Shown here in pieces: positions 1 through 64,000 of a stretch of 64,000 bases of DNA. The DNA is taken from the IMG/VR virus record IMGVR_UViG_3300042350_002797, positions 186,001 to 250,000 of that record; one strand, 5' to 3'. Positions within the stretch are counted from its first letter, which is position 1. Every line of letters begins with the position of its first letter. The position numbers were made by a program, and so were the translations under genes. The notes beneath the pieces are model-generated. The model did not search any database. It saw nothing but the letters and a program-made list of their open reading frames with translations, and was not told where the DNA came from.

Positions 1-222
1 CCATGCTTCGTATTTAATTTTAAGTTCGTAATACAGTTTCGAATTAGCATTAGTAGTTTGAATAATATCGCTCATTTCTATTTTTTTATCTGCGGGCAAT
101 TTGTTAAGATCCGCAGCAGGAGTCATCAAACTTGGCGGTGCATCGGGGAATTTCATCACAATAGGAACCGCAGTGCTAGAGCATCCTGATAAGAATATAC
201 ATAATAATAAAATTAATCTCAT
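1..222 (-). CDS. Outer-membrane spanin-like lipoprotein (partial, runs off window edge)
   Basis: Not in ORF track. ATG at 222 overlaps the upstream stop (ATGA). Reads MRLILLLCIFLSGC (lipobox LSG|C), then Pro-rich VPIVMKFPDAPPSLMTP. Confidence 0.7.
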   Translation of the reverse strand, partial: MRLILLLCIFLSGCSSTAVPIVMKFPDAPPSLMTPAADLNKLPADKKIEMSDIIQTTNANSKLYYELKIKYEAW

Positions 223-701
223 TTTGTTTCTCCTGCAGGAGTTTGAAGTAATTCTGGGTTAGTCACTGATTTGTTAAACATTTCGATAGCATCAGGACTT
301 ACATCGCAGTTAGCATTTATGAGTTTTTCTTTTTCTATTATTTCTTGTTTTATAACTTCTTTAACAACTTCTACAGTTTTAATTTTAGTTATAACTTTTG
401 TTTCTATAACTTTTACAACTTCAGCCTGCCGTCCTTCTAATTCTTTAACTTTAGCCTGCACTTCTTGTACACGTTCTCTCCACATACGTTCTACGCCATA
501 CCCGCCTGCATAAAAAGCTCCGACACCATATAATATTACACCAACTAATTCCATTGGTAATTTGTAACCTTTAATAAAGGGTATCCAAGCTACAACTTTA
601 CTTAATATATAAAGTGTAATACCTGTAGCCAATATAGCGTATGTAGCTAATTCAATCCAGCTATCTGGTATTAAACTATACATGAATTGTAAATACCACA
701 T
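219..701 (-). CDS. Inner-membrane spanin-like protein
   Basis: N-terminal TM segments, coiled-coil region and C-terminal Cys (INANC); translationally coupled to the lipoprotein gene. Confidence 0.6.
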   Translation of the reverse strand: MWYLQFMYSLIPDSWIELATYAILATGITLYILSKVVAWIPFIKGYKLPMELVGVILYGVGAFYAGGYGVERMWRERVQEVQAKVKELEGRQAEVVKVIETKVITKIKTVEVVKEVIKQEIIEKEKLINANCDVSPDAIEMFNKSVTNPELLQTPAGETK

Positions 702-1438
702 TATACTCTCTCTAGTGTTAGTGCATAGTTTTCATTTTCAAATACAAAATAATCACTTATTTTATTAATATTATAATTACCTATATATTTTGTAAAAAAT
801 AAAACTTCTGCTATATCTTTTGATTCTATCATTAACTTTCCAGTTAAATTTTTATATACAGATTCTTTTAATCCAAAATCTTTAATTCTCATACGCAAAG
901 GTTCTGCATATTTCTTTTGAAAAAGTAGTGTATCGTTATCAACATCTATACTTTCTAAATAACTTTTATTAAAAAAATTAGAAAAGTTGTTTAATTTATT
1001 TTCTTGAATTTTTAATTGATATTCGTCTTTATTTGTAGGAACAGTTTCTTGTAAACTATCTTCTGTTACTTCTACACTATGGAAACTTTTATAATATCTG
1101 AATTTAAAATCATTGATATCGCAAAGTTTTCCAACTCCGTATAAAATTTCCATAATTTGTTCAGGAACACGTTGAGTTCTTTCCATTTCTACAAAAACTT
1201 TATATTTTCCGTTCTGTAGTTCGCCAGGAGTCGAATCTGCATCTAGTACAAATTCATAACCTCTTTCGATAAAATTGACAAGATCTTGTGCTGGTTCTTT
1301 TTGTTCTACAGTGAAAGATATTACTACTATGTCTTCGTCAGATCCCATCTTGCTGGCATAACTATCGATTTCAAAGATATTATCTACCAGCATACGCAAG
1401 TCGCCTGCTAGCAATTCTTCATTAAGCTGCTGGTGCAT
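701..1438 (-). CDS. Hypothetical phage protein
   Basis: 245 aa ORF coupled to its neighbours; no recognised motif. Confidence 0.6.
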   Translation of the reverse strand: MHQQLNEELLAGDLRMLVDNIFEIDSYASKMGSDEDIVVISFTVEQKEPAQDLVNFIERGYEFVLDADSTPGELQNGKYKVFVEMERTQRVPEQIMEILYGVGKLCDINDFKFRYYKSFHSVEVTEDSLQETVPTNKDEYQLKIQENKLNNFSNFFNKSYLESIDVDNDTLLFQKKYAEPLRMRIKDFGLKESVYKNLTGKLMIESKDIAEVLFFTKYIGNYNINKISDYFVFENENYALTLERV

Positions 1439-2003
1439 TAGGAGCTCCTATAGGTGCCGCTGCCGGAGCTGCTGCCGGAGCTGATGCTGATTGTAATGCG
1501 GCTTGATCTGCTGCTTGTGCTGGTGCTGCTTCCGCTTTACTAGTTTTGCCTATACCCATACTTTCTCTCATTTTAGTCATATAACCGTTAGTTGTGTCTT
1601 CTACTAGTTTTTTAGGCATAGTAAGTTTTACAACCCAAACTGGTTTTCTGTCCAATTTACCTTTTTTAGTACCAGGTCTAAAATCATCAGGGTCCTTGAC
1701 TTTTCTGGGAGACAGTAAATGTGTTTCTTCGTACACTACTTTACATCCATAATCTAGTAGTCGTTTAGCTGCCATAGGATCGGGCATTTTGGATTTCGGC
1801 CACATAAAACTGGCAGTTACCCAGTGACGCTCGACCACAGGGCCTTCTACTAATTCTCCGTCAATCCAATTTTTATACACATACATATCCATCTCATCTA
1901 GTACACGTTCGATGTCTTTTAAGGTGCTTAGGCTTGAATTACTGTTGTAAATTGTTTGAATATTTTCAATGACGTCTAGGATATCTCTCATAACAGGTTC
2001 CAA
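1422..2003 (-). CDS. Hypothetical phage protein with Ala/Pro-rich tail
   Basis: 193 aa; TAAATA motif upstream at 2017-2022. Confidence 0.6.
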   Translation of the reverse strand: MEPVMRDILDVIENIQTIYNSNSSLSTLKDIERVLDEMDMYVYKNWIDGELVEGPVVERHWVTASFMWPKSKMPDPMAAKRLLDYGCKVVYEETHLLSPRKVKDPDDFRPGTKKGKLDRKPVWVVKLTMPKKLVEDTTNGYMTKMRESMGIGKTSKAEAAPAQAADQAALQSASAPAAAPAAAPIGAPNAPAA

Positions 2004-2145
2004 TAAATGCTATACTTATTTAGTTGGTTTAGATGTTTAAGTTACAACTTTACTTTTTGGAATAATGTATAAGTACTTTTGTAGGACCTCTGTAGTTACT
2101 GGGCGGTCGCTACAAGTCCTGCTTTTTTACAAGTGGGAGAACTTA

Positions 2146-2862
2146 ATGAGTAAAAGAGTGAAAAAACGCTTTACTTCAGACGTAAATGTAATTGATTTTC
2201 AACCATACCTTCCTAACAAGAAGCAGCGAGTGCTGATTCATCCTCGAAATAAACACCAAGAAACATATCTAGCCAAGCTTAATGATGATAGTAAAAACAT
2301 AGTATTTGCTATCGGTCCTGCTGGAACAGGCAAGACTTTATTGGCTGTACAAATTGGTATAAGACTATTTCAAGAAGGTAAGGTCGATAAGATTATAGTT
2401 ACTAGACCCGCCGTTAGTGTAGACGAAGACCTAGGATTTTTGCCAGGAACATTAAATGAAAAAATGGCTCCGTGGACTCGTCCAATTTTTGATGTATTAG
2501 GAGAATATTATAATCAAAAAGACATTGAAACTATGTTGTATGAAAATGTTATAGAAATAAGTCCTTTAGCATATATGCGTGGCAGAACATTTAAACATGC
2601 TTACATTATAGCAGATGAAATGCAAAATGCTACACAGAATCAAATGAAAATGCTGTTAACTAGATTAGGGGAAGCCAGTAAAATGGTAGTCACTGGAGAT
2701 CTAGCACAAGCAGATAGATTGAAGGACAACGGATTAATAAATTTTATAGAAAGGATAGAACAACATAAAAAATTAGAATTTATAGATGTTGTAAGATTCG
2801 ACAGTAATGATATAGAACGTCATGACGCTGTAAAAGAAGTTTTAACGATCTACGGAGACTAA
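2146..2862 (+). CDS. phoH: PhoH family ATPase
   Basis: GPAGTGKT Walker A, TRPAV, LGFLPG, YMRGRTF, DEMQN, TGDLAQ. Likely start ATG 2146 after GGGAGA. Confidence 0.95.
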   Translation: MSKRVKKRFTSDVNVIDFQPYLPNKKQRVLIHPRNKHQETYLAKLNDDSKNIVFAIGPAGTGKTLLAVQIGIRLFQEGKVDKIIVTRPAVSVDEDLGFLPGTLNEKMAPWTRPIFDVLGEYYNQKDIETMLYENVIEISPLAYMRGRTFKHAYIIADEMQNATQNQMKMLLTRLGEASKMVVTGDLAQADRLKDNGLINFIERIEQHKKLEFIDVVRFDSNDIERHDAVKEVLTIYGD

Positions 2863-3356
2863 GATGATAGGGGAGGAAACTCCCCTATTTGTTCTACTGG
2901 TATCCCTGACCGAAGTAGGAAATCAATTCCTGAGCTATCGCGGTAGTCTTGAGAATAAAACACCCTACTAATGCCAGACTGATAAATGAGTTTGGCGCAT
3001 TCAAGACAAGGGCTGTGTGTGATAAAAATATCAGCACCGGAGCCACTGTTAGGGCTACGAGCCAGTTTGCTGATTGCGTTTGATTCTGCATGAAGTACCT
3101 CCGGTTTAGTTTTTAAATTATAAGGCTTACTTTCGTTATCTATATATTGCCATTCGTTACTGTCAATAGTCCATTCGTTTGCATATACACGATCTTCACA
3201 TTCATTGTTCCATCCTGCTGGCATGCCATTATACCCATAACTAATTACAGTGTCATCTTTTACAATCACTGCTCCTACCTGTAATCGCCTAGCGTGGCTT
3301 AATTGTGAAAGGCGTTTAGCCCAATCCATGTACAAATGAACAAATTTTTGTTTCAT
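2859..3356 (-). CDS. dCMP deaminase
   Basis: VGAVIV..GYNG, HAESNAI and SPCLECAK zinc motifs. Confidence 0.92.
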   Translation of the reverse strand: MKQKFVHLYMDWAKRLSQLSHARRLQVGAVIVKDDTVISYGYNGMPAGWNNECEDRVYANEWTIDSNEWQYIDNESKPYNLKTKPEVLHAESNAISKLARSPNSGSGADIFITHSPCLECAKLIYQSGISRVFYSQDYRDSSGIDFLLRSGIPVEQIGEFPPLSS

Positions 3357-3790
3357 GCTATAGGATTTCCTTTTTCATCTACTTCTAACCAAGTATAATC
3401 TCCTAACCATTTCACTCTAGCAATATATTTGTATTTGTCAGGTGATCCAGTAGTCCAGTCGTTCGGGCCCATAGGGCTTAGTCTAGTTTTATTATCTTTA
3501 CTGTCAAATATTAACCAATATATTTGATTATGGTATACTTGGAATTGATATTCTGATGCATGAACTGCATCTGTAATTTCTATTCTACGTTTTATTTGAT
3601 CTGCTTGACGTTGCATTACTCTTACTACTTCCATAATGCGTTCATATTCTTGCTGAGCATGTAGTCTTGCTACATTAAGCATTATGTCTTTTTGTTTAGT
3701 AACAGGCACTAAATCGAACTTAGGTGCCCCTACCTCCATTGGATAGGTTAAACTATTACGTCTTTCAGGATCCTTAGGATCTAATTCCAT
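3353..3790 (-). CDS. DUF2452-like protein
   Basis: YPMEVGAPKF...AQQEYERI pattern recognised from memory. Confidence 0.5.
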   Translation of the reverse strand: MELDPKDPERRNSLTYPMEVGAPKFDLVPVTKQKDIMLNVARLHAQQEYERIMEVVRVMQRQADQIKRRIEITDAVHASEYQFQVYHNQIYWLIFDSKDNKTRLSPMGPNDWTTGSPDKYKYIARVKWLGDYTWLEVDEKGNPIA

Positions 3791-4704
3791 TAGATATGCG
3801 ACAGTCTTATTAGTGTTGCTGCAAGATTAATCTCTGGATCACTGACTAGAGTATGATCTACTAAGCCTTGTTTGATAAACAAAATTGCTTTTTCTTGACG
3901 CTCATCGTCACCAAAGATTGCAACATTGTCGTACAACCATCTGAAAATTTCTTCCATCTCTTCAGGTCTAGCTTGACTACAAACAAGTTTACGTGCGTCC
4001 GATATTTTACCTTTTTTGAATAGTTCTACCATTTCAATTTTGTAATCTTGTTCTCCAGTATCTCCCTTTTCGGGAGTATGTAATGTACCAGATAAACTAT
4101 TCATTTGTACAGTATTAATACATTTACGCAAATCTGGATAAGTTGCTTTCACGAACGTATCAAGTGTATCCAACTCAAAATCAATCGCTTCGCTAACAAG
4201 AATAGTAGCAACACGAGCGGTAAACTCAGTAATATCCGTTCGCTCAACGTGAAATCCTTGACATCGTGAATGTATAGCAGGGATAATGCGATTAGGGTAG
4301 TTACAGGTGAGGATAAAACGAGAAGTCGTATGATACTCTTCCATGACACCCCTGAGAGCAGCCTGCGCATTAGGACTAAGATAATCAGCTTCATCTAATA
4401 ATACCACCTTAAAATTTCCAAAAGGAATCATTTGGACAAAATTTACAATTTTGTCTCTAACATCTTCTACACTGTTTGTACGGCTTGCATTAATTTCTAA
4501 AACATCTAAATCATTGATTTCTAATTCATTTAATAAAATTTTAGCTAATGTAGTTTTTCCAATACCTGCATTTCCGCTAAAAAGTAAATGGGGAATGCTT
4601 TCTTGTTTAACCCAACTTTCTATTTGTTCTTTTTGATGTGAATCTCGAAATACATATCCATCGAGTGTTTTAGGGCGATATTTTTCTACCCATAGCTCTT
4701 TCAT
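3790..4704 (-). CDS. Clamp loader AAA+ subunit (RFC small subunit / T4 gp44-like)
   Basis: LWVEKYRPKTL, GNAGIGKT, LEINAS, DEAD, SRC motifs. Confidence 0.93.
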   Translation of the reverse strand: MKELWVEKYRPKTLDGYVFRDSHQKEQIESWVKQESIPHLLFSGNAGIGKTTLAKILLNELEINDLDVLEINASRTNSVEDVRDKIVNFVQMIPFGNFKVVLLDEADYLSPNAQAALRGVMEEYHTTSRFILTCNYPNRIIPAIHSRCQGFHVERTDITEFTARVATILVSEAIDFELDTLDTFVKATYPDLRKCINTVQMNSLSGTLHTPEKGDTGEQDYKIEMVELFKKGKISDARKLVCSQARPEEMEEIFRWLYDNVAIFGDDERQEKAILFIKQGLVDHTLVSDPEINLAATLIRLSHI

Positions 4705-4853
4705 TAATACACCTCTTTAGTTAATTCATGCAATCTATCCGCACATTTTCTAATATCTTCACTTAGAAGTCCTATACCAATTTTTTGTTCAATAAATCTT
4801 GCTATGTTGTGCAAGTCTATTACAGATTGCTCAAGTTTATCTTTTTCAGTCAT
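4704..4853 (-). CDS. Small hypothetical protein (49 aa)
   Basis: Not in track. MTEKDKLEQSVIDLHNIARF...EVY*; RBS AAAGGA; directly downstream of a sigma70 promoter. Confidence 0.6.
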   Translation of the reverse strand: MTEKDKLEQSVIDLHNIARFIEQKIGIGLLSEDIRKCADRLHELTKEVY

Positions 4854-4870
4854 ATTTGATCCTTTCTAAT

Positions 4871-4899
4871 ATTATAGAGAAAATAATAGGGCCAGTCAA
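4871..4899 (-). promoter_or_regulatory. Sigma70-type promoter overlapping a terminator hairpin
   Basis: TTGACT-17 nt-TATAAT; the -35 hexamer is the loop of hairpin AGGGCC/GGCCCT. Confidence 0.75.
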
Positions 4900-4909
4900 G
4901 GCCCTTTGA

Positions 4910-5272
4910 TTAGATGTAAGGTTTTAGATTTGGTGGAGACCAGCCTTCTGGTTTAAGAACTTTGCCGTCTTCGCGTTTTCGAACTTTACCAGTTTCGGAA
5001 TCAATTTTGGCAAAGTTGGTGCGCATGACTTCGTTCCATGCTCCTTCGCCATCTGCTCCCATCGAATGAATAGCACCAATAGTAACAACTAGAATATCAA
5101 TTAATGCATCTAATGTTTCTACTTGATCATGATTACTAATTGCTGTAGAAAGTTCTTTGGTTTCTTCTTCAATCAATCCTAAGTACATATTGAATTGATT
5201 CTGGTTAAAATCATCTACATCTTGATCGCAAGCTCGCATGAATCTTTCTTGATCCTTAAACAAATTAGTCAT
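4910..5272 (-). CDS. MazG-like NTP pyrophosphohydrolase (DR2231/PRA-PH type)
   Basis: LIEEE..EL, DALID, RKREDGKVLKPEGW. Confidence 0.85.
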   Translation of the reverse strand: MTNLFKDQERFMRACDQDVDDFNQNQFNMYLGLIEEETKELSTAISNHDQVETLDALIDILVVTIGAIHSMGADGEGAWNEVMRTNFAKIDSETGKVRKREDGKVLKPEGWSPPNLKPYI

Positions 5273-5616
5273 CAGGATCCTTCCCCTACTTGTATGTCTG
5301 CAGGTTTTTCATCAGAAACAATTAGAATTTCATCATTATCAATTTTTCTAATAACGATTTCACCTGCTGTTTCATCCATAACTTTGATACCTCTAGTCCA
5401 CCTACCGTGAGCAACACATACCCAATCACCAATTTTAAGATCTGTAACTTCAGGCCCTATAGCCCATACACGGCCCCATCGAGGTTTAATTCCTTCTAAT
5501 TTACCATCTAATTTTTGTATAATAATTCCTGAACTAGTTCTTTCTTCACCGAACTCCATGTCAGTTATTAATATATTTTTTTTGAGTGGTTTTATTTTTC
5601 CTTGAACTACGTTCAT
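5272..5616 (-). CDS. groES: Co-chaperonin GroES
   Basis: IKPL..NILI, RTSSGII, GRVWAIGP, LKIGDWV. Confidence 0.85.
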   Translation of the reverse strand: MNVVQGKIKPLKKNILITDMEFGEERTSSGIIIQKLDGKLEGIKPRWGRVWAIGPEVTDLKIGDWVCVAHGRWTRGIKVMDETAGEIVIRKIDNDEILIVSDEKPADIQVGEGS

Positions 5617-5852
5617 GCTTCACCTTTATTCTTAGGCATGATAATATTTTTAGAATCAGTATGATATTCTGTCATAATATCTTCTCTTTTCTTAATAATT
5701 TTTCCACCAGGACCTAGTTCATCTCCTCGGGCATTTACTCTAACATTTCCGACAGCTAATGTCATTTCATTCTTCATTCTAAGTTTGTCTAAATCAAGTT
5801 CTTTACCCTGCATTGTTTTATAAACTTTACGTGGTTGTTCTTTCATTCCCAT
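5613..5852 (-). CDS. Hypothetical phage protein
   Basis: AVGNVRVNARGDELGPGG; RBS AGGAG. Confidence 0.65.
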   Translation of the reverse strand: MGMKEQPRKVYKTMQGKELDLDKLRMKNEMTLAVGNVRVNARGDELGPGGKIIKKREDIMTEYHTDSKNIIMPKNKGEA

Positions 5853-5876
5853 AATAAACTCCTATAATATACTTAC

Positions 5877-6362
5877 TTATCTTAAAAATTCTTGCCAATT
5901 TAATTTATATTTGATACTATCAATTTTATGCACATCTAACAAAAATAGCACATAACTAGCCACACTAGATCCTCGTCCTACTCCCCAGACTATATTATTT
6001 TTTCTACAAGTATCGACAAAATATTTGAGCCAACGTAGCAAATCTATCATATTTCTGGCCCTGTATTCTTGAAGTTCTTCTATTAGACGTTGATAGTGTT
6101 CTTTTGGACATATATGAACAAGATATCCTTCTATATCCAAATTTTTATACTCATCAGGGACGAACCAATTTTTTTGTAATTGATCATCTAAATTTTCTGA
6201 GTTATTTTTTTGTATTTTTAAATTTGAAAATATTTCTAAACGTTCTATATCGTAGCTGGATTCAGATATGATATTTTCTAAAATATCTAACTCGTTGGTA
6301 TAAAGAAGTTCAAATATATCTTTGTCGTCAAAAATAGACTGACCAGTAGGACTAATTTTCAT
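5877..6362 (-). CDS. dnaE: DNA polymerase III alpha (DnaE) fragment
   Basis: RLIEEL...WGVGRGSSVASYVLFLLDVHKIDSIKYKL..EFLR matches the DnaE GRGS region; only 161 aa long. Confidence 0.8.
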   Translation of the reverse strand: MKISPTGQSIFDDKDIFELLYTNELDILENIISESSYDIERLEIFSNLKIQKNNSENLDDQLQKNWFVPDEYKNLDIEGYLVHICPKEHYQRLIEELQEYRARNMIDLLRWLKYFVDTCRKNNIVWGVGRGSSVASYVLFLLDVHKIDSIKYKLNWQEFLR

Positions 6363-6371
6363 AAAGTTATT

Positions 6372-6602
6372 TTAATTAACTTTTATTAATTTGTCAAGAT
6401 CTTGATTTCGATTTTCTAATTGTTGTTGTAAAAGTTTTGATCTACGATTTCGAAGTTCGTCATTATATACATCTAATAACATTCTAATTTGATGTTGAAC
6501 ATTCGAGTTTCTTGTTTGCCAATATTTTTTACTAAGATCCAGAATTTTATTTTCTAATTCTGGATCTTTCAAATCGGCAAGATCGTCTACTAATGGATGC
6601 AT
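6372..6602 (-). CDS. Hypothetical protein
   Basis: 76 aa helical ORF, coupled to the upstream gene. Confidence 0.6.
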   Translation of the reverse strand: MHPLVDDLADLKDPELENKILDLSKKYWQTRNSNVQHQIRMLLDVYNDELRNRRSKLLQQQLENRNQDLDKLIKVN

Positions 6603-7168
6603 TAAGAGAAGGTTCCTACATGTTTTACAAAAATATTGTCGCCGCCGTCTAGGGTACTAACTTCAAAAATATGTGTAACGTCTACAACTAGACCTGTACT
6701 GAAAGGAAGAGTTAAAGACGATTCTTTTCTAGTTAATCCTCCAGGCGATGACGAAGTGAAATTTACTGTAAAATCAACTTCTGTGCTGGTTGTATTAATA
6801 TGCAAAAATATTTTTCGATATAAATTATCGGCTGGCCATTGACTTAAAATAAAATTAGCATTGCCAGTACAACTAAGTTTAAACAAATCTGCATCTCGAG
6901 TATCTAACGTAACATCACCTGATACTCCAGGTTGATTATCTACAGAATGATATAATCTTCTAATTTCAGCATTTCCAATAATTACTCCATTGAAATCGTT
7001 GTCATCGTTGGTTTTTGCTGTGTTTAATTCTAAATTTCCAATTTCAGTTCTAGCAGTAGATAATGCATTTTTTATGATGTTAAAATTGTCTCTAAATCCT
7101 TGACTATTATTATCTTTTCCTGCTATTGGAAATTCTTCGTCGATGGTACTAAAAACTATTGAGCTCAT
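6602..7168 (-). CDS. Putative virion/baseplate protein
   Basis: IDEEFPIAGKDNNSQGFRDNF N-terminus; structural-gene context. Confidence 0.55.
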   Translation of the reverse strand: MSSIVFSTIDEEFPIAGKDNNSQGFRDNFNIIKNALSTARTEIGNLELNTAKTNDDNDFNGVIIGNAEIRRLYHSVDNQPGVSGDVTLDTRDADLFKLSCTGNANFILSQWPADNLYRKIFLHINTTSTEVDFTVNFTSSSPGGLTRKESSLTLPFSTGLVVDVTHIFEVSTLDGGDNIFVKHVGTFS

Positions 7169-9750
7169 GATATTGTGGTCCTGTCGTTTCTGAAAGCAAT
7201 ATATTTATCTTTACTATATCCGGTAACTGCATCTATGATATATCTATCAATAGTATAATCAATTTGGCTAAAATCAAATCCGCTATTTTTAATTCTTAAT
7301 AATATATCAGTGGATTTTCCAGGTTTACAATAGCAAATAGGAATAGCAGTAATATACCCGAGGGGTTGTACTTGCCCAAGTTGAATACTGCGCATCCATA
7401 GTGGCAAATAATTACTGTCTATTAATCCTAATTCTCTAATTCTTTTACGCCAAATTGAAATACTGCTGGCAAATTTTAATGAAGATTCGGGATCGCTGGC
7501 GAAAACATCTGATCGATCCACAGTGGCTAGAAATGGATTAGCTCTGGAAAAACTAGGTGTATTTTGATCAAATGGTCCTGCGTAAAATTGATTGTTTTGA
7601 TCTACAGTAATTAATCTAGATTGTTTTGAAGTTACTACCGGAGTAGGCAAATATTTTTTTCCTATTTCTAGTGGATCGAACACTTCTAGATAAACTACTT
7701 CATAAACAACGGTATCTGTATACGGCACTGTAGCTATGGCAGTTTTTATTGATCCTAATTTGAATCTTTTAGGTTTATGATTTCTTCCAGTCATGCCTAC
7801 AACTTCTGCCGCTGTTTTAGTTTCGATACCAGCATACACTAACATTTTTAAATCTTTTTGTATACCAAAGTTTGGATCACTAGGTCTATAAATTGAATTA
7901 TTTTCAAAAATATCTGGATCATTAATGAAAGATTTCCAAACATTTCTTTGATCTGTTTTTAAAAACGGTTTTACGATTAAGTTACTGAATAATCTGTCAT
8001 TAGGAGTGTCTATGTTGATAGTGAATGTTCGTCTAACTGCACTGTATCCTAACACATCTCTTGCCTCGACTTCGAACGAATAAGATCTATCGATAGTAGT
8101 TTCACCGTCGTCAAAAGTTAATGCTCCTCCGTCGAACAGTATTAATCCGGGAGTATTATCAATTTCAAATTGATTTACTTTACCTACTATTTCTCCGTCA
8201 AAATTTAATGTTAATCCAGGTGGTAGTTGCCCGCTGATTAAGAAATATAATACAGGAGATTGTGTAAAAGTAGTAGTAGCACTGATGCTTAACGTACTAA
8301 CATAATTTGCACCAATTGATCCTAAATTGCTGTCAGTGTTCCAAACGATAGTTGAATCAATTTCTCCAATTATTCTAGCAGTGAATATTCTCTTACTGCT
8401 AGCAGTTTCCCCTTTTTCTGTGAATCGAGTAGCCTTAACGGTAAACTTATAATCTTTAGTAATAGCAGTTTGATAAGGTAAAACACCAAATACTTCGCTG
8501 GTTGTTGGATCAAATAACATACCAGGAGGTAATATACTATCTGTACCTAAATACAAATTGGTAAAATTTGGAATAGTACTAGTAAAATTACCAACAATAG
8601 TTAACAAATAATCTGTCTCTGATATTTTTACAACATTGGAAATTGTATAAACTGTGGCGCTGGCATTTTCAACGTATTCTGAAAGTTGTATCTTATGTCC
8701 TACTAAGGGGATCCCCTTTACATTTTTTAATCTTAATTTATTTGTGCCAATTTTATTTTCGGTCATGCTAGTAGTGTAAGATACACCAAAAATTTCTGGA
8801 TTTACACTTTCTAAAGAATACACAATAGGACCTACAACAAGAGCTTCGTAGGTATCTAATTTAAATGTCTTATAATTGTTTGCTCTAAATGTTCCTAAGA
8901 AATTAGGAGTAGTCCAAATAGGTGCTCTTGCGTAAGTAATATCTGCGGTAAAAGTATTGTTTCCTGCTGTAGTTACAGTGTTGTCTGCTCTAAAAAAATC
9001 ATCTCCGACTACAAAGATTCTAAATTTTCTTGCAGATTGACTGTCTCCATCGGTTACTATGACATTGAATTCAAAGTTTCTATTTAATTTTCTTGGAGGT
9101 AAACTTTCAGTTCCAAAATCAAACGTCAACAAATCAAAAATAAAACTGTCATAGCCATTAGTTGGTCTTAATCCGTAATCATAAGCATACTCATCAAACA
9201 GTTGTTTATCAAATCTGCCATTACCCTTAGCTAAAGGAGGAGCTAAAACCGGTTGTACCCAACCTACAATTCTTCCACTGTCCGTTAAAATTAATCCTGG
9301 AGGTAGCTCGCCGCCACCGCTAGGAATAAAATATTTTAACTCTTGTCCAGCAGCAGTATCTGTATCTGTAACGGACAGTTGAAAATCTATATACGAACTG
9401 TCTAAAATATAATATGCATCATTAGGACCTACTGGAAGTGCACCTGCTGCAATATTCCATTCTGGTATATCAGCACCAGTGACATTGATAAAAAAAGTTC
9501 TATCTGAGAAATCTGTACCTAATCTAGCTCTAACGACAAATTTAAATTCTGTATCTCTCGGAACTTCAAAAGCTGTTCCTACTATGGATGAATTTTCTAA
9601 TCTCAGACCTGGCGGTAGCTGACCAGAAATAACAGTGTATTCAATTCCTGGCCCTAATGGGCTTATTAGAGGTAATGAAATATTAACAGCGGTTCTTTCT
9701 GGGATAGTGCCAAAATTATATCCTGATCGTTCAGTCCAAATATCTAACAT
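7165..9750 (-). CDS. Virion structural protein with Ig-like (He_PIG-type) repeats
   Basis: Repeated SGQLPPGL-L / LPPGM motifs followed by G.I.G. Confidence 0.7.
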   Translation of the reverse strand: MLDIWTERSGYNFGTIPERTAVNISLPLISPLGPGIEYTVISGQLPPGLRLENSSIVGTAFEVPRDTEFKFVVRARLGTDFSDRTFFINVTGADIPEWNIAAGALPVGPNDAYYILDSSYIDFQLSVTDTDTAAGQELKYFIPSGGGELPPGLILTDSGRIVGWVQPVLAPPLAKGNGRFDKQLFDEYAYDYGLRPTNGYDSFIFDLLTFDFGTESLPPRKLNRNFEFNVIVTDGDSQSARKFRIFVVGDDFFRADNTVTTAGNNTFTADITYARAPIWTTPNFLGTFRANNYKTFKLDTYEALVVGPIVYSLESVNPEIFGVSYTTSMTENKIGTNKLRLKNVKGIPLVGHKIQLSEYVENASATVYTISNVVKISETDYLLTIVGNFTSTIPNFTNLYLGTDSILPPGMLFDPTTSEVFGVLPYQTAITKDYKFTVKATRFTEKGETASSKRIFTARIIGEIDSTIVWNTDSNLGSIGANYVSTLSISATTTFTQSPVLYFLISGQLPPGLTLNFDGEIVGKVNQFEIDNTPGLILFDGGALTFDDGETTIDRSYSFEVEARDVLGYSAVRRTFTINIDTPNDRLFSNLIVKPFLKTDQRNVWKSFINDPDIFENNSIYRPSDPNFGIQKDLKMLVYAGIETKTAAEVVGMTGRNHKPKRFKLGSIKTAIATVPYTDTVVYEVVYLEVFDPLEIGKKYLPTPVVTSKQSRLITVDQNNQFYAGPFDQNTPSFSRANPFLATVDRSDVFASDPESSLKFASSISIWRKRIRELGLIDSNYLPLWMRSIQLGQVQPLGYITAIPICYCKPGKSTDILLRIKNSGFDFSQIDYTIDRYIIDAVTGYSKDKYIAFRNDRTTIS

Positions 9751-9770
9751 TAGATAATCCTATTATTACA

Positions 9771-9778
9771 TATTTATA
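9771..9778 (-). promoter_or_regulatory. T4-like late promoter
   Basis: TATAAATA 21 nt upstream of a structural gene start. Confidence 0.55.
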
Positions 9779-9791
9779 GGATTATCCTTTC

Positions 9792-11174
9792 TTAGTATAA
9801 GACGTTCCAAGCAGTACCGTCGCAATAGATTTCTTTAACAGCTAAAGCGTTTACTGTTGTAATTGTTGTTAAACCGTACTTAGCAGTTATTACCCAAGTA
9901 GCATCTTTATTGATAATACAAATACGTAATCCTGAGATAGTACTAGAAGGACTAGGCAAAGTTAAATCTCTGTTTGTACTCATACCTGTCGAATACATAT
10001 AATTGGACGCGATGTCATCGAAAGCTAGTGTAATATTACCACTAGAAAAATCTAATTCTTGAGGAGGAACAGTAATCGGTCCACCAAATGTAGCATATTT
10101 TTTACTAGTTAATATAATTATAGGTTGGGGAGTTCCTACATTATCATTAGTTCCTAGGACCAATGAACCATTTACATATCCTGAACTTACTGCTTCTACT
10201 TGCGTAGTTATAAATGTAGATCCTCGTTGAACAGTGCCGTCATTACCTGACATTATAATTGTGCCTAGATAATCTCCAATTTGCACTGCTGTTTCTGTGG
10301 CTAACGTTCCTCTAGATCTGGCAAAAATTGCAGCGTTAACAAATTGAGTATCGTATACATTTTTAAAAACAGTATGTGTAAGATTAGGATCAAAATCTAC
10401 ATTTTGTACTAATAGTTTTGTACTATATTCAGTTGAATCAATTGTGCCACCGAGAGTAACGAACGGATTAGACACACTTCTATTAACGATAGGTAAGATG
10501 GCACTATCGGTATAGATAAGATTAGTTTCTAGTCTAGTAGAGAATAATTTACCGGTAGGCTCATCGAAACTTAATGAACCAGTATCTGTACCTTCTACGT
10601 TGCTTGCGTTATTACGATAAAATGCAATTGAGCCAGCAGTTCCTACTTGTACACGCTCGTCGTTGGTAATAAGTATTTGATCTCCACCAGTCACGCTTAC
10701 AGTTATTGATCCGCCGCCTAGGAAATTTATTGTCTCACCATCTGTGATTGATCTAGTAGTAGTGCTGTCATCGCCAGTAATGCTGAAAGACGTCATTGAT
10801 CCGCCGCCACCAGTTTCAGCAGCATTAATCCAATTAGTTCCGTTATATTTTAAAATTTGACCAGTAGTAGCACTAGTAATAACTACGTCAGTTAGACCGT
10901 CTAAATTTGTTGAACCTGCACCAGTATTGTCAGTGCCATTTATCCAATTCGTACCATCAAATTTTAATACTTGTCCATTAGTGGCACTGTTAATAACAAC
11001 ATCGGATAAGCTATTGATAGTAACTGGTATAGCACCGCTGATACTATTGCCTCCTGCTGTAGATCCATCGCCTACATAGAGTTGTTTAGTGTCAGTAGTA
11101 TAAATTAATTCTCCGCTGGCAGGAGTTATGCTTAGTCTGTCGCTAGCTAACCCTTGTCTTAATTTCAATGCCAT
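9792..11174 (-). CDS. Tail fibre protein (Mtd-like N-terminus)
   Basis: LKLRQG..PASGELIYTTDTKQLYVGDG; two L.DVVI.SAT.GQ.LK..GTNWIN repeats. Confidence 0.7.
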   Translation of the reverse strand: MALKLRQGLASDRLSITPASGELIYTTDTKQLYVGDGSTAGGNSISGAIPVTINSLSDVVINSATNGQVLKFDGTNWINGTDNTGAGSTNLDGLTDVVITSATTGQILKYNGTNWINAAETGGGGSMTSFSITGDDSTTTRSITDGETINFLGGGSITVSVTGGDQILITNDERVQVGTAGSIAFYRNNASNVEGTDTGSLSFDEPTGKLFSTRLETNLIYTDSAILPIVNRSVSNPFVTLGGTIDSTEYSTKLLVQNVDFDPNLTHTVFKNVYDTQFVNAAIFARSRGTLATETAVQIGDYLGTIIMSGNDGTVQRGSTFITTQVEAVSSGYVNGSLVLGTNDNVGTPQPIIILTSKKYATFGGPITVPPQELDFSSGNITLAFDDIASNYMYSTGMSTNRDLTLPSPSSTISGLRICIINKDATWVITAKYGLTTITTVNALAVKEIYCDGTAWNVLY

Positions 11175-11190
11175 TTGTTTCTCCTAAACC

Positions 11191-11745
11191 TTAAAATGTT
11201 CCTAAATCTAAATTTAATTCTGTATCAAACGATGTTATAATAAATGGACCAAAATCTAAATCAGTTTGCCCTAATAAAAATTGTATAGGGTTAGTAAACG
11301 ATCCATCTAAGTCCGGAAAACTAAAGTCTATGCCCGATTCAGAGGAGCTACCAGGACCCCATGTAGCTCCTTGCCATACTAATGCTTGACCTACGGTTGG
11401 AGTAACTGCTGATACGTTACCAAGATCTTGTAAATTATGATTGGAAATATCGCTTACTTGACCAGTAAAAGTCGCTGTTGATGCAATAGTAATACTAGAG
11501 CCATCGTAGGCAATTTGTATATTTGCACCACTACTTAAACTTCTAAAAGTAAGATTATCACCTACTTCTAAACTACCAACTTTTCCTGCAAATACCGGAG
11601 CGCCTGCACCTAAATTAGTAGCATTAGAAATAGTAACATTGTCTAAAGCAGTAAAATTACCATTTACCTTTTCAAAAGCCGTGCGTAGATCGTCACCTGT
11701 TCCGTCGTTTGCAAAATTTCCTAAATCTACTAGTGTAATAGGCAT
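11191..11745 (-). CDS. Baseplate wedge/tail-fibre connector protein (gp9/gp10-like N-terminus)
   Basis: VDLGNFANDGTGDDLRTAFEKVNGNF. Confidence 0.7.
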   Translation of the reverse strand: MPITLVDLGNFANDGTGDDLRTAFEKVNGNFTALDNVTISNATNLGAGAPVFAGKVGSLEVGDNLTFRSLSSGANIQIAYDGSSITIASTATFTGQVSDISNHNLQDLGNVSAVTPTVGQALVWQGATWGPGSSSESGIDFSFPDLDGSFTNPIQFLLGQTDLDFGPFIITSFDTELNLDLGTF

Positions 11746-11764
11746 GTCATTCTCTTTAATTTAT

Positions 11765-12469
11765 TTATCTGGTTTTGGTTTTTGCTAATCTGAGCATTTG
11801 TAAAATTCGTATATAAAACCAGCCGATGTCAAATTCCCAACATTTTCTACTTAATTTAGGGCTGGCTGGATCTAAATGATGATTGTTGTGTAGCTCTTCA
11901 CCGCCAATTAATATACCCCAAGGACTGACATTGCGACTGTGATCCTTAGTTTCGCCGTTGCGATAGCCCCACCAGTGTCCAATGCCATTGATAAATCCAG
12001 CGGCCCAGAATGGAATCCAGATCATTTGTACACCCCACACTAGAAAACCCCACGGCCCAAATAATAACAAGTCTATGACTAACATTACAAGAATACCGTG
12101 GCGGTGATATCTAGTGTAGAATTTTTCAATACGATCTTTAGGAGTGCCCATGCCGTACTTTATGACCATGTTAGGATCTTTAGTTGCTTCGTGGTACAAA
12201 CTCCATCCGCCTAGTAGTAATCGTTTAATACCAAATACGTGTGGACTGTGTGGATCGCCTTCAACATCTGTGGTTTGATGATGTTTTCTATGTACTGCTA
12301 CCCATGCTTTAGTAGTCATTCCAGTTGTAAGCCATAGCCAAAATCGCATAAAATGATTGACCGCAGGATGAAATTCTACACTTCTGTGCGCTTGACAACG
12401 ATGTAGATACAAGGTAACACACATGATTGTGATGTGTGTTAGTAGTAATGTGATTAAAATTATTGTCAT
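11765..12469 (-). CDS. Membrane fatty acid desaturase (delta-9/DesA-like)
   Basis: His boxes HRCQAH, HRKHH, HNNHH; GDPHSP; WEFDIGW. Confidence 0.92.
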   Translation of the reverse strand: MTIILITLLLTHITIMCVTLYLHRCQAHRSVEFHPAVNHFMRFWLWLTTGMTTKAWVAVHRKHHQTTDVEGDPHSPHVFGIKRLLLGGWSLYHEATKDPNMVIKYGMGTPKDRIEKFYTRYHRHGILVMLVIDLLLFGPWGFLVWGVQMIWIPFWAAGFINGIGHWWGYRNGETKDHSRNVSPWGILIGGEELHNNHHLDPASPKLSRKCWEFDIGWFYIRILQMLRLAKTKTR

Positions 12470-12472
12470 TTG

Positions 12473-12526
12473 TTATTGATTACCAGGTGTCGCCACATTG
12501 CCGATATTAATTGTTTGTATAGTCAT
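12473..12526 (-). pseudogene. Truncated gp9/gp10-like gene start
   Basis: MTIQTINIGNVATPGNQ*; resembles the N-termini of the 11191, 19950 and 20255 genes and shares the TAAATA...TAAAGAGA upstream context of the 11191 gene. Confidence 0.5.
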
Positions 12527-13299
12527 GTTACACTCTCTTTAGTATATTTACTGTGAAGTTCTCGATATTTTCTAGGGCTAATGTATGTTGGATTGCTTAA
12601 TGAATTACTACCTTTTACAGCCAAACTAAGATCATTAGTGGTACTATATAATTGCCACTGATCTTGATTCTGTTCTGTATAATAGCTGTCTAGTCTAACC
12701 ACTGTGGCAGTGACAGATACTATATCAACTATCTTTAGCCCTAAATGTGCTTCTGTACAGACCACACCTCTTTGTTGTGCGTGATCAATAAGTTTCTGTG
12801 CTGCCTGTGGTTTTATGATGTAGCCATAAGCCCCAACATAGTAGCCACCACTGCTGTGATACTCATAGTCCGCTGGTCTGCGATAGTAGTCTATGGGCTG
12901 ATCTAAACTGGCCTTGACCTTCTCATCGTAGTCCTTGACAAAGGCCTGGAAGCAGTCTAATCTCAACACTTCATCAAAATGATCTAACACATCTTCCGGT
13001 AAATCTCGGATAAAGATGCCATCGTGTTCTAAGATAATGACAGGTTCGTCTAATTTCACACACTTCTGCCACAGTTCAAAGTGGCTCAAGAAACAACCTT
13101 GATGTCCGGGCTTGTCTATTATGGTATAGTTTAAAAACTTATCTATACCGTATTTTTCAAATAATGGTCGGCTATTGTAGCCCAGTACAGCATCATATAT
13201 TTCTAAGGCAACACCGTGTAATGCAGCGGCAGCTACAGCTTTGGCACTGATTGTCTGTGCTAATTCACTTTCTTTCAGTACTATAGCAAATGCTCGCAT
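12523..13299 (-). CDS. Glycosyltransferase family 25
   Basis: YDAV.G, GCFLSHFELWQKC..LDEPVIILEHD, GAYGYII.P.AAQKL. Confidence 0.85.
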   Translation of the reverse strand: MRAFAIVLKESELAQTISAKAVAAAALHGVALEIYDAVLGYNSRPLFEKYGIDKFLNYTIIDKPGHQGCFLSHFELWQKCVKLDEPVIILEHDGIFIRDLPEDVLDHFDEVLRLDCFQAFVKDYDEKVKASLDQPIDYYRRPADYEYHSSGGYYVGAYGYIIKPQAAQKLIDHAQQRGVVCTEAHLGLKIVDIVSVTATVVRLDSYYTEQNQDQWQLYSTTNDLSLAVKGSNSLSNPTYISPRKYRELHSKYTKESVT

Positions 13300-13300
13300 A

Positions 13301-16300
13301 TTACCAAACGCCACCTGTTAGCTCCACACGCTTCCAAATGTCAGTGGTGCCATCATAGGACGCTGTGCAGTAATAGATATGGGTTGACGAAAAGGCAATC
13401 TGCCCTGTAACATCTCCAGATTGCCCTTTGCTACTTGTTGGCACATCCGCTGACATTCTTATTCGATCACTTGCAATCCTAACAGTAGTAGTATATCCCG
13501 TAGTAGCAGTTCCAATGTAAATGTTGGCAGGTGGATCCCCTTGATAACCAATTTCAATAGTACCACCAACTCCCGCTTCAATACTTGTGGTGTATCCAGC
13601 AGCGGCTCTAAGAGTAAGGTCAGCTGTTCCTAATATTAGTTCAGGAACTGTTAAATCACCGTTGGCAGCAAATGTTAAAGTGTTTGTTACAGGTCCAGGA
13701 GGACTACTCAATCCTAGATAGGATGTAGAAATTGTAAAATCTTCTTCGTACTCTACTACAATTCCTCCTGGAACATTTAAAACACCATCCTCACCAAACT
13801 GCCATCTACGCAGAGTTGAGTCACTCAAGTTGATATCAATATTGATGTTGCCTTCACTATGTATATGGCCTGGTACAGTTAACGAACCATCTGTGCCAAA
13901 TGTCCAAAGTTTGGTCCCATCGTCTGTAAAAACTTTTATACCTTTATTTTCACCAGCGGCAAAGACCACATGATCTAAATTGTCTCCACCTATTGCTCCA
14001 TTGAATGCTCCATACTCGTCATAGAACCTAATAACTCTTTGGTTAGGGGCGTTTAGGAATCCATTGGAGTCAAAAGTCCACTTGCCGTTACCATCACCGC
14101 TTGGATATAGGAATGTGTTTATTTCAATACCGCCATCAGTGGTAGTACGCACATTGTGATTGTCAGTGCCTAAGAAGATACTGGTTTCTTCCAAGTCGCC
14201 TGTGGTCAAGTGTAGGTGATGCTCAACATTAAAAGTAGGTGCGTCAGCGTTGATCAAGCCTGTTTCAACACCTACACTCGAAGGGTCATAGTTATTCTCT
14301 TCAGGTGACACACGAATAGTAAACTCATTGTCATCACTGTCTAGTTCAAAACTAATAGTGCCGTTACTGCCAGTCAATACTACTGTGCCTGATCCTGGAT
14401 CTGATATGTTAGCACCCTCTGGATAGATCCACCAGTAGAGCGTTTGGTCAGCGTAAGTAGGTGAATATATGTAGAAAGTAAGAGTATCACCAACTAGAGC
14501 GGTGTTATTATAATAGTTTATGTTTATACCATTGTCAGTATAGGTATAATTAAAGCCTCCGCCGCCTTTGATCACCAACTTCTGACTGGCCACATCTGGG
14601 CTTGCTGGAGTAAGTTGAATTGTAGGATTGCTGGTAACATATCCTTCAGTGATAGTACCACCTGCTGGCAATGTCACTGTGCCAGTATCGCCTAAAACAA
14701 CGGAATACACACCGTTAACTAAACTGTTGTCGCCGCCAGGTGCTGTGTATAAAGTACCTATGAGGAAGGCGAGGACTTGTGTTTCAAGAGTAACTGAGTC
14801 AGCACTGACAGTTAACGCATTGTCTGAGTCAGTTAGATCGGCGTTGACTACTCCAATGTCACTGGCTGTGCCGTTGAGTGTGCCGCTGAGGTTTGCGACT
14901 GTAACGCTCCAAGGGCCCGCTGCGAACACATTGCCCGTGTCTGAAACTTGTAGCACAGCGGCATAAGCCTGCTGGTCAAAACTACCAAATCCGCCTGCCA
15001 GTGCCACATAACCCTGTCTAACTGCTATGTTGCTGCCGCCACTTTCTGGGCCAAAAAGCCCACCAGCAAATGTCCAACTATCAGTGTTTTCAATAAATCG
15101 TTGCCATTCTACAAGACCATCAAGACTGTATTTGGCCACTACCCAAGTAAACGTCTCCGCAATCTCGTCGCCATTAACGCCTGATATATAAAGTTTGTCA
15201 TCAGGTCCAACTACTATACTGGTAGCGGTTGAAATACAGTCGCCTGTTACACGACGGCTCCACTGTTTAACACCTGTGCTGTCAAATTTAACCAAGGCTA
15301 TACCAGTACCAGGAAAAGGGCCGCCGGTAATGTCAAATTGTCCGCAAATGTAGATATTGCCATTGCTGTCAATGTCAGCATCTGCTCCTGAGCAGTCATA
15401 GTCCGCGTCAAACTGTATGGCCTTTTGCCAAGCAATAGTTCCGTCACTGGCATATTTGACCACTACCATACGGTCGGACATGTCTTCGCCAGTAGTTGTT
15501 CCTACTCTAATTTCCATGTTAGTGGATCCAGATCCTAACTGACTAGCATTAAAAGTACCAATCAAGTCGCCCTCGTAGCGATTGCCATCTGTATCAACAA
15601 TATTGCTAAATGTAGGAACGCCGTCAGTGAAGGTAACATCATAAGTTAAACCGCCAACAGTTGCTCCTAGTATATCAGTAGTCCAGTCTGGATCGCTAGC
15701 GGGAGTAGCAGTTAGAGTAACAATCGTGCGATATGGTTCTGGATAGTTAAGATTATCCACAGTACCAACAGCCACTATCTCACCAGTAGGACCCACTGCC
15801 ATACCATAGGCCTGTTCGTTAGTCTGCCCGTCTAATTTTCTTGTCCATGTAACGTTACCGTTGGTTTTGTCAATCTTAGTAACTGTTAGATAACTATCAG
15901 TTCCGTTGTTAGCCCAGCCAACCATAACAGGATTGCCATCACTGTCCACATCAACTACAGGACTTGAACTGGCAAAACCAAAGTCATAAATTTTACTCCA
16001 CACCACGCTACCGTCACTACTATCAATTTTAGTCAAGGTAGATAAGTCATAGGTGTAAACGTCTCCGCCAGTTTGTCCTGCGACATAAATCCAACCATCA
16101 GCATTGTCAACGGCCAAGCCCCAACCGTCTGTTTCAAGATCGTCGGCAAATCTTGCTGTCCATAATTTAGTACCAGTGTCAGTGTATTTGCCCACTGAGA
16201 AATATCTGCCGCCAGACTCACCAATATCAGGCAGGCTATGACTGAACAGAGCAATGACATTGCCGTCACTGTCATATTCTACACTGGTTGCGATTTGTGG

Positions 16301-17542
16301 GAAATCTGTTTCGGGAGTACTGGACACAAATGTCTGTACCCAAATATTATTGTTGGCCATACCACTTAACACTGAGTTGCCTTCGCTGTCTACAATGTCT
16401 CCACTTGTAGGCAAGTGTAGTACACCGTTGGCATCAAACTTCCACTCTTTGTTGCTACCTGTTTCTTTTTCTGTAATGATCTTGAGAAAACCTTCTGTGG
16501 GGTCTCCATCGGTTGCGTCATTGCCCACATCCAATGTTACTAATTCTGTAGGGTCATTGCCTGAGGAGTGACGACCTTCTGCGTTCCAGAATCTTAATGC
16601 TGATGTACTATTGCCATCAAATTCGCCGATGCCAGTAAATCTTACGCTGTTGCCACCTGTGATGTAAACATCGCCGTCGTTGAACAGACCCGCAATACCT
16701 GCATTGAGATTGTTTAAAACAATGCCGTCAGTACCGTTGAATATTGCTGTGCTTGGCAATACAGTTTTACCTGTGTCGTCAAATGTCCAAGTTTTGCTTA
16801 GACGTGTCGTAATCAATAACACTTCCAGCCCTCGGTTAAAGGTGACTGTTTGCGGTCCAGCATTAAATTCCGCAGTAATATCTTGATCAAAGTGCAGAGC
16901 CCAAGTGTCTGCACCAGTGTCTTGTACAATATTGGTAATGGTAGCAGTTATGGGGGTTCCCCAAGATGTAGTTACGGTGTCGCCTACTTGAACAGTTGTA
17001 CCTAAATTAGGATAATCTGCGTCAAGAAAAAACATACGCCAAACGCCGCCTGGGCCTAGTTCATCTACTACATCCACCGCAACATTTTCTATTTCTGCAT
17101 TAAGTCCGGTTCTAATCACTACATCATCTGAGGTATCACTGACACGCACAAATGTTTTTTCGCCACCAATGTACAAATCAGCAGTTGATGCATCCTGTGT
17201 ACCACCAGCACGGATACGAATTCCGCCTGTGGGATCGATAATGAGATATTGATCGTTGCCAGTATAATCGCTTAGACTGGCATCCGGGATTAACTTGATA
17301 GTGTCGCGGCTATTGCCGTCACCGGAATCAGCATCCGACCCATACAAACGACCGGGAGCCAATACCATACTCTTAAGGTGTGTTCTTGTACCATCAAACA
17401 TCATTAGGGTAAGTTTGTCTGGATTTGGCTCAGTGTTTAAGTATACCGCAATTTCACCAAAAGGGCGAATTTCGTTTGTGTCAGTGGAATCAGCACTGTT
17501 GCCGTCTACTTTACTTGTTACAATTTTTCTAATAGTTGTCAT
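13301..17542 (-). CDS. Large tail fibre/adhesin with beta-propeller-like repeats
   Basis: 1413 aa. Repeated (V/A)D.DGN(I/V)Y..G and ..KYD.DG...W blades; recurring W.F...G.L..P shaft motifs. Confidence 0.65.
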   Translation of the reverse strand: MTTIRKIVTSKVDGNSADSTDTNEIRPFGEIAVYLNTEPNPDKLTLMMFDGTRTHLKSMVLAPGRLYGSDADSGDGNSRDTIKLIPDASLSDYTGNDQYLIIDPTGGIRIRAGGTQDASTADLYIGGEKTFVRVSDTSDDVVIRTGLNAEIENVAVDVVDELGPGGVWRMFFLDADYPNLGTTVQVGDTVTTSWGTPITATITNIVQDTGADTWALHFDQDITAEFNAGPQTVTFNRGLEVLLITTRLSKTWTFDDTGKTVLPSTAIFNGTDGIVLNNLNAGIAGLFNDGDVYITGGNSVRFTGIGEFDGNSTSALRFWNAEGRHSSGNDPTELVTLDVGNDATDGDPTEGFLKIITEKETGSNKEWKFDANGVLHLPTSGDIVDSEGNSVLSGMANNNIWVQTFVSSTPETDFPQIATSVEYDSDGNVIALFSHSLPDIGESGGRYFSVGKYTDTGTKLWTARFADDLETDGWGLAVDNADGWIYVAGQTGGDVYTYDLSTLTKIDSSDGSVVWSKIYDFGFASSSPVVDVDSDGNPVMVGWANNGTDSYLTVTKIDKTNGNVTWTRKLDGQTNEQAYGMAVGPTGEIVAVGTVDNLNYPEPYRTIVTLTATPASDPDWTTDILGATVGGLTYDVTFTDGVPTFSNIVDTDGNRYEGDLIGTFNASQLGSGSTNMEIRVGTTTGEDMSDRMVVVKYASDGTIAWQKAIQFDADYDCSGADADIDSNGNIYICGQFDITGGPFPGTGIALVKFDSTGVKQWSRRVTGDCISTATSIVVGPDDKLYISGVNGDEIAETFTWVVAKYSLDGLVEWQRFIENTDSWTFAGGLFGPESGGSNIAVRQGYVALAGGFGSFDQQAYAAVLQVSDTGNVFAAGPWSVTVANLSGTLNGTASDIGVVNADLTDSDNALTVSADSVTLETQVLAFLIGTLYTAPGGDNSLVNGVYSVVLGDTGTVTLPAGGTITEGYVTSNPTIQLTPASPDVASQKLVIKGGGGFNYTYTDNGININYYNNTALVGDTLTFYIYSPTYADQTLYWWIYPEGANISDPGSGTVVLTGSNGTISFELDSDDNEFTIRVSPEENNYDPSSVGVETGLINADAPTFNVEHHLHLTTGDLEETSIFLGTDNHNVRTTTDGGIEINTFLYPSGDGNGKWTFDSNGFLNAPNQRVIRFYDEYGAFNGAIGGDNLDHVVFAAGENKGIKVFTDDGTKLWTFGTDGSLTVPGHIHSEGNINIDINLSDSTLRRWQFGEDGVLNVPGGIVVEYEEDFTISTSYLGLSSPPGPVTNTLTFAANGDLTVPELILGTADLTLRAAAGYTTSIEAGVGGTIEIGYQGDPPANIYIGTATTGYTTTVRIASDRIRMSADVPTSSKGQSGDVTGQIAFSSTHIYYCTASYDGTTDIWKRVELTGGVW

Positions 17543-17557
17543 TGTTGTTCGTCCTTG

Positions 17558-19948
17558 TTAATCGTATAGTTCCGAACCGTAGAATACCTTAGCGGTCCAA
17601 TGTATTTTCAGTGTTTTGCTTTCACCGTCTATGCGACGATACTTTATTTGGCCTTCTGTGGTCACTAACCAGAGATCATCGTTCTCACCGTCTGTGCTAC
17701 CACTTTGTACTTCTTGATGACTGATATGTTCTTCACCATCATCGTCTACGATGTGTATAGTGCCGATGATAGTTGATTCGCCGGTATAGGCGTGATAGTC
17801 AATGACAGCACCACGGAAGTTACCTGCACCTCCAGGCAAGTCTGCCTTGTCCCACCACACAACTGATCCCCCTCCTGTCTTGTATCTAAAGTAAACTGTG
17901 TCACCTTGTAGATAAGTTAAAGGTTGTGTTACACTATACCCCGTGCTATTGCCACTGTTACCAATTCCGCCTGTCCATGTGTACCAAACAGTATTGTTTA
18001 AGGAAAATTCAAACTCATAGGCATCGCCATAATTCGCAGGAGTGTTTATGATATCGTCTATAGTAGTTGCGGTACTGTCAATCCAGATATAATAACCGCC
18101 TGTTTCTGCTCTTGAAGCCACAGTGGTTAGATTAGTAGTTACCCGTTGAGTAACTGTGACTTGATTGTAACCTGTGGTTTCTTCTATTCTACGATTACCG
18201 GAGGCTGTTGATTTTACACGACCAATGCCTTGTGCGGATTTTAATATTGTACCGTCTGGGAATTTAATGCCTTCGTTGACCTTGGTTAAATCTATCTCTT
18301 TACGTGTGTAACTAAACCCACCACCCATATCGCCTTGTGTCCAACTTAGGAATTGAATAGCGTAATATTTTTCTATGCTAGGTACATACATTACACATTC
18401 TGTACCTACTATCTTGTTTCCTAAACCACCTTCACCAAATGCTGCGTATAGATTATCGTATGTTCTTGTTTCAATGTTGGACAGATCGGCCCAACCATCT
18501 ATGTTCCATACTGTGCCCTGTGGACTGACATCTTCATCCCATCCTTCTTCAATGAATGGATTGTAGATACCGTTATTATTTCCGCGAGTAATACCAATCT
18601 GTAATGTGGAGTCGTCTTCAATAACGTCTACGTTGTTGGCAGTGGCGTAGTCATCTTTCTTAAAATAATTAGGATCAGTTACTTCTGTCCTAGTGTAACT
18701 GTAGCCACCGTTGTTGCCACCCCAAGCAGCAAAATCAAACTTATAATACTTGTCGTTGGCTATGTCGTGCATGACTAGTTCGCTGGCAACGATGTAGTTA
18801 CCCACTTGATTGTTTAAGGCCTGACGCCAGGGTGTGTATGACCTAGCGCCTATTCCTGTTAAATCCCCCCATCCATCCGCATTCCATTCTGTGCCTAAAG
18901 GACTGAGATAAGTGCTATTATCGTATTCTAGTTCCACTGCACTGTTGTAGATACCTTGATTTAGATCTCGTGTCAGAATCAATCCTGGTCCAATCTCATC
19001 AAATATTTGTACTGGTTGATAATCAATGCCAACATTGCCGTAACCTGCTGGATTGTTTGTTGCAACACCAGTAAAGGCAGCATTGGCGACAGTTAATATG
19101 CCGCCTGACCCGTTTACTGTGTCTATGGTAAATGTTATACTATCAGTAGCATCGTTGGAGCCGCCAATTTGATAACCGTAGATTTTATAAGTCGTACCTG
19201 GTACATAACCTGTACCTGGAGCAACTACTATGACATCGCTTAATATTGGGTATCCAGGGCCTCCTATAATATTAACTTGAACTTGAGCATTGATACCTGT
19301 TACAGGTACTGTAACAGTAACTGGTGTGCCTAATATCACGGGTCGTGTAATAAAAGGTTCATTGGTTAGTTCTAAGTATGGTTGTACTGATCCGAAAGGA
19401 TCACCGTTTAATTCTACAGTACCATCATCTAAAAGTACAAAAGTATTAACACCGTTTGTTAATCTATCTGTGGTCACCCTGCTTGGTCCAGGAACCGGTG
19501 ATTCATTGGCCTGTCCAGGATTAGTAACCTGTTGAACAATTAACTGGCCGTTATCGTTACTCAGTTTAATATCACCGATGTATACAGAGCCGTTGCTGAC
19601 GAATATATCTCGCCACTGTTTTGTTGGACTACCTAATGATGAATTTAAATTAATAGTAGGTTCTAAATTCCCTGCAACTTTTAAATCACTTTTTATTTCA
19701 ACTGCTTGATCTATAATAACATTACTACTGTCATTAGTTGTTATCACATTACCAGTAAAATCAAATGCACCAATAGATGCAGTTTCTTTATCATCCCAGT
19801 AGGCAAGACTGTTCCAGGCAGTAGTACCAGTACCTATTTTAATTTTATTATTGGTCAAGTCAATACCAATCTCACCTTGAGCCAAGGTAGGATTAGTGCT
19901 TAACCAATTTGCTGCTGTATCTCTTCTTAATTGTATTCTACGTGCCAT
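17558..19948 (-). CDS. Tail fibre protein (Mtd-like N-terminus, internal tandem domain)
   Basis: RRIQLRRDTAANW.STNPTLAQGEIG.D...KIKIG.G...WNSL; LGSPTKQWRDIFVS; duplicated ~120 aa domain. Confidence 0.7.
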   Translation of the reverse strand: MARRIQLRRDTAANWLSTNPTLAQGEIGIDLTNNKIKIGTGTTAWNSLAYWDDKETASIGAFDFTGNVITTNDSSNVIIDQAVEIKSDLKVAGNLEPTINLNSSLGSPTKQWRDIFVSNGSVYIGDIKLSNDNGQLIVQQVTNPGQANESPVPGPSRVTTDRLTNGVNTFVLLDDGTVELNGDPFGSVQPYLELTNEPFITRPVILGTPVTVTVPVTGINAQVQVNIIGGPGYPILSDVIVVAPGTGYVPGTTYKIYGYQIGGSNDATDSITFTIDTVNGSGGILTVANAAFTGVATNNPAGYGNVGIDYQPVQIFDEIGPGLILTRDLNQGIYNSAVELEYDNSTYLSPLGTEWNADGWGDLTGIGARSYTPWRQALNNQVGNYIVASELVMHDIANDKYYKFDFAAWGGNNGGYSYTRTEVTDPNYFKKDDYATANNVDVIEDDSTLQIGITRGNNNGIYNPFIEEGWDEDVSPQGTVWNIDGWADLSNIETRTYDNLYAAFGEGGLGNKIVGTECVMYVPSIEKYYAIQFLSWTQGDMGGGFSYTRKEIDLTKVNEGIKFPDGTILKSAQGIGRVKSTASGNRRIEETTGYNQVTVTQRVTTNLTTVASRAETGGYYIWIDSTATTIDDIINTPANYGDAYEFEFSLNNTVWYTWTGGIGNSGNSTGYSVTQPLTYLQGDTVYFRYKTGGGSVVWWDKADLPGGAGNFRGAVIDYHAYTGESTIIGTIHIVDDDGEEHISHQEVQSGSTDGENDDLWLVTTEGQIKYRRIDGESKTLKIHWTAKVFYGSELYD

Positions 19949-19949
19949 G

Positions 19950-20255
19950 TTATGCTCCGCCTCCATCTAAAAGTGTTTCGTCATCATATATTGTGGAGGC
20001 CGCTCCTCCGTCGTAGTCTTGTGCAACAATAATATTTAATTTATTGTTTACATCGTCATACTCTACAGTAGCACCTTCGTGATTACCGTTGACTAACATT
20101 TGTGCTGCATAATCTTGAGCTAGTTCTGTTAAGCTAGCCACACCTACTAAGGTATACAGTTCAGTAAAATTTTCATTTACTTTATTAAATGCAGTACGTA
20201 ACGGATCGCCATTACCTTTATCAGCCGTACCTAAGTTTATTGTTTGTTTTGCCAT
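19950..20255 (-). CDS. Small gp9/gp10-like baseplate protein
   Basis: [34 protein letters not shown]; DGG.A repeats at the C-terminus. Confidence 0.65.
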   Translation of the reverse strand: MAKQTINLGTADKGNGDPLRTAFNKVNENFTELYTLVGVASLTELAQDYAAQMLVNGNHEGATVEYDDVNNKLNIIVAQDYDGGAASTIYDDETLLDGGGA

Positions 20256-23200
20256 TATACACGCCCCACAGCGACTTCGATAACACCAGCTTCTAGTGTA
20301 TCCTTATTTTCTAATGCTTTACCTATAATTGTACCGACTTGAGGATTAATAGCTTTAGCAGCATATCCTGCTACACCAGCTGTGGTAAGCATTTCTCCTT
20401 TTTTAATTTTACCAACTACCTTACATGGAACTCGCCCTTGTAGTGCGATACATGCTCGTGTTCCCTGTAATGATCCATTCATTTTGAATCCTGGATCTGT
20501 CGAAACAACACCTGCCACACGACTATCACCAAATGTTGTAGTAGTAGTCACTTCAGCATCTCCACCGAATATCAACACAGTTCCAGGTTCGTATTCTATA
20601 TCTGCACTATACCATTCTGCCAAGTCAGCGAATGTAGCTTCTAACGTAGCACTAGCTCCTAGTTGCCATTGACCTTTTACTTCCACAGGAGTTGTTGCAG
20701 CATTATTGCCTGCATATGTTAGTATAGGAACACCACCTTGAGTTTTTAACTGAGTAGTAACAGATGGATCGAATGCAGTAAAAATAGTCAATAAGCCTGA
20801 AAAATCTGCAGGCTGGTCAATTATGGTGCTCGATGATAGTTTATAAGCAGTGGCATCAATTTCTCCAGTACTCGAAGTTTTCACAATACTGTTATTAGCT
20901 CCTGATGTACTTACTATTGTCATAGCAAATGTGCTAGCGGCTTCGGTCGCACCAGGAGTGAATGTGTAAGCATAATTTGTTCCTGAAGTTGTGCTACCAT
21001 TAAACGAATCCCATGTGCCTCTCTTAAACAAGTTAGTCGGAGTTATAGCACCAGGTGTAGCCGCACTTGTTCCTAAATTTCCTATAACTGAATTAGCAGT
21101 CAACGTGGCCATTTCGCCGAGAGATACACCGTTGGCTTTAATACCAATCCATCCATTGTTAGATACTTCAAAGTTTGCGGTATCAAATAATGCAGAACCT
21201 CTTTGTAAGGTAATATTACCACCACTAACATAACTGTTAGTTAGACTACATGTTATCGAAGTTATAGTAGTTGATGAATCAACCACTACCCATTCTTGGT
21301 TATATATGTTAGGAGTAACATTAGTTAATACTATTCTTTGGCCTATGCTATATGGGATACTACCAACTGCGCCGTATGTTATTCTTACTTGACCAGGAGT
21401 CGCTCCGATAGCACCAGTAGAACCTGTACTTGGGAATAGTCCTGTTATAGGAATACTAATTGCACCATCACTTGATGATACTTGACCGTTGGCTAAAGTA
21501 AGTTTAGATTGTTGTATACCCGATGCATAATCAATTTCTGTATTACCAATAGCATTAGCAGTAATTACAGCAGCTACAGTATTTGCAGAGCTGTCAAATT
21601 GTAGTTGAACATCACCAGTTACAGTGGCATTTTGCCATAAATTTAGTGTGCTGCTATCTCCAGTACCTACATAAATTAATAAATCTCCTGCTTCAGGATA
21701 ATTTACTTCTACGTCTTTTAATTTAAATAAACTATCTACGCTGGCAACTTGTGTGTCTACATAAACTTTATTAGCAGCATCGTCATCTAATGTAGGTGCT
21801 TGTAAATTATTAATCTGAAAACCGCCGAGATCCATATTAGCCGTAGCAGCAATAGCTCCGTTTCTTGGCATATATCCAGGGCCAATAAATTTAGTAGAAA
21901 TACCTCCGTCCCTGTTCAGATGTAAAACATAACTGATATAGTTTACAATAGCCTGTTCAGTTGGCACAGTGTCCGGAGCAGCATCAGTCATTTCGTCATC
22001 TGAACTGAATTCGTTTACTGTTACTCCTCGTTTAAAACCAATACCAGTTAAGTTTGTAAGTGCAATACCTGCATTAAAACTTACATCTCCAGTGCCTTGG
22101 TCAACTCTGAAATACCTTCCTACTCTAAAAATACCATCCTGGTCGGTTGTGACATAGAATACCCGTCCAGTTGTTTGTTCAAAAACTTCTTTAGATGAAT
22201 CTTTCTCCGAAACAGGATCTCCAAAAATATTATTAGGATAGTTGGAACTATTGTATCCTCCTGTGCCAACATTTAATAAATCGTGTCCTGTAGCTCGCAT
22301 AGTGCTAATACGCACATAGATGTTAGCAGGAACTCCTCCTTGAAATCCTGCTCTAAGAGCGTAATCTTGAATAGCACTGAAAGGAACTTGTATTCCGTCT
22401 GCTACAGGTGATGTGTTAATATTCACATCAGGGATTAAATTAGCTATCTCGACATAAGCAGGAATTACACCAGAGCTTTCTACATACTGAACAATTCTGT
22501 GTGTCTTGCCTCTCCATGCAAAAATTTTATCTCCCTCATTAAGAGCAGCAATAGTTATAGGATCAGTTATGTCTAATACCGCTAACCTAGTATCACCAGC
22601 CGTGGCACCCATAGTTTTTGGAGCGCCGTCGACTGGGTCAGTTGTTGTAGTATTAAGAGCTTCTACTTGAGGTAACCAGTAGCTAAAACTAGTATCGGTA
22701 GTGATCACGGCATGGTTATCTGGGAGATCGCCTAACGCACTAGGTGCATTTATACTAAAGGCAATAGATCTATATACTACATTGTCTTGATCGTCAAAAA
22801 TGATAGCAGTACTAGGTCTAGTTACAGGAATTTCATCTAAGTTTGAAAACTGTTGTTGTTGTAGTACACGAATATCTAAAATTTCTTTGTTTACAACCTG
22901 TTCTTGTAAGCCGCCGGCACTACCACCTGTTGTACCAGCAGTGCTTAACTGAGCTCTCATGATTTCACTACCGCCGTAAGCTACACCTCCACTAGTGTAT
23001 GCGCTATATGCAATAGTATTTGTATTTAGAGAAGTTACTAGTTGTTGATCAGTATATAAAGAAAACTGTGTTGAACTTATATTTTTAATGTAATAAACAC
23101 TTCCGCTTACATTATTATTAATTGCGGTCATACCTGCTACATTTTTAATTCGTAGCATATTACCGTCTATAAGATTATGTCCAGGTGCTGCTACTGTGAC

Positions 23201-26200
23201 TACAGCTGGATTAGCTTTACTAATATTTGTTATAGTAAATGCTTCCCATGCACGACCATTGCCTGATCCAACACCAGATGCAGTAAATTGTGTATCTACA
23301 GCAGGTTGTCCAGTTATAGTAGTTGAGCTAACATTCTGGGTATTGTTAACCACATAAGTACCCATTCCGCCTGTACCAGTTCCAAACTGCTCAATGAATG
23401 TTCCAGGTGTAATACCAGTTCCTGTGATATATGTTCCTAGAGCTAATGTACCAGATGTAACAAAAGTCACATTTAAAATTGTACCTGATCCGCCGAATCC
23501 ATCACCGATAGTACCAGTGACTACTGCCGAAGCAGTGGCTCCAATACTGACAAAATTAGTAGTTCCTACAAATTGTATAATATAGTTTCTTGTAGCAACA
23601 AATTCTCCTGCTGCTATACCAGCTGCTACACTAGTTTTTTGTAAGCTGGTTATTTCGTATCTAGTCAACCCTTCTACAGGATGACTAAACTCTGCTTCGC
23701 TAACATTAAAAGGAGGATATGCATAATCGTAGATGTAAAATACAGTGCTTCCATCATCTAATGTCGGATAAGGGTTTCTGTCGGTTACAAAAACTTTAGC
23801 TGATTGTACTTGCTTGAAAACTAAGTTTACATCATCAGGAATTTCAGTAGGATCCTGCCCTCTTGCTCTTAATCCATACACTCCGTAACAACTTGATCCA
23901 TTAGTGGCACGTATTTGTGCTCCATTACTTGCCATGTACGAAGTGTGACAGTAGTATGTAAATGTACTAACTTGTTCAGTTAATCCATTATTTGTCGCTA
24001 AAATTCCGTAGCCTAGATCATTAACCTGTGTAAAATCATTAGCCAGCATTGATCTATAACCAGCTGTCTCGATATCGATGTCCGGAGTTCTTGGATAAGT
24101 CCACGGCACAGGCTGTTGTGTAATTTTAGTTTCAATTGGTACTAATTGGGGAGCACCGCTGACTGTGTAGGATCCGATTCCGCCTGTGGTTCCAGATGTC
24201 TGTGCTACAATGGTAGTTGATGCTGCAACACCTGTGCCAGTAATTGTTGCACCTGGTAATAAAGTTCCTCTAATTATATCTGAAACGATTAGAATATTTC
24301 CAGGTGCTCCGGAACCGTTTTGTATCTCCGCTTCGAATATAGCTTCGGTTCCTGGATCATTCGCTGGCCAGGGTGTGCTAGGATTTAATAAAACAGCAGT
24401 GTTTCCAGAACTAGGGTCATAAGAAGATACACTGTCGATTTGTAATCTAACATCGTTAATATAAAAACTAGTAGGTGTTTGTAGTTGTCTTCTTTGTAAG
24501 TCTGCACCTGTTAAGTTTAAAACCTGAACTCCACTGGTAACATAGAAACTATTAATAGTAGCTCTAGTTCTTCCAGTAAATCCGTCAATAAATTGACCTC
24601 CAGCAAATCGTTGTCTATTAGTACTGCCACTTATGCTCGAACAAGTCTGTGCATATGGTGATCTACTAAGTATCTGACCACTTGGATCTAGTACCATCAT
24701 AAATCCGCCGTGACCTTGGCAAGTAATGTTTCTTAAAATAGTTGCATCATTACATAAGAATACATCCATTAATCTATTATTTTTAGGAGGATTATATGCT
24801 GGATCAAACGCAAAAGACACAGTAGAAACTAAATTGTTTACTACAACTTTTGCAGCAGTACTTTCACTAGGAATTATAAATGTGTTGATATATGTAGAAA
24901 TGTAATTTATGCCAGCAATACGACTAACAGTAAATGTTACATCTGAAAATTTTCCCTGTTGTTCTAGACTATATTCTCTACCGCCTAATCTTAAATCTTT
25001 GACAATTGAATCTACAACAAATCCAATATCCCGTTCGCTTTCTTCGATTTCACTCGGAGAAAGTGTTGGCCCCAAGCCTGAAGTATAAATTGTTACAGCA
25101 TTTGCTATAATAAGTTTGCTACTTTCAATTGTGTCAGCAGCTGAATTGTATTCCCCAGGATTCGCAAAACTAGGTCCTACATTAATATCACGATCTGGGT
25201 CACGTAAATAATGATATCCAAATTCTGTTGTTTCGTAGATATACCATTCGGTGGCAGGAATACCGACTTTACTAATTAGGTCGTCATGAAGCTCCACTGT
25301 CATGTTTCCAAGATTAATGGCTTTGATGACGCCCTCGCCTCCATTACCTCCCCAGATTTGACCAATCCATGAAGTGCTTGCTACACCTGTACCTAATGCT
25401 ACATTGATTGTTCCAGTTGTAGCTGAAGGTCTAAATGCAGTGCCTGTTCCAGATCCAACACCTGTTGTAGTAAATTCTGTTCCTATAGCATAGCCTACTG
25501 GAGCACCAATGGCCGTCCAGTTAGTAGTTCCAATACTGTCGATGATATATGTCGCGCCAATAACAAAACTACCAGCAATGACCGGGCCTTGGCCTGGATA
25601 AGATTTTACTCCTGGAGGTGCATTGTTTGTAGGGTTAGGAGATCCGATGAAATCAGTAACTCGAAGTCCATCAAACACTGAGTCTCTTCTAAAGAAAGTA
25701 TTTGCCCAAGGACTTTGACTTACTCGATTAGCAGGACGAATTAGAACACGTCTAAATTCGTCGCCTTTAATAGAAATATTCTCGGATAATCTAATAGGAT
25801 AGTCTTCAAAATATACTCCGCTTTCAACATGGATAGTAATATTGAGATCTTTAATAGACTCGCCATATTCTATCTCCTCTCCTTCTATGAAATTAATAGG
25901 TCTTAGTAGTTGGAGACTTAGTCTATCTTTACCAGCAGACGGGTTTCTTTCATATCTAAATATTTTACCTACAGCACCACTAGATTTTCCTCTAACTAAT
26001 TTTCCTGCAATAATATCAGTGTTTGCAGGATTTCCTTGATCTACATATCCGGTAGCACCATTGCTAAATTCAAATCTGTAGATTCCATTGCCAAATGTTG
26101 GTGCTGCGATTCCTTCATAACCATTTTTAATAATGTTGATCAATGTTACATAGCGTGTTAATACTATGTCATCTGTTATATTAAATTCAGCTGGAGTAGA

Positions 26201-27892
26201 ACCATAAGGAGTAAAAATTACAATGTTATTGTAATACGTCGCTGGAGCAGAATTGTCTAATGCTAATTGTAATAATTGTTGAAAATAATCTAACGCAACT
26301 AGTGTCTGGCCTAACTGTCTACCTCTTGCTAACAAAGCACTAGCGTTTCTGTAGTAAGATTTGCCTGCCCATATTGTTTGATACGTTCCGCCGGTTAAAA
26401 GATCAATGCACAGTCCTTCAATGATCAATCCAAGATCACGTTTGCACAGTTCTTTGTTATAAACAAAATCTTCAAAGTTAACATCACCGTACCCCGATAG
26501 TGTAATTGTTAGATCATTTTCTACCAAGTAATCAATGTAAGCAATAACTTCTTCTTGTATAAAGAATTTATTTTCTAGTATATGAGCTACTGTATCATTA
26601 TATCCTGTAGAGTTTACAATCTCATAAGAACTAGATGAAATAGTAGTATTATATTGTGTGTTTCCAATAGTGTAAGAAATAGTTTGAGTATAATTACCTA
26701 ATTCTTGATTAGCTATTTCTAATAATTGTTGTGCTCTTAAACAAGCAGCTCCAACAGTTGCATAAGCATAAGAGTAACTGCGTCCTTCACTGCCAGAAGG
26801 TGTTTTACGTTGTAAGTCGTCTCCAATAGTAGAAACGAATAAATTTGTTGGACTTCTGTGACTAGAATTATCTACATAATATTTGGTAGCTGCCTGTAAG
26901 TCATCACCTGCATTAGGTGTTCCGAATCCTTGTAATTGTCCAGGGTGATCATTAAGTGTTAATGCACCAGTCATAGTATCGCCTTGACGACGAACTACAG
27001 AATTTCTTGGTAATATTTCGTCGGTTAACCAATTGCCTTCCAACAATTCATTGTAAGTTATGTCAGTAAAAGTTTGTGTACCGGTTCCTGATCCATCGGG
27101 AATTATAATTTTATTTGTGTTAGCTCTTGCTTCTAGTTCAGTTGGATGTAAACTTAAGTGATCTCCGTCAACATATCTAATGTAATAAAAACTGTCATTA
27201 GCTAGTCCAGTAGCCGGAGTTCCAGTAGTGTTATATCTAATCTTTAAACCATCGCTGCCTGCATTAAATCCATGACCGACAATTTTTGCAAGGCCTGGAC
27301 CAAATGCACTAATAGTTTCCCATCCGACTAATGTATATGTCGATTCTGGAGTTAACGGTTCTGACCTTGCACGTTGAGGTTTTCCTACTCCGTTAAGAGA
27401 TTTTTGCTGATATCTTCTATCATTATATCCTTTATCTGTAACAAAGTCGTCTTCTAGAATCGCAGTGCTGCCTTCTAGATTATGCACAGTATTGAATTGA
27501 TTTATAACTGCTGTGCTAGGATCGGCAACTTTAGCAATTGCAAAATTATTGCCAAATAATGAAGCACCGAGACTTGGACTAATGTCTGAGTTTAATTCTG
27601 AAGAAGTGCTTTCAACGGTTACAGTTGTATCGGTTTGAGTGATTCCGATGCCATCGCCTGCTACTAGAGTTTTTGCCAGTACATTATCGCCTGCATTATT
27701 AACAACGAATATCTGTTGTGCTTCATATGTAGCAGGAAAATCGTCTAAATCTGTACTTTTTATAAAATCGCCTTGACCGAATACCGCGTATAAATCTCTA
27801 AAGTTTTCATTAACCTTTCTAAAAGATTCGCGAATACTGTCACCAGTTCCGTCATTACCTACAACACCAATGTCAATTATTCTTCTAGCCAT
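20255..27892 (-). CDS. Giant virion structural/tail protein with C-terminal intramolecular chaperone (peptidase G2/IMC-like)
   Basis: 2545 aa. N-terminal [26 protein letters not shown]; [16 protein letters not shown]; C-terminal ADLAEWY...VAGVVSTDP...GRVPCKV...IIGKALE. Confidence 0.75.
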
Positions 27893-27905
27893 TTATTAAC
27901 CTCTT

Positions 27906-28238
27906 TTAATATTCTGATGGAGCAAAACTTGATCCGCAACCACAAGTAGTTTCTGCATTTGGGTTGTTAATAACGAAGGAAGATCCGTGTATATCTTCCT
28001 TGTAATCAACTTCTGCTCCTTGAATGTATTGAAAACTCATGGAGTCGACTAATACTTTAACACCATGAGATTCTATAGAAAAATCGTCTTCATTTTCTAT
28101 TTCATCTAATGTAAATCCATATTGAAAACCAGAACATCCTCCACCTTGAACAAACATTCTAAGTTTTAGATCTGGATTTCCTTCTTCTTCGCACACTTCT
28201 TTAATTTTGTTAGCAGCAGATTCTGAAATTATCAGCAT
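27906..28238 (-). CDS. erpA: A-type Fe-S cluster carrier (ErpA/IscA/HesB)
   Basis: [35 protein letters not shown]. Confidence 0.93.
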
Positions 28239-28297
28239 ACAATCCTCTTTGATACAATATTTATCAAAGGATTTTATAATCCGAATGTAAATAAATT

Positions 28298-28585
28298 ATG
28301 TTCATTCGCGAAGAAAAATTAGAGGAAGTTTACTATCGCATTAGTAAATCGGGCATTCAACACAAATATACACGTACAAGAACCAATGTTGTGTTTACTT
28401 GTGATAATTGCGGTTGTAATTTTTCTAGGCCAAAAGGTGATGTTAGTCCAAAGAGATTAAGTAACAATTATTTTCATTGCTGCAACAATTGTGACAGTAA
28501 AAGATTTGCTCAAAAAAAGGGTGTTGAGCGTAGATTTATTTGGGACTTACCTGCTAGTAGTACATTGCCTATAAACAGATTTTAA
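28298..28585 (+). CDS. Hypothetical Cys-rich (Zn-ribbon-like) protein
   Basis: CDNC...CCNNC; TAAATA at 28288. Confidence 0.6.
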   Translation: MFIREEKLEEVYYRISKSGIQHKYTRTRTNVVFTCDNCGCNFSRPKGDVSPKRLSNNYFHCCNNCDSKRFAQKKGVERRFIWDLPASSTLPINRF

Positions 28586-28630
28586 TTTATACGTGTTTTA
28601 ATTCACTAAATAACTCACAAGGAGATTTCT

Positions 28631-28978
28631 ATGGAAATTATTATTGCTATCGCACTTATCGCTGCAATGGTTTATGTTGGATACCGAGTCTTGAACAAAG
28701 AAGATTCGGATGGAAAACATCCATTAGATGCTGCTACAAAAGCACCTTATAAAGTTGAACCACCACATACAACAACTAAAGTAGATGGAATTGGTCATGA
28801 GAGTATTCCAGTGATGCCAACATTAACTAATGTTTTAGATGTTAATGGTGATGGAAAAGTAAATTTAGAAGATGCTAAAGAAGCAGTGAAAAAGACCAAG
28901 AAAAAGGTCAAAGAAGTAACAGAAGAAGTAGTGGAAAAAGTTAAAAAACCACGCGGCAGAAAACCAAAAGCAGAATAA
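28631..28978 (+). CDS. Membrane-anchored protein with EF-hand-like loop and basic tail
   Basis: N-terminal TM; LDVNGDGKVNLED; KKPRGRKPK; TAAATA and AAGGAG upstream. Confidence 0.6.
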   Translation: MEIIIAIALIAAMVYVGYRVLNKEDSDGKHPLDAATKAPYKVEPPHTTTKVDGIGHESIPVMPTLTNVLDVNGDGKVNLEDAKEAVKKTKKKVKEVTEEVVEKVKKPRGRKPKAE

Positions 28979-29002
28979 AAAAGGGCTCTTCGGAGCCCTT
29001 TT
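28977..29002. terminator. Bidirectional intrinsic terminator
   Basis: AAAAAAGGGCTC-TTCG-GAGCCCTTTT between convergent genes. Confidence 0.85.
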
Positions 29003-30020
29003 ATTTTAATAAACTTTGTTCGTATAATGCAAAACTAGCTAAATTTTTAGCTTTTGATTCGCACATAATATCAAATTGATCATTAAAACTCAATGCCCAT
29101 TGATTAACTGCGGTGTTCCAATAGAAATCACTATGTGCTCTAAGTTTTTGTTTTTTGTGTCCTACTAATAGTAATTGTGTATGATCCGGCAGCGTGTCTA
29201 CACAATGCTTAATAAGTATGTCCTCGCGGCTAACACTATAATGACAGACAGGACGCACCCCGCGCCAGCTATCAATAACACGTTTAACCCTATCGTCATT
29301 AGGTTGGATATACTCTCCTTCACGGATCCAGTGGTGATGTATATCCATAACAATAGGCACAAGGTCGCCAATAAGTAAGCAGTCGTTAAGTCCATAACTT
29401 ATTTCTTCATTTTCAATTGTGAGTGTGTTACGTGCTTCAGGGCTAAGACGTTGATAGGCAGCACGAACACCATCAGGTCCTTGCCTACCAGATATATGTA
29501 CATTAATTTTAAAATCTTGGAAAGTTCGACCATAGCCCATCCAGCGAGCCATGTCTACATGGTATTCAAACTCGTCGATGCTACGGGAGACAATATCTGG
29601 ATCACTGCTTGCCAGAACGCAAAATTGGCCTGGATGAAAAGATAGACGCACGTCACGGCTACGAGCCAACTCACCCACTTGGCTAAACTGTGATTCACAG
29701 TAAGCCCTAACGTCACTGCGACGCCAAAAATAACTCCAAGTCCGCTCAGTGTATACTGGTAAAATGTCAGAACTGATACGAACCATTCTAAGTCGTTCAT
29801 TTAAATCCCCCACTCGTTCAACGAGTAATCTAGTTGCTTCAATATTTTGGACCATGAGGTCCCATAGTTTTTGTTCTGCGACTTCTTTAGATTGCCGATT
29901 TAGCCAAGCCACAGTAGTAGCACCCGTGTTGTATTTTTTACAGTCGTCTTTGGGTTTAATTCCATCCACTTGATGAGGATGGTCGATCCATTTGCAAGCA
30001 AAGCCTATACGTTTAGTCAT
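29001..30020 (-). CDS. uvsE: UV damage endonuclease UvsE/UVDE
   Basis: RIGFAC, RISSDILP, RLSFHPGQF.VL.S, INVH, IENEE, DIHHH, AHSDF, MCESK.K. Confidence 0.92.
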   Translation of the reverse strand: MTKRIGFACKWIDHPHQVDGIKPKDDCKKYNTGATTVAWLNRQSKEVAEQKLWDLMVQNIEATRLLVERVGDLNERLRMVRISSDILPVYTERTWSYFWRRSDVRAYCESQFSQVGELARSRDVRLSFHPGQFCVLASSDPDIVSRSIDEFEYHVDMARWMGYGRTFQDFKINVHISGRQGPDGVRAAYQRLSPEARNTLTIENEEISYGLNDCLLIGDLVPIVMDIHHHWIREGEYIQPNDDRVKRVIDSWRGVRPVCHYSVSREDILIKHCVDTLPDHTQLLLVGHKKQKLRAHSDFYWNTAVNQWALSFNDQFDIMCESKAKNLASFALYEQSLLK

Positions 30021-30026
30021 ATGTAT

Positions 30027-30055
30027 ATTATAAACACATCAGCGCCAGTTGTCAA
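30027..30055 (-). promoter_or_regulatory. Sigma70 promoter; probable leaderless uvsE transcript
   Basis: TTGACA-17-TATAAT with ATG 6 nt after the -10. Confidence 0.8.
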
Positions 30056-30737
30056 CGATAATTGGATCTTGTACGTCCGAAGGTTTTGGTTCACCGTGGA
30101 ACACTAACACTTTAGTTCTAGGATCAATTTTTGGATTTTCGATTGATCTAAAAATACGTTTATTTTCTAATCTTATAACATCTGTTTTGTTTCTTATTTC
30201 CCATTTGTAACTTTGTATCCATTCGTCTGGCCAGAAACAAAAATTAGTTTTAATTTGACTAAAAATCCAGTCTTGATCTCCGTGCATTCTTTTTACAACA
30301 TCTTTTTCTTTTAAAAAGTTTTCCCAGACATACGAGTGACTACCTTTTTCTAGTTTAAAGATACTGCTGTTAAATTTGTTCCAATTTTTTACAGTACTAC
30401 GATTGAAATCCCTTATAATACAAAATTGACCATTGTTGTAGTTCCATAAGTCATCAATCGAGTTTATAACTACAACATCTAGATCAAAGAAAAGAATGGA
30501 ACCAGAAAGAGGTAGTTCATTGCTGAACACCCAGGTTTTGTACCACCAACCTGACAAAGTCACATGAATAGGAATAGGAATAATTTTAATTTTATCATTC
30601 AGTCCACTAGGATTTTCAGTAATGCAGGCAAAGTTAAAAGGAATAGTGCTATTTCTTTTAACCATGTTGTACAATTTGTTTACATAATCAGAGCTGTATT
30701 TTTCTCCATGCTTTAAACATACCAGCCATTTATCCAT
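30039..30737 (-). CDS. Nucleotide-sugar transferase (GT-A fold)
   Basis: CLKHG.KY...YVNKL, FFDLDVV (DxD), GDQDWI, VFHG.PKP. Confidence 0.75.
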   Translation of the reverse strand: MDKWLVCLKHGEKYSSDYVNKLYNMVKRNSTIPFNFACITENPSGLNDKIKIIPIPIHVTLSGWWYKTWVFSNELPLSGSILFFDLDVVVINSIDDLWNYNNGQFCIIRDFNRSTVKNWNKFNSSIFKLEKGSHSYVWENFLKEKDVVKRMHGDQDWIFSQIKTNFCFWPDEWIQSYKWEIRNKTDVIRLENKRIFRSIENPKIDPRTKVLVFHGEPKPSDVQDPIIVDNWR

Positions 30738-31548
30738 TAACTGCCTCGTAAACTTTTTTTATACTTTCTAATAGATCTCTTAATTCGTTTAATGGTATCA
30801 TATTAGGGCCATCACTTGGTGCAGAATTTGGATTCTCATGTGTTTCTATAAAAACTGCATTTACACAACCAGTGGCTACAGCCGCCCTCGCCAAGTATGG
30901 GACCATTGATCTATCTCCACCTGAGCTTGTTCCCATTCCTCCAGGCTGTTGTACACTGTGAGTACAATCAAAGACCACGGGATAACCAGAACGTTCCATA
31001 ATAGGTAGACTACGCATGTCAACCACAAGATTATTGTATCCATGTGTTACTCCTCTTTCACATAACATAATACGATTATTACCAGTACTGGCAATTTTTT
31101 CAGCAGCTTTACTGATATCGTTCGGAGCCATAAATTGGCCTTTTTTAATATTAACAGCAAGGCCTGTTTCTCCTGCTGCTAATAATAAGTCTGTCTGTCT
31201 AGATAGAAAAGCTGGAATTTGTAAAACATCAATATTAGCTTCTTTACAGAGTACGGCTTGTTCAGGATGATGAATATCTGTAAGTGTAGCAACATTTAAA
31301 TTTTGTTTCACTCCAAACATAACATCAAGGCCTTCTTTGATACCTGGACCTCTTTTAGTGCTTATACTAGTTCTATTAGCTTTATCAAAACTGCTCTTAT
31401 AGATAAAGTTCATACCTAATCTATCTGTAATTTCTTTTACAGTTTCGGCTATCATCAAGGCATGTTGTAGTGATTCAATTTGACACGGACCAGCAATAAC
31501 AGTTAATGGTTGGCCTTTACCTATTTTAAAGTTCTTAATTGTAATCAC
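30730..31548 (-). CDS. kdsA: KDO-8-phosphate synthase
   Basis: IAGPCQIES, KSSFDKANRTS, QIPAFL.RQTDLL, NIKKGQF, DCTHSVQQPG, SDGPN. Confidence 0.95.
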   Translation of the reverse strand: MITIKNFKIGKGQPLTVIAGPCQIESLQHALMIAETVKEITDRLGMNFIYKSSFDKANRTSISTKRGPGIKEGLDVMFGVKQNLNVATLTDIHHPEQAVLCKEANIDVLQIPAFLSRQTDLLLAAGETGLAVNIKKGQFMAPNDISKAAEKIASTGNNRIMLCERGVTHGYNNLVVDMRSLPIMERSGYPVVFDCTHSVQQPGGMGTSSGGDRSMVPYLARAAVATGCVNAVFIETHENPNSAPSDGPNMIPLNELRDLLESIKKVYEAVNG

Positions 31549-32138
31549 ACAAATAAATCCTCATTCCATTCTCTATGGCCTTCTCTAAAAGCCATATTGC
31601 TCTGTGTTTCGCGCACTTCTACTCGATAACACCAAAGACGTTCTGCTTCGCCTGGACCCCACATTTCTGGAATGTAAACACCATTAACATACTTGTACAG
31701 CATGTCAGCAAGACCTTCGCAGCCTAATCGAGGCAGCACAACAATCTTGGCCATGTTGCGTTCTTTCAGAAGTTGGAATGTTTCCATTTCTGGATCATCT
31801 TGTGCTACAATTAATGTGTGATCAAATTGATCTTCTAGAATTTTTTTAAGTTCTTTGAGACCGCCATAGTCAGCTGCCCAATTACGCACATCTAAATCGT
31901 CTGTGCCAAAGTAAAACTTCATGCTAAATGAATAGCCATGAATTAGATTACAATGACTATCCGCACGCCATTGTCGATAGGCACATGGAAATGCGTCGTG
32001 ATATTCTTTGGTACTGGTATATTTGTAAGTTCTATTACGAGCAAATGCTCTTCGAATAGTTTCAAGGTGAGCCGCTGCTTCTTCTGAGCTCATATTGGCT
32101 ACATCAATATAATGTATTGTTTTGTTTTCTTGCGACAT
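31545..32138 (-). CDS. queD: 6-carboxytetrahydropterin synthase / PTPS family
   Basis: SHCNLIHGY, DYGGLK, QFDH, VEVRET. Confidence 0.85.
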   Translation of the reverse strand: MSQENKTIHYIDVANMSSEEAAAHLETIRRAFARNRTYKYTSTKEYHDAFPCAYRQWRADSHCNLIHGYSFSMKFYFGTDDLDVRNWAADYGGLKELKKILEDQFDHTLIVAQDDPEMETFQLLKERNMAKIVVLPRLGCEGLADMLYKYVNGVYIPEMWGPGEAERLWCYRVEVRETQSNMAFREGHREWNEDLFV

Positions 32139-32139
32139 G

Positions 32140-32219
32140 CTTATTCTCCTATGTTAATTATAGCATAGGCTTGCAGAATTTGTAAAGCGGGAATGAAAGC
32201 CAGAAAGGCCGCTATGCGT
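32140..32219 (-). promoter_or_regulatory. Structured 5' leader of queD (candidate translational switch)
   Basis: GC-rich leader with alternative pairings GCATAG/CTATGC versus CCTATG/CATAGG, the latter overlapping the SD. Confidence 0.5.
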
Positions 32220-32220
32220 T

Positions 32221-32250
32221 ATTATATACTTATAATTTTGTTATTGTCAA
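32221..32250 (-). promoter_or_regulatory. Sigma70 promoter for queD-kdsA
   Basis: TTGACA-18-TATAAT. Confidence 0.7.
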
Positions 32251-32811
32251 GTTCTTAATATTCTTCCACTGTTCTGGAATTCTCCAACCTTCCGGTTGTA
32301 ATTGTTCAAACTCGATATTAGAGTAATGATCAAATAATTTTTTAAGTTGATAAATCCAAAAATCTGGAGCGACTCTTCTATCATGAGGGCCTGCATAATT
32401 TGCAGTTCCTTTATAGATATTATTGATAAAACTAGTTTTACTCCAAAGGTCAAATCCTAGTAGTATTATTTTTTTTGGATTTTTTAAACAAGCAAGCAGA
32501 ACTGCATAAGGTCCGCTATTCCAATGAAACGGTTGATCTACTTTATTAACACCGGTAAAAGGTAATATAGGTAAAGATTTTACTTGTTGAGTAAGTTTAT
32601 AATTATCAAACCAATCTTCCCTAGTGTAAATTGTTTTATCTTTGTTAGCTTCGTTTCTTAATATTTCGTCAACCATTCTTCGGTCAACCGCAACATATTC
32701 ATCACAAGTGTGATCTCTATGTACTGCATTACACCCTATAGTGTGATCTTTAATTTGATTAAGGGCAAAGCCTTCTCGACTTTGCCCATTGCCTATAACC
32801 CAGATTTTCAA
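32230..32811 (-). CDS. Glycosyltransferase-like / MptE(DUF115)-like Rossmann protein
   Basis: VIGNGQSR, IGCNA..RD, VAVD, NSGP.A, LLGFD; probable TTG start at 32811. Confidence 0.6.
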   Translation of the reverse strand: MKIWVIGNGQSREGFALNQIKDHTIGCNAVHRDHTCDEYVAVDRRMVDEILRNEANKDKTIYTREDWFDNYKLTQQVKSLPILPFTGVNKVDQPFHWNSGPYAVLLACLKNPKKIILLGFDLWSKTSFINNIYKGTANYAGPHDRRVAPDFWIYQLKKLFDHYSNIEFEQLQPEGWRIPEQWKNIKNLTITKL

Positions 32812-32819
32812 TTGTTTTT

Positions 32820-34160
32820 TTAAGTTCTTGTTATTGCGCCGAAAGGAGCCCAGATACCAGGAGTTCCAGGAGTAATACATACCCAACCTATATAACTAGT
32901 TGGTTTAGGATCATCATTCCATACAATATCTCCTTTATTGTATTGACCGGATGAAGGATAATTAGATCCGATTTCAAATTTCTTTCTTTGAAAACTAACA
33001 GGACCATCTACAGTCAATGCTACACCGTCTTGAGGAGCCGATACACCTATAGTTACGTTTCCATATAAGTTTAAAGGTCTGGATAAATTTTCATAGTTTC
33101 CTATTACTATATGGTCTGATAATTCAAAATCTACTATGTTAGAATTTTTAATAGAAAAATTTTGTTGGAATGTAATCTGATGTTCATCAATAACAAAATT
33201 TCCTACCTCTATTTGACTGGTACTAAGTCGTCTTGTTACCGCAGCATCACCTGCTACTTGTAGTTCTGTCAATACACCTACAGATGTTAACGAACTTGTT
33301 GTTACACTTGGTCCAAGAGTGTTTCTGTTTAGAACTGTTCTTCCATCAATCATATACGACTTTTCTAAAGGCAAGTCCAATGATTCAGTAGAATAGAATC
33401 TTTCTGGTTGATTATGTAGTACAAATTGCTTGCTAGGACCTTTTAAATTTGCCCACATTAATCCTTTACCGTAATTACTTACAGTTTCTGTTTCTTTAAA
33501 AATTAATAAAGTTGTTTTTTCAGTGTGTATTTCATCAGCAGTTAGTCTTCCATGAACTCTGACTTCTCCGTTTCTATATACAGTGATTCTCGCCTTATTA
33601 TCGGTAACTATATCTAAATGACTGCTAGTAAGGGTACCAATAATACCAGTTTCTGATTTAGAACTACCTATACCTAAATCAACACCGTTTTCTCTGATTC
33701 CTAAAGCTAGTTGTGGGCTGTCGTTGTTGATGCCTATTTTATTTTGATCACTGCTAATATAAAAGAATTCTCCGAATTCTCCATTACCTGCAACCTTTAA
33801 TGTTTTAAGTGTACCAACAGTTTTTAAATTACTTTTTACAACCGTATTTCCTAATTCGTATAAGGACAAAACTGTAGTATTTGAAATTTTATAATTTTGA
33901 TCCTCATCGAGATCTATTGATAAATCGGAATAGATGCTTTCTTTTTTATAAAATAACCCTTTATTTTTTCTGCCGTCGGACCAACTAAATCCTTTATTTT
34001 CTAATTCAGAAAAACTATTAGCTGTTATTTTAACAGCCGATGTTCCTTCTACATTAGCAACAGTGATTTTACCGTTGGTTATAAGCAAGGTATCTTGTGT
34101 AGCTAAATCAGATATACCTTGACTGCGAAATTTCAGGGGTTCATAAACGTTTAAGGCCAT
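32820..34160 (-). CDS. Virion structural/tail-associated protein
   Basis: Two TVL...LG..V..S.L..VG.L..L.V.G repeats; C-terminal KGDIVWN..P....GWVC..PGTPG.W..FG. Confidence 0.6.
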   Translation of the reverse strand: MALNVYEPLKFRSQGISDLATQDTLLITNGKITVANVEGTSAVKITANSFSELENKGFSWSDGRKNKGLFYKKESIYSDLSIDLDEDQNYKISNTTVLSLYELGNTVVKSNLKTVGTLKTLKVAGNGEFGEFFYISSDQNKIGINNDSPQLALGIRENGVDLGIGSSKSETGIIGTLTSSHLDIVTDNKARITVYRNGEVRVHGRLTADEIHTEKTTLLIFKETETVSNYGKGLMWANLKGPSKQFVLHNQPERFYSTESLDLPLEKSYMIDGRTVLNRNTLGPSVTTSSLTSVGVLTELQVAGDAAVTRRLSTSQIEVGNFVIDEHQITFQQNFSIKNSNIVDFELSDHIVIGNYENLSRPLNLYGNVTIGVSAPQDGVALTVDGPVSFQRKKFEIGSNYPSSGQYNKGDIVWNDDPKPTSYIGWVCITPGTPGIWAPFGAITRT

Positions 34161-34204
34161 AGAAATACTCTCTTTTGGAGTATTTATCCATGGCCTTACT
34201 TATT

Positions 34205-35383
34205 TCACTGTACTTTTAATAGTATTGTTTCTTCGTTTATTCTACCATTCATTTTAGTATCTGTAGCTTTTATGTCCTCGAGAAACTTACGTAGTGCTAC
34301 TTTACCAGCTGATTTAAACTCTTTTAGTTGGTCTGCGGGCTTTCTAAGTGTTTTTTGAACACTAAGAGTCTCACTGAATCCAGTAATACTAGCACCCTTA
34401 ACACCAAGTTCGTTAAAGTCGGCAGCTACATATTTGCCTAATTTACGAGTTTTAGTATTATAAATCCACAATTCTTTGGAACCAATAATATCAGCAGGAT
34501 TAATACTGACCAATTTCAAAGGTTCGTCAGACTTTTTATATTTGAGTTTAGCAACAATCTTGTCAGCAGGCACTACTTTTTTAGCACGTGGCTTACGATT
34601 GATTTTACTTTCTTGCATGAGCATAGTACATGCAGAATTTACTTCTGCGTAAAAATCAATAAGCTTTCGAATTTGTTTTTTACTGCGATGACTATACGCT
34701 TCACGTAATTGTTCGTCGGCTTGTCCACTAGCTAGTTCTTCTAGTTCAGCAAGATTGCCCGAGTAAAAGTCTCGGATGATACGTGCGTGAGCAGCTTTGG
34801 CATCTTTACCTTTTAGCAAGTTAAGAACTTTGAAAGCTTTTGGATCGAACGTTTCTGGATCTTCGTTCCAATTTTCGATAGCTGTTTCAATATCTTCCGT
34901 CATTGACATAGCAACTTCGCGAAGTCTATCTTGAATGCTAGGCTGTATCGTTGTAGTTTTAGCAATATCGTCTGTTACTTCTTCAACGTCATACGTGCCC
35001 TCACCTATAACTTTATTAACTTGAGCTAACAACCAATCCGCAGTGTTTCTGCCGTGATTAAAATCAGCTCGCTGTTCGGGCATACCCTTCAGTAAGCATG
35101 AAGCAATAGTTCCCATGGTAAGATGACTGCGCCAGTCTTTAGTACGCTTAAACGACGCTATAATGCTTTTGTCCACGCCTTTTTGCGTTAACCATTTAAT
35201 AACTTGAGGCTTTAGTTCTTTGCCACCGTATTCGGAACGGTAGTATAAAGAACTGTTATGAAAATGTGCATAAAACTTGTCAATGTCCCAACTTTCACTA
35301 CCTTCCCAATTTGGGCTAGTATCTCGTTTGGATTTAGAAGTTGCGGATTTTACAACGACTTTTTTAGCTTTAACGCGAGCCAT
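34205..35383 (-). CDS. Conserved hypothetical protein of T4-like phages
   Basis: SINPADIIG..ELWIYNTKTRKL, KTLRKP, NGRINE; RBS AGGAG. Confidence 0.65.
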   Translation of the reverse strand: MARVKAKKVVVKSATSKSKRDTSPNWEGSESWDIDKFYAHFHNSSLYYRSEYGGKELKPQVIKWLTQKGVDKSIIASFKRTKDWRSHLTMGTIASCLLKGMPEQRADFNHGRNTADWLLAQVNKVIGEGTYDVEEVTDDIAKTTTIQPSIQDRLREVAMSMTEDIETAIENWNEDPETFDPKAFKVLNLLKGKDAKAAHARIIRDFYSGNLAELEELASGQADEQLREAYSHRSKKQIRKLIDFYAEVNSACTMLMQESKINRKPRAKKVVPADKIVAKLKYKKSDEPLKLVSINPADIIGSKELWIYNTKTRKLGKYVAADFNELGVKGASITGFSETLSVQKTLRKPADQLKEFKSAGKVALRKFLEDIKATDTKMNGRINEETILLKVQ

Positions 35384-35411
35384 AATCACTCCTAGTTGTT
35401 AATTGTGAGTA

Positions 35412-35441
35412 ATTATAGCACGGTTGGGTCTTTTTTGTCAA
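35412..35441 (-). promoter_or_regulatory. Sigma70 promoter (extended -10)
   Basis: TTGACA-18-TATAAT, with TG one base upstream of the -10. Confidence 0.7.
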
Positions 35442-35637
35442 CCTGTTCTTTCGGCATCTCGGCTGGATTCATAATGGTATGCCTTAACCATTTAGCAATA
35501 CCCATGGAAATGTAAAACCTCATTATTAGATTGTTAACAATTAACAATCCAGCAATGATTATAATCATTCCAAGAGTTAGTAAGAAAGCACTATTAACAA
35601 AGTTAATAGCGGATATTACAGCAGAATAATCGTTCAT
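35413..35637 (-). CDS. Small membrane protein
   Basis: Hydrophobic 74 aa ORF. Confidence 0.5.
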   Translation of the reverse strand: MNDYSAVISAINFVNSAFLLTLGMIIIIAGLLIVNNLIMRFYISMGIAKWLRHTIMNPAEMPKEQVDKKDPTVL

Positions 35638-35651
35638 TTTTTAAACTTATA

Positions 35652-35690
35652 GAAAAACCCGAACATGAGCTATGCATCAGAGGTCCGGGC
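35652..35690 (-). terminator. Terminator-like hairpin
   Basis: CCCGGAC...GTTCGGG followed by TTTTT after the 35704 gene. Confidence 0.5.
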
Positions 35691-35703
35691 CGTGTTAATC
35701 GAA

Positions 35704-35943
35704 TTACTTCTTTTTTGGTTCGTCTTTTGGTGCCTTAACTACAGGCTTTTCAACTTTCGGCATTTCTTTAGGCTGCTTTTTACATTCAGTTTTATCTGCG
35801 TTTTTAGCATCCTTACAGTCAATTTTTGCTGACTTTGGTACACGAACTTCATAAGTCTTGCCATCGACTTTTACATTCTTATCTTCACCTGATACAGCGA
35901 AGGTTGCTGCTGTGGCTAATACAAGTGCTGTGATCATTTTCAT
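35704..35943 (-). CDS. Small secreted Lys-rich protein
   Basis: Signal peptide MKMITALVLATAATFA; two Cys; RBS AAGGAG. Confidence 0.6.
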   Translation of the reverse strand: MKMITALVLATAATFAVSGEDKNVKVDGKTYEVRVPKSAKIDCKDAKNADKTECKKQPKEMPKVEKPVVKAPKDEPKKK

Positions 35944-35968
35944 AGCGGTCTCCTTTGTTGAATATTTA

Positions 35969-36784
35969 TTAAGTCCAAAGACTTTCTCGGACTTTGATAA
36001 GACGAATCATCATCTCTTCATCCTCCTTATTGTATGCTGCTTCAATTTCTCGACTCTTATCTAAGGCAGTGTTACACATTTCAGCTTCTTCCGGAGTTTT
36101 ATCATCCATGTCCAGTAAGTGATATCCTTTTTCACGACGCATTTCGCAGTAGTCACTCCACCCGCTGGCATCGTACATATCGGGACGTGTTGGATAAATT
36201 TCCTTCCACCAAGTGTACAGTTCGTAAATTTCTCGAGCAGCCTTAGCTTGATAAGTGGGCTCAGCTAAATGCTTTTCACCCTCTTCGAGAAACTCTACAG
36301 TGGTTAGCTCCATTTCCCATTTTAAATGGGCAATGCCTGCTTCTGGACAACGCCATTGACGGAACCAACGACGCCACCAAGGATATCCAAATGTCTTACG
36401 AGCATCGTCGTCCCAAACACAGTGTGTCCACGCTTTCTCTATTTCAACAAAATCCACAAGCTCGTTGAAAAGACAAGGCAAAAAGCGATTGCCCACATCA
36501 CACCAATTACCTGGCGCAATATCTCTGGGATGGGCAGTAAGGGAATTAGTGCGAGTAACCCAGCGATTATTAACGTAATACCTAATATCATTTATTCTTT
36601 CCGGAATCCAGCACCAAACGTCTTGAATATGGTCTAACCCTTCTTCGGCCAGCCACCAACGGATCGGATATTTCTCTTTAGCGGCTTTTTCCCATTCTCT
36701 CCATTCTTTTCCGGTACCACATTTTAGTTTGGTAGTACCGCGAATCCAATCGGCAAATTTACTACAAGTCCAATAATTTCTCAT
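35969..36784 (-). CDS. Trp-rich hypothetical phage protein
   Basis: 271 aa; LFNELVDFVE.E, ELYTWW, RLIKVR..LWT. Confidence 0.65.
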   Translation of the reverse strand: MRNYWTCSKFADWIRGTTKLKCGTGKEWREWEKAAKEKYPIRWWLAEEGLDHIQDVWCWIPERINDIRYYVNNRWVTRTNSLTAHPRDIAPGNWCDVGNRFLPCLFNELVDFVEIEKAWTHCVWDDDARKTFGYPWWRRWFRQWRCPEAGIAHLKWEMELTTVEFLEEGEKHLAEPTYQAKAAREIYELYTWWKEIYPTRPDMYDASGWSDYCEMRREKGYHLLDMDDKTPEEAEMCNTALDKSREIEAAYNKEDEEMMIRLIKVRESLWT

Positions 36785-37452
36785 TCGTTTTTACTTCCAA
36801 AAAGATGTAATAGGTTAAGGAATATGTTAATAAAATCTAAGTACAAAGTCAAGGCTCCGGCTACCTCAGCATTGCCATTGTTATCATAGCTAACCATTTC
36901 ACGAATACGTTGTGTATCATAAGCGGTTAGCCCCAAAAAGATTATGATAGCCAACGCACTGATTACAGTAGTCATTACACTACTACCCACAAAAATATTA
37001 ACAATGCTAGCGATACAAATAGCAATTAGTCCTACAATCAAAAATTGTCCGAAACTCTCTAAACTACGTTTTGTAAAATAACCATAAAAGGTCATACAGC
37101 CAAAAAGTATAGCTGCGCTCATAAATGACATAACAATACTAGCACCGGTATAGATTACAAAAATAGCACTGAAACTTAGTCCCATTAATACAGAAAATAC
37201 CCATAGTAGCATAGTGGCCGTATCTTTGCTAAGGTCTTCCATTTTAAAACTAAAAAATAAAATGAATCCAATGGGCGCCAGCATAATCAACCATTTTAAT
37301 GGCGTTCCGAAAAACAGTGCCATCATCATGGGTGTATTGCCTACTATGAAACTAGTAACCATACTAATCAAAACGGCTATCATCATATTTTGATAAACAC
37401 GTATCATTGCTGAATTGACTTCAGCAGCACTTTTATAAGTTGTAACAAACAT
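36781..37452 (-). CDS. Bax inhibitor-1/YccA family membrane protein
   Basis: Multi-TM; GLTAYDTQRI, GALTLYLDFINIF. Confidence 0.9.
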   Translation of the reverse strand: MFVTTYKSAAEVNSAMIRVYQNMMIAVLISMVTSFIVGNTPMMMALFFGTPLKWLIMLAPIGFILFFSFKMEDLSKDTATMLLWVFSVLMGLSFSAIFVIYTGASIVMSFMSAAILFGCMTFYGYFTKRSLESFGQFLIVGLIAICIASIVNIFVGSSVMTTVISALAIIIFLGLTAYDTQRIREMVSYDNNGNAEVAGALTLYLDFINIFLNLLHLFGSKNE

Positions 37453-37464
37453 TATGTGTCTCCT

Positions 37465-37653
37465 TTAATTCTGTGGTAATTGATGAAATCTACTTAAAAA
37501 GCTTTCTGTGTAACAACTAAACTCTTTAGGTTCATCGTACTCACTATCGATTCTACGATAATGAACCCACATGTTACCTTCTACTTCAACTTCATTAATA
37601 ACTTGAAATCTTCTACCATCCGCACTTTGCCATAGTGATCCTTGTGTTATCAT
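37465..37653 (-). CDS. Small hypothetical protein
   Basis: 62 aa, RBS AAGGAG; GSLW...F.V......WVHY...ESFLSRF. Confidence 0.55.
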   Translation of the reverse strand: MITQGSLWQSADGRRFQVINEVEVEGNMWVHYRRIDSEYDEPKEFSCYTESFLSRFHQLPQN

Positions 37654-37677
37654 AAGTAACTCCTTTGTTATGATATA

Positions 37678-38997
37678 TTATATCTTTTCTCCTACTTCGA
37701 AACCTCTGAAATGAAGAAATCTTGGAAATCTCAAACTATAACTGCCATCTTGATTTTGGGTCACGGCGTCTGCTCTTACTTCAACAATTTTTCCAAAAAG
37801 AGAACTCCGTGAATTCCAAAAAGTATCGCGATCAGAGTCGCTAAAACCGGAACCAACGTTAACCCTGATGTGCCTAGCGTCGTCATTACCCTCACAGACA
37901 AGAGCACCAAGCCGTCCCACATTCCTTCCAGTACCTTCTTCAACATCTGTGACCTCCAATGAAACTTCGATAAATGGTTTTAATTTTAACCAACTAGTAG
38001 TACGTTTACATTCATAAGGAGCCAGGGGATCCTTGATCATAATACCTTCGTAATTATTTTCAATAGCAGATTTGTTATACATACGAAATAGATTTTGTCC
38101 TTCATCTGTATCTAAATCTACAATAGCTTGATCTAAGCACCGTACATATGACATCGACTTGTTAAGCTTATTATTATACCAGTTGTGCAACCAGCTACTA
38201 CGGTCTCTTTGGATCGTATTAAAAATACCTGATTCAAAAGCTGACAACGGTAAAATATCGAATAACCACAAGACTGCATCATTAGCCGCAACATTGTCTT
38301 TACGATGAACCTGTTTCATTAGGTCCTGGAAACTTGAACTCATAACTTCACCGTCAAGCACCATTGGTTCTGTAAATGTATTGGCGTTTAGTGCAAGTTC
38401 TTCTTTGATGTGTTCAAAGTTTACAAGCTCTTTGCCATTCCGGCTAAATTGAAGAACACGACCATCTGGCCAAACAACAGTAATAACACGCACACCATCC
38501 AACTTGACTTCCACCAATTTTTTACCTGTAAGTTTTCCTTCATGATTAGCACTATCGTGAGCAAGCTGGCAGCTGAAAGTAGGTATAATGTAATCTGCAT
38601 ATTTTTTCTCCACTACTTTGTTAATTGTTTTTTCACTTACACCACAACGTAGGTCTTTAATAAGAATACGACGATACCAATCATTCCATTCATTCTTTTT
38701 AGCAATAGTAAGACAGAGTTCAATAGCGTCTTTAGCATCGTGACCGGTAAGTTCACGTTTCGCTAATTTGTCTGCCAGATCTTCAAACACTTCCCAAGGT
38801 AGTCCTTGGCCGTCTGGACCGCTATGGCTAGGAACTTTTTTAACACCAAATGTGACCATTGGATCTAGTGCTAGGCGAACGCCTTTAAAAAATTCGTCAT
38901 TACCTTGTTCAGCTTGTACCAAAATAATGGCTTCCTTGTCTAAACGACTATTATGTGTTTCTAATGCGGTGATAACATATTGGCAAGGATCGGACAT
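37678..38997 (-). CDS. ATP-dependent DNA ligase
   Basis: EVKLDGVR (motif I), LDGEV, FDIL, EGIMIKD, WLKLKP, VGSGFSD, SLRFPRF. Confidence 0.95.
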   Translation of the reverse strand: MSDPCQYVITALETHNSRLDKEAIILVQAEQGNDEFFKGVRLALDPMVTFGVKKVPSHSGPDGQGLPWEVFEDLADKLAKRELTGHDAKDAIELCLTIAKKNEWNDWYRRILIKDLRCGVSEKTINKVVEKKYADYIIPTFSCQLAHDSANHEGKLTGKKLVEVKLDGVRVITVVWPDGRVLQFSRNGKELVNFEHIKEELALNANTFTEPMVLDGEVMSSSFQDLMKQVHRKDNVAANDAVLWLFDILPLSAFESGIFNTIQRDRSSWLHNWYNNKLNKSMSYVRCLDQAIVDLDTDEGQNLFRMYNKSAIENNYEGIMIKDPLAPYECKRTTSWLKLKPFIEVSLEVTDVEEGTGRNVGRLGALVCEGNDDARHIRVNVGSGFSDSDRDTFWNSRSSLFGKIVEVRADAVTQNQDGSYSLRFPRFLHFRGFEVGEKI

Positions 38998-39027
38998 AGT
39001 TTTTGTATATGATTAGTTAATACGCTG

Positions 39028-39056
39028 ATTATACTTGAATTTGTTTAGTATGTCAA
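39028..39056 (-). promoter_or_regulatory. Sigma70 promoter for DNA ligase
   Basis: TTGACA-17-TATAAT. Confidence 0.8.
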
Positions 39057-39773
39057 GTAATCTGAAGTTTTAAATGGTTTGCCAATTTTGGCATAGGGTA
39101 AGTAATATATTACTTTCTTTTTAAGTTTTTTGATTATAGGATGATTATGATCGAAATTGAATGTTCTCAGATATCTAAGGTAGCTACTTCTTTTACATCG
39201 ATTAGCTTGATTACTGTCTAGATATTTTTTGGATTTCGACCAATTCGTTCCAAATTTATCATATAATTCACAGGCTATGTTAAAAGCATAAGCACCAATT
39301 TCGTCTGGGTGTCCGTAATAGTTTTGATTACGTCTTTGTGTGATCAAATGGGCTGTACTTTGATATCCAGGAATGGTTTTCCAATTTCTAGTTCTATACT
39401 GTCTCATATGTATGATTTCATGCAGTATAGTATCAGCGAAAACCTCGCATATTCTGTGCCAACGATACTGGGTGATTTTTAAGTATTCGTCCCAAATGAA
39501 ATAACTAAACACTATTTCAATAAATCGTTTTTCGTTTTCTTCATCTTCGTCACCATAATAACAGCCGCCTATATAAATGATACCGTGCTCTTGTTCGGCA
39601 GTGCGTACCATTTTAGTTTTGACTGGAAGATATTTTTTGGTTTGATTTGCGAGAATACTGTGTATTTTTTCAATAGTAAGTACCTGCCCTACTATGCGTT
39701 TTCGGGCACCGTTGAGGAAACCATAAAGTGTAGATCGATCCAGTTTGGACCAATCAAATACTGCTTGGGCCAT
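39045..39773 (-). CDS. Putative zincin metallopeptidase
   Basis: ILHEIIHMRQ (HExxH) and DEIGAYA; TATAAATA upstream at 39790-39797. Confidence 0.6.
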   Translation of the reverse strand: MAQAVFDWSKLDRSTLYGFLNGARKRIVGQVLTIEKIHSILANQTKKYLPVKTKMVRTAEQEHGIIYIGGCYYGDEDEENEKRFIEIVFSYFIWDEYLKITQYRWHRICEVFADTILHEIIHMRQYRTRNWKTIPGYQSTAHLITQRRNQNYYGHPDEIGAYAFNIACELYDKFGTNWSKSKKYLDSNQANRCKRSSYLRYLRTFNFDHNHPIIKKLKKKVIYYLPYAKIGKPFKTSDYLTY

Positions 39774-39828
39774 AGTCTGCTCCTACATATATTTATAGCA
39801 GACTATGTAACCTAATTATATACGCATA

Positions 39829-40416
39829 TTATCTTTTAGTGATAATTTCGTCAATTAGTCCATATTCTAATGCTTCTTGGGCACTCATGAACTTATCACG
39901 TTCCATGTCAGCAAGCAACTGTTCGTAAGTCTTGCCCTTGCTATTATGATTAACATAGAGTTCAGTTAAGCTCTTTTTCATTTTAAGAATTTCTTCAACT
40001 TGAATCTGCATGTCTGTAGCTTGTCCACGAGCACCACCGCTAGGTTGGTGAATCATGTGCCTAGCATTAGGAAGCATACGCCGCTTACCAGGAGCACCGG
40101 AGGTAGCCAAAAGACTGCCCATAGAACAGGCCTGGCCGATAACAATAGTAGCAACATCGGGTTTGATAAATTGCATTGTATCATAAATCGCCATACCAGC
40201 GGTAACGACACCGCCAGGGCTATTAATAAAAAACTGAATGTCATCATTGCCTTGACTTTCTAAAAATAATAGCTGTGCTACGATTATACTGGCGCTGTGT
40301 TCGTTAACATCAGTGTCTAACATAACAATACGATCTTTAAGTAGACGACTATAAATGTCATAGGCACGTTCGCCACGTGCTTCTTGTTCTACAACCATTG
40401 GTACTAAATGTGGCAT
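39829..40416 (-). CDS. clpP: ClpP protease subunit
   Basis: [48 protein letters not shown]. Confidence 0.96.
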
Positions 40417-40425
40417 ATATTTCCT

Positions 40426-40791
40426 TTATCTGATAACCTGTTTTGATTGTGATCCGATCTTATATAGTTCTCGACCTCTTGCTCTTATTTGAGTTACTGC
40501 TTCTTGTGGATCGGAATTGAACCATTGTTTAACTTGTTCTTCTGTAATTCCTTGTTCTACAGTCATTGTATAAATTTCATAATTACGTTGACTGTTTATT
40601 CTTGCTCTCATTAACAAAGAATTTAAATTAAAAGGCCGTTCTAATGGTTCTCCTTTTAATGCTTTAATCATGTTACGTTTTTCTATGACAGTCACATCTT
40701 GACAAAATTCTAAACCATACATATCCCACATAAAAAGAAATACGTGAGGAATGCGTTCATCATTTTCCAAGTTGTTGTCTGAGTTCTGCAT
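40426..40791 (-). CDS. Hypothetical phage protein
   Basis: MWD.YGLE, LMRAR.NSQR.YEIY. Confidence 0.55.
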   Translation of the reverse strand: MQNSDNNLENDERIPHVFLFMWDMYGLEFCQDVTVIEKRNMIKALKGEPLERPFNLNSLLMRARINSQRNYEIYTMTVEQGITEEQVKQWFNSDPQEAVTQIRARGRELYKIGSQSKQVIR

Positions 40792-40897
40792 TTTCGTCCT
40801 TTAGACGTTTAATTTCCTCAACAAGATACATTAGTAGATTTTTAAAATTCTCTGCTGTAGTCTCTGCTTCTTTAATAAAGTCAATTTCTTGTTCCAT
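40760..40897 (-). CDS. Small coiled-coil protein (45 aa)
   Basis: Not in track. MEQEIDFIKEAETT...ENAELRQQLGK*; AGGA upstream. Confidence 0.55.
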   Translation of the reverse strand: MEQEIDFIKEAETTAENFKNLLMYLVEEIKRLKDENAELRQQLGK

Positions 40898-40906
40898 ATA
40901 TTTTTC

Positions 40907-41305
40907 CTATTCTTTAGTGAGTGAACTTAATTGTTTATAACCTTTGTATGTCGGATGTACTTTATCTTGGGAAAGTTCTGGAATAATGATAAAAGTATCG
41001 CCGTAGTACCTGGCAATTTTTTTAACTAATTCTTGTTTTTCAGGTTTTATAGCCGGAACAATCCAGAAGATATGATCAGAGTTTACAAACGATCTTAACG
41101 CTACTAGTTCAATCTCTGTGTTAAGATTTTTATAATCATTACTGCCTAAACTGATAATAGTAGTTTTTGCCGGAACAATTTTTTTAACAAATCGATCATT
41201 CCAATCTCTACTATTAATACCACTTTGGACATAAGCAACACATTCTTTTCTTATGTCGCTTATACCCTTAGCAATACTATCACCTAGTATTAAACAATCT
41301 AGCAC
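40907..41305 (-). CDS. SGNH/GDSL hydrolase
   Basis: ILGDSIA, SLGSND, DKVHP. Confidence 0.8.
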   Translation of the reverse strand: MLDCLILGDSIAKGISDIRKECVAYVQSGINSRDWNDRFVKKIVPAKTTIISLGSNDYKNLNTEIELVALRSFVNSDHIFWIVPAIKPEKQELVKKIARYYGDTFIIIPELSQDKVHPTYKGYKQLSSLTKE

Positions 41306-41306
41306 A

Positions 41307-41510
41307 TTAGGCTCCGAAATGATTTTTAAGAACTTCTAATTTATCTTCATATTCGGCGATATGTGCTATTTCATTCTCCATAGCTGTCATCCAATCTGTG
41401 TGATCGTGAATAGCTATAGGATTGTTTAACATAACTTCTACATTCATTCGATGCTTTTCAATATGACTTTCAAAATGTAGCTTTGCTGCTTTTACTAATT
41501 GATCTTTCAT
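41307..41510 (-). CDS. Small hypothetical phage protein
   Basis: HIEKH..NVEV.L.NP..I.DH.D pattern. Confidence 0.6.
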   Translation of the reverse strand: MKDQLVKAAKLHFESHIEKHRMNVEVMLNNPIAIHDHTDWMTAMENEIAHIAEYEDKLEVLKNHFGA

Positions 41511-41511
41511 T

Positions 41512-42408
41512 TTATACCTCCACGTATTTTAGTTTAAAGTTATCTGCACGTTCTTCATATCCATCGTATCCACGAGGATTACAAACAATGCGAGTAGTAC
41601 CAATCATGTAGTCAAAGTCTTCATGTGTATGACCATGAGTCCATAATTTAATTTGCCTACGATCCAAAATGAAGTTATCTAAATTAGTGCTGTAAGCACC
41701 ATTCATAGTAAATTCGGACTTGTATCGAGGATGCGTACTGGCCTTACTAGGTGCGTGATGTCCGACTACTACTGTAGGCAGGTCTGGGTGTAGAGCCAAT
41801 ACCTCATCCAATCCTTTAAGAAAAGCTCGATGATCTTCTACACTGTCCTCGGGTCGAAACTGAGCAGGTCTTTCTTTAAAAGAAAACGCATCTACTTCAT
41901 CTTTAGTCAAGTCAGGCACACGATATGAAACTGTCTTATTAGAGTTTTGTACGCCTCTGTAATCATTCATACAGTATGCCATCTCACGCAGAGTTTTTGG
42001 ATCTTCATTATTCATGTCTGTCCATAGTGTACCACCAAAGAACAGCACACCATTAATGATACGCCACTCTTTGTCTAAGAAATGAACATTACTCATTTCA
42101 CCGACTACAGTACGAATTACACTAGCAGATTCCGCATAGTCACCGTGATAGTGTTCATGGTTACCCATGATTAAAATAACCTGTGGGAATCTTTCACTAC
42201 AACGTTTTAAGAAGTTGTAATAACGCTCTCCACGAGCTAACATACTTGGAGTAGCTGCCATAATCTGCTCGTCCACGTAACTGAAGTTTTTAACATCTTC
42301 AGCCACAAGGATATCTCCACCGAGGATCAGCACATCGGCATTTTCATCATTGTGTAGGTCCAAATCTCCAAACTCAAGATGGACATCACTGGTTACTGCG
42401 ATTTTCAT
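41512..42408 (-). CDS. Calcineurin-like metallophosphoesterase
   Basis: SDVHLE, GGDI, GNHE, HHAP, HGHTH, NPRGY. Confidence 0.9.
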   Translation of the reverse strand: MKIAVTSDVHLEFGDLDLHNDENADVLILGGDILVAEDVKNFSYVDEQIMAATPSMLARGERYYNFLKRCSERFPQVILIMGNHEHYHGDYAESASVIRTVVGEMSNVHFLDKEWRIINGVLFFGGTLWTDMNNEDPKTLREMAYCMNDYRGVQNSNKTVSYRVPDLTKDEVDAFSFKERPAQFRPEDSVEDHRAFLKGLDEVLALHPDLPTVVVGHHAPSKASTHPRYKSEFTMNGAYSTNLDNFILDRRQIKLWTHGHTHEDFDYMIGTTRIVCNPRGYDGYEERADNFKLKYVEV

Positions 42409-43094
42409 TTTTTTACCTTTACATAATTTAATCTGGTTTCTGCTTTTTTAGTAAGCCAATTTTGATTATTATCTTTTACTTTAGCAGACACAATCTCTAC
42501 TCTATTTTGCCTGATTGGAAATTTGCTGAACCAGCTGGCCAGTTTATTGTCAACAATGGCAAGAATATTATAAGCATCATAATTCTTCGAACGTTCACAA
42601 TCTACAATAGTAGCTTCCAAATTCATTAACTTAGTTTCTTTACTGCCTAAGTAGTTGTTATCGCACTCTCTGATAATTTTAGTAATATCGTTACGCTTAC
42701 GATCCCTTTCGTAAACGTGCGGTAAACAGGCAACAAATCCTAGTTTATTTTCATTCATTATTTCTTTGTTAAGTAAACTCAAAATCTCTTGTAAGAATTG
42801 ATTTTCAGGTTGTGCTAACACACTAAACATAAGACGACGATAATATGTTCTAATATCTTCTGTTAACAAACGATCGGAGTCATTAGCTTCGATCACGGGA
42901 GGCAAGTACTGTGGATCAGCAGTTATTCGCCTTTCTTGATCCAAAGTCCAAATCATCAGTGTTTTGTTGCTATGTTTATAACCCATAGCTTTCCCATCAT
43001 CAGTATATAACGTTTCGCTTTCTTTTTGATAGCATTGGTTGTAACGCTGAGCAGCACAGGCTAGTTCGAGTGCTCGCTGTACAGGAAAGTCCAT
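42405..43094 (-). CDS. Hypothetical protein
   Basis: 229 aa, RBS GGAG, downstream of a sigma70 promoter. Confidence 0.6.
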   Translation of the reverse strand: MDFPVQRALELACAAQRYNQCYQKESETLYTDDGKAMGYKHSNKTLMIWTLDQERRITADPQYLPPVIEANDSDRLLTEDIRTYYRRLMFSVLAQPENQFLQEILSLLNKEIMNENKLGFVACLPHVYERDRKRNDITKIIRECDNNYLGSKETKLMNLEATIVDCERSKNYDAYNILAIVDNKLASWFSKFPIRQNRVEIVSAKVKDNNQNWLTKKAETRLNYVKVKK

Positions 43095-43124
43095 GATTAC
43101 TCCAAATTGGTTGATATTTTCTGT

Positions 43125-43153
43125 ATTATACTATCAATTAAAATGGATGTCAA
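43125..43153 (-). promoter_or_regulatory. Sigma70 promoter
   Basis: TTGACA-17-TATAAT. Confidence 0.8.
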
Positions 43154-43375
43154 CTATAATCTGAAGGTAATTCTACCTTTGGTTAGATCGTATGGGCTAA
43201 CTTCTATTCGAACATTGTCACCCAAAATTACTTTGATTTTGTGTTGTTTAAGTTTACCGCCCATATAACAAATAAGTTCATGTGCAGTATCGTCTACTTT
43301 GACTTTAAAAGTACTATTAGGAAGAACATCGACGACTTCTCCGGTGAATTCTATCAGTTCACTGTTTTTAGCCAT
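43154..43375 (-). CDS. infA: Translation initiation factor IF-1
   Basis: IEFTGEVVDVLPN..F.V, GK.....IKVILGD.V.IEVSPYDLTKGRITFR; start MAK at 43375. Confidence 0.93.
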   Translation of the reverse strand: MAKNSELIEFTGEVVDVLPNSTFKVKVDDTAHELICYMGGKLKQHKIKVILGDNVRIEVSPYDLTKGRITFRL

Positions 43376-43538
43376 TTTTTGATATAACAATCGAATTGTC
43401 TTGAACTTTAATAGTCAATTGATCGCCTTCCTTCCAACCGTTTAAGTCTAAAATTTCTTGTGGTATTTTCATAAGTATGTTATCTGGATCCCCTTCAATT
43501 TCTTCGAATATTTCTTCTGATTTAAAAATAAGTTTCAT
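43368..43538 (-). CDS. AbrB/MazE/SpoVT-like DNA-binding protein (56 aa)
   Basis: Not in track. MKLIFKSEEIFEEIEGDPDNILMKIPQEILDLNGWKEGDQLTIKVQDNSIVISKNG*. Confidence 0.7.
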   Translation of the reverse strand: MKLIFKSEEIFEEIEGDPDNILMKIPQEILDLNGWKEGDQLTIKVQDNSIVISKNG

Positions 43539-43595
43539 TTTGATATAAAGTCTTTCTGTGAAGTATAAGTATAATTATATTTTTTGTCAATTAAA

Positions 43596-43844
43596 ATGAA
43601 TAACATAGAGCAGCAAATTTTACAAACAATTAAAGATATGAAGATCGGTAAAGACCAATCTATCACTATGCATTCAACTCTTAAAGAAGATTTAAATTTG
43701 GACAGTTTAAGCTTTACAGAATTGTTGATATCGTTAGAAGAACAGTTTGAAATCGAAGTGGACTTAGATGATCCAGAGTTACCAAAGCTTAATACATTAA
43801 ATGATATCAATGAAGTTATCTCAAAATTAATCAGTCTTAAGTAA
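43596..43844 (+). CDS. acpP: Acyl carrier protein 1
   Basis: EDLNLDSLSFTELLISLEEQFEI (DSL phosphopantetheine Ser); acidic. Confidence 0.9.
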   Translation: MNNIEQQILQTIKDMKIGKDQSITMHSTLKEDLNLDSLSFTELLISLEEQFEIEVDLDDPELPKLNTLNDINEVISKLISLK

Positions 43845-44612
43845 TTTTATCACCCAATAAGTCGGGTCTATTTCCCACCAACGCTTTCCATAGTTGATGT
43901 TTGTAGGATCTCCGTGATGATTATTGTGCCAACTTTCCCCTAACGTAATAGGCCAAATCCAAACAATATTTACACTGTCGTCTTTAGTTTCGAGATTTCT
44001 ATAACCTAGTTTCTTAATGTGAGTCACACTTGTTTGTATATTAAAAACTTGATAGGTAATGAATGCAGGTAGTATTACAGCATATAACCAAAGATTTATA
44101 TCAATTAATAAAAAAGCGGCATGACTGATTAAAAAGATTTTAGCGTAATTTTTATGAAAGAAAATACAATCTTTGTCTTTAAGCAAATCTACAATATGCT
44201 TTGTATTATATTGTCCTTCCTTTAGTTTAAACATCCACCAGATATAACTGTGCCAAAACCCATGATGAGGGCTGTGAGGATCTTTATCTTCATCACTATA
44301 TCTATGATGATAACTTCTGTGTATTGTGGCCCATTGAATAGGACTACCTTGTCCTGATAAATTTCCAAACCAAAGAATTATTATCTTTACCCATCTTTTT
44401 ACTTTAAAACTTTTGTGACTGAACAATCTATGATAGCCGGCGCTTACTCCAATAATTTTAATACAAATGAAACCAATAATATAGTATGCCCACCAATAAG
44501 GAGTATAATCTACAAACAGATTATAAATGCTGTATAATCCTAAAATATGGATAGGAATCACACCACACCAAAGATTACTAAATGATATAATGTTTTTAAA
44601 AATTTGTTTCAT
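43827..44612 (-). CDS. Membrane fatty acid desaturase (delta-9-like)
   Basis: GYHRLFSH, HRSYHH, DPHSP, GESWHNNHH, WWEIDP; start MKQ at 44612 is ATGA-coupled. Confidence 0.9.
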   Translation of the reverse strand: MKQIFKNIISFSNLWCGVIPIHILGLYSIYNLFVDYTPYWWAYYIIGFICIKIIGVSAGYHRLFSHKSFKVKRWVKIIILWFGNLSGQGSPIQWATIHRSYHHRYSDEDKDPHSPHHGFWHSYIWWMFKLKEGQYNTKHIVDLLKDKDCIFFHKNYAKIFLISHAAFLLIDINLWLYAVILPAFITYQVFNIQTSVTHIKKLGYRNLETKDDSVNIVWIWPITLGESWHNNHHGDPTNINYGKRWWEIDPTYWVIKLLKTD

Positions 44613-45151
44613 TTGTGTTTCCAGGAATTCAATAAAGAGTCGTCGCCGTGATATATGATATGTTGCCAACAACTATCATCATCACTATTTGGGCAAGTTT
44701 GATATTTATAGTTGTTGGTATCAAACGTCAAGTCAGAATATTTTTTAAAATCTCTTATTAGCATACTTTGCCAATGGTTGTATTGTCTGCTTACAAATAC
44801 TAATTTTGAATCAGTGTTATTTTGTAACCATTTAACTTGTTCTGACACCATTAAACAGATTTGAGGACTGACAAATTTAGTAATGGGAATTCTCTTTATT
44901 TTCCACATTCTATTCAAAATTCTATAAACTCTATCTGGCCAGCAATCTCTTCGTATAATACTGCTACAATGAGTAGGGTCTCCATTTTCGTCGAACGCTA
45001 TACTAAAAGCTGCTGATCTTTCAAAAAGATACTTGTTGTAATTTACTGCTAATGGATCTGTTTTGTTATTGTGCTGATGTTGTCTTAAATTTTCGAAAAG
45101 TTTGTCTAAGTACGAGTCGGATCCCGGAGTCCAAATTTTAACACTAATCAT
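44609..45151 (-). CDS. Hypothetical protein, possible GNAT-like acyltransferase
   Basis: Between acpS and the desaturase; RVYRILNRMW, LVFVSRQ. The fold is a guess. Confidence 0.4.
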   Translation of the reverse strand: MISVKIWTPGSDSYLDKLFENLRQHQHNNKTDPLAVNYNKYLFERSAAFSIAFDENGDPTHCSSIIRRDCWPDRVYRILNRMWKIKRIPITKFVSPQICLMVSEQVKWLQNNTDSKLVFVSRQYNHWQSMLIRDFKKYSDLTFDTNNYKYQTCPNSDDDSCWQHIIYHGDDSLLNSWKHK

Positions 45152-45507
45152 GTTACTTCCAAAATAGCACTGGCTATGAGATAGTCTCGTTCGTGACTAA
45201 AACTAAGATGACAAGTTGGTCCTGCTAATTGTTCTTTAAACTGTACTGTTGGACGACCTTCGTGATTGGATTTAATTTTAATATTTTTCCAAGTTACTTT
45301 ATCTCGTATTCCTTTTCCAAAAGCCTTGGCAATGGCTTCTTTTCCTGCCCATATTTTAGCCAAATATTGAAATTTTAATTTGTGGTTTTTGAATTCTTCT
45401 AATTCTTCATCTGTGCAAATACGCATTGCAATTTTAGTTAGTCGTAGATCGTTCATCATATGAAAACGATTTAAATCTACAATATCAATTCCGTGTCCTA
45501 ATATCAT
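45148..45507 (-). CDS. acpS: Holo-ACP synthase (4'-phosphopantetheinyl transferase)
   Basis: GHGIDIVD, WAGKEA.AKA.G.G, GRP, LSFSHE. Confidence 0.93.
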   Translation of the reverse strand: MILGHGIDIVDLNRFHMMNDLRLTKIAMRICTDEELEEFKNHKLKFQYLAKIWAGKEAIAKAFGKGIRDKVTWKNIKIKSNHEGRPTVQFKEQLAGPTCHLSFSHERDYLIASAILEVT

Positions 45508-45513
45508 ACAGTA

Positions 45514-45542
45514 ATTATACTTTTTTTAAATCTGTGTGTCAA
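45514..45542 (-). promoter_or_regulatory. Sigma70 promoter; probable leaderless acpS transcript
   Basis: TTGACA-17-TATAAT with ATG 6 nt downstream. Confidence 0.8.
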
Positions 45543-45570
45543 TAGCCTGGTAAATACACCGGAGGATATT

Positions 45571-46380
45571 ATGTTTATAGGACACATTAACGACTTAGAA
45601 ATCGGCCAAGCCAAATCGATTGAAGTTCTTGAAAACAAAAAAGTTTTAATCAATGAAAATGGTGTATACAAAATAGGTAGTAATATTTGCCCTCATCAAA
45701 ATAGCAGAATTATTTCCGGAACACGTACAGAACTTAGATGCCAGTACCACGGATGGTCGTGGAATATGGATGGATCACCTAAAGATTCAGGTGCTAGTAC
45801 TATGTGTAATAAGCAAAAATTACATATGAAAACAGCGTATGAATATAAAGGTCTTTTATTCGAAGAAGAATTAGATTTTTCAATGCTCGAAGAATTAAGT
45901 TTTGAAAATTTAAGATTAGAAGAATTTAGAATCGATACGGTTAATGCTGATCCAAAAATTAGTATGGATATATTTTTAGACGTCGATCATATTCCAATCG
46001 TTCATAACGGAGTCTATGATTTATTAGGAATCGAAGGTAAAGCAGATGTTAAATGGAGTTATGCAGACTGGGGAAGTATGCAGACTGTTAGTGACGAATC
46101 GGGAAAAGTTATTGCTCGTTGGATCGCTATCTATCCTTATACTATGATAGAGTGGCAAGATAAAGCATTGTTTATAACACGGTCTTTCAATGAAACACAA
46201 ATGGCAGTATGGAAATATAAAGATATAACCGAGTCAGAAGAAAACTATAGAACTAATGAAAGTATGTGGGAAAATGCATTTTCACAAGATAAAGCTCAAG
46301 CAGAGCAAATGGTAAGATTTCCTTCTGCTAATTTAGAAGAAGCCAAAATTCATTACAGAGAGTGGTTAAGTAAAAAATGA
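45571..46380 (+). CDS. Rieske non-heme iron oxygenase alpha subunit
   Basis: CPH...CQYHGW (Rieske 2Fe-2S); DVDHIPIVH and FSQD (mononuclear Fe); TAAATA and GGAGG upstream. Confidence 0.88.
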   Translation: MFIGHINDLEIGQAKSIEVLENKKVLINENGVYKIGSNICPHQNSRIISGTRTELRCQYHGWSWNMDGSPKDSGASTMCNKQKLHMKTAYEYKGLLFEEELDFSMLEELSFENLRLEEFRIDTVNADPKISMDIFLDVDHIPIVHNGVYDLLGIEGKADVKWSYADWGSMQTVSDESGKVIARWIAIYPYTMIEWQDKALFITRSFNETQMAVWKYKDITESEENYRTNESMWENAFSQDKAQAEQMVRFPSANLEEAKIHYREWLSKK

Positions 46381-47285
46381 AATTGTTGTATAATGATTAC
46401 ATGCGTAGTTCAGGAAATGGGTCAACTTGGTCAGTAGAAATAGACCCTCCTACTAGATCAGTTAAAAGTTATTTCGAAGAAACTAAAATTGCTTGTGGGT
46501 TAATATATGAGCAAAGAACTGCTCCTTTACAACTATGTTATAGTGGAGGCCTTGATAGTGAATATGTTCTAAGTACGTTATTATACTTAGGCATACCAGT
46601 AGAAGTATTCATTATGAATACTCAATACAATTATCATGAAACCAAATATGCATTTAAATTTTGTGAATCAAAGAACATTACTCCTACCATAGTTGATCTA
46701 GATTATGATAAATTTGTAGAATCTGGTAAACTAATAGAAATAGCAGAATCCATGTGTTGCGCACAGTGGCAAATACCTGCTAATATGTGGCTAGTGGAAC
46801 AATTAACAGGTACAGTTATAATTGGTAATGATCCTCCACATATGAAGTTAAACAAAGAAGATAATCTTTGGTATCTCGATGAAGAGGAAGTTATTCATAG
46901 TCAATTTAATTTTTGGAGAAATCGAGATATACTTGGAACACCTTTTCTGTTAAGCTATACTCCTGAATTAATGTTAAGTTTTTTATTAGATCCGACTATG
47001 GAAAAATTAGCTAATCATGGATTTCCAGGTAAATTAGGAACTAACAGTACTAAAGTTCATGTGTTTAATAGAGACAGCAATTTTAATTTAGAACAACGTG
47101 TTAAACAACACGGATATGAAAATGCTGAAAAAAGTTTGATTTTTAATCATCCTGACATTCAAACTGTGATTAGTTGGAAAGATCGCTGGGGCGGAACTAG
47201 CGACCATCAGTATCATACTGTAGTAGAAAAACTCAGTTCGGGAAAATCTTCTAAAGCTTTTTCAGTATGTCCTTCAAATTCTTAA
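46377..47285 (+). CDS. PP-loop ATP pyrophosphatase (asparagine synthase C-terminal-like)
   Basis: LCYSGGLDSE; no glutaminase domain. Confidence 0.7.
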   Translation: MKLLYNDYMRSSGNGSTWSVEIDPPTRSVKSYFEETKIACGLIYEQRTAPLQLCYSGGLDSEYVLSTLLYLGIPVEVFIMNTQYNYHETKYAFKFCESKNITPTIVDLDYDKFVESGKLIEIAESMCCAQWQIPANMWLVEQLTGTVIIGNDPPHMKLNKEDNLWYLDEEEVIHSQFNFWRNRDILGTPFLLSYTPELMLSFLLDPTMEKLANHGFPGKLGTNSTKVHVFNRDSNFNLEQRVKQHGYENAEKSLIFNHPDIQTVISWKDRWGGTSDHQYHTVVEKLSSGKSSKAFSVCPSNS

Positions 47286-47288
47286 TAT

Positions 47289-47747
47289 ATGAATCAATTA
47301 ACTAACCAAGAAGTTCTTTCAATATTGCCTCATCGTTATCCATTTCTGATGATTGATAAAGTTATCGAATACTCCGACACAGATCTAATAGCAGTGAAAA
47401 ATTTCACAATCAATGAGCCATATGTACAAGGACATTTTCCAAACAATCATATAATGCCAGGTGTAATGATGGTAGAATCTATGGCACAAGCCAGCACAAT
47501 TTTAGGGTTCAAGTACATAGAAAAGAATGCAACTATGGAACAAATTTTGTCACAATTTTCTGGAGGATTTTTGTTTGTAGCTGCTGATGAAGTGAGATTT
47601 AAACGAGTTGTGCATCCTGGAGATCAATTAAAAATATTTTCTAAATTGACTAGATGTGCTAGAACTTTATTTGAATTTGAAACTAGAATAGAAGTTGATA
47701 GGATTATAGTTGCTTCGGCCAAGTTAAAAGCCACTGCTGGTATTTAA
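47289..47747 (+). CDS. fabZ: 3-hydroxyacyl-ACP dehydratase
   Basis: LPHRYPFLMIDKV, KNFTINEP...GHFP...MPGV...ESMAQ, RFKR.V.PGDQL. Confidence 0.95.
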   Translation: MNQLTNQEVLSILPHRYPFLMIDKVIEYSDTDLIAVKNFTINEPYVQGHFPNNHIMPGVMMVESMAQASTILGFKYIEKNATMEQILSQFSGGFLFVAADEVRFKRVVHPGDQLKIFSKLTRCARTLFEFETRIEVDRIIVASAKLKATAGI

Positions 47748-47773
47748 TATTAAATAGCTATATAGGAGGACGT

Positions 47774-48142
47774 ATGGATTTAGAAAATTGGACACCATTG
47801 ACTACGCAAGAAATAGAAAAGAAATTTATTGGAATGATTAATGACTATCTAAAATTAAATTTAGAATATCCTGTAGATCCAAATCTTTCTTTAAAAGATT
47901 TGAGATTAGTTGGGGATACGAAAGTTATTGAACAATTACAAGATGTTGATGAAGAATCATTAGAAATTATAAAAAAGAATTTTGAAATCGATAGCATAGA
48001 TATATTGGAATTAGTAATTCAGATCGAAGAAGAATTTGGCGTAGTAATTGACGATAAAGATGTGGCCACTCTACTTAGATGGGAAGATCTTATTGGTTAT
48101 ATAGCAGATAGTCAAGACCCTAAAAAAATGAAACAAAAATGA
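47774..48142 (+). CDS. Acyl carrier protein 2 (elongated)
   Basis: IDSIDILELVIQIEEEFGVVIDD; 122 aa with extra sequence before the Ser motif. Confidence 0.85.
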   Translation: MDLENWTPLTTQEIEKKFIGMINDYLKLNLEYPVDPNLSLKDLRLVGDTKVIEQLQDVDEESLEIIKKNFEIDSIDILELVIQIEEEFGVVIDDKDVATLLRWEDLIGYIADSQDPKKMKQK

Positions 48143-49317
48143 AACCTGTTTATATAGTTGATTATGCAGTAATAGATACAATAGGATTTGATATAGAATC
48201 GAACTATAAAAATCTTACTCTATTAGCTAAAGGTCCTCAGACCTGCACTAGATACGATGTAACAGAGTATCCTCACATACTCTGTACTAAAGGTTATGAA
48301 ATTTCTCAGTATGATGGACGTAATATTTTTTCAAAGTTGCATAACGATTTATCTGATCAGTTATTATCGAAAGCTACTATTCCATCAGATTCTGCCGTAA
48401 TAGTGAGTGCGTTTGCTCATTCAGGCAACGAAGTAAGAAATGATTTTGATAACTCATTCCGAGGCGGAATGAGCCGATTTAGTCCTACAAAGCTTTTTCT
48501 AAATAATAATGATTTAATGAGTGCTAACATAGCGAAAAAATTAAAATTAGAAGGATTCAGCTCTGGGGTAATGGCAGCGTGTAGTTCTAGTATGTTCAAC
48601 TTACACTATGCTTTCACTTGCATACAATCAGGAGTGATTTCGTCCGCTGTAGTTGGAGCTATAGAAACTCCAATACATCCTTCTGTGCAATATTACTGGC
48701 AATGTACTAGTGCAATTTCTACTCGAGATGGAGGAATCTGTAAACCATTTGATAAGAACAGAGATGGGTTTGTTCAAGCCGAGGGAGGAACATTATGGTT
48801 AATATGCGATGAAGAAACATTGAAAAAATATAATTTAACTCCTAAAGCTAAAATTCTTTCTATAGTGCTGTCTTCTAAATGCTATGATACTGCTACTATG
48901 ACTGCTCACGATAAAACAGGAAAGAGTCAAATTGATACAATTAATAAAGCACTAACTATTGCAAATAAAAAATCGGAAGATATAGCTTTTTTTAATGCAC
49001 ATGCTACTAGTACTTTGATAGGAGACGATATTGAATTAGACGTTTTTCAGCAAAAATTTAAAGACGTTGATATTCCGTGTGTTAGTTTTAAAGGTTATAT
49101 CGGCCACACTATGAGTGCAAGTGGTATGGTTGAATCTGCTTACGGATTAGAAGCATTAAAAAATCAGTATCTGCATCCAAACTACGATTTAACAGATCCA
49201 ATAAGCGACGATCCTAGATTAATTACAAAAGCGATTCCTATCAAAGGAGATACATTTATTAAAGCTTCTTTTGGGTTTGGGGGCAGAACTGCTATAGCAG
49301 TATTTCAAACAATTTAG
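48139..49317 (+). CDS. fabF: Beta-ketoacyl-ACP synthase (FabF/FabB-like)
   Basis: AACSSS (Cys), PFDKNRDGFV..EG, NAHATST..GD (His), K..IGHT..ASG (His), SFGFGG. Confidence 0.9.
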   Translation: MKPVYIVDYAVIDTIGFDIESNYKNLTLLAKGPQTCTRYDVTEYPHILCTKGYEISQYDGRNIFSKLHNDLSDQLLSKATIPSDSAVIVSAFAHSGNEVRNDFDNSFRGGMSRFSPTKLFLNNNDLMSANIAKKLKLEGFSSGVMAACSSSMFNLHYAFTCIQSGVISSAVVGAIETPIHPSVQYYWQCTSAISTRDGGICKPFDKNRDGFVQAEGGTLWLICDEETLKKYNLTPKAKILSIVLSSKCYDTATMTAHDKTGKSQIDTINKALTIANKKSEDIAFFNAHATSTLIGDDIELDVFQQKFKDVDIPCVSFKGYIGHTMSASGMVESAYGLEALKNQYLHPNYDLTDPISDDPRLITKAIPIKGDTFIKASFGFGGRTAIAVFQTI

Positions 49318-49327
49318 GTTTCAATAT

Positions 49328-50161
49328 ATGTACAATCATACTTCAGATACAAATACTGACCCGAGACATTTGTTGCGGTTGAAAATGGAAAAAATCGATG
49401 GATCAAGTTTTATGACAGACGGACCTCCGGCTGGTTACGACTTACCTACCGAATACATTGAAAAAATGAAAGTTATCAGTGAAAAGTATAAACCCATACA
49501 ATGGCTACCGTTGGATATACCTAAAATTGATATAGGCGATCCTAAAGAATTTTTAGAAATTTACGATAGTCAACGTTATCCTGTTGTAAGAATTAAACCT
49601 GATGTAGCAGAACCATGGAGTAAGGAAGATCATCCTTTTAAGCAAGATAGTAGCTGGAATAAAGCAGCATTTAATGGTCTTCATCTATATCAAAATCCTA
49701 TGATTGATCTTAAGCTAAGTACCTTTTACGGAAAAGTTTATCTTGGAGATATTCCTGTTTTCAAAAGGATTATTGAACAAGTGCATGATTATATTCCTCA
49801 TCACCCTTTTATCAGTATATTCATCTGGGAAAGTTTATCGACTATTATTCCTCATAGGGATGCCGCATCATATTGGAAATGTCCTACAGATTTTAGATCT
49901 ATGTTATATGATGAAAATGATAAACCTACTTTGTATGTAGCAGAAGACGGATCAGATGAACCAATCTATATTGACCTTCCTGAGGATACTAATACTTTTT
50001 GTTGGAGCAATGGAAAAATGGTTCATGGATCTGATTATCATGGAAAAAGAAAATTACTACTAATTATGACAGGAATACAGCATACAAGAAAATCTGTAGA
50101 GTTGTTTGATCGCAGTATTGCAAAGTATAAAGACAAATTAAATTATAAATTAGAAATGTAA
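49328..50161 (+). CDS. Putative Fe(II)/2OG-type oxygenase, paralog A
   Basis: PHRD...MVHGSD (HxD...H); WLPLDIP. Confidence 0.55.
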   Translation: MYNHTSDTNTDPRHLLRLKMEKIDGSSFMTDGPPAGYDLPTEYIEKMKVISEKYKPIQWLPLDIPKIDIGDPKEFLEIYDSQRYPVVRIKPDVAEPWSKEDHPFKQDSSWNKAAFNGLHLYQNPMIDLKLSTFYGKVYLGDIPVFKRIIEQVHDYIPHHPFISIFIWESLSTIIPHRDAASYWKCPTDFRSMLYDENDKPTLYVAEDGSDEPIYIDLPEDTNTFCWSNGKMVHGSDYHGKRKLLLIMTGIQHTRKSVELFDRSIAKYKDKLNYKLEM

Positions 50162-51030
50162 TGGATCTAAGTATCTTACAAAAAAAAATTGAAGAGGCGA
50201 AAGTCTCTCAATTTGATTATTCAAAATTAAACACTAGTTACACAAAACTAGGTCCTTCCTTGCATAAAAATGCAAGTTTTATTCAGGCTTCATGGTCACC
50301 CGAGATACCTATTTCTGAATCTTATCTAAAAAAAATAAAGTTATTAGAAGAAAAATATGAATCTATTTTTTGGTTACCTTTAGATATACCTAAAATTCAA
50401 ATAAGCGATTGGAAACTTTTTTTAGAAATTTGGGAAAGAGAAAAAATACCTATTGTTAAAAAAAACGATCCAGATTTTATTCAAGAATTTTACGGAATGC
50501 ATATTGCATCTAACCCATTAATTGACTTTTACTGTCATGATTTGTACGATTCAAAAGGTAAGATGATAGAAAATCAAATTTCGGAAAAAAGCGGATTTAC
50601 TCAAGGAAGAGACAATATAGGTTTATACACTAAAAAACTTTATAAAGATAGATTTTTTAATTCTTTAGTTAGTAATATTATGGCAACTTTTCCTATTAGT
50701 GTTATTAATACTATATCTATATTCGAAGTTATGAATGATGTAGCACCTCATAGGGAGGAAACTTGGTACTGGAAATGTCCTACTGAATTTAGAATAAATC
50801 TTTATGATGAAAATAAAACCCCTGTATTTTACGTAACGGATATCGAAAGCGGTGAAACGAGATATATAGATCTACCTCAAGATACAAACAGTTTTTGTTG
50901 GAGTAATGGAACTAAATTATACGGGGGTGATTATCACGGAAAAAAGAATTTTCAAATAGTTGTTAACGCGATATGGGATACAGCAAAGTTAGATAATTTG
51001 CTAAGTACAAGTTTAAAAAAATACGGATAA
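50161..51030 (+). CDS. Paralog B of the preceding oxygenase-like protein
   Basis: WLPLDIPKI, PHREETWYWKCPTEFR, DLPQDTNSFCWSNG..LYGGDYHG. Confidence 0.55.
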   Translation: MDLSILQKKIEEAKVSQFDYSKLNTSYTKLGPSLHKNASFIQASWSPEIPISESYLKKIKLLEEKYESIFWLPLDIPKIQISDWKLFLEIWEREKIPIVKKNDPDFIQEFYGMHIASNPLIDFYCHDLYDSKGKMIENQISEKSGFTQGRDNIGLYTKKLYKDRFFNSLVSNIMATFPISVINTISIFEVMNDVAPHREETWYWKCPTEFRINLYDENKTPVFYVTDIESGETRYIDLPQDTNSFCWSNGTKLYGGDYHGKKNFQIVVNAIWDTAKLDNLLSTSLKKYG

Positions 51031-51031
51031 A

Positions 51032-51571
51032 ATGGAATACTGGAAATATTTAGAATTAGATAATGTAGAAAAGATTCAAGAAAAAACTTTAACGTTTATT
51101 CGAGAAAAAACAGATTTTATGGATAAATCTAAATATAAAGGTCCATATATTAATTTGCCCTTTTTCGATTACAATAAGGATGTTCCAGAGCTTCAAGAAA
51201 GTTTTTTAAATTATGGGTTGTATGTCACTGGTATTCATATATTTTTAATGTGGAATAACACCGATTGTATTCCCCATAAAGATTATACAGATGCCATTGG
51301 TAGAGTGAATATCCCTATATTAAATTGTCAAGGATCTAAAACCATATTTTATAAAAATTTAAAATCTAAAAGATTAATGTTGCCTACTAGGTCTCCATTT
51401 TATATGACTATAAACAAAGATTACGAAGAAGTTGGCGGAGTTGAAATAGATCGTCCTACTATTGTCAGAATAAGTGAAGGACATACCGTAGTAATGAATG
51501 ATAAAAGTTTTCCTAGAATTACACTTACTGTTTCAACAATTCCTGATGTAGGATTATTATTGGACGATTAA
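51032..51571 (+). CDS. Putative Fe(II)/2OG oxygenase (cupin/DSBH)
   Basis: PHKD, VNIPILNC, EGHTV, PRITLTV. Confidence 0.6.
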   Translation: MEYWKYLELDNVEKIQEKTLTFIREKTDFMDKSKYKGPYINLPFFDYNKDVPELQESFLNYGLYVTGIHIFLMWNNTDCIPHKDYTDAIGRVNIPILNCQGSKTIFYKNLKSKRLMLPTRSPFYMTINKDYEEVGGVEIDRPTIVRISEGHTVVMNDKSFPRITLTVSTIPDVGLLLDD

Positions 51572-51891
51572 ATTTCGCTATCTTCCAAAGCAAAATCAAT
51601 TCCGTATTGATTCGTTATAATTTCAAAGTAATTCCAAATAAATTCGTTCTCCTCCTTAGAGTAAAAATTATTAAATTCTTCTTTACTTTCAAAAATTACA
51701 GAACTATATAATATTGTTCCTTGAGGTTGTTCGACAAATTTAGTTTCCTTTCTTATAAATCCAGGAACTATATACAATGCATTTAGATAAGGTTCATACA
51801 TCGAATGTGAACGTATATCTCGTATGAAATTCAATAACCGTTCTTTATCTGATGCATCTCTTGACTTTAAAATTGCAGTTCTGCTAAACAT
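51568..51891 (-). CDS. Small dimeric alpha-beta barrel (ABM-like) protein
   Basis: PGFI......SVIFESKEEFNNF pattern. Confidence 0.4.
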   Translation of the reverse strand: MFSRTAILKSRDASDKERLLNFIRDIRSHSMYEPYLNALYIVPGFIRKETKFVEQPQGTILYSSVIFESKEEFNNFYSKEENEFIWNYFEIITNQYGIDFALEDSEI

Positions 51892-51900
51892 AATTTTCCT

Positions 51901-52497
51901 TTAATCTTCAATTTTAAACGCTGTTCGGAATCCAATTCTTATAGGCCACGACCTATTTAATATCATATTTTTTTGATAATCATATTTTGGAATAGAATTC
52001 GACTCTAATACATGTTCAGTTATATAGTGATATTTAGATAAATTATAATCTTTTTTGAAATTTTTAGAAAATCTAAGAAGTCTATCTATTCCTCCAATCG
52101 AACGTACACCCAAGTGTTCTGCATTATAAGCAAAATGCCATCTATTTAATTTTCTTTTATTTTCCATTTCGTCGAAAATAATTTGATCAATGTCTTTAAA
52201 CATGTCGATCATTTCAGTATTATTAATTAAAAATCCTCTATTTTCGAATAAATGGTGTGCCCAACACCATGCCGGTGCCGTAGAAAATTCTTTCAAGATT
52301 ATTGCCCCTACTAGATTATTTTTGTTAAATATTCCAACATTAAAAAATAACTTATCGTTTAACATTGTTTCTGTAGACTGTATTAAGTAGTCTTGATACT
52401 GATGATCGGTATATCCGTTAAATACTTGAGGGTTTTTAACAAATAAATTTTTTAAAATACTTTGGTCTTCTTTTTGTAAAATTTTAATATTAAACAT
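51901..52497 (-). CDS. Hypothetical protein, possible GNAT fold
   Basis: IKILQKED..., FNVGIFNKNNLVGAI. Confidence 0.4.
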   Translation of the reverse strand: MFNIKILQKEDQSILKNLFVKNPQVFNGYTDHQYQDYLIQSTETMLNDKLFFNVGIFNKNNLVGAIILKEFSTAPAWCWAHHLFENRGFLINNTEMIDMFKDIDQIIFDEMENKRKLNRWHFAYNAEHLGVRSIGGIDRLLRFSKNFKKDYNLSKYHYITEHVLESNSIPKYDYQKNMILNRSWPIRIGFRTAFKIED

Positions 52498-52548
52498 GAT
52501 AACTTACTTATCATGTTCAAAAAAAAAATAATTTAATTAGGAAAATGT

Positions 52549-52881
52549 ATGTATATAAGAAGTTATAAGTTAGTATGTCAAGGTCAACCTAAAATGGATC
52601 GATTTCGAATAGTCACTACACAGGGGTTAAAATTCAATCAATTAATGAAAAATTACAATGTTAAATTTCAAGGGTTTGTTGAAGCACGTGATGATCACTA
52701 TGATAACGAACGTTGGGAAATTACCACTGTATGGGAATCAAAGTCAGATTGGGAAAAAGCTATGCAACATCCTATGCGAAAAATGTTCTGGTCTCGATTC
52801 GAAATGGAGGCGTTAAAGCATGATATTGATTTGACTATAACAGACAGTCTCGGTGAAACAATTAAACCTTTAGAAATTTAA
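52549..52881 (+). CDS. Antibiotic-biosynthesis-monooxygenase-like protein
   Basis: ITTVWESKSDWEKAMQHP. Confidence 0.5.
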   Translation: MYIRSYKLVCQGQPKMDRFRIVTTQGLKFNQLMKNYNVKFQGFVEARDDHYDNERWEITTVWESKSDWEKAMQHPMRKMFWSRFEMEALKHDIDLTITDSLGETIKPLEI

Positions 52882-52891
52882 GGAATATGAT

Positions 52892-53287
52892 ATGGAAAAA
52901 TTTATAAAAATACTGACAGTAACACAAACTGCTCCTGATATCGATGGCGAAATTAATGTGATAAAAACTTTAGAGACATCTGTTGCATGGCACCAATTAT
53001 ATTACTGTCATCCTCATCCATCTAATTATATCGACAATGTTACAGTTAATTTAAGTGAAGATAAATCGTATGCCGAGTTTCACGCTGATCATAATTCTTT
53101 GGAAACATATAACGACTGGTTTAAAACATTTGGAGAAATTTCAGAAGAGTTATATAAAGAATGTATCGATGAGTTAGAAACTGAAGGACTAATATTCGAA
53201 AGATTCTTTTCTGATGTAGATAATGCTCAATTAGAAGTGTTAGGCAATCATGCTCAACCTTTGAAAAATTTTATAAGCAAAATTTAA
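52892..53287 (+). CDS. Hypothetical acidic protein (possible ABM-like barrel)
   Basis: 131 aa; HNSLETYNDW; RBS AAGGA. Confidence 0.45.
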   Translation: MEKFIKILTVTQTAPDIDGEINVIKTLETSVAWHQLYYCHPHPSNYIDNVTVNLSEDKSYAEFHADHNSLETYNDWFKTFGEISEELYKECIDELETEGLIFERFFSDVDNAQLEVLGNHAQPLKNFISKI

Positions 53288-53290
53288 TAG

Positions 53291-54589
53291 ATGTTAAGAA
53301 TTATCGATGTTCTTCAAGTTATTGTAAAATATAATCTTGAGGAACATCTATTTCAAAATTCAAATTTCAAATTACTTTCAATCGCAAAACTTTCTTTTAA
53401 GAATCTATTCGGCATAACAACTCCGCACGGAACTTTTGAATATCGATTACGTTGTGCGCTAGAGGAACTAGGACCAGTTTTTATCAAATTTGGACAAATG
53501 TTATCATCTAGACCTGATTTAATTCCTGCAAGTATTGTTAAAGAATTAAAATTTCTTAGAGAGTCAGTAAAGCCTTTTTCTGAACATGATGTAGAAAAAA
53601 TAATAGAATTAGAATTAAAAAACTCTACAGAAAACATATTTAAAAAGTTTGATAAATCTCCTATTGCTGCGGGTAGTGTAGCGCAAGTTCATTATGCTGA
53701 ACTACACACTGGTGAGTTAGTTGCGGTTAAAATATTAAGGCCTAAAATAGAATGTATTATTAAAAAAGACATAAAGTTATTTAGAAATATTTTACAATTA
53801 ATTTTTTTGTATAATAAAAATTTAAAAAAAATTAAGATAGAAAAAATTTTAGATGAGTTATCAAATAGTTTAATGTTAGAACTAGATTTATTGATAGAAT
53901 CTGATCATATGAAAAAGTTTGCATCTAATATGAAACATGTTTCATATGTATGTGTTCCTAAAGTATATGACAAATATAGTACAAAAACTATTTTAGTGAT
54001 GGAAAGAATGTTTGGAATTCCTATTGATCAAAAACAACAACTTATTGATCAAGGTGTTGATGTTAGGATAGTAGTTCAACAAGGTGTCGAAGTAATGATG
54101 TTACAACTATTCCGAGACGGATTTTTTCATGCAGATCAACATCCCGGAAACTTATGGATTAAACCTGATGGATCTCGAATTTATTTAGATTTTGGAATAG
54201 TTGGGTCTATTACAGAGGCAGATAGAAAATCATTATTGCAAATTCTTTTCTTTTTATATTCTAAAAATAATAAAAAAACGATTGAAAAATTAATAGATGC
54301 CGGATGGTTAAACAAAAATCAAAACTTAGACCAATTAGAAGTCGATTTAATTGATATAGCACAGCTATTTGTTAATCGAAAACAAAAAGATTTTTCAATT
54401 GGTAATGTATTAAATAAATTTTTCAATTTAGTAGAAAATTATCAAGGCAATGTGCCTTATCAATTTACATTATTGGTAAAAACAATTTTAGTAACTGAAG
54501 GTATAGTAAAGCAACTAACACCTGATCTAAATATTCAAAGTATAGCAGAGCCGGTTCTTTTAAAGTTTTTTACTAAATCTTTTACTTAA
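53291..54589 (+). CDS. ubiB: UbiB/ABC1/AarF atypical kinase
   Basis: RLR.ALEELGPVFIKFGQMLS.RPDL, AAGSVAQVH, VAVK, FFHADQHPGN, LDFGIVG. Confidence 0.93.
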   Translation: MLRIIDVLQVIVKYNLEEHLFQNSNFKLLSIAKLSFKNLFGITTPHGTFEYRLRCALEELGPVFIKFGQMLSSRPDLIPASIVKELKFLRESVKPFSEHDVEKIIELELKNSTENIFKKFDKSPIAAGSVAQVHYAELHTGELVAVKILRPKIECIIKKDIKLFRNILQLIFLYNKNLKKIKIEKILDELSNSLMLELDLLIESDHMKKFASNMKHVSYVCVPKVYDKYSTKTILVMERMFGIPIDQKQQLIDQGVDVRIVVQQGVEVMMLQLFRDGFFHADQHPGNLWIKPDGSRIYLDFGIVGSITEADRKSLLQILFFLYSKNNKKTIEKLIDAGWLNKNQNLDQLEVDLIDIAQLFVNRKQKDFSIGNVLNKFFNLVENYQGNVPYQFTLLVKTILVTEGIVKQLTPDLNIQSIAEPVLLKFFTKSFT

Positions 54590-55339
54590 GAGAAATCCTA
54601 TATAACCCTCTATATCTATTTCCCACCAACGATGTTGAAGTATCAATCGTCCAGGATGAGCATGATGATTATTGTGCCATCCGAACCCCATACCTAACCA
54701 ACCTAACCATAAATTATTCGTAGTTGCATCGTCTGTAGAAAAATTTCTATAACCTGATCTATGACACCAATAGTTAACTGCACCTAGTCTAAAAAAATCC
54801 ACACAGTAGGCCAAACAGTACATCATGAAGTACACCGGATCAATCAAAACAAGTGTAAAACAAAATGTAAAAATTATTTTATAATGATGTCTATGAAAGA
54901 AAAGATAAAACGGGTCACGCAACATCTGTACAGCTAATTTTTTAGCATACTTGTCTTGTAAATATTCTTGTTCGTTATTTCCCTGAGGAAATGTCCAAGC
55001 ATAGAATACGTAGAACCAACTGTTATACATTGGACTATGAGGATCGTTAACTTTATCTGCTCTAAGATGATGAGCTTTATGCTGTATGACCCAAAATGTC
55101 ACTGGACCAATAGCGCCTAAAGTAGATAAAAATCCTAATAGCCATTTTACAGGTTTATAGGTTTCGAACTGACCATGAGCAAAATATCTATGTGCTGCTA
55201 CACCATTGCCTACTACACCAATGACAAACCAAATTACTAAGAAACTGATCCAATGATTAGGTAGTTCCCATATAGCAATTAGTCCCCATATATGAAAAGG
55301 TAGAAATACTACCCAAAAGTTAAATCCATATTTTTTCAT
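54560..55339 (-). CDS. Membrane fatty acid desaturase
   Basis: HRYFAH, HKAHH, DPHSP, GWHNNHH, WWEID. Confidence 0.9.
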   Translation of the reverse strand: MKKYGFNFWVVFLPFHIWGLIAIWELPNHWISFLVIWFVIGVVGNGVAAHRYFAHGQFETYKPVKWLLGFLSTLGAIGPVTFWVIQHKAHHLRADKVNDPHSPMYNSWFYVFYAWTFPQGNNEQEYLQDKYAKKLAVQMLRDPFYLFFHRHHYKIIFTFCFTLVLIDPVYFMMYCLAYCVDFFRLGAVNYWCHRSGYRNFSTDDATTNNLWLGWLGMGFGWHNNHHAHPGRLILQHRWWEIDIEGYIGFLLSKRFSKKL

Positions 55340-56085
55340 TGTTTAATCAATCTAATAATGTAAGCAGGTATATCAAACTCCCACCAACGTTCTTGATTGT
55401 TCCAAGCATATGGTTTAGCGTGATGTGTATTATGCCACCCTTCTCCTAATGTGATAAGATTGGCAATCCAACTATTACGGCTTTGATCTTTGACGTCCGG
55501 ATAAGGTCTATAACCATGTCTATGTGCTATAACAATAATAGCACTAGTGCTGTGTAAGCAAAGACAAGCAGGTATAGCAAACACATATATTATCATTAAT
55601 GGATCATAAGCAAATAAAATTGATATCCAAATTAGAATTACCAGCAAATATTTTTTGTGTAGTTCTCGTTGAAAGACATTTTCACGCATATCACGAACTA
55701 GTTTTAAATCTAATCTAGGCATATTCCATATACCGAACCATGCTCGAAAATTTCCCAGTATATAAGGACTATGAGGATCTCCAGGACGTTCTGCTGATCT
55801 ATGATGCTGTCTATGTACAGCTACCCAAGCTAATGGACTACCTACCACAGTAATAACACCTATAAGACTAAACAGTTGCTCCCAGAATCGATGTGTTTTA
55901 AAACTACGATGACTGAGTAGTCTATGGTAACCAATGTTAATACCAAGTACACCTATGATCCAATAGGTTACTAAGGACACAAATAATAAACTATATTCAG
56001 CAATGTAGATAGCATATATTATACCTATTGTAGCAATTACATGATTAATTACTTGTAGTGTTCTTACAGTTTGATTATGTGTCAT
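55336..56085 (-). CDS. Membrane fatty acid desaturase
   Basis: GYHRLLSH, HRQHH, GDPHSP, GEGWHNTHH, WWEFD. Confidence 0.92.
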   Translation of the reverse strand: MTHNQTVRTLQVINHVIATIGIIYAIYIAEYSLLFVSLVTYWIIGVLGINIGYHRLLSHRSFKTHRFWEQLFSLIGVITVVGSPLAWVAVHRQHHRSAERPGDPHSPYILGNFRAWFGIWNMPRLDLKLVRDMRENVFQRELHKKYLLVILIWISILFAYDPLMIIYVFAIPACLCLHSTSAIIVIAHRHGYRPYPDVKDQSRNSWIANLITLGEGWHNTHHAKPYAWNNQERWWEFDIPAYIIRLIKQ

Positions 56086-56644
56086 TTTTATCATCTACAA
56101 CTAGCCATCCTAATTTAAGTAAGTCATCTCGAATTTCTTCAGTGACAACGCCTTCAGACACAAACTTAGTACGAGCAGCCCATTCGCAGAAAGTCTCTTC
56201 ATCTTTATCCCAACTGCCTGCAAGCCCTCCCATGCCACTACAGTACCAGTCAATGTAGTCACCTTCTTGACGCATGTCAGCAATGATGCCTCCAGCATAG
56301 CGCCAACTAGCACTCCATGTCTCTTCTTTTAATACTGGCCACAAATCACGTTTTTGAAATTCATTATTACACATTGCTGCATATAAATTTTGAGCGTAAT
56401 GTTCTTTATTGCGAACTTTTTCCAAAATCCAATCGCAAGTACGCAGATCATATTCTAAGTTATTTTTTTGCCACTCAGGATTTGTTTCATTTTCCTCGGC
56501 TCGAATTCCCCAGCTATTATAAAACTCTAGCATAGTCTTGACATGTTCATCATTTTCAGGAGTGCGACCTTTTTCAGCCCATCTTTCAAGGGACTTAGAT
56601 TTTTGAAAACTATAACGATCAGGACTTTTACTTGGCTTGTTCAT
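56075..56644 (-). CDS. Hypothetical phage protein
   Basis: NLEYDLR, YAQNLYAAMCNN, SWRYAGGIIA, DYIDWYCSG. Confidence 0.65.
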   Translation of the reverse strand: MNKPSKSPDRYSFQKSKSLERWAEKGRTPENDEHVKTMLEFYNSWGIRAEENETNPEWQKNNLEYDLRTCDWILEKVRNKEHYAQNLYAAMCNNEFQKRDLWPVLKEETWSASWRYAGGIIADMRQEGDYIDWYCSGMGGLAGSWDKDEETFCEWAARTKFVSEGVVTEEIRDDLLKLGWLVVDDKNDT

Positions 56645-56664
56645 ATCTGTACTTATCGAAATTA

Positions 56665-56879
56665 AAAAGGAATGTGGGCATACAAGGCTGTTTTAGCGAC
56701 CTAAAGCTTTGTACTATATTCACTAGCTAGGTGATCTCAACAACTTTTCGGACTAATTGAAAAACTATCTGGACCCTCAGGAGTACCTGATATTCGCACG
56801 GGGATCAAACAACTGTACTACCGATTTCAACTAAGCCTATTCAGGTAACAGCATCCGCTACAATGATTATGCCCACAAC
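56665..56879 (-). ncRNA. Candidate ~210-nt structured ncRNA
   Basis: Has its own promoter, a 10-bp terminal stem TGTGGGCATA/TATGCCCACA, nested helices and a U-tract at the 3' end; no convincing ORF. Confidence 0.55.
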
Positions 56880-56882
56880 TAT

Positions 56883-56911
56883 ATTTTACATTCAGTAGAA
56901 TGTAAAGTCAA
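56883..56911 (-). promoter_or_regulatory. Sigma70 promoter for the candidate ncRNA
   Basis: TTGACT-17-TAAAAT. Confidence 0.7.
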
Positions 56912-56936
56912 AAAAATAGGCACCGAAGTGCCTATT
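56910..56936 (-). terminator. Intrinsic terminator
   Basis: AATAGGCAC-TTCG-GTGCCTATT followed by a T run. Confidence 0.85.
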
Positions 56937-57534
56937 ACATAGTTGGACCGTTGCCGTTTTTAAAACCAACTGTGCCACCTTCTGCTTCGATACGTTTGAT
57001 TACGTCTTCGAATAATATAGGCGTGTAGTCAGTTTGTTCTACACAAACGCAATGATAACGAGGATCGATTTCGTCACTGTACAGAACTTCACCTGTTTTA
57101 GCATTTATGCCACGTGCTTTTTTAACACGACCTGCATGTAAGTGTCCGTGTATGTTTACACCAAAACGTCCTAAACTTGCTTCGTGTACAGGAATATGAC
57201 TCAGTATCATTCCATTCATAACGTGGTAAGCACGAAGTTCTCGAAAATATTCGTTATATTCTGTATCACGAAAGATGTCGTGATTGCCTCGGATTAACAC
57301 TTTATCTCCGTTTAATCGAGACAATGTAGATAACGCTTTACGGTTAATAACCACATCACCTAAATGATAAACTTTATCGTTTGGGCGAACACGGTCGTTC
57401 CAACGGCGGATCATTTCTTCGTCCATTTCGCTAGGATCGTCCCAAGGACGAAGTTTAGTTCCGTCGTCGCGTAAGAATCGGCACACACCAGCATGACCAA
57501 AGTGCGTGTCGCTAACTAAAAATACTGCTGGCAT
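56935..57534 (-). CDS. Calcineurin-like metallophosphoesterase
   Basis: SDTHFGH, YHLGDV, RGNHD, LSHIP, HGHLH. Confidence 0.9.
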   Translation of the reverse strand: MPAVFLVSDTHFGHAGVCRFLRDDGTKLRPWDDPSEMDEEMIRRWNDRVRPNDKVYHLGDVVINRKALSTLSRLNGDKVLIRGNHDIFRDTEYNEYFRELRAYHVMNGMILSHIPVHEASLGRFGVNIHGHLHAGRVKKARGINAKTGEVLYSDEIDPRYHCVCVEQTDYTPILFEDVIKRIEAEGGTVGFKNGNGPTM

Positions 57535-57559
57535 AGTGCCCTCCTTTCTTTAAAATTGT

Positions 57560-57588
57560 ATTATACTATCAATCGGATGTAATGTCAA
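57560..57588 (-). promoter_or_regulatory. Sigma70 promoter
   Basis: TTGACA-17-TATAAT. Confidence 0.8.
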
Positions 57589-57594
57589 CCGTTG

Positions 57595-58200
57595 CTATAC
57601 TGCTAGGTATTCTACGTCTGCTGCCAAAATAAATCTAAATTTGTTGCTCTGAACTATTCCAGGTCTGTGCCAATAATCACTAGGGTATACTAACCAACTA
57701 AATTTTTCTGGTTTAACATAAAATTTTCCAGAGTTTTCTGGACCGTTAGGTGCAAACTCTGTGCCACAATAATTTAGATCAGTTACATCGTCAGGAATAT
57801 CTAAATACCAAATTCCGCTTAATAATTTACTTTTTTCAGTGCTAGGATGCCAATGATGATGCCAAAGATTGTTTCTATCTTCTGCACCTTCTAAGTTAGT
57901 CATGAAACTCCAAGCCTGCATATTAAAAACTTTGACTTCTCTTCCTAGATACATGAATACACTGAAAAGAAAACTCATTCTGTATTTTAACCAAACTTCT
58001 TCTGTTCGATTAAAAATATTTTCTTTAGTTTGATATTTTGGGCTGTTAGTATAGTAGTTGCCGTTATCAATAATTTGTTTTACAATATTGCAAGCATTAT
58101 CGTTATCTTGTTTGTTAATGACAGAACTGAAGTCGAACTTTTTAAAGATTTGATTGCTATCTATTACAGTAGAATTTTTAGGTAGGATAATATTATTCAT
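57595..58200 (-). CDS. Putative 2OG-Fe(II) oxygenase
   Basis: AWSF, WHHH, LSGIWYL, GTEF, YPS.YWH.P, RFILAAD. Confidence 0.65.
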   Translation of the reverse strand: MNNIILPKNSTVIDSNQIFKKFDFSSVINKQDNDNACNIVKQIIDNGNYYTNSPKYQTKENIFNRTEEVWLKYRMSFLFSVFMYLGREVKVFNMQAWSFMTNLEGAEDRNNLWHHHWHPSTEKSKLLSGIWYLDIPDDVTDLNYCGTEFAPNGPENSGKFYVKPEKFSWLVYPSDYWHRPGIVQSNKFRFILAADVEYLAV

Positions 58201-58207
58201 ATATTAA

Positions 58208-58286
58208 TGGTCGGGGAAGAGGGATTCGAACTCTCGATCTCCTGCTCCCAAAGCAGGCGCTTTAAACCAGACTAAGCTACACCCCG
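58208..58286 (-). tRNA. tRNA-Pro(TGG)
   Basis: Cloverleaf; CCTGC-TT TGG GA-GCAGG; encoded CCA. Confidence 0.95.
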
Positions 58287-58291
58287 AAACT

Positions 58292-58367
58292 TGGAGCGGG
58301 TGATCAGGTTCGAACTGACGACATTCTGCTTGGAAGGCAGACGCTCTACCAACTGAGCTACACCCGC
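58292..58367 (-). tRNA. tRNA-Gly(TCC)
   Basis: TCTGC-CT TCC AA-GCAGA; ends TCCA. Confidence 0.95.
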
Positions 58368-58371
58368 ATGT

Positions 58372-58572
58372 GTTCTTGTTAGGCTACTAATCCTCATTAG
58401 CCCCTAACTGAGTTGTTACCCTGTCCCCTGACGTTCCTTATGGCTTGTGCCAGCTAAACCTACGATTTTTCTTGCACCCATGTAAGCGGGTTCTGAGGCG
58501 TCATCGTATGAGCCCTGGTATTTTGGTGACACCAACCACCCCCTTTAATAACGCAGAAGGGACTGCGAGGTT
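58372..58572 (-). ncRNA. Candidate ~200-nt pseudoknotted ncRNA between tRNA-Thr and tRNA-Gly
   Basis: GC-rich, multiple complementary segments, H-type pseudoknot near the 5' end and a hairpin at the 3' end. Confidence 0.5.
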
Positions 58573-58574
58573 CT

Positions 58575-58650
58575 TGGTGCTGGTCGCAGGACTCGAACCC
58601 GCCACCTACGGATTACAAATCCGTTGCTCTACCTGATGAGCTAGACCAGC
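58575..58650 (-). tRNA. tRNA-Thr(TGT)
   Basis: ACGGA-TT TGT AA-TCCGT; CCA. Confidence 0.95.
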
Positions 58651-58657
58651 GTAAACT

Positions 58658-58849
58658 TTATTCTACTACTGTTTCTTCAACTTTGTGTCCGTATTTAATT
58701 AAAGTATTAATGCGACGTTGAATTTTCATTTTGTGCTTAGGACGACAAGATCCGAGCAATTCATTTAATTGTTTAACATTCAAAGGACCAAGACGTGTTT
58801 TACCAGTCTTGGTTTTCATAGGATCACGTTTAAAACTTTTAGCTGCCAT
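58658..58849 (-). CDS. Small basic hypothetical protein
   Basis: 63 aa, RBS GAGGA; KTKTGKTRLGPLN. Confidence 0.6.
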   Translation of the reverse strand: MAAKSFKRDPMKTKTGKTRLGPLNVKQLNELLGSCRPKHKMKIQRRINTLIKYGHKVEETVVE

Positions 58850-59076
58850 TATTCCTCATCCTTAAATTCTTCAAGCAATTTTGCCTGCCATTCTGATTCG
58901 GATAAGTTATGTAGTCCAGTACAATATCCGCTGGCACTACGACCACATCCGCAAGGGACTTGATTTTCTTCTATAGTACTCATATTTTTACCTTTATTAA
59001 AAATAGCATCCCAGTTTTTATCATAAGTCGATTGACTTACACTAAAAGGTCTAGGACGAGATCCTTTGCCTGCCAT
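58849..59076 (-). CDS. Small protein with C-terminal CDGSH-like Fe-S motif
   Basis: MAGKGSRPRP...NWDAIF, then internal M and CGCGRSASGYCTGLH. Confidence 0.6.
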   Translation of the reverse strand: MAGKGSRPRPFSVSQSTYDKNWDAIFNKGKNMSTIEENQVPCGCGRSASGYCTGLHNLSESEWQAKLLEEFKDEE

Positions 59077-59077
59077 T

Positions 59078-59248
59078 TTATTCTGCTGTCCCAGTGTTAC
59101 GATCTGCTTTACTAGCCTTAGGCCTGATAGCTGCTGCTAGTTCTGCTTGAATCATTGCACGTTTAAATTCGTAACTACGAGGAGGCAACATGCTGGCCAT
59201 TATCATTTTACTAGACTTACTTAGTTTAAAATTACCTTTAGCTTTCAT
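59078..59248 (-). CDS. Small basic hypothetical protein
   Basis: MKAKGNFKLSKSSK...FKRAMIQAELA; GGAG upstream. Confidence 0.55.
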   Translation of the reverse strand: MKAKGNFKLSKSSKMIMASMLPPRSYEFKRAMIQAELAAAIRPKASKADRNTGTAE

Positions 59249-59414
59249 TTTTACGATTCTCCGGAATAAATTCATTCATTGCTACAACTAGCCATCCAGT
59301 AAATCCAGTAACATAGGCACTGAACATGTTTGGATTATCAAAATTAGTTCCCATACCAATAGCAGTAAAAACTACTATTAATACAGGAGTCCACTTCTTT
59401 AAGAATAATAGCAT
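59238..59414 (-). CDS. Small membrane protein (58 aa)
   Basis: Not in track. MLLFLKKWTPVLIVVFTAIGMG...NES*. Confidence 0.5.
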   Translation of the reverse strand: MLLFLKKWTPVLIVVFTAIGMGTNFDNPNMFSAYVTGFTGWLVVAMNEFIPENRKNES

Positions 59415-59435
59415 TTGCTTCTTTCAAAAAAAAAT

Positions 59436-59527
59436 TGGCGGAGATAGTTGGATTCGAACCAACGGTAGAGTTTAATCCCTACGACAGTTTAGCAAACTGC
59501 TGCCTTAAGCCTCTCGGCCATATCTCC
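59436..59527 (-). tRNA. tRNA-Ser(GCT)
   Basis: GCAGT-TT GCT AA-ACTGT; long variable arm; ends GCCA. Confidence 0.95.
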
Positions 59528-59535
59528 GTAAAACT

Positions 59536-59742
59536 TTACTTCTGATATTTCTGATTCATTTCGTCTATAGTTTGATCCCACTTTAATTGTGCTAAAGCTA
59601 ATGTATATACAAGATAACCAGCAAATGAAAGTGCCAACACTGCTACTGCCCAATTAGGCAAATAACTCATTACAAAACCGGTAACAAAACCAGTTAACAT
59701 TACTCCCGCAGTTATTAGAGCTGCTTTAAGTTTTATGTTCAT
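59536..59742 (-). CDS. Small membrane protein
   Basis: Two hydrophobic segments; RBS AAGGA. Confidence 0.55.
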   Translation of the reverse strand: MNIKLKAALITAGVMLTGFVTGFVMSYLPNWAVAVLALSFAGYLVYTLALAQLKWDQTIDEMNQKYQK

Positions 59743-59828
59743 TTCTGTTTCCTTTCAAGAACTTAACTAATGAACCTATATATTACATGAAGTTCAAAAA
59801 AAGTTCAAGAACTATTTTTACCAAAATC

Positions 59829-59927
59829 TGGTGTGGTCGGTAGGCTTCGAACCTACAAGAGCTTGGCTTTGCCTGTGCCCATCCCCGACCCAACGAGTGG
59901 GAGCTTTTCCAGTTTGCTTACGACCAC
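59829..59927 (-). ncRNA. tRNA-like RNA with non-canonical anticodon arm
   Basis: Acceptor GTGGTCG/CGACCAC-ACCA, D-arm and T-arm GTAGG-TTCGAAG-CCTAC are present, but there is no 5-bp/7-nt anticodon arm. Confidence 0.75.
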
Positions 59928-59932
59928 AGCTA

Positions 59933-59961
59933 ATTATATAGTCGTAAATGGTAACTGTCAA
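59933..59961 (-). promoter_or_regulatory. Consensus sigma70 promoter for the tRNA-like RNA
   Basis: TTGACA-17-TATAAT; predicted start site at about the RNA 5' end. Confidence 0.85.
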
Positions 59962-59963
59962 GC

Positions 59964-60143
59964 TTATTCTGCTCTCCATTCTACTCTGCCATATTGATCA
60001 ATATGAGCAATACTTTGCTGTCTTTTTACTTCAACGTATTCTCGACGATCTTCTATAATAGTCCCGCCTCTCTGAACCAATTCAGAGATTTTTATTTTAG
60101 CAACTTGTGTTGCTGGTTCAAATTTTTTAAATTTAATTTCCAT
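59964..60143 (-). CDS. Small hypothetical protein (59 aa)
   Basis: Not in track. MEIKFKKFEPATQ...IDQYGRVEWRAE*; RBS AAGGAG. Confidence 0.65.
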   Translation of the reverse strand: MEIKFKKFEPATQVAKIKISELVQRGGTIIEDRREYVEVKRQQSIAHIDQYGRVEWRAE

Positions 60144-60157
60144 AATTATCTCCTTAT

Positions 60158-60232
60158 TGGCCGGTCCGGAGAGATTCGAACTCCCGACAGCTGGTTTCGA
60201 AGACCAGAACTCTTCCGCTGAGCTACGGACCG
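60158..60232 (-). tRNA. tRNA-Arg(TCG)
   Basis: CTGGT-CT TCG AA-ACCAG; ends GCCA. Confidence 0.9.
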
Positions 60233-60238
60233 AAAACT

Positions 60239-60313
60239 TGGAGCGGATAATCAGATTCGAACTGATGACCTACACGTTGGCAACGTGTCGCACTACCACT
60301 GTGCTATACCCGC
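60239..60313 (-). tRNA. tRNA-Gly(GCC)
   Basis: ACACG-TT GCC AA-CGTGT; ends TCCA. Confidence 0.95.
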
Positions 60314-60317
60314 TTAT

Positions 60318-60399
60318 TGGTGCGCATGGAGGGACTCGAACCCCCACCCCGAAAGACTAGTTCCTAAGACTAGCGTGTCTACCATTCCACCACATGCGC
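60318..60399 (-). tRNA. tRNA-Leu(TAG)
   Basis: CTAGT-CT TAG GA-ACTAG; variable arm; ends ACCA. Confidence 0.93.
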
Positions 60400-60422
60400 A
60401 TAAAACTATTTAAAAATAAACT

Positions 60423-60500
60423 TGGAGCTTAGGGTCGGATTTGAACCGACGACTTTACGGTTTTGCAGACCGTTCCATTGGACCACTCTGGCACCTAAGC
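60423..60500 (-). tRNA. tRNA-Cys(GCA)
   Basis: ACGGT-CT GCA AA-ACCGT; U73. Confidence 0.93.
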
Positions 60501-60501
60501 G

Positions 60502-61062
60502 TTAAAATTCTACCCACTCACGAAATCTTACACTCAACGATAATCGTTGTTGTGATCCTGAGTTGAATATACTATGAGGAACATCTATTCTATACAATGT
60601 CGGTTCTGTCAAATAATAGCTGTCAATTTCTTCTACATCCTCTAACTCGAATACATGCCCTTCAGGCAAAGAATTATATTCTAAATATTCTTTAGATTCA
60701 ACTTTTTTCTTATCAGAGTTTTTAGTTATAAATTTTTCTTGATCTTTAACTTTATAAAAACTAGTTCTAGTTTCCGTTGTACAATTGTAAATTGGTATGT
60801 TAAGTGAAAAAGGAAAAGTTATTTTCCAATCAGTATGAATTGGCCATAATTTATTCGGAGGAACCGAAACAACTGCAACATCATTAACATTACTCCAATC
60901 AGTATATATTGAAATACCATCGACTAAAGGTTTACATTTTTGAAATAAGATCGGATCATGACTTCTAAAACCTCCATGTATTTTATAATCATCAGGTAGA
61001 TTCTTATAAACAATATCGCCAATTTTTTCCCAATCGGGTATTTTCACAGATTTGTATAGCAT
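60502..61062 (-). CDS. Putative Fe(II)/2OG oxygenase (paralog of the 51032 gene)
   Basis: IHTD, LNIPIYNC, PTLYRIDVPHSI.N, RLSLSVRF. Confidence 0.6.
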   Translation of the reverse strand: MLYKSVKIPDWEKIGDIVYKNLPDDYKIHGGFRSHDPILFQKCKPLVDGISIYTDWSNVNDVAVVSVPPNKLWPIHTDWKITFPFSLNIPIYNCTTETRTSFYKVKDQEKFITKNSDKKKVESKEYLEYNSLPEGHVFELEDVEEIDSYYLTEPTLYRIDVPHSIFNSGSQQRLSLSVRFREWVEF

Positions 61063-61072
61063 AAGTATATAT

Positions 61073-61708
61073 ATGACAAATTTTTATTCACTTTCTTTTC
61101 CTGTATTGCCTGACAATTTAAATCGACAACTTTTACAATATGCTCTCGATAAAAAAGATACATCAGGGTTCGACGTAATTAACATCAACGAAGTAAACCA
61201 GGAGACTTTAACATTTAAAGACTTTCATAAAGAAACAAACACAAATATAACTTCTTATTTTATAATCCCATTATCTGAAGAATTAAAAAAAGAAATACAC
61301 TCTTTTTTAGGAGATTCTTTGTTTCCGCATTCTAAAATAGATTATTATTTACATTATATAGTCGGAGATTCAAAATTTGTTCCCCATCGAGATCCTGGAA
61401 GGACAGTTTGTTTTCTTTATAATTTAACTGATGACAATGCCGATACAATTTGGTTTAAATCTAAAAATAATGATAAAAAAATAATGTATCTTTTAAATGA
61501 GATCGATCAGATTGAGTCTAAAAAATTTGAAAAGCACCAGTGGTATTTGTTAAACACAGATGAAATACATGCTGTTTTTGGTATTAACGGACCTCGTATA
61601 GGATTGACCTGCAATCTAACTACGAGTTTTTCTAATATAACTACCTTCGAATCTTTTGTAAAACAATACGACAATTTACTGGTTGCGGAGAACAGGAATC
61701 GAACCTGA
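61073..61708 (+). CDS. Putative Fe(II)/2OG oxygenase
   Basis: PHRD, T.WF, WYLLNT..IHAV, PRIGL; 3' end overlaps tRNA-Met on the opposite strand. Confidence 0.6.
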   Translation: MTNFYSLSFPVLPDNLNRQLLQYALDKKDTSGFDVININEVNQETLTFKDFHKETNTNITSYFIIPLSEELKKEIHSFLGDSLFPHSKIDYYLHYIVGDSKFVPHRDPGRTVCFLYNLTDDNADTIWFKSKNNDKKIMYLLNEIDQIESKKFEKHQWYLLNTDEIHAVFGINGPRIGLTCNLTTSFSNITTFESFVKQYDNLLVAENRNRT

Positions 61709-61756
61709 TGTCTTCAGCTTATGAGACTGACGAGTAAACCGTTTCTCCCCTCCGCC
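61680..61756 (-). tRNA. tRNA-Met(CAT), initiator-like
   Basis: TCAGT-CT CAT AA-GCTGA; G1:A72 mismatch; A11:U24. Confidence 0.85.
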
Positions 61757-61760
61757 ATTA

Positions 61761-62588
61761 TTAATCTGTATAAATTTTCGAATAATCGAAAGCTATTCGA
61801 TGTAAAACTCTATTGGCCATATCTTCAAATGGCCAACGTTTATGAATACTTAACCATTGTTCAGAAATTACAATGTCTCCGTCTTCCCAATCATGATGAT
61901 AAACATATTTTTCTTGTAAGATATGATCAGTTAAAAGATTCATAATTTCTTTAAACTCTTTTTCTTCGTAGTTTTCAAATCCGAAAATTTGTAGAAAAGG
62001 AAAAAATAAACCTTTGTTTCCTTCTTTATTAATTTGTACTAAATTAACCGGATTATCTTTATCTATATGTTCTATAAAAAATCTACTATTGGAATATGAA
62101 CCTACTTTGTATCCACAGTATACTTTGATATTGTTAATTTTTTCTTTTATGTCGCTAGGCAAATCTTCATAAGAACGGATGTTGTTTATCCAACTAGTTC
62201 TTGAACCTTTTGTTCCTTCTACACCATACAACCAAATTAATGGAGATCGTTGCTTGTTGCTAGGTTGATTTGCATGCCAATCTAAAGCAGCTTTATGACC
62301 AAATAATCCTTCCTCACCATACTCGTTCTTTTTTCCGGTAACACGTAGTATACCATCATTTACTCTGATGTGTTTAATTCTTTCTACGTCTGGAGGATAA
62401 TATTGATATTTTCCTATTTTAGAACAAAAATTTAACTCTTGTTCAGGAGTAAGTTTTTGATTTTTAAAAACAACAACCATGTTTTTTACAACTAACTTAC
62501 CTATTTCTATAATTTCTTGATCGGACAGATCATTTAAATTTTCATTTATAAAAACGGTCCACCCGTTGTCTGCATAACTTATATTCAT
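61761..62588 (-). CDS. TauD/TfdA family dioxygenase
   Basis: VVVFKNQKLTPE, DWHAN, WLY...GS.T.W, H.WEDGDIVI......HKR, RVLHR. Confidence 0.85.
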   Translation of the reverse strand: MNISYADNGWTVFINENLNDLSDQEIIEIGKLVVKNMVVVFKNQKLTPEQELNFCSKIGKYQYYPPDVERIKHIRVNDGILRVTGKKNEYGEEGLFGHKAALDWHANQPSNKQRSPLIWLYGVEGTKGSRTSWINNIRSYEDLPSDIKEKINNIKVYCGYKVGSYSNSRFFIEHIDKDNPVNLVQINKEGNKGLFFPFLQIFGFENYEEKEFKEIMNLLTDHILQEKYVYHHDWEDGDIVISEQWLSIHKRWPFEDMANRVLHRIAFDYSKIYTD

Positions 62589-62878
62589 AGATCTTCTACA
62601 TCTTTTCCATTATCTACATAAAATTTATCTTGTTTGTGTTTACGTTCCTGCATAGTTTCTTCTTTGAACCATTTTCGAGGATTACCACACATATAACACT
62701 TGGGATCACCGCAGTTTAGTATATGTTTCTTATGATTACGATGCGGTTGTTCTAAATACTTCCACTTACCATTGTGATGCATATAGTAATCTTTGGCTAT
62801 ACGCACTTGTCTTTCGATTGCCACTTCATCTTTATGAAGTCTCTTGCTATGATGAAACTTATCTAATTCTGTACTCAT
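62585..62878 (-). CDS. Hypothetical Cys/His-rich protein
   Basis: NCGDPKCYMCGNPRK; RBS AGGAG. Confidence 0.6.
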   Translation of the reverse strand: MSTELDKFHHSKRLHKDEVAIERQVRIAKDYYMHHNGKWKYLEQPHRNHKKHILNCGDPKCYMCGNPRKWFKEETMQERKHKQDKFYVDNGKDVEDL

Positions 62879-62892
62879 AACAATCTCCTAGT

Positions 62893-62982
62893 TGGCGGAA
62901 GCGGTGAGATTCGAACTCACGGAACATTTCTGTTCGTCTGTTTTCAAGACAGGTGCAATAAACCGGACTCTGCCACACTTCC
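62893..62982 (-). tRNA. tRNA-Ser(TGA)
   Basis: CTGT-CT TGA AA-ACAG; long variable arm; ends GCCA. Confidence 0.93.
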
Positions 62983-63001
62983 ATAATACTTATACTAATA
63001 T

Positions 63002-63093
63002 TGGTACCAGCGGTAGGAATCGAACCTACTCAAGAACGCTAATCTGGCGCTAAAAGGTGTATAAGACCTCTCTGACTTCCAAGTCTCGCTGGC
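63002..63093 (-). tRNA. tRNA-Ile(TAT), atypical
   Basis: GAGGT-CT TAT AC-ACCTT; 4-nt D-loop; long variable region; ends ACCA. Confidence 0.75.
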
Positions 63094-63112
63094 ATATTTG
63101 GTAGGAAAAATT

Positions 63113-63186
63113 TGGTAGCCCGTGACAGAATCGAACTGCCGTAACCGCCGTGTAAAGACGGAGTTCTACCATTAAACTAACGGGCC
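63113..63186 (-). tRNA. tRNA-Val(TAC)
   Basis: CCGTC-TT TAC AC-GGCGG; ends ACCA. Confidence 0.93.
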
Positions 63187-63242
63187 TTAAATTCTCTAAG
63201 ATAAGAATTTCGTTTTGTATCTTTTTTGTATCGTCTGTAGTT

Positions 63243-63265
63243 TCTACCAACTGAGCTAACCTCCC
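63243..63265 (-). pseudogene. 5' fragment of a tRNA gene
   Basis: GGGAGGTTAGCTCAGTTGGTAGA, followed by non-tRNA sequence. Confidence 0.6.
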
Positions 63266-63331
63266 ATACAGGAACACACTCACGTTTCTTATGTCTCTAT
63301 ATGCTATCTGCATATCGAGTGTGTTTTTATA

Positions 63332-63407
63332 TGGCGTCCCGTACCGGATTCGAACCGGTGTGTTCGCCGTGAAAGGGCGGTATCCTAGGCCTCTAGATGA
63401 ACGGGAC
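63332..63407 (-). tRNA. tRNA-Glu(TTC)
   Basis: CGCC-CT TTC AC-GGCG; ends GCCA. Confidence 0.95.
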
Positions 63408-63447
63408 TTTGTTTTTAAAATTGTTAAAGAACACTTACTATGCCAAC

Positions 63448-63476
63448 AGTATACAATCTTACTTTGTTACTGTCAA
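63448..63476 (-). promoter_or_regulatory. Sigma70 promoter in the tRNA cluster
   Basis: TTGACA-17-TATACT. Confidence 0.75.
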
Positions 63477-63483
63477 CAGTATT

Positions 63484-63559
63484 TGGTGCTGCCTCCAGGT
63501 TACGATCCTGGTTCCTCGGTTCTTCAGACCGGTGCTATGACCACATCAGCTAAAGCAGC
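63484..63559 (-). tRNA. tRNA-Phe(GAA)
   Basis: CGGT-CT GAA GA-ACCG; T-loop ATCGTAA. Confidence 0.88.
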
Positions 63560-63561
63560 TT

Positions 63562-63637
63562 TGGGGTGTCCTACCGGTATCGATCCGGTACTTCCAGTTT
63601 CACAGACTAGTATGCAGGCCACTACATTAAGGACACC
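63562..63637 (-). tRNA. tRNA-His(GTG)
   Basis: CTAGT-CT GTG AA-ACTGG; G-1:C73; T-loop ATCGATA. Confidence 0.9.
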
Positions 63638-63643
63638 ATTGTT

Positions 63644-63718
63644 TGGCACCGCCTAAGAGAATCGAACTCCTATTTCCTGGTTCGCAACCAAGTGTACTAT
63701 CCATTGTACTAAAGCGAT
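63644..63718 (-). tRNA. tRNA-Arg(GCG)
   Basis: CTTGG-TT GCG AA-CCAGG; ends GCCA. Confidence 0.85.
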
Positions 63719-63731
63719 AATAAATATTGCC

Positions 63732-64000
63732 ATGGAACTTCTTGATATATTATATACACCACTGGATCTGCCTGCTCCGCCTACTTGCAATGCACAATCT
63801 ATAATTGATTGGATCGATCATAATAAAGAACAATTAGAACCTTACAAACAATATGCATATGATAATGAATTAACTTCTGAAAAAAATACTAAAGTTAAAT
63901 GGCCTTGGAACATGGGGCTTGCTTATCTTAATTGGCAAGATCAAGGACCTGGGTGGCTATGTAACTTTGACAAAGAGTTTCCAGAACTCAGTAAGTATAT
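63732..64000 (+). CDS. Partial hypothetical protein, possibly related to the 49328/50161 oxygenase-like family
   Basis: MELLDILYTPLDLP..., open to the window end; TAAATA at 63721. Confidence 0.55.
   Translation, partial: MELLDILYTPLDLPAPPTCNAQSIIDWIDHNKEQLEPYKQYAYDNELTSEKNTKVKWPWNMGLAYLNWQDQGPGWLCNFDKEFPELSKY

What the first reader, a model, noticed from the sequence alone, without database searches (positions are those of the whole stretch)
56665..56911. Independently transcribed ~210-nt structured RNA next to the biosynthetic cluster
On the minus strand a UUCG terminator ends the upstream gene. TTGACT-17-TAAAAT then places +1 about at the start of a 10-bp stem, TGTGGGCATA (56868-56877), that pairs with TATGCCCACA (56673-56682), followed by a U-tract. 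Nested helices GCTGTT/AACAGC, ACCTGAA/TTTAGGT and GCTT/AAGC give a rod, and TAGCG/CGCTA is an alternative or pseudoknot pairing. No credible ORF is present. The size and rod shape recall 6S RNA, a sigma70-holoenzyme decoy that could help shut off early transcription, but this is only an analogy.
Basis: partly seen in the sequence, partly recalled or inferred. Interest (0 to 1): 0.65.

Follow-up and report, generated by a model that had tools for sequence, protein, structure and literature searches.

The report
New structured RNA gene in jumbo phage
A 364-kb freshwater phage carries, beside its tRNA genes, a separate gene for a roughly 205-base folded RNA that matches no known RNA family, is kept in shape by evolution and is found as a discrete molecule in lake RNA samples, but its job is still unknown.

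Summary
On the minus strand, window 56877 to 56673, a conserved terminator and a sigma70-type promoter are followed by a ~205-nt RNA closed by a 9-10 bp stem and a U-rich tail. Ten distinct homologues from freshwater metagenomes support nine helices. 22 of 52 pairs show compensatory changes, and 96.9% of cells pair against about 40% when partners are slid. Contigs from four metatranscriptomes in three studies cover only 56676-56867; none covers the downstream gene. No ORF is conserved.

The 6S analogy fails. The fold is a long stem carrying a side hairpin and ending in two arms, not a rod with a bubble. No Rfam family matches the window or six homologue loci. It is also not a tRNA, tmRNA or Y RNA.

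The RNA lies just downstream of the phage's tRNA island, where some relatives carry a tRNA or tRNA-like gene. The nearest analogues are positional only: T4 species 1/2 RNAs, and GOLLD and ROOL. The downstream gene carries its own start-proximal signal (GATAAGTA-N5-ATG). This argues against a leader or riboswitch role.

Best reading: a new family of trans-acting, shape-dependent phage ncRNA, probably protein-binding. The gene is well supported; the mechanism is inferred.

The parts
56915..56936 (-). Intrinsic terminator of the upstream phosphoesterase gene: 9-bp stem, UUCG loop, T-run that overlaps the -35 of the RNA promoter.
   Evidence: The sequence is identical in all ten homologous loci.
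56906..56911 (-). -35 hexamer TTGACT of the RNA gene's promoter.
   Evidence: TTGAC(T/A) is kept in all homologues, always with a 17-nt spacer whose sequence varies.
56883..56888 (-). -10 hexamer TAAAAT. It places +1 at about 56877-56876, the first bases of the closing stem.
   Evidence: Homologues have TAAAAT, TAAACT, TAACAT, TATACT or TATAAT at the same place. The phage's tRNA-like gene at 59927 has the same promoter-to-stem geometry.
56673..56877 (-). The structured RNA, about 205 nt. Its ends are inferred, not mapped.
   Evidence: Covariation model. Metatranscriptome contigs lie at 56676-56867, 56677-46, 56683-59 and 56676-56 with 0 mismatches. G-U cells number 32 against 4 A.C cells, which fixes the strand.
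56868..56876 (-). P1 5' strand. It pairs with 56674-56682 to form the closing stem.
   Evidence: 9 pairs, 3 with double-sided changes. Coordinates.
56853..56867 (-). P2 hairpin: 3-bp stem and a 9-nt loop ending in invariant AGCG. The loop may pair with CGC at 56698-56695.
   Evidence: A-U changes to G-C in 3 sequences. The pseudoknot candidate pairs in 9 of 10 sequences without covariation.
56842..56852 (-). P3 and P4 5' strands. Their partners are 56687-56691 and 56699-56703. They continue the long stem.
   Evidence: P3 has 1 covarying pair and P4 has 2.
56751..56837 (-). Arm 1. P5 is 12 bp, with 7 covarying pairs. It encloses P6 and the P7 hairpin (56777-56790) and the invariant bulge GAAUAUC.
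56708..56744 (-). Arm 2. P8 encloses the P9 hairpin (56720-56734), in which all 4 pairs covary and whose 7-nt loop is mostly UAGCUA. Conserved internal-loop strands UGAG and UAUAG flank P9.
   Evidence: This region looks like TTGAGA-16-TATAGT, but the last base of the '-10' is C or G in 4 of 11 homologues. The conservation is therefore at RNA level.
56660..56672 (-). U/pyrimidine-rich tail after the closing stem. It is the presumed termination region.
   Evidence: The tail is U-rich in most homologues but not in L104 and L105. The terminator scan did not flag it.
56650..56657 (-). GATAAGTA, 5 nt before the ATG of the downstream gene. It is a start-proximal signal of that gene, not part of the RNA.
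   Evidence: CGATAAGTA is invariant in 10 of 11 homologues. Genome-wide, 9 of 75 ATAAGTA sites lie 0-8 nt before an ORF's first ATG, against 0-1 for three control 7-mers.
56075..56644 (-). Downstream gene, 189 aa, function unknown, no SD.
   Evidence: No Pfam or PHROG hit. The AF2 model is confident (pLDDT 86.7) but has no PDB fold match. Most homologues of this gene lack the RNA.
56935..57534 (-). Upstream gene, a calcineurin-like metallophosphoesterase.
   Evidence: Pfam PF00149 and PHROG 547.

Best explanation
This is a separate gene for a new family of phage non-coding RNA.

Shown:
- A conserved terminator-promoter cassette sits directly in front of it.
- The ~205-nt product folds into a long stem (P1, P3, P4) with a side hairpin (P2) and two terminal arms (P5-P7, P8-P9).
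- The fold is maintained by compensatory evolution.
- RNA covering just this stretch is present in lake metatranscriptomes.

Inferred:
- Host sigma70 RNA polymerase starts at the first base of the closing stem.
- Transcription ends at the closing stem plus the U-rich tail.
- The next gene is expressed from its own GATAAGTA start signal, probably as a leaderless mRNA.
- The RNA acts in trans through its three-dimensional shape. Its invariant residues sit in junctions, bulges and loops rather than in a linear seed. The most likely mode is binding or sequestering a host or phage protein connected with the tRNA/translation module in which it is embedded.
For: - Structure: 22 of 52 pairs have double-sided changes, every helix has at least one, and pairing is 96.9% against about 40% for slid controls.
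- Strand: 32 G-U cells against 4 A.C cells.
- Promoter: -35, 17-nt spacing and TAnnnT are kept while the spacer sequence drifts.
- Expression: contigs from 4 RNA runs in 3 studies cover 56676-56867 with no mismatch, and none covers 56300-56671.
- Not coding.
- Not a leader: most homologues of the downstream gene have no such RNA. Instead they have a promoter 6-7 nt before the ATG, or a tRNA abutting it.
- Separate start signal for the downstream gene: the GATAAGTA-N5-ATG motif recurs before other genes of this genome.
- Context: the RNA lies 1.3 kb from a 17-tRNA island on the same strand. In some relatives the same slot holds tRNA-Met, tRNA-Leu or a tRNA-like RNA.
Against: - No partner is identified, and no experiment bears on function.
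- The ends are not mapped. Contigs cannot show ends or strand, and depths are low (2-10).
- The U-tract is weak in two homologues, and the closing stem is not a compact terminator hairpin, so read-through into the next gene is possible.
- All homologues were found through the downstream gene. Linkage to that gene (10 of 10) is therefore partly an ascertainment effect and cannot be fully discounted.
- The family is small (10 variants) and restricted to one subclade.
Confidence: 0.6

Rival explanations
1. Cis-acting leader (riboswitch or attenuator). The RNA would be the 5' part of the mRNA for the 189-aa gene and the two desaturase-like genes, and would control them by ligand- or protein-dependent termination at the closing stem.
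For: - It lies directly upstream, in the same orientation, in all ten variants.
- It has a multi-helix junction with invariant joining strands.
- Terminated leaders also accumulate as short RNAs, which would fit.
Against: - Most homologues of the gene lack it.
- No alternative pairing of the P1 3' strand with downstream sequence is seen in the leader or early coding sequence.
- There is no SD to mask.
- The gene has its own recurrent start signal, GATAAGTA-N5-ATG.
- No riboswitch family matches.
Confidence: 0.12
2. 6S-like decoy of sigma70 RNA polymerase holoenzyme.
For: - The size is about 200 nt, with 5' and 3' ends paired.
- It is made from a host-type promoter.
- The unpaired strands UUGAG and UAUAG flanking P9 resemble -35 and -10 hexamers.
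Against: - The covariation-backed fold is branched, with no central bubble.
- There is no hit to Rfam 6S models at E up to 10 or in six homologues.
- The -10-like element is not kept as a hexamer.
Confidence: 0.06
3. tRNA-system RNA: a mimic, decoy or cofactor acting on tRNA-directed enzymes such as anticodon nucleases or processing and repair enzymes.
For: - It sits at the edge of the tRNA island.
- The slot is filled by tRNA or tRNA-like genes in some relatives.
- It is next to a highly conserved metallophosphoesterase that is itself embedded among tRNAs in relatives.
- T4 keeps stable RNAs of unknown role in the same position.
Against: - It has no T arm and no cloverleaf.
- ARAGORN and the Rfam tRNA and tmRNA models are silent.
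- The genome has no RtcB or Ro gene.
- The P9 loop has U at the position where anticodon loops carry a purine.
Confidence: 0.12
4. Ribozyme or RNA-only assembly, as described for the phage-associated ROOL and GOLLD RNAs.
For: - It has nine helices and several invariant unpaired segments in only 205 nt.
- It is phage-encoded and beside a tRNA island, like ROOL and GOLLD (10.1101/2024.12.08.627333).
- The P9 loop is the palindrome UAGCUA in 8 of 11 sequences, which could form a kissing dimer.
Against: - The palindrome is broken in 3 sequences.
- It is much smaller than ROOL or GOLLD.
- No known ribozyme model matches.
- The hammerhead-like CUGA...GAAA resemblance fails at an essential G in most homologues.
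Confidence: 0.08
5. Not an RNA gene. The region would be conserved intergenic DNA (promoter or terminator signals) that happens to fold.
For: The single-sequence fold is no better than shuffles (z = -1.34).
Against: - Compensatory changes occur in all nine helices.
- The G-U asymmetry is strand-specific.
- RNA contigs are limited to this stretch.
Confidence: 0.02

Closest known systems
T4 species 1 and species 2 RNAs (rnaC, rnaD)
   Same: They are small stable phage RNAs of unknown function. They are encoded on the same strand at the distal end of the tRNA gene cluster.
   Different: - There is no sequence or structure relation. Model R1 gives only noise on the T4 region, at most 9 bits and not at rnaC or rnaD.
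- They are 139 and 119 nt, and rnaC has a tRNA-type T arm.
- To my knowledge they are co-transcribed with the tRNAs, whereas this RNA has its own promoter.
GOLLD and ROOL RNAs
   Same: They are phage or prophage-encoded, often lie near tRNA islands, are elaborately folded and have no known function.
   Different: - They are 500-800 nt or longer, with pseudoknots and RNA-only cages.
- The Rfam models do not match here.
- Nothing here shows multimerisation.
6S RNA
   Same: Similar length, paired 5' and 3' ends, abundant stable transcript.
   Different: The fold here is branched rather than a rod with a bubble. There is no Rfam match, and polymerase binding is untested.
Bacterial Y RNA (YrlA)
   Same: A long terminal stem formed by both ends, plus a structured distal module. 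Such RNAs occur in some phages.
   Different: There is no Rfam YrlA match, no T-arm-like module, and no Ro/TROVE or RtcB gene in the 364-kb genome.

Membership tests
6S RNA (RF00013 and relatives) | Match to the family covariance model | tested here: not met
   No hit at the gathering score or at E up to 10 on 56500-57100. None in six homologue loci at E up to 5.
6S RNA (RF00013 and relatives) | Extended rod: closing stem, large central bubble, terminal stem-loop | tested here: not met
   The covariation-supported fold has a side hairpin and a three-way junction with two arms.
6S RNA (RF00013 and relatives) | Binds sigma70 holoenzyme and templates product RNA | not testable with these tools
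   Needs gel shift and in vitro transcription.
tRNA / tmRNA / tRNA-like | Acceptor stem plus T arm with a TPsiC-type loop; recognised by ARAGORN or Rfam tRNA/tmRNA models | tested here: not met
   ARAGORN and Rfam tRNAs nearby but nothing at 56673-56877. No T-arm sequence is present.
Riboswitch / cis-regulatory leader | Travels with the regulated gene family | tested here: not met
   Of about 40 loci with the 189-aa gene, only 10 variants have the RNA. The others have a coding gene, a promoter 6-7 nt from the ATG, or a tRNA.
Riboswitch / cis-regulatory leader | Expression platform: alternative pairing, compact terminator or masked SD | tested here: not met
   No terminator is flagged at the 3' end, there is no SD, and no complement of the P1 3' strand lies downstream.
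Riboswitch / cis-regulatory leader | Ligand-dependent structural change | not testable with these tools
   Needs in-line probing.
Y RNA (YrlA) | Rfam match and a Ro (TROVE) partner gene | tested here: not met
   RtcB is also absent.
GOLLD / ROOL | Match to the family model; length over 500 nt | tested here: not met
   The length here is about 205 nt.
T4 species 1/2 RNAs | Stable RNA at the edge of a phage tRNA cluster, same strand | tested here: met
   The tRNA island is at 58208-63718 on the minus strand. RNA contigs are and the T4 layout.
T4 species 1/2 RNAs | Sequence or structure homology | tested here: not met
   Model R1 finds nothing at rnaC or rnaD with filters off.

The most novel reading that the evidence does not exclude
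This would be a compact member of a so far unrecognised class of complex-folded phage RNAs that work without a protein partner. It would act as a ribozyme, or as a self-assembling RNA particle via its palindromic P9 loop, on the phage's tRNA or translation apparatus. That would make it a small cousin in function, not in sequence, of ROOL and GOLLD.
Probability: 0.1. Interest if true: 0.85.

Novelty: new variant of a known kind. Interest (0 to 1): 0.6.

Why it matters
Large, intricately folded non-coding RNAs are rare. Those understood so far turned out to be ribozymes, riboswitches or central cellular machines. Phage tRNA islands repeatedly harbour such RNAs (T4 species 1/2, GOLLD, ROOL), and none has an assigned function.

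This one is small enough (~205 nt) for structure probing, cryo-EM or pull-downs, has a clean covariation-backed model, and is demonstrably present in natural RNA pools. It could therefore be a tractable entry point to the question of what tRNA-island RNAs do.

Its narrow distribution (one subclade of uncultured freshwater jumbo phages) and the lack of a cultured host limit its immediate reach.

Tried and rejected
- Rfam at the gathering score on the whole window, at E up to 10 on the region, and at E up to 5 on six homologue loci: no match at the RNA in any of the three; only 15 tRNAs elsewhere in the window.
- blastn of the region and tblastn of the 189-aa gene against 50,697 phage records: no match.
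- A 16-mer scan of IMG/VR gave three extra hits, all chance matches in GC-rich coding DNA.
- Two gapped or degenerate motif scans found only the window's phage line in IMG/VR and nothing in 185,579 bacterial and archaeal species.
- Model R1 found a single copy in the window's own genome. It found none in three complete and two partial related jumbo-phage records, and none in the other loci.
- TROVE and RtcB are absent from the genome.
- RNase P, SRP, hammerhead, loop E and anticodon-loop resemblances were checked by eye. Each was dropped because the key residues vary or come in the wrong order.
- The internal TTGAGA-16-TATAGT was rejected as a promoter. The final base of its -10 is C or G in 4 of 11 homologues, and its spacer is a covarying hairpin.
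- The 189-aa protein has no Pfam or PHROG hit, no usable ESM Atlas hit, no Foldseek hit in the PDB and no VIA-align hit above Z 3.5.
- The catalogue of viral structured RNA candidates (PMC10690425) lists motifs of 29-151 nt. Its supplements are not held, so overlap with a fragment of this RNA could not be checked.

Full report
**Setting**

The window is bases 186001-250000 of a 364,554-bp IMG/VR virus record rated complete. GC is about 35%. The finding lies on the minus strand between two genes:
- a calcineurin-like metallophosphoesterase gene, 56935-57534;
- a 189-aa gene without family assignment, 56075-56644.

Two desaturase-like genes follow the 189-aa gene. Further along is a fatty-acid-type cluster: Rieske, FabA, ACP, ketoacyl synthase and an ABC1 kinase. 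Upstream on the same strand, from 58208 to 63718, ARAGORN tRNA genes.

**Observation**

- the UUCG-loop terminator, 56936-56915;
- TTGACT-17-TAAAAT, 56911-56883;
- the complementary 10-mers at 56877-56868 and 56682-56673;
- a U-rich tail.

On its own, the fold is not better than chance (z = -1.34). A single-sequence argument would therefore be weak.

**Homologues**

Phage records gave nothing. Searching IMG/VR and JGI metagenomes with the downstream protein returned 48 loci. nhmmer and a covariance model found the RNA upstream of that gene in ten distinct variants plus one truncated copy. All ten are from the downstream-gene search, and a phosphoesterase gene end precedes the cassette in most of them.

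Across these variants:
- the terminator is identical;
- the -35 is TTGAC(T/A);
- the spacer is always 17 nt but varies in sequence;
- the -10 keeps TAnnnT.

This is the pattern of a working promoter.

**Structure**

RNAalifold on the ten sequences gives 52 pairs in nine helices. Counting pairs gives the following:
- 96.9% of cells form standard pairs, against 33-48% when the 3' partners are slid by 1-3 columns.
- 22 pairs have changes on both sides.
- 0 of 500 column shuffles reach the observed covariation score.
- Every helix has at least one double-sided change. P5 has seven, and all four pairs of P9 covary.

G-U cells outnumber A.C cells 32 to 4, so the folded strand is the minus strand.

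The architecture, in window coordinates:
- P1: 56868-76 with 56674-82.
- P2: a hairpin at 56853-67.
- P3 and P4 continue the stem.
- Arm 1: P5 enclosing P6 and P7, 56751-56837.
- Arm 2: P8 enclosing P9, 56708-56744.

Two points stay open:
- The AGG at 56838-36 can pair either with CCU just before the P4 3' strand or with the end of P5. Both options tolerate the observed changes.
- The invariant AGCG of the P2 loop can pair with CGC at 56698-95 in 9 of 10 sequences, but nothing covaries.

The 'rod' is not.

**Coding**

Short frames exist because the sequence is conserved. They lack ATG and SD, and they shift frame through indels in three homologues.

**Expression**

Four metatranscriptomic runs from three studies (aquatic, freshwater, lake water) each hold one contig of 170-192 nt lying at 56676/7/83 to 56846-56867 with no mismatch. 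None has anything on 56300-56671, the first 345 nt of the downstream gene. One run also has an identical contig on the phosphoesterase gene.

DNA carry-over would not stop at the borders of the RNA in four libraries. Contigs cannot give strand, exact ends or level, and depths are low, so the ends quoted are inferred from the promoter and the closing stem.

**Is it a leader?**

Three observations argue against it:
- In most relatives the 189-aa gene follows a coding gene directly. In others it has a TTGACA-17-TATAAT promoter only 6-7 nt before the ATG, or a tRNA-Leu whose 3' end abuts the ATG. This gene is therefore often expressed without a leader.
- In the RNA-bearing loci, the 9-mer CGATAAGTA sits 5 nt before the ATG and is nearly invariant. 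Genome-wide, 9 of 75 ATAAGTA sites lie 0-8 nt before the first ATG of an ORF, against 0, 0 and 1 for three control 7-mers. ATAAATA behaves the same way. From my own knowledge, this resembles the T4 late promoter TATAAATA. I read it as the gene's own start-proximal signal, but this is an inference.
- There is no SD to mask, and no alternative partner for the P1 3' strand.

The caveat is that all homologues were found through this gene. Linkage to it is therefore not an independent observation.

**Identity**

- No Rfam 15 family matches, at any threshold tried, in the window or in six divergent homologues.
- ARAGORN is silent on this stretch.
- The genome has no Ro/TROVE or RtcB gene.
- The RNA is single-copy in its genome.
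- It is absent from three complete relatives of about 350 kb.
- Two conserved-motif scans find it in no bacterial or archaeal species genome.

It is thus a small, phage-only family confined to one subclade.

**Context and closest analogues**

The slot after the phosphoesterase terminator is variable in relatives. It holds a tRNA-Met, an odd tRNA-like RNA with its own promoter, or protein genes. The window phage has that tRNA-like RNA as well, at 59829-59927, so the two RNAs coexist.

T4 shows the same layout: species 1 RNA (with a T arm) and species 2 RNA lie at the end of its tRNA cluster. Model R1 does not match either.

GOLLD and ROOL are larger phage RNAs that also sit near tRNA islands and form RNA-only cages.

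**Mechanism**

Shown: the gene, the fold, and the presence of the RNA in natural RNA pools.

Inferred:
- a sigma70-type start at the first base of P1;
- termination at P1 plus the U-rich tail;
- action in trans through shape.

The invariant residues lie in junctions, bulges and loops: GAAUAUC, CCGAAAAG, UGAG/UAUAG and AGCG. This is typical of protein- or ligand-binding RNAs rather than antisense regulators. I commit to a protein-binding decoy or scaffold connected with the tRNA/translation module as the most likely mode, at modest confidence. The leader, tRNA-enzyme decoy, RNA-only and 6S readings remain as ranked rivals.

**Verdict**

The 6S analogy is not supported. Function is open.

Noticed in passing
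window 59829-59927 (-), promoter 59962-59934; relatives L022:4673-4783, L117:1375-1480, L121:701-807, L007:~3862-3980: A 99-125-nt tRNA-like RNA with its own consensus promoter. It has an acceptor stem, a canonical T arm and an encoded CCA, but an irregular long middle. The Rfam tRNA model does not call it. ARAGORN calls only the window copy, as a 99-nt tRNA-Pro(tgg). In build and position it resembles T4 species 1 RNA, which also has a T arm.
   Followed up: partly
whole genome G000; in the window at 56650-56656, 52505-52511, 2013-2019, 62987-62993 (all minus strand): ATAAGTA (and ATAAATA) sits 0-8 nt before the first ATG of 9 of 75 (and 9 of 69) sites, with no SD in between. Control 7-mers give 0-1. 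One copy lies 4 nt before a tRNA-Ser. It may be a phage-specific, T4-late-like promoter giving leaderless mRNAs.
   Followed up: partly
L101, L102, L109, L113 around 1460-1500; L128:~1022-1106: In relatives, the 189-aa gene has TTGACA-17-TATAAT ending 6-7 nt before its ATG, or a tRNA-Leu(taa) whose 3' CCA overlaps the ATG. Either way it would be a leaderless mRNA made directly or by tRNA processing.
   Followed up: no
window 56935-57534 (-): The metallophosphoesterase is unusually conserved. The best 80 matching loci kept are 82-97% identical in protein, out of at least 600 related IMG/VR stretches, while its neighbours vary. In relatives it sits among tRNA genes. A role in tRNA or RNA end repair is worth testing.
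   Followed up: no
window 45571-56094: A lipid-type auxiliary cluster on a phage: Rieske protein, FabA-like dehydratase, acyl carrier protein, ketoacyl synthase, ABC1/UbiB-type kinase and two fatty-acid-desaturase-family proteins.
   Followed up: no
window 56075-56644 (-): The 189-aa protein gives a confident AlphaFold model (pLDDT 86.7, pTM 0.84). Nothing in the PDB matches it: Foldseek gives E above 5 and VIA-align gives Z of at most 3.5. No Pfam or PHROG family matches either.
   Followed up: yes
G000:C1:264461-264488 (-), outside the window: A 28-nt copy (89% identical) of the UUCG terminator hairpin recurs elsewhere in the genome. A similar hairpin precedes another ATAAGTA-ATG gene start.
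   Followed up: no

What the first reader, a model, noticed from the sequence alone, without database searches (positions are those of the whole stretch)
58372..58572. Pseudoknot-rich ~200-nt RNA embedded in the tRNA operon
It begins right after the tRNA-Thr CCA. CGCAG-TCCCTT-CTGCG forms a hairpin whose loop can pair with AAGGGG (58540-58567, H-type pseudoknot). Further pairings are TTGGTG/CACCAA, TACGAT/ATCGTA, ACCC/GGGT, TGGC/GCCA, a crossing TGACG/CGTCA, and a 3' hairpin GTTAGG..GCTAAT-GAGG-ATTAGT..CCTAAC (58378-58408). It is much more GC-rich than the spacers nearby. Large ncRNAs (GOLLD, ROOL) and HDV-like theta ribozymes are known in phage tRNA clusters, but I cannot match this one to a family. 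tRNA processing would release it as a discrete RNA.
Basis: partly seen in the sequence, partly recalled or inferred. Interest (0 to 1): 0.65.

Follow-up and report, generated by a model that had tools for sequence, protein, structure and literature searches.

The report
New pseudoknotted RNA in phage tRNA array
A roughly 200-base RNA gene wedged between two tRNA genes of a giant T4-like lake phage belongs to a large, previously undescribed family of very intricately folded non-coding RNAs (five pseudoknots) whose function is still unknown.

Summary
On the minus strand, window 58574-58368 (207 nt) lies between tRNA-Thr and tRNA-Gly. It has no promoter or terminator of its own.

More than 115 distinct homologs exist in IMG/VR and lake metagenome contigs. 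In those checked (91 loci) they lie in phage tRNA arrays on the tRNA strand.

Covariation supports seven nested helices and five pseudoknot pairings. One of these pairs the first structured bases with the loop of the 3' terminal hairpin, closing the molecule into a ring. A 3' module of about 50 nt carries most of the 20 invariant bases.

Three are not: TTGGTG/CACCAA, TGGC/GCCA and TGACG/CGTCA.

No Rfam 15 family matches, and ARAGORN finds no tmRNA. T4's own tRNA-operon RNAs, rnaC and rnaD, do not match the covariance model. The HDV-like/theta and pistol layouts do not fit.

The host genome is a 365-kb phage with a T4-type capsid gene, and it also carries a diverged second copy. One freshwater metatranscriptome holds the RNA body at high depth while the flanking genes are absent.

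Most likely it is a stable trans-acting RNA released by tRNA processing. Its function is inferred, not shown.

The parts
58575..58650 (-). tRNA-Thr(UGU) with encoded CCA, directly upstream of the RNA
   Evidence: ARAGORN; Rfam tRNA 67.2 bits
58368..58574 (-). The whole 207-nt inter-tRNA RNA. The structured core is 58570-58378.
   Evidence: Covariance model R1 scores it at 149.6 bits.
58567..58570 (-). PK0 5' strand: the leader CCUC, which pairs with the P9 loop GAGG (58395-58392) and closes the RNA into a ring. C58567 is shared with the outermost P1 pair.
   Evidence: Leader and loop covary. GAGG goes with CCUC in 6 of 6. GGGA goes with UCCC or CCCC, UAGUG with CACUA, and type B GGAAA with UUUCC.
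58552..58567 (-). P1 hairpin CGCAG/CUGCG. Its loop UCCCUU (58562-58557) is the 5' strand of PK1.
   Evidence: (helix 1)
58540..58545 (-). PK1 3' strand AAGGGG, pairing with the P1 loop
   Evidence: Native duplex is better than a swapped partner in 81 of 84. Covarying examples. Column counts (helices 1-2).
58516..58540 (-). PK1b plus P2. GGU (58540-58538) pairs with ACC in the P2 loop (58527-58525). The P2 stem is UGGU (58534-58531) with ACCA (58519-58516).
   Evidence: GGU/ACC, CGU/ACG and GGC/GCC covary (helix 3). P2 is helix 2.
58496..58515 (-). P3 hairpin GGGC/GCCU. Its loop carries the PK2 5' strand UACGAU (58508-58503).
   Evidence: helix 3 (95.5% paired); helix 4
58474..58493 (-). P5 hairpin (GAACCC ... 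GGGUGC), inserted between P3 and the PK2 3' strand
   Evidence: helix 4 (all 8 pairs show changes on both sides)
58461..58466 (-). PK2 3' strand AUCGUA
   Evidence: (68 of 84)
58442..58460 (-). P6 hairpin GGUUU/AAGCC. Its loop carries the PK3 5' strand CUGGC (58453-58449).
   Evidence: helices 5-6
58428..58432 (-). PK3 3' strand GUCAG
   Evidence: (71 of 84)
58410..58426 (-). Junction GGAC (G, A and C invariant; the first G nearly so), then the small hairpin HpA GGGU-AACA-ACUC
   Evidence: Invariant columns; helix 7 (98.2% paired)
58378..58408 (-). 3' terminal hairpin. It is made of P8 GUUAGG/CCUAAC, an internal loop G / AG with invariant flanking bases, P9 GCUAAU/AUUAGU with an invariant G-U pair, and the loop GAGG.
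   Evidence: helix 8 (97.3% paired, 9 of 12 pairs with changes on both sides)
58368..58377 (-). 10-nt trailer AAGAACACAU between the RNA and the tRNA-Gly 5' end. RNase P is expected to cut at its end.
   Evidence: Sequence. The RNase P site is inferred from the tRNA-Gly start.
58208..58367 (-). tRNA-Gly(UCC) and tRNA-Pro(UGG), directly downstream
59933..59961 (-). Perfect sigma-70 consensus (TTGACA-17-TATAAT). It is the nearest upstream promoter-like site on the RNA's strand.
   Evidence: This is a consensus match only.

Best explanation
SHOWN
- Window 58574-58368 (minus strand) encodes a member of a large family of non-coding RNAs of about 200 nt. The family has not been described before.
- It occurs in giant T4-like freshwater phages. 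In the 91 loci checked it lies inside their tRNA arrays on the tRNA strand.
- The fold is a chain of H-type pseudoknots: P1/PK1, PK1b/P2, P3/PK2 with an inserted hairpin P5, and P6/PK3.
- The chain is followed by a small hairpin and a long 3' hairpin. The loop of the 3' hairpin pairs back to the first structured nucleotides (PK0), so the molecule is closed into a ring.
- Most invariant bases sit in the 3' module: GGAC, the HpA hairpin, and the P8/P9 internal loop.

INFERRED
- It is transcribed as part of the polycistronic tRNA precursor.
- 3' maturation of tRNA-Thr would set its 5' end (the spacer after the CCA is 4 nt in the window, 0-4 nt in other compact members).
- RNase P cleavage at tRNA-Gly, followed by exonucleolytic trimming back to P8, would set its 3' end.
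- The compact pseudoknotted body, with its 5' end tucked in, then persists as a stable RNA.
- It acts in trans: the invariant 3' module serves as the recognition surface for a conserved partner (a host or phage protein, or the translation or RNA-processing machinery), and the variable pseudoknot ring serves as scaffold.
- This matches what is assumed, and likewise unproven, for T4's species 1 and species 2 RNAs.
For: Homologs. nhmmer and the covariance model find 97 hits in 91 loci. There are 117 distinct sequences, forming 53 clusters at under 75% identity.

Nested helices. 87.8% of cells are paired against 71.0% after shuffling. 38 of 44 pairs show changes on both sides. The covariation score is 0.469 against 0.186 (0 of 500 shuffles reach it), and slid controls reach at most 0.107.

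Pseudoknots on a structure-blind MAFFT alignment. 84.3% paired against 64.2%. Covariation 0.502 against 0.190 (0 of 500). In the swap test the native partner beats swapped partners in 81, 70, 68 and 71 of 84 for PK1, PK1b, PK2 and PK3.

PK0. Leader and loop classes go together.

Strand. The invariant G-U pair (97 of 97) and frequent G-U/U-G pairs would be C-A on the other strand.

Non-coding. No frame is open in more than 2 of 85 members, and lengths are evenly spread modulo 3.

Context.
- 37 of 71 type-A copies with an upstream tRNA in the locus start within about 10 nt of its end.
- 68 of 77 have a tRNA within 300 nt downstream. The flanking tRNA identities vary.
- There is no promoter- or terminator-like site between tRNA-Thr and tRNA-Pro.

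Phage-restricted. Only one true hit was found in one genome each of 185,579 prokaryote species. It lies on a 5.5-kb contig that carries a tRNA array.

Genome type. The Gp23 capsid family scores 331.7 bits. Two relatives of 353 and 355 kb, 98% and 100% complete, also carry Gp23 and the RNA.

RNA libraries. In run X16, contigs covering 58419-58561 have depth 61-161, including one with no differences, while the flanking ORFs have depth 0.

Precedent. T4 carries rnaD and rnaC directly after tRNA-Arg. They are still 'RNAs of yet unknown functions' (PMC9697503).
Against: - No partner, no mature ends and no phenotype are known.
- The RNA data are assembled contigs, so they cannot show 5' or 3' ends. 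They may also contain DNA.
- One RNA run (X15) holds the flanking genes at depth 2-5 but hardly any of the RNA.
- A 200-nt contig in X18 bridges the tRNA-Thr/RNA junction. That is either unprocessed precursor or DNA.
- An RNA this intricate, with its 5' boundary fixed next to a tRNA 3' end or a stop codon, would also suit a ribozyme or a cis-acting processing or stability element.
- In many relatives it sits in the 3' UTR of a 190-aa ORF rather than directly after a tRNA.
Confidence: 0.5

Rival explanations
1. It is a large self-cleaving or otherwise catalytic RNA. It would cut at its own 5' boundary, freeing the upstream tRNA 3' end or mRNA, as HDV-like theta ribozymes do in gut phages but with a different and much larger fold.
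For: - The 5' boundary is fixed. The first structured base lies 0-4 nt after an encoded CCA in the compact cases, and about 4-7 nt after a stop codon in others.
- The fold is multi-pseudoknotted with about 20 invariant bases, a level of complexity typical of ribozymes and riboswitches.
- Theta ribozymes set the precedent of a ribozyme abutting phage tRNA 3' ends (PMC10879173).
Against: - The invariant bases cluster in the 3' module, about 150 nt from the 5' boundary. Positions just before the leader are variable.
- The upstream tRNAs in the compact cases examined encode CCA, so a cut leaving a 2',3'-cyclic phosphate would be harmful. Only 4.5% of theta-associated tRNAs encode CCA.
- No self-cleaving family of Rfam matches.
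- A contig bridging the junction exists in an RNA library.
Confidence: 0.12
2. It is a cis-acting stability or processing element. As a compact exonuclease-proof knot inside the precursor, it would protect the upstream tRNA or mRNA 3' end, or organise cleavage of the array, with no role once released.
For: - It is always co-oriented with tRNAs and lies inside the transcription unit.
- In many relatives it follows the stop codon of an ORF, like a 3' UTR structure.
- Closely related phages differ by a clean presence or absence of the element between the same two tRNA-Met genes, so it is dispensable as a module.
Against: - Blocking exonucleases needs only a stable hairpin, not about 20 invariant bases and five covarying pseudoknots.
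- The flanking tRNA identities vary widely. There are only one or two copies per array of about 20-30 tRNAs.
- Several of the contigs examined carry two diverged paralogs that share the same invariant core, which points to a sequence-specific partner.
Confidence: 0.15
3. It is a mimic or decoy aimed at tRNA-handling machinery. Possible targets are host anticodon nucleases or other tRNA-targeting defences, the CCA-adding enzyme, RNase P, EF-Tu or the ribosome. The P8/P9 stack with its loop-to-leader contact would stand in for an acceptor/T-arm with an elbow. This is a special case of the trans-acting model.
For: - The residence in a tRNA array.
- P8 plus P9 stack to about 12-13 bp, the length of an acceptor/T-arm stack. 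The conserved GG of the terminal loop contacts a distant CC, as at a tRNA elbow. The resemblance itself is my own reading from general knowledge, not a test.
Against: - There is no T-loop sequence and no acceptor stem made from the 5' and 3' ends.
- The 3' tail after P8 is AC(U/C)UU in most members and AAGA in the window, not NCCA.
- ARAGORN and the Rfam tRNA, tmRNA and YrlA models do not match it.
Confidence: 0.1
4. It is a riboswitch-like sensor controlling the downstream tRNAs or genes.
For: The complexity of the fold and the strong conservation of unpaired bases.
Against: - There is no terminator, no anti-terminator and no ribosome-binding-site platform.
- What lies downstream is variable, usually a tRNA, at 5 to more than 300 nt.
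- No riboswitch family matches.
Confidence: 0.03

Closest known systems
T4 species 1 and species 2 RNAs (rnaC, rnaD)
   Same: - Small stable RNAs encoded inside the tRNA operon of a T4-type phage, directly after a tRNA and on the tRNA strand.
- Function unknown.
- T4: tRNA-Arg, then rnaD (119 nt), then rnaC (139 nt) (PMC9697503).
   Different: - No detectable homology. Model R1 with filters off scores at most 4.6 bits anywhere in the T4 region and does not hit rnaC or rnaD.
- T4 rnaC ends in a T-arm-like CCGGGUUCGAAUCCCGG. This RNA has none.
- This RNA is one molecule of about 200 nt with five pseudoknots.
GOLLD and ROOL large ornate RNAs
   Same: Complex-folded RNAs of unknown biochemical function that are often found in phages or prophages next to tRNA genes (background knowledge; the cryo-EM preprint appears in the listing).
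   Different: - They are about 500-800 nt (background knowledge) and have Rfam models. None matches here.
- This RNA is about 200 nt, and multimer formation was not tested.
HDV-like theta ribozymes of gut phages
   Same: A structured, pseudoknotted RNA whose 5' edge lies within a few nucleotides of a phage tRNA 3' end (against PMC10879173).
   Different: - The theta motif is a minimal HDV-like ribozyme. Its helix layout, as I know it from general knowledge, pairs the first nucleotides (P1) with the strand after P3 and has a catalytic C in J4/2.
- Here the strand after the first hairpin (UUAUUA) is not complementary to the leader. The RNA is about 200 nt, much larger than a minimal HDV-like ribozyme.
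- The neighbouring tRNAs encode CCA, against 4.5% for theta.
- The habitat is lake water, not gut.
tmRNA
   Same: A ring of successive H-type pseudoknots closed by a pairing that involves the 5' end. It is also found in some large phages (background knowledge).
   Different: - No acceptor stem made from the 5' and 3' ends, no T-arm, no CCA, no tag reading frame.
- ARAGORN finds no tmRNA and no Rfam tmRNA model matches.
- No frame is open in the family.
Upstream pseudoknot domain plus tRNA-like structure of tobamovirus 3' UTRs
   Same: A row of consecutive pseudoknots followed by a conserved 3'-terminal stacked helix (resemblance from general knowledge only).
   Different: Those are plant RNA viruses, and their 3' end is aminoacylatable with CCA. 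Here the 3' tail is not CCA, and the RNA is excised from a DNA-phage tRNA precursor.

Membership tests
Any Rfam 15 family (4227 models) | Covariance-model match at or near the gathering score | tested here: not met
   No match overlaps the element at the gathering threshold. None at E<=10 on 601 nt around it. None at E<=5 on eight diverged members, including the type-B copy.
HDV-like / theta ribozyme | P1 formed by the first nucleotides after the cleavage site pairing with the strand that follows P3 (nested double pseudoknot) | tested here: not met
   After the first hairpin comes UUAUUA-AAGGGG. The leader is AGAACCUC, so there is no complementarity. The loop pairs with AAGGGG over 6 bp, not a 2-bp P1.1.
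HDV-like / theta ribozyme | Catalytic C at the first position of J4/2 | tested here: inconclusive
   No P4 or J4/2 can be assigned in this topology, so the position does not exist to be checked.
HDV-like / theta ribozyme | 5' edge within +/-5 nt of a tRNA 3' end | tested here: met
   In the window, 4 nt separate the CCA from the first paired base. 37 of 71 type-A copies lie within about 10 nt of an upstream tRNA end. Many others follow a stop codon instead.
HDV-like / theta ribozyme | Associated tRNAs lack an encoded CCA (95.5% in the paper) | tested here: not met
   tRNA-Thr ends in ACCA. So do the upstream tRNAs in the compact homologs examined.
T4 rnaC / rnaD | Sequence and structure homology to the T4 RNAs | tested here: not met
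   cmsearch with filters off on T4 66000-76000 gives a best score of 4.6 bits, and not at rnaC or rnaD.
T4 rnaC / rnaD | Encoded in the tRNA operon of a T4-type phage, adjacent to a tRNA | tested here: met
   Gp23 at 331.7 bits in the same genome. Position between tRNA-Thr and tRNA-Gly.
tmRNA | tRNA-like domain (acceptor stem from both ends, T-arm, CCA) and a tag reading frame | tested here: not met
   ARAGORN reports no tmRNA. No Rfam tmRNA match. No conserved open frame.
GOLLD / ROOL | Match to the family models; length about 500-800 nt | tested here: not met
   No Rfam match. The length is 207 nt, bounded by two tRNAs.
Pistol ribozyme | The P1 loop forms a 6-bp pseudoknot with an internal loop enclosed by P2 and P3; cleavage at a G-U in the P2-P3 junction | tested here: not met
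   The P1 loop/6-bp pseudoknot part is present. But no helix encloses the pseudoknot 3' strand together with the next hairpin. The Rfam Pistol model does not match.
tRNA-like structure (aminoacylatable 3' end) | 3'-terminal NCCA after an acceptor-like helix | tested here: not met
   The tail after P8 is AAGAACACAU in the window and mostly ACUUU or ACCUU in the family.

The most novel reading that the evidence does not exclude
The RNA may be the first member of a new class of large functional RNAs specific to giant T4-like phages. It would be either a new self-processing ribozyme that matures tRNA-array transcripts, or the RNA subunit or inhibitor of a translation- or tRNA-directed machine. Its ring-closed five-pseudoknot architecture, with the 5' end locked into the loop of the 3' hairpin, would be a fold not seen before.
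Probability: 0.2. Interest if true: 0.9.

Novelty: new member of a known kind. Interest (0 to 1): 0.72.

Why it matters
Natural RNAs of this complexity are rare. This one has about 200 nt, seven helices, five covarying pseudoknots, about 20 invariant bases and more than 100 diverged members. The known examples of such complexity have nearly all turned out to be ribozymes, riboswitches or RNP cores.

This family is abundant in lake viromes. It is confined to a clade of phages of about 350-365 kb with T4-type capsid genes. It sits in the tRNA operon, as do T4's species 1 and 2 RNAs, which remain RNAs of yet unknown function (PMC9697503).

A second family with far richer comparative data makes that old question testable. 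The covariation model gives exact mutants to make. The two paralogs per genome and the natural presence/absence variants give ready-made controls.

It also shows that tRNA arrays of huge phages hide non-tRNA genes that standard annotation misses.

Tried and rejected
1. Rfam at gathering and at permissive E-values, on the window and on eight diverged members: nothing.

2. blastn of the element against 50,697 cultured-phage records: no match. A consensus-like member gave only 19-23-nt hits at E of 3-9 in Synechococcus phages. The covariance model rejects the two regions tested, from S-H25 and S-CAM22 (best 4.9 bits), so these hits look like chance.

3. Homology to T4 rnaC/rnaD: rejected.

4. A functional link to the genes upstream in relatives. 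These are a 190-aa coiled-coil-like ORF with no family above threshold, and a 76-aa RNA-polymerase-omega-like ORF (PF01192, 52 bits). Neither was found in the window's own, 100% complete genome, so the RNA does not seem to need them.

5. An alternative helix pairing the invariant GAC (58425-58423) with the GUU that opens P8. RNAalifold proposed it. The third position covaries with the 3' strand of P8 instead (C-G, U-A, U-G, never C-A), so P8 is preferred. The role of GAC stays open.

6. The leader pairing with the G-run after PK1. The leader does not change when GGU becomes CGU, so this was rejected (by eye).

7. The swap test for PK0 was not significant overall (native better in 38 of 84). 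Most members share one motif. The class table was used instead.

8. A tRNA-like NCCA 3' end: not conserved.

9. A protein-coding reading: no conserved frame.

10. The supplement of the 10,006-candidate phage RNA catalogue (PMC10690425) is not held as text. Whether this motif is among its unnamed candidates could not be checked.

11. RNA-library contigs could not give ends. An Illumina adapter joined at 58419 in run X16 marks one cDNA end inside HpA, but it is a single contig and I draw nothing from it.

Full report
WHAT IS THERE

All 17 tRNA genes that ARAGORN finds in the window lie on the minus strand between 58208 and 63718. tRNA-Thr(UGU) occupies 58650-58575 and ends in an encoded CCA. tRNA-Gly(UCC) starts at 58367 and tRNA-Pro(UGG) follows. 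The 207 nt in between (58574-58368, minus strand) have a GC content of about 0.5, like the tRNAs. The neighbouring ORFs and spacers have about 0.27-0.38.

There is no sigma-70-like promoter and no terminator-like site between tRNA-Thr and tRNA-Pro. The nearest promoter-like site on that strand is a perfect TTGACA-17-TATAAT at 59961-59933. The element is therefore most simply read as part of the tRNA transcription unit.

The window is part of a 364,554-bp IMG/VR virus record that CheckV rates as 100% complete. The record encodes a T4-type major capsid protein (Pfam Gp23, 331.7 bits).

NOT A KNOWN FAMILY

- Rfam 15 (4227 models) matches only the tRNAs at the gathering threshold.
- At E<=10 on 601 nt around the element, nothing overlaps it.
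- The same holds at E<=5 for eight diverged members of the family.
- ARAGORN reports no tmRNA.
- blastn against 50,697 cultured-phage records finds nothing. Short hits obtained with a consensus-like member in Synechococcus phages look like chance, because the covariance model rejects the two regions tested.

THE FAMILY

Loci fetched through the neighbouring 2OG-oxygenase gene contained diverged copies of the element. A degenerate pattern of its conserved 3' core then found at least 119 viral contigs and at least 120 metagenome contigs.

Among one genome each of 185,579 bacterial and archaeal species there were only two pattern matches. The model confirms only one (158.8 bits). It lies on a 5.5-kb contig carrying five tRNA genes that was binned into a Polynucleobacter MAG. 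That is probably a phage fragment, so the family is in effect phage-restricted.

Two other records of 353 and 355 kb, 98% and 100% complete, carry both Gp23 and the RNA. Three partial records of 200-230 kb carry the RNA. Sequencing runs that hold the DNA are labelled lake water metagenomes.

No reading frame is open in more than 2 of 85 members, and lengths are evenly spread modulo 3. The element is non-coding.

STRUCTURE

I built a covariance model (R1) from a 42-sequence MAFFT alignment with a hand-derived nested structure. I then aligned 97 matches from 91 loci to it.

On that alignment:
- 87.8% of cells form standard pairs, against 71.0% after shuffling.
- 38 of 44 pairs show changes on both sides.
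- The covariation score is 0.469 against 0.186 (0 of 500 shuffles reach it).
- Sliding the 3' partners by 1-3 columns drops it to at most 0.107.

That alignment is fitted to the model, so I also counted the pseudoknot pairs on the structure-blind MAFFT alignment:
- 84.3% paired against 64.2%.
- Covariation 0.502 against 0.190 (0 of 500).
- Slid controls at most 0.151.
- 12 of 14 pairs with changes on both sides.

An alignment-free swap test gave the same answer. The native loop/partner duplex is more stable than duplexes with partners from other members in 81 of 84 (PK1), 70 of 84 (PK1b), 68 of 84 (PK2) and 71 of 84 (PK3). The covarying examples are plain. They include ACACUUU/AAAGUG, CACCUCU/AGAGGGGUG, UAAUGC/GCAUUA, CUAGG/CCUAG, UCAGAUA/UAUCUGA and CUGGC/GUCAG.

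Frequent G-U pairs, among them one invariant in 97 of 97, fix the strand as the tRNA strand.

THE FOLD IN WINDOW COORDINATES

These were verified.
- Leader CCUC, 58570-58567.
- P1 CGCAG/CUGCG, 58567-58552. Its loop UCCCUU pairs with AAGGGG at 58545-58540 (PK1).
- The next bases, GGU at 58540-58538, pair with ACC in the loop of P2 (PK1b). P2 is UGGU/ACCA, 58534-58516.
- P3 GGGC/GCCU, 58515-58496. Its loop UACGAU pairs with AUCGUA at 58466-58461 (PK2). Hairpin P5 (58493-58474) and an A-rich linker lie in between.
- P6 GGUUU/AAGCC, 58460-58442. Its loop CUGGC pairs with GUCAG at 58432-58428 (PK3), again across an A-rich linker.
- The junction GGAC, 58426-58423, in which G, A and C are invariant.
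- Hairpin HpA GGGU-AACA-ACUC, 58421-58410.
- The 3' hairpin, 58408-58378: P8, an internal loop G / AG, P9, and the loop GAGG.

RING CLOSURE (PK0)

The P9 loop is complementary to the leader, and the two change together:
- GAGG loops occur only with CCUC leaders (6 of 6).
- GGGA loops go with UCCC or CCCC.
- UAGUG goes with CACUA.
- GGUGU goes with ACACC.
- In the diverged type-B copies, GGAAA goes with UUUCC.

So the first structured bases are locked to the last hairpin loop, and the chain of pseudoknots is closed into a ring. A global swap test for PK0 was not significant, because most members share one motif. I therefore rate PK0 as well supported but less firmly than PK1-PK3.

Five of the eight pairings are right: the hairpin, its loop pseudoknot, UACGAU/AUCGUA, ACCC/GGGU and the 3' hairpin. 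Three are complementary in this sequence only and are displaced by covarying alternatives: TTGGTG/CACCAA, TGGC/GCCA and TGACG/CGTCA.

GENOMIC CONTEXT

The RNA is always on the strand of the tRNAs around it.
- Of 71 type-A copies with an upstream tRNA in the locus, 37 begin within about 10 nt of its 3' end.
- The upstream tRNA is often Thr, but also Gly, Asn, Val, Trp, Asp, Leu, Met, Ser, Pro or Arg.
- Of 77 with a downstream tRNA, 68 have it within 300 nt and 19 within 30 nt.
- In the compact cases the CCA is followed by 0-4 purine-rich bases and then the leader. The 3' hairpin is followed by 5-12 nt and the next tRNA.
- In another large group the RNA starts a few bases after the stop codon of a 190-aa ORF, which is itself preceded by an RNA-polymerase-omega-like ORF. 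The window's genome has neither gene, so the RNA does not depend on them.

Two closely related contigs differ by a clean presence or absence of the roughly 200-nt element between the same two tRNA-Met genes. One contig has lost its 5' half.

Several of the contigs examined, and the window's own genome at record position 364056-364263 outside the window, carry a second, diverged paralog ('type B'). It has the same architecture and the same invariant 3' core.

EXPRESSION

Six metatranscriptome runs hold part of the stretch. Four were laid on 57600-59300.
- X16: contigs covering 58419-58561 have k-mer depths of 61-161, one of them identical to the window. The flanking ORFs have no coverage, and the tRNA-Thr junction contig has depth 6.7.
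- X18: a 200-nt contig spans 58435-58633, bridging tRNA-Thr and the RNA.
- X15: the flanking genes are present at depth 2-5, but the RNA is hardly seen.

These are assembled contigs. They show that the RNA body is present in RNA libraries, and in one case strongly over-represented relative to its neighbours. They show no ends, and DNA carry-over cannot be excluded.

INTERPRETATION

Shown: a real, conserved, phage-specific structured RNA with the fold above.

Inferred: it is cut out of the tRNA precursor. Maturation of the tRNA-Thr 3' end would act on one side. RNase P at tRNA-Gly, plus trimming back to P8, would act on the other. It would then persist as a compact, nuclease-resistant molecule.

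The pattern of conservation suggests how it works. Peripheral helices vary freely by compensatory change, while about 20 bases of the 3' module never change. This points to a scaffold that presents a sequence-specific surface to a conserved partner.

That is the model usually assumed for T4's rnaC and rnaD, which sit directly after tRNA-Arg in the T4 tRNA operon and are still of unknown function (PMC9697503). The present RNA is analogous in position but not homologous: the best R1 score in the T4 region is 4.6 bits, and not at those genes.

Rivals I cannot exclude:
- A large ribozyme acting at the fixed 5' boundary. Against it: the encoded CCA, the distance of the invariant bases from that boundary, and the junction-bridging contig.
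- A purely cis-acting stability or processing element. Against it: the sequence invariance and the paralogs.
- A tRNA-machinery decoy. This is a sub-case of the main model, and no T-loop or CCA is present.
- A riboswitch. There is no expression platform.

HDV-like/theta, pistol, tmRNA, GOLLD/ROOL and tRNA-like-structure membership were each tested feature by feature and are not met (see the membership table).

NOVELTY AND LIMITS

I found no description of this family in Rfam 15 or in the papers searched. A catalogue of 8,495 unnamed IMG/VR candidate RNAs exists (PMC10690425). Its supplement is not held here, so prior listing as an anonymous candidate cannot be excluded.

As a kind of thing, a stable structured RNA riding in a phage tRNA operon, it has precedents. 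As a family and a fold it is new. Function, mature ends and partner remain open.

Noticed in passing
Outside the window: own genome record position 364056-364263 (+), locus L184:1501-1708. Also L084:8033-8245, L067:2212-2420, L154:3214-3423, L137:14240-14451, L063:8027-8243 and L121:9409-9620.: A second, strongly diverged paralog ('type B') of the same RNA sits on the same genomes as type A. It has the same architecture and the same invariant 3' core, and a leader/loop pair UUUCC/GGAAA. In the own genome it lies at the very end of the linear record, with no tRNA within the 2 kb held.
   Followed up: partly
window 59829-59927 (-): ARAGORN calls a 99-nt 'tRNA-Pro(UGG)' here, just downstream of a perfect sigma-70 consensus (59961-59933). 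It has an acceptor stem (GUGGUCG/CGACCAC), a T-arm (GUAGGUUCGAAGCCUAC) and ACCA, but about 25 extra nt. No Rfam family matches at E<=1, not even tRNA. nhmmer finds it conserved in more than 20 related contigs. It may be an aberrant or intron-bearing tRNA, or another tRNA-like RNA.
   Followed up: partly
window 63002-63093 (-): A 92-nt 'tRNA-Ile(UAU)' with a long extra arm. It falls below the Rfam tRNA gathering score. Its best Rfam match is tRNA-Sec at 31.3 bits (cut-off 47). ARAGORN predicts the same 91-92-nt gene in many related contigs.
   Followed up: partly
window 58576-58570 and 58378-58372 (-); L025:2718-2933 against L026:3144-3154: The 7-mer CAAGAAC flanks the element on both sides in the window. 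In L025 the flanks are AAGAAC and ACGAAC. The closely related L026 has the two tRNA-Met genes only 9 nt apart (AAGATTTAT) with no RNA. This is a clean cassette-like indel with short direct repeats. It may be chance, a shared processing signal, or a trace of insertion.
   Followed up: partly
L030:4476-4706 (+), L035:4298-4549 (+): Relatives encode an ORF of 76-83 aa just upstream of the RNA locus. The L030 copy was scanned and matches RNA polymerase omega/Rpb6 (PF01192, 52 bits). This is unusual for a phage. No copy was found in the window's own genome.
   Followed up: partly
window 54560-56094 (-), 61761-62588 (-), 57595-58200 (-), 56935-57534 (-): Auxiliary-metabolism-type genes are interleaved with the tRNA array: two fatty-acid desaturase homologs, a TauD/TfdA-family dioxygenase, a weak 2OG-Fe(II) oxygenase match and a calcineurin-like phosphoesterase.
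   Followed up: no
window 58419 (run X16): One metatranscriptome contig (depth 160.7) carries Illumina adapter sequence joined at 58419. That marks a cDNA end inside the small hairpin HpA. No laid X16 piece listed in table 8 covers 58368-58418, the invariant 3' module. This could be a break in the assembly graph in a region shared by many phages, a reverse-transcription stop, or a real RNA end.
   Followed up: no
L048:5365-5444 and L050:2-86: L048 is a natural variant in which the stop codon of the upstream ORF is joined directly to the 3' third of the RNA, so the 5' pseudoknots are deleted. L050 is cut by the contig end.
   Followed up: no

Follow-up and report, generated by a model that had tools for sequence, protein, structure and literature searches.

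An anticodon-less tRNA mimic conserved in uncultured aquatic jumbo phages

We describe a 99-nt phage RNA that retains every part of a leucine-type tRNA except the loop that reads codons, and that lies behind its own predicted promoter and belongs to a large, conserved and apparently undescribed family of over 100 distinct RNAs (95–119 nt) found on more than 150 contigs of uncultured aquatic jumbo phages. In every member the anticodon stem continues into a closed extension of variable length, whereas the 7-bp acceptor stem, the D and T arms and a long variable arm are maintained, implying a functional, non-decoding tRNA look-alike rather than a decayed gene. The family is not represented in Rfam 15, and literature searches, albeit in an incomplete collection of full texts, found no description of it.

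The RNA was identified in a 64,000-nt stretch of DNA (hereafter the window), comprising bases 186001–250000 of a 364,554-bp IMG/VR virus record rated complete, with 36% G+C. The record carries T4-type replication genes such as a clamp loader, and the DNA runs that hold the locus are lake and other freshwater metagenomes. We found no close cultured relatives: DNA ligase is at most 35% identical and the clamp loader at most 56%, the latter to Pseudomonas jumbo phage PA5oct. ARAGORN finds 28 tRNA genes in the genome, most of them in a minus-strand cluster at window 58.2–64 kb and beyond, and the RNA lies inside that cluster. The tRNA set is otherwise odd, with an allo-tRNA-like UAU species and a CUA suppressor type.

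Reading the minus strand confirmed the observation in the preliminary description, which had reported a tRNA-like RNA with intact acceptor, D and T arms, an encoded ACCA, a consensus promoter, a bulged variable arm and a hairpin with a 3-nt loop in place of the anticodon arm; all of these facts hold. The positions of the features are given in the table below. Position 8 is U, and the two hairpins between the D and T arms were obtained from the minimum free energy (MFE) fold. The single-sequence fold energy is not exceptional (z = −1.4), so that the case for a real structure rests on homologs rather than on energy. The promoter is one of only two such sites in 6.5 kb.

Features of the RNA locus and of neighbouring genes; positions refer to the window, and R2 is the covariance model of the whole family
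Feature	Position (strand)	RNA nt	Observations
Predicted sigma-70 promoter	59933–59961 (−)		12/12 match, 17-nt spacer
−35 hexamer TTGACA	59956–59961 (−)		TTGAC(A/C/T) kept in most of 117 homologous loci while the spacer varies
−10 hexamer TATAAT	59933–59938 (−)		Ends 5 nt before G1
tRNA-like RNA (TLR)	59829–59927 (−)	1–99	73 bits, E = 4e-17 with R2
Acceptor stem, 5' strand	59921–59927 (−)	1–7	Pairs 7/7 with 59833–59839; compensatory changes in the family at pairs 1:72, 2:71, 3:70, 4:69, 5:68 and 6:67
D arm	59902–59918 (−)	10–26	3-bp stem, 11-nt loop with G18 G19; same D arm in a class-II tRNA(UAA) of another phage, and close to the D arm of T4 tRNA-Leu
Hairpin 1, replacing the anticodon arm	59884–59901 (−)	27–44	7 bp, one bulged C, GUU triloop; invariant in 24 contigs although no search pattern forced it
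Hairpin 2, long variable arm	59859–59880 (−)	48–69	4 bp, internal loop, 3 bp, AAA loop
T arm	59840–59856 (−)	72–88	5 bp and UUCGAAG loop; pair 50:64 switches between U-A and C-G in the family
Acceptor 3' strand, discriminator A and encoded CCA	59829–59839 (−)	89–99	
Next gene on the same strand (68 aa, predicted membrane protein)	59536–59742 (−)		86 nt after CCA, with no terminator between
tRNA-Pro(UGG), normal	58208–58286		
Gene for unknown 180-aa protein	56084–56644 (same strand, downstream)		
IF-1 homolog	43157–43375 (same strand, downstream)		

Assignment of the RNA to existing tRNA classes was examined next. ARAGORN labels it tRNA-Pro(UGG), but this is a forced fit that requires two unpaired bases after the D stem and an anticodon stem with only 3 of 5 pairs. 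The Rfam tRNA model (RF00005, threshold 29 bits) detects 15 neighbouring tRNAs but not this RNA, gives no tRNA hit even at E up to 10, and gives no hit in 10 homologous loci, in which Rfam reports nothing at all. The only tRNA-clan match in a permissive scan is tRNA-Sec (RF01852) at 15.1 bits and E = 3, against a threshold of 47 bits, and the RNA has a 7/5 acceptor/T branch and no UCA loop, in contrast to the 8/5 branch and UCA anticodon of tRNA-Sec. The 7/5 branch, which holds throughout the family, and the absence of an anticodon loop also exclude an allo-tRNA, defined by an 8/4 or 9/3 branch with an anticodon loop (PMC5389517). Of the canonical tRNA hallmarks, the acceptor stem, the D arm with G18 G19, the T arm with UUCRA, the discriminator and CCA are present, whereas a 5-bp anticodon stem closing a 7-nt loop with U33 and a purine at 37 is absent. 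Of the class-II tRNA-Leu hallmarks, A73, the long variable arm and a Leu-type D loop are present, but there is no leucine anticodon. An ARAGORN tmRNA search of the genome was negative, and a 99-nt RNA has no room for an internal tag reading frame.

Three IMG/VR contigs and 20 metagenome contigs carry the same RNA. In two homologous loci, designated L003 and L004, the surrounding DNA is about 80% and about 88% identical to the window, respectively, and the canonical tRNAs of the cluster range from 54/75 to 89/92 identical positions, whereas the RNA is identical at 98/99 and 99/99 positions, making it the best-conserved element of the tRNA cluster. In the 24 copies, nucleotides 1–50 never change, although only nt 10–26 were fixed by the search pattern, and all differences fall in the variable-arm loops or the T loop or are A-to-G changes that turn a U-A pair into a U.G pair. 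One window-type copy (L013) lacks the CCA. Upstream, the two promoter hexamers are constant and the spacer is free to vary.

To define the family, a covariance model of the window type (R1) was run on whole records of relatives found through the clamp loader, which yielded RNAs of 96–116 nt in four contigs, among them a 345-kb near-complete genome (G001); ARAGORN finds no tRNA in any of these four distant members. A scan with the shared 3' half then returned at least 119 viral contigs holding 82 distinct RNAs, and a second scan, anchored on the D arm and leaving the 3' half free, added 24 further distinct variants, so that model and pattern searches together gave 82 plus 24 distinct RNAs on more than 140 viral contigs. 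R2 scores the family members at 73–110 bits and finds no member above 50 bits in five cultured jumbo or T4-like phages, PA5oct, Atu_ph07, RsoM2USA, Phosso and phiWae14. To test for a host-derived sequence or att site, 185,579 species genomes were scanned with two exact patterns: the D-arm-to-T-loop pattern gave nothing, and a 19-mer of hairpin 1 gave three hits, about the number expected by chance, all inside unrelated, apparently protein-coding, non-tRNA sequence.

Comparison of the family members reveals a common anatomy. The acceptor stem always has 7 pairs and position 8 is U, while the D arm has either a loop of the kind found in the phages' own tRNA-Leu genes or the window's A-rich form, which resembles that of T4 tRNA-Leu. 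A 5-bp stem, often CCUCC with GGAGG, stands where the anticodon stem should be, but instead of closing a 7-nt loop it runs on into a further helix of very different length and sequence. The terminal loops are mostly UUCG, GNRA (seven kinds), or CUUG and UUUG tetraloops, and some are C-rich hexaloops or a recurrent GUAAC-type loop. Fifteen distinct members carry AGUA opposite GAAC, which by sequence is the loop-E or sarcin-ricin type of internal loop. The window's short arm aligns with the 5' half and the last bases of the longer GGGA-capped arm of two homologs (L155 and L166), so it looks like a deletion form that re-paired. The second hairpin has a constant architecture (outer stem, 2–3 nt bulge, inner stem and triloop, mostly UUA) but 16 different inner-helix sequences.

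Covariation supports these helices. On 80 aligned sequences, 95.5% of cells are paired, compared to 86.5% in shuffles and 27–52% with slid partners, and 156 cells carry changes on both sides; pairs 3:70, 5:68, 6:67 and 50:64 switch between Watson-Crick types. RNAalifold independently recovers the acceptor, T and outer variable-arm stems, the last with GC, CG and UA at one pair. Because the 3' pattern used for the first viral set fixed the T loop, most of the T stem, positions 71–73 and CCA, their constancy in that set is partly by construction, a bias that the D-arm-anchored set removes. In the latter, the acceptor stem is 7/7 paired in all 24 members, with pair 1:72 being G.U, G-C or A-U, pair 2:71 U-A, C-G or U.G, and pair 4:69 G-C or A-U, while the discriminator is A in 24/24 and CCA follows in 23/24. 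The acceptor stem is therefore structural, and A73-CCA is sequence-constrained.

The promoter geometry is conserved as well. In 117 loci, representing 85 distinct upstream sequences, the best promoter match scores 9–12 of 12 in 112, the spacer is 17 nt in 105, and the −10 box ends exactly 6 nt before nucleotide 1 in 106; in the independent set the same distance is found in 22/24, and nucleotide 1 is always a purine. Considering the usual geometry of sigma-70 promoters, this places the inferred transcription start at the mature 5' end. Downstream, no terminator-like site was found within 110 nt in 92 distinct contexts, and an ATG-led ORF of at least 45 codons begins within 50 nt of CCA in 83 of them. 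Expression itself is inferred from sequence, as four metatranscriptomes hold the region only at a depth of 2–7, on contigs that run past the RNA, such that DNA carry-over is not excluded.

To trace the ancestry, we ranked canonical tRNAs by their R2 scores. tRNA-Leu ranks first in 7 of 8 phage genomes, namely T4, the window's genome, G001, RsoM2USA, phiWae14, Phosso and Atu_ph07, and tRNA-Ser ranks first in PA5oct. In phiWae14, which also has a tRNA-Tyr with the same T arm, Leu scores 41.8 bits and Tyr 34.4 bits. The likeness to Leu is relative, as in three arbitrary bacterial genomes the top hits were Tyr, Lys/Ser/Gly and Arg/Trp tRNAs, indicating that the signal is specific to phage tRNA-Leu and is not universal. 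A tRNA-Tyr ancestry was considered because both near-complete genomes lack tRNA-Tyr and the T arm equals that of an Aeromonas phage tRNA-Tyr; in that phage, however, tRNA-Leu scores higher than tRNA-Tyr, leaving this as a minority possibility.

The neighbouring genes offer few clues to a partner. In 86 of 118 loci a radical-SAM gene starts about 63 nt upstream on the other strand, diverging from the promoter, and is followed by an unknown 198-aa protein and a radical-SAM/SPASM gene. In the window's genome the radical-SAM genes lie 100 kb away and have no second copy of the RNA beside them, so the linkage is not obligatory. The downstream genes differ between lineages and encode an Hc1-like protein, a secreted 108-aa protein, an unknown 180-aa protein, a kinase or the 68-aa membrane protein, with a MazE-like protein and an IF-1 homolog further on; of these, the 180-aa and IF-1 genes are still downstream on the same strand in the window's genome. 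No neighbour is a recognisable tRNA-binding enzyme. Family searches of the window's genome found no class-Ia aaRS (PF00133), CCA enzyme, TROVE/Ro60 (PF05731), DUF2828, RtcB, Rnl1 or Rnl2 gene, although the Rnl1 negative is weak because its control matched no genome.

Taken together, the data establish a maintained, tRNA-Leu-derived RNA that keeps a 7-bp acceptor stem, A73, CCA, a canonical D/T elbow and a long variable arm and whose anticodon loop is replaced by a closed helix, and we hold with high confidence that it is a tRNA-shaped RNA that does not decode. As inferred from the promoter geometry, host sigma-70 RNA polymerase would start at nucleotide 1, so that the RNA would carry a 5' triphosphate and need no RNase P step, and as the first element of a longer early-type transcript it would have to be cut from the downstream message at its 3' side; the mechanism is likewise inferred. 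In the view that we favour, though only tentatively, the RNA offers the acceptor end, elbow and variable-arm face of tRNA-Leu to a protein that reads the tRNA body rather than the anticodon, while being itself shut out of the ribosomal decoding site. It would then act as a competitive ligand, either a decoy or an uncleavable substrate analogue, for a host enzyme that senses, charges, modifies or attacks class-II tRNA, with LeuRS or a tRNA-targeting defence nuclease or transferase as candidates. This view is favoured by the sealed and often hyper-stable arm, the strong promoter that would make processing unnecessary and the very high conservation within lineages. However, no partner protein is identified, any partner must come from the unknown host given the families absent from the phage genome, and a decoy for a catalytic enzyme must be abundant or bind tightly, neither of which is shown. 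A more far-reaching version, which we regard as doubtful, is that the family represents a new class of counter-defence or host-takeover RNA, a high-copy, RNase-P-independent tRNA-Leu body with a sealed anticodon loop that could bind and jam an enzyme recognising class-II tRNA by shape, such as an anticodon nuclease, a 3'-end-modifying toxin or LeuRS itself, without being cleaved or used; the hypervariable capped arm would then record an arms race with that enzyme.

The interpretation in the preliminary description is partly supported. Its central claim of a maintained tRNA mimic without a decodable anticodon is strongly supported: the two outcomes it had named in advance as fatal, a fold into a canonical tRNA or random decay of the arm among homologs, were not observed, since homologs keep the tRNA body, the promoter and a closed arm through compensatory changes. 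The functions it listed, i.e. a decoy for anticodon nucleases, synthetases, RelA or Ro60-type proteins, or an aminoacyl donor for non-ribosomal chemistry, were guesses that sequence cannot separate. The decoy and donor roles are not excluded, but a RelA role is unlikely by inference, since RelA sensing is thought to need an anticodon at the A site, and the Ro60 option is not supported. The resemblance to the stable T4 RNAs is an analogy of place and mystery only.

Among the alternatives, the next in rank, although we consider it unlikely, is an aminoacyl carrier that is charged, most plausibly with leucine by host LeuRS, and hands the amino acid to a non-ribosomal acceptor such as an L/F-transferase, a Fem-type or PEARL-type transferase, or a cyclodipeptide synthase; removal of the anticodon would keep this pool out of translation. 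Bacterial LeuRS reads A73 and the core fold and ignores the anticodon, which makes leucylation plausible. The conservation of A73 and CCA where unconstrained, the Leu-type D loop and the Leu likeness favour this reading, and the adjacent radical-SAM genes could be a modification pathway. On the other hand, no aminoacyl-transferase fold was recognised among the neighbours, the radical-SAM linkage is not obligatory, and a simple donor has no need for a long, tetraloop-capped arm. Somewhat less likely still is a cis-acting 5' module, a natural tRNA scaffold at the very 5' end of an early polycistronic transcript that serves as a processing and stability signal, defining the 5' end of the downstream message or protecting it, with any free RNA being a by-product. 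This would fit the predicted start at nucleotide 1, the lack of a terminator, the proximity of the downstream ORF and the organization in G001, where the RNA heads a tight same-strand block that includes the MazE-like gene and the IF-1 homolog. However, the downstream gene differs between lineages, the RNA is more conserved than any neighbour, an encoded CCA and an invariant A73 are not needed for a cleavage signal, and in the window a second promoter-like site lies between the RNA and the next ORF.

The remaining readings are poorly supported or excluded. A role as RNA partner of a Ro60-like (TROVE/DUF2828-vWA) RNA-repair particle, by analogy with Y RNAs, is very unlikely: one family member lies between a DUF2828+DUF7788 protein and an AAA_33 kinase, and jumbo phages with ROT/TROVE proteins and tRNA-like partners are discussed in PMC7824862, but that neighbourhood is seen once among 118 loci, the window's genome has no TROVE or DUF2828 homolog, and the RNA ends form an acceptor stem rather than the terminal Ro-binding helix. 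An unusual but decoding tRNA, either tRNA-Pro(UGG) or one with an expanded loop for non-triplet reading, is close to refuted despite the ARAGORN call and the odd tRNA set of the phage, as the 'UGG' aligns with tetraloop and stem residues of longer homologs, the homologs have tetraloop caps and no 7-nt loop, and a normal tRNA-Pro(UGG) is already present. A decaying tRNA-Leu pseudogene, suggested by the missing anticodon and the deletion-like form of the arm, is refuted by the conservation of the RNA and its promoter hexamers, by the compensatory changes across more than 100 variants and by an arm that is rebuilt with stable caps rather than eroded.

tRNA look-alikes that do not decode are few (tmRNA, Y RNAs, mascRNA, T4 RNA C/D), and most phage examples have remained unexplained for decades. 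The present family offers more than 100 natural variants, a clear ancestry in tRNA-Leu and a simple design rule, which is to keep the body, seal the anticodon and start transcription, as inferred, at nucleotide 1; its promoter should work in E. coli, which makes the question of why phages carry tRNA-shaped RNAs that are not tRNAs directly testable, and the natural variation already shows which parts matter. If the partner is a defence enzyme or a synthetase, this would be a new RNA-based way for phages to handle the host tRNA machinery, and if the RNA is charged, it would be a dedicated non-ribosomal aminoacyl carrier in a virus. The family also matters for annotation, because tRNA finders either miss these genes or mislabel them, as with tRNA-Pro here.

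The closest known molecule is the canonical class-II tRNA-Leu of T4-like and jumbo phages, which shares the 7/5 acceptor/T architecture, A73, CCA, the Leu-type D loop and a long variable arm, whereas the TLR has no 7-nt anticodon loop and no anticodon, an extended and capped arm, a longer and bulged variable arm, and its own promoter with an inferred start at nucleotide 1 instead of RNase P processing. T4 RNA C and RNA D (species 1 and 2 stable RNAs) are also small stable phage RNAs encoded at a tRNA cluster, with function still unknown (PMC3014915, PMC9697503), and RNA C has a tRNA-type T arm, but there is no detectable homology: R1 and R2 give RNA C 11.5 and 17.1 bits over its T-arm region and RNA D no hit, compared to 36.8 and 35.2 bits for T4 tRNA-Leu. 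RNA C and RNA D are longer (139 and 119 nt), reported as late RNAs in T4, and not transcribed from a promoter abutting nucleotide 1. The bacterial Y RNA YrlA, which acts with Ro60/Rsr, is a non-coding RNA that mimics the tRNA elbow and acceptor region and does not decode; in YrlA, however, the RNA ends form the Ro-binding helix and the tRNA-like part is internal, whereas here the ends form the acceptor stem with CCA and no Ro-like gene is present in the genome. The tRNA-like domain of tmRNA has an acceptor stem, T arm and CCA without an anticodon arm and is chargeable yet not codon-reading, but tmRNA carries a message part and a G3:U70 alanine identity, while the TLR has no ORF, mostly G3-C70 or A3-U70, a full D arm and a variable arm. 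Bacillus cereus tRNA-Other, staphylococcal cell-wall tRNA-Gly and allo-tRNA-like RNAs (for the last, PMC5389517) are tRNA-derived molecules proposed to act outside normal decoding, but those keep an anticodon loop and are cellular, whereas the TLR removes the loop altogether and is viral. Finally, engineered tRNA scaffold RNAs follow the same design, with an insert grafted on the anticodon stem of an intact tRNA body; the scaffold is a laboratory construct, whereas here the design is natural and conserved, and the insert varies between lineages.

Fifteen distinct members of the tRNA-like RNA family have AGUA facing GAAC in the extended arm, the sequence signature of a loop-E or sarcin-ricin-type motif, whereas other members have ACCCCC or GUAAC-type terminal loops; these elements may be lineage-specific binding sites. 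Exactly the D arm of the window RNA is found in a class-II tRNA(UAA), without encoded CCA, on L024, another metagenomic phage contig, making this tRNA a possible living relative of the ancestor.

Considering the gene neighborhood, a conserved trio, comprising a radical SAM gene, an unknown 198-aa protein with a methyltransferase-like look and a radical SAM/SPASM gene, diverges from the RNA's promoter in 86 of 118 loci but lies 100 kb away in the window's genome (G000). In one lineage, represented by contig L111, the RNA is flanked by a DUF2828+DUF7788 (Ro-like vWA) protein and an AAA_33 kinase, a setting that looks like RNA repair. A phage-encoded homolog of translation initiation factor IF-1 (PF01176, 68 bits) lies in the window beside a MazE/AbrB-like 57-aa protein, and in the near-complete genome of the relative G001 both lie in the same-strand gene block that the tRNA-like RNA heads. 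Interspersed with the tRNA genes of the window are a metallophosphoesterase, a weak sub-threshold match to a 2OG-Fe(II) oxygenase (PHROG E 7e-6; Pfam 20 bits, below its 27-bit cut-off) and a TauD-type dioxygenase, for which a role in tRNA or nucleotide modification is possible, although this is a suggestion from sequence alone.

Coordinates of additional features in the window, in the genomes G000 and G001 and on related contigs
Feature	Sequence	Position	Strand
Class-II tRNA called Ile(UAU)	Window	63002-63093	-
Class-II tRNA called Ile(UAU)	L003 (IMG/VR contig carrying the window-type RNA)	3715-3807
Class-II tRNA called Ile(UAU)	G001	273786-273877
tRNA with CUA anticodon	G000 genome, outside the window	350196-350271	+
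IF-1 homolog and MazE/AbrB-like protein	Window	43157-43375 and 43371-43541	-
Metallophosphoesterase, weak 2OG-Fe(II) oxygenase match and TauD-type dioxygenase	Window	56935-57534, 57595-58200 and 61761-62588	- (all)
Family member, example for the arm motifs	L120	3031-3141
Family member, example for the arm motifs	L130	7307-7424
Family member, example for the arm motifs	L133	4390-4507
Radical SAM, 198-aa protein, radical SAM/SPASM trio	L201, L233 and L158 (contigs of family loci)	L201:2608-3585, L233:4735-5328 and L158:2530-3519	-, + and -
Radical SAM, 198-aa protein, radical SAM/SPASM trio	G000 genome	134550-144320
DUF2828+DUF7788 protein and AAA_33 kinase	L111	1688-3097 and 1008-1547	- (both)
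Permuted tmRNA	G001	283032-283475	-
Class-II tRNA(UAA)	L024	8587-8673	+

The two near-complete genomes, G000 and G001, carry 28-29 tRNAs covering every amino acid except tyrosine. G000 carries a tRNA with a CUA anticodon, which is of the amber-suppressor type and is labeled Pyl by ARAGORN. In G001, ARAGORN reports a permuted tmRNA with a 27-residue tag, whereas no tmRNA is called in G000. The window, L003 and G001 also encode a 92-nt class-II tRNA, called Ile(UAU) by ARAGORN and missed by Rfam's tRNA model at the gathering threshold, with a 4-nt D loop on a 4-bp stem, a 6-bp anticodon stem, a long variable arm and A73. This tRNA might read AUA with an amino acid other than Ile, and it resembles the allo-tRNA(UAU) kind reported by Mukai et al. 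(PMC5389517).
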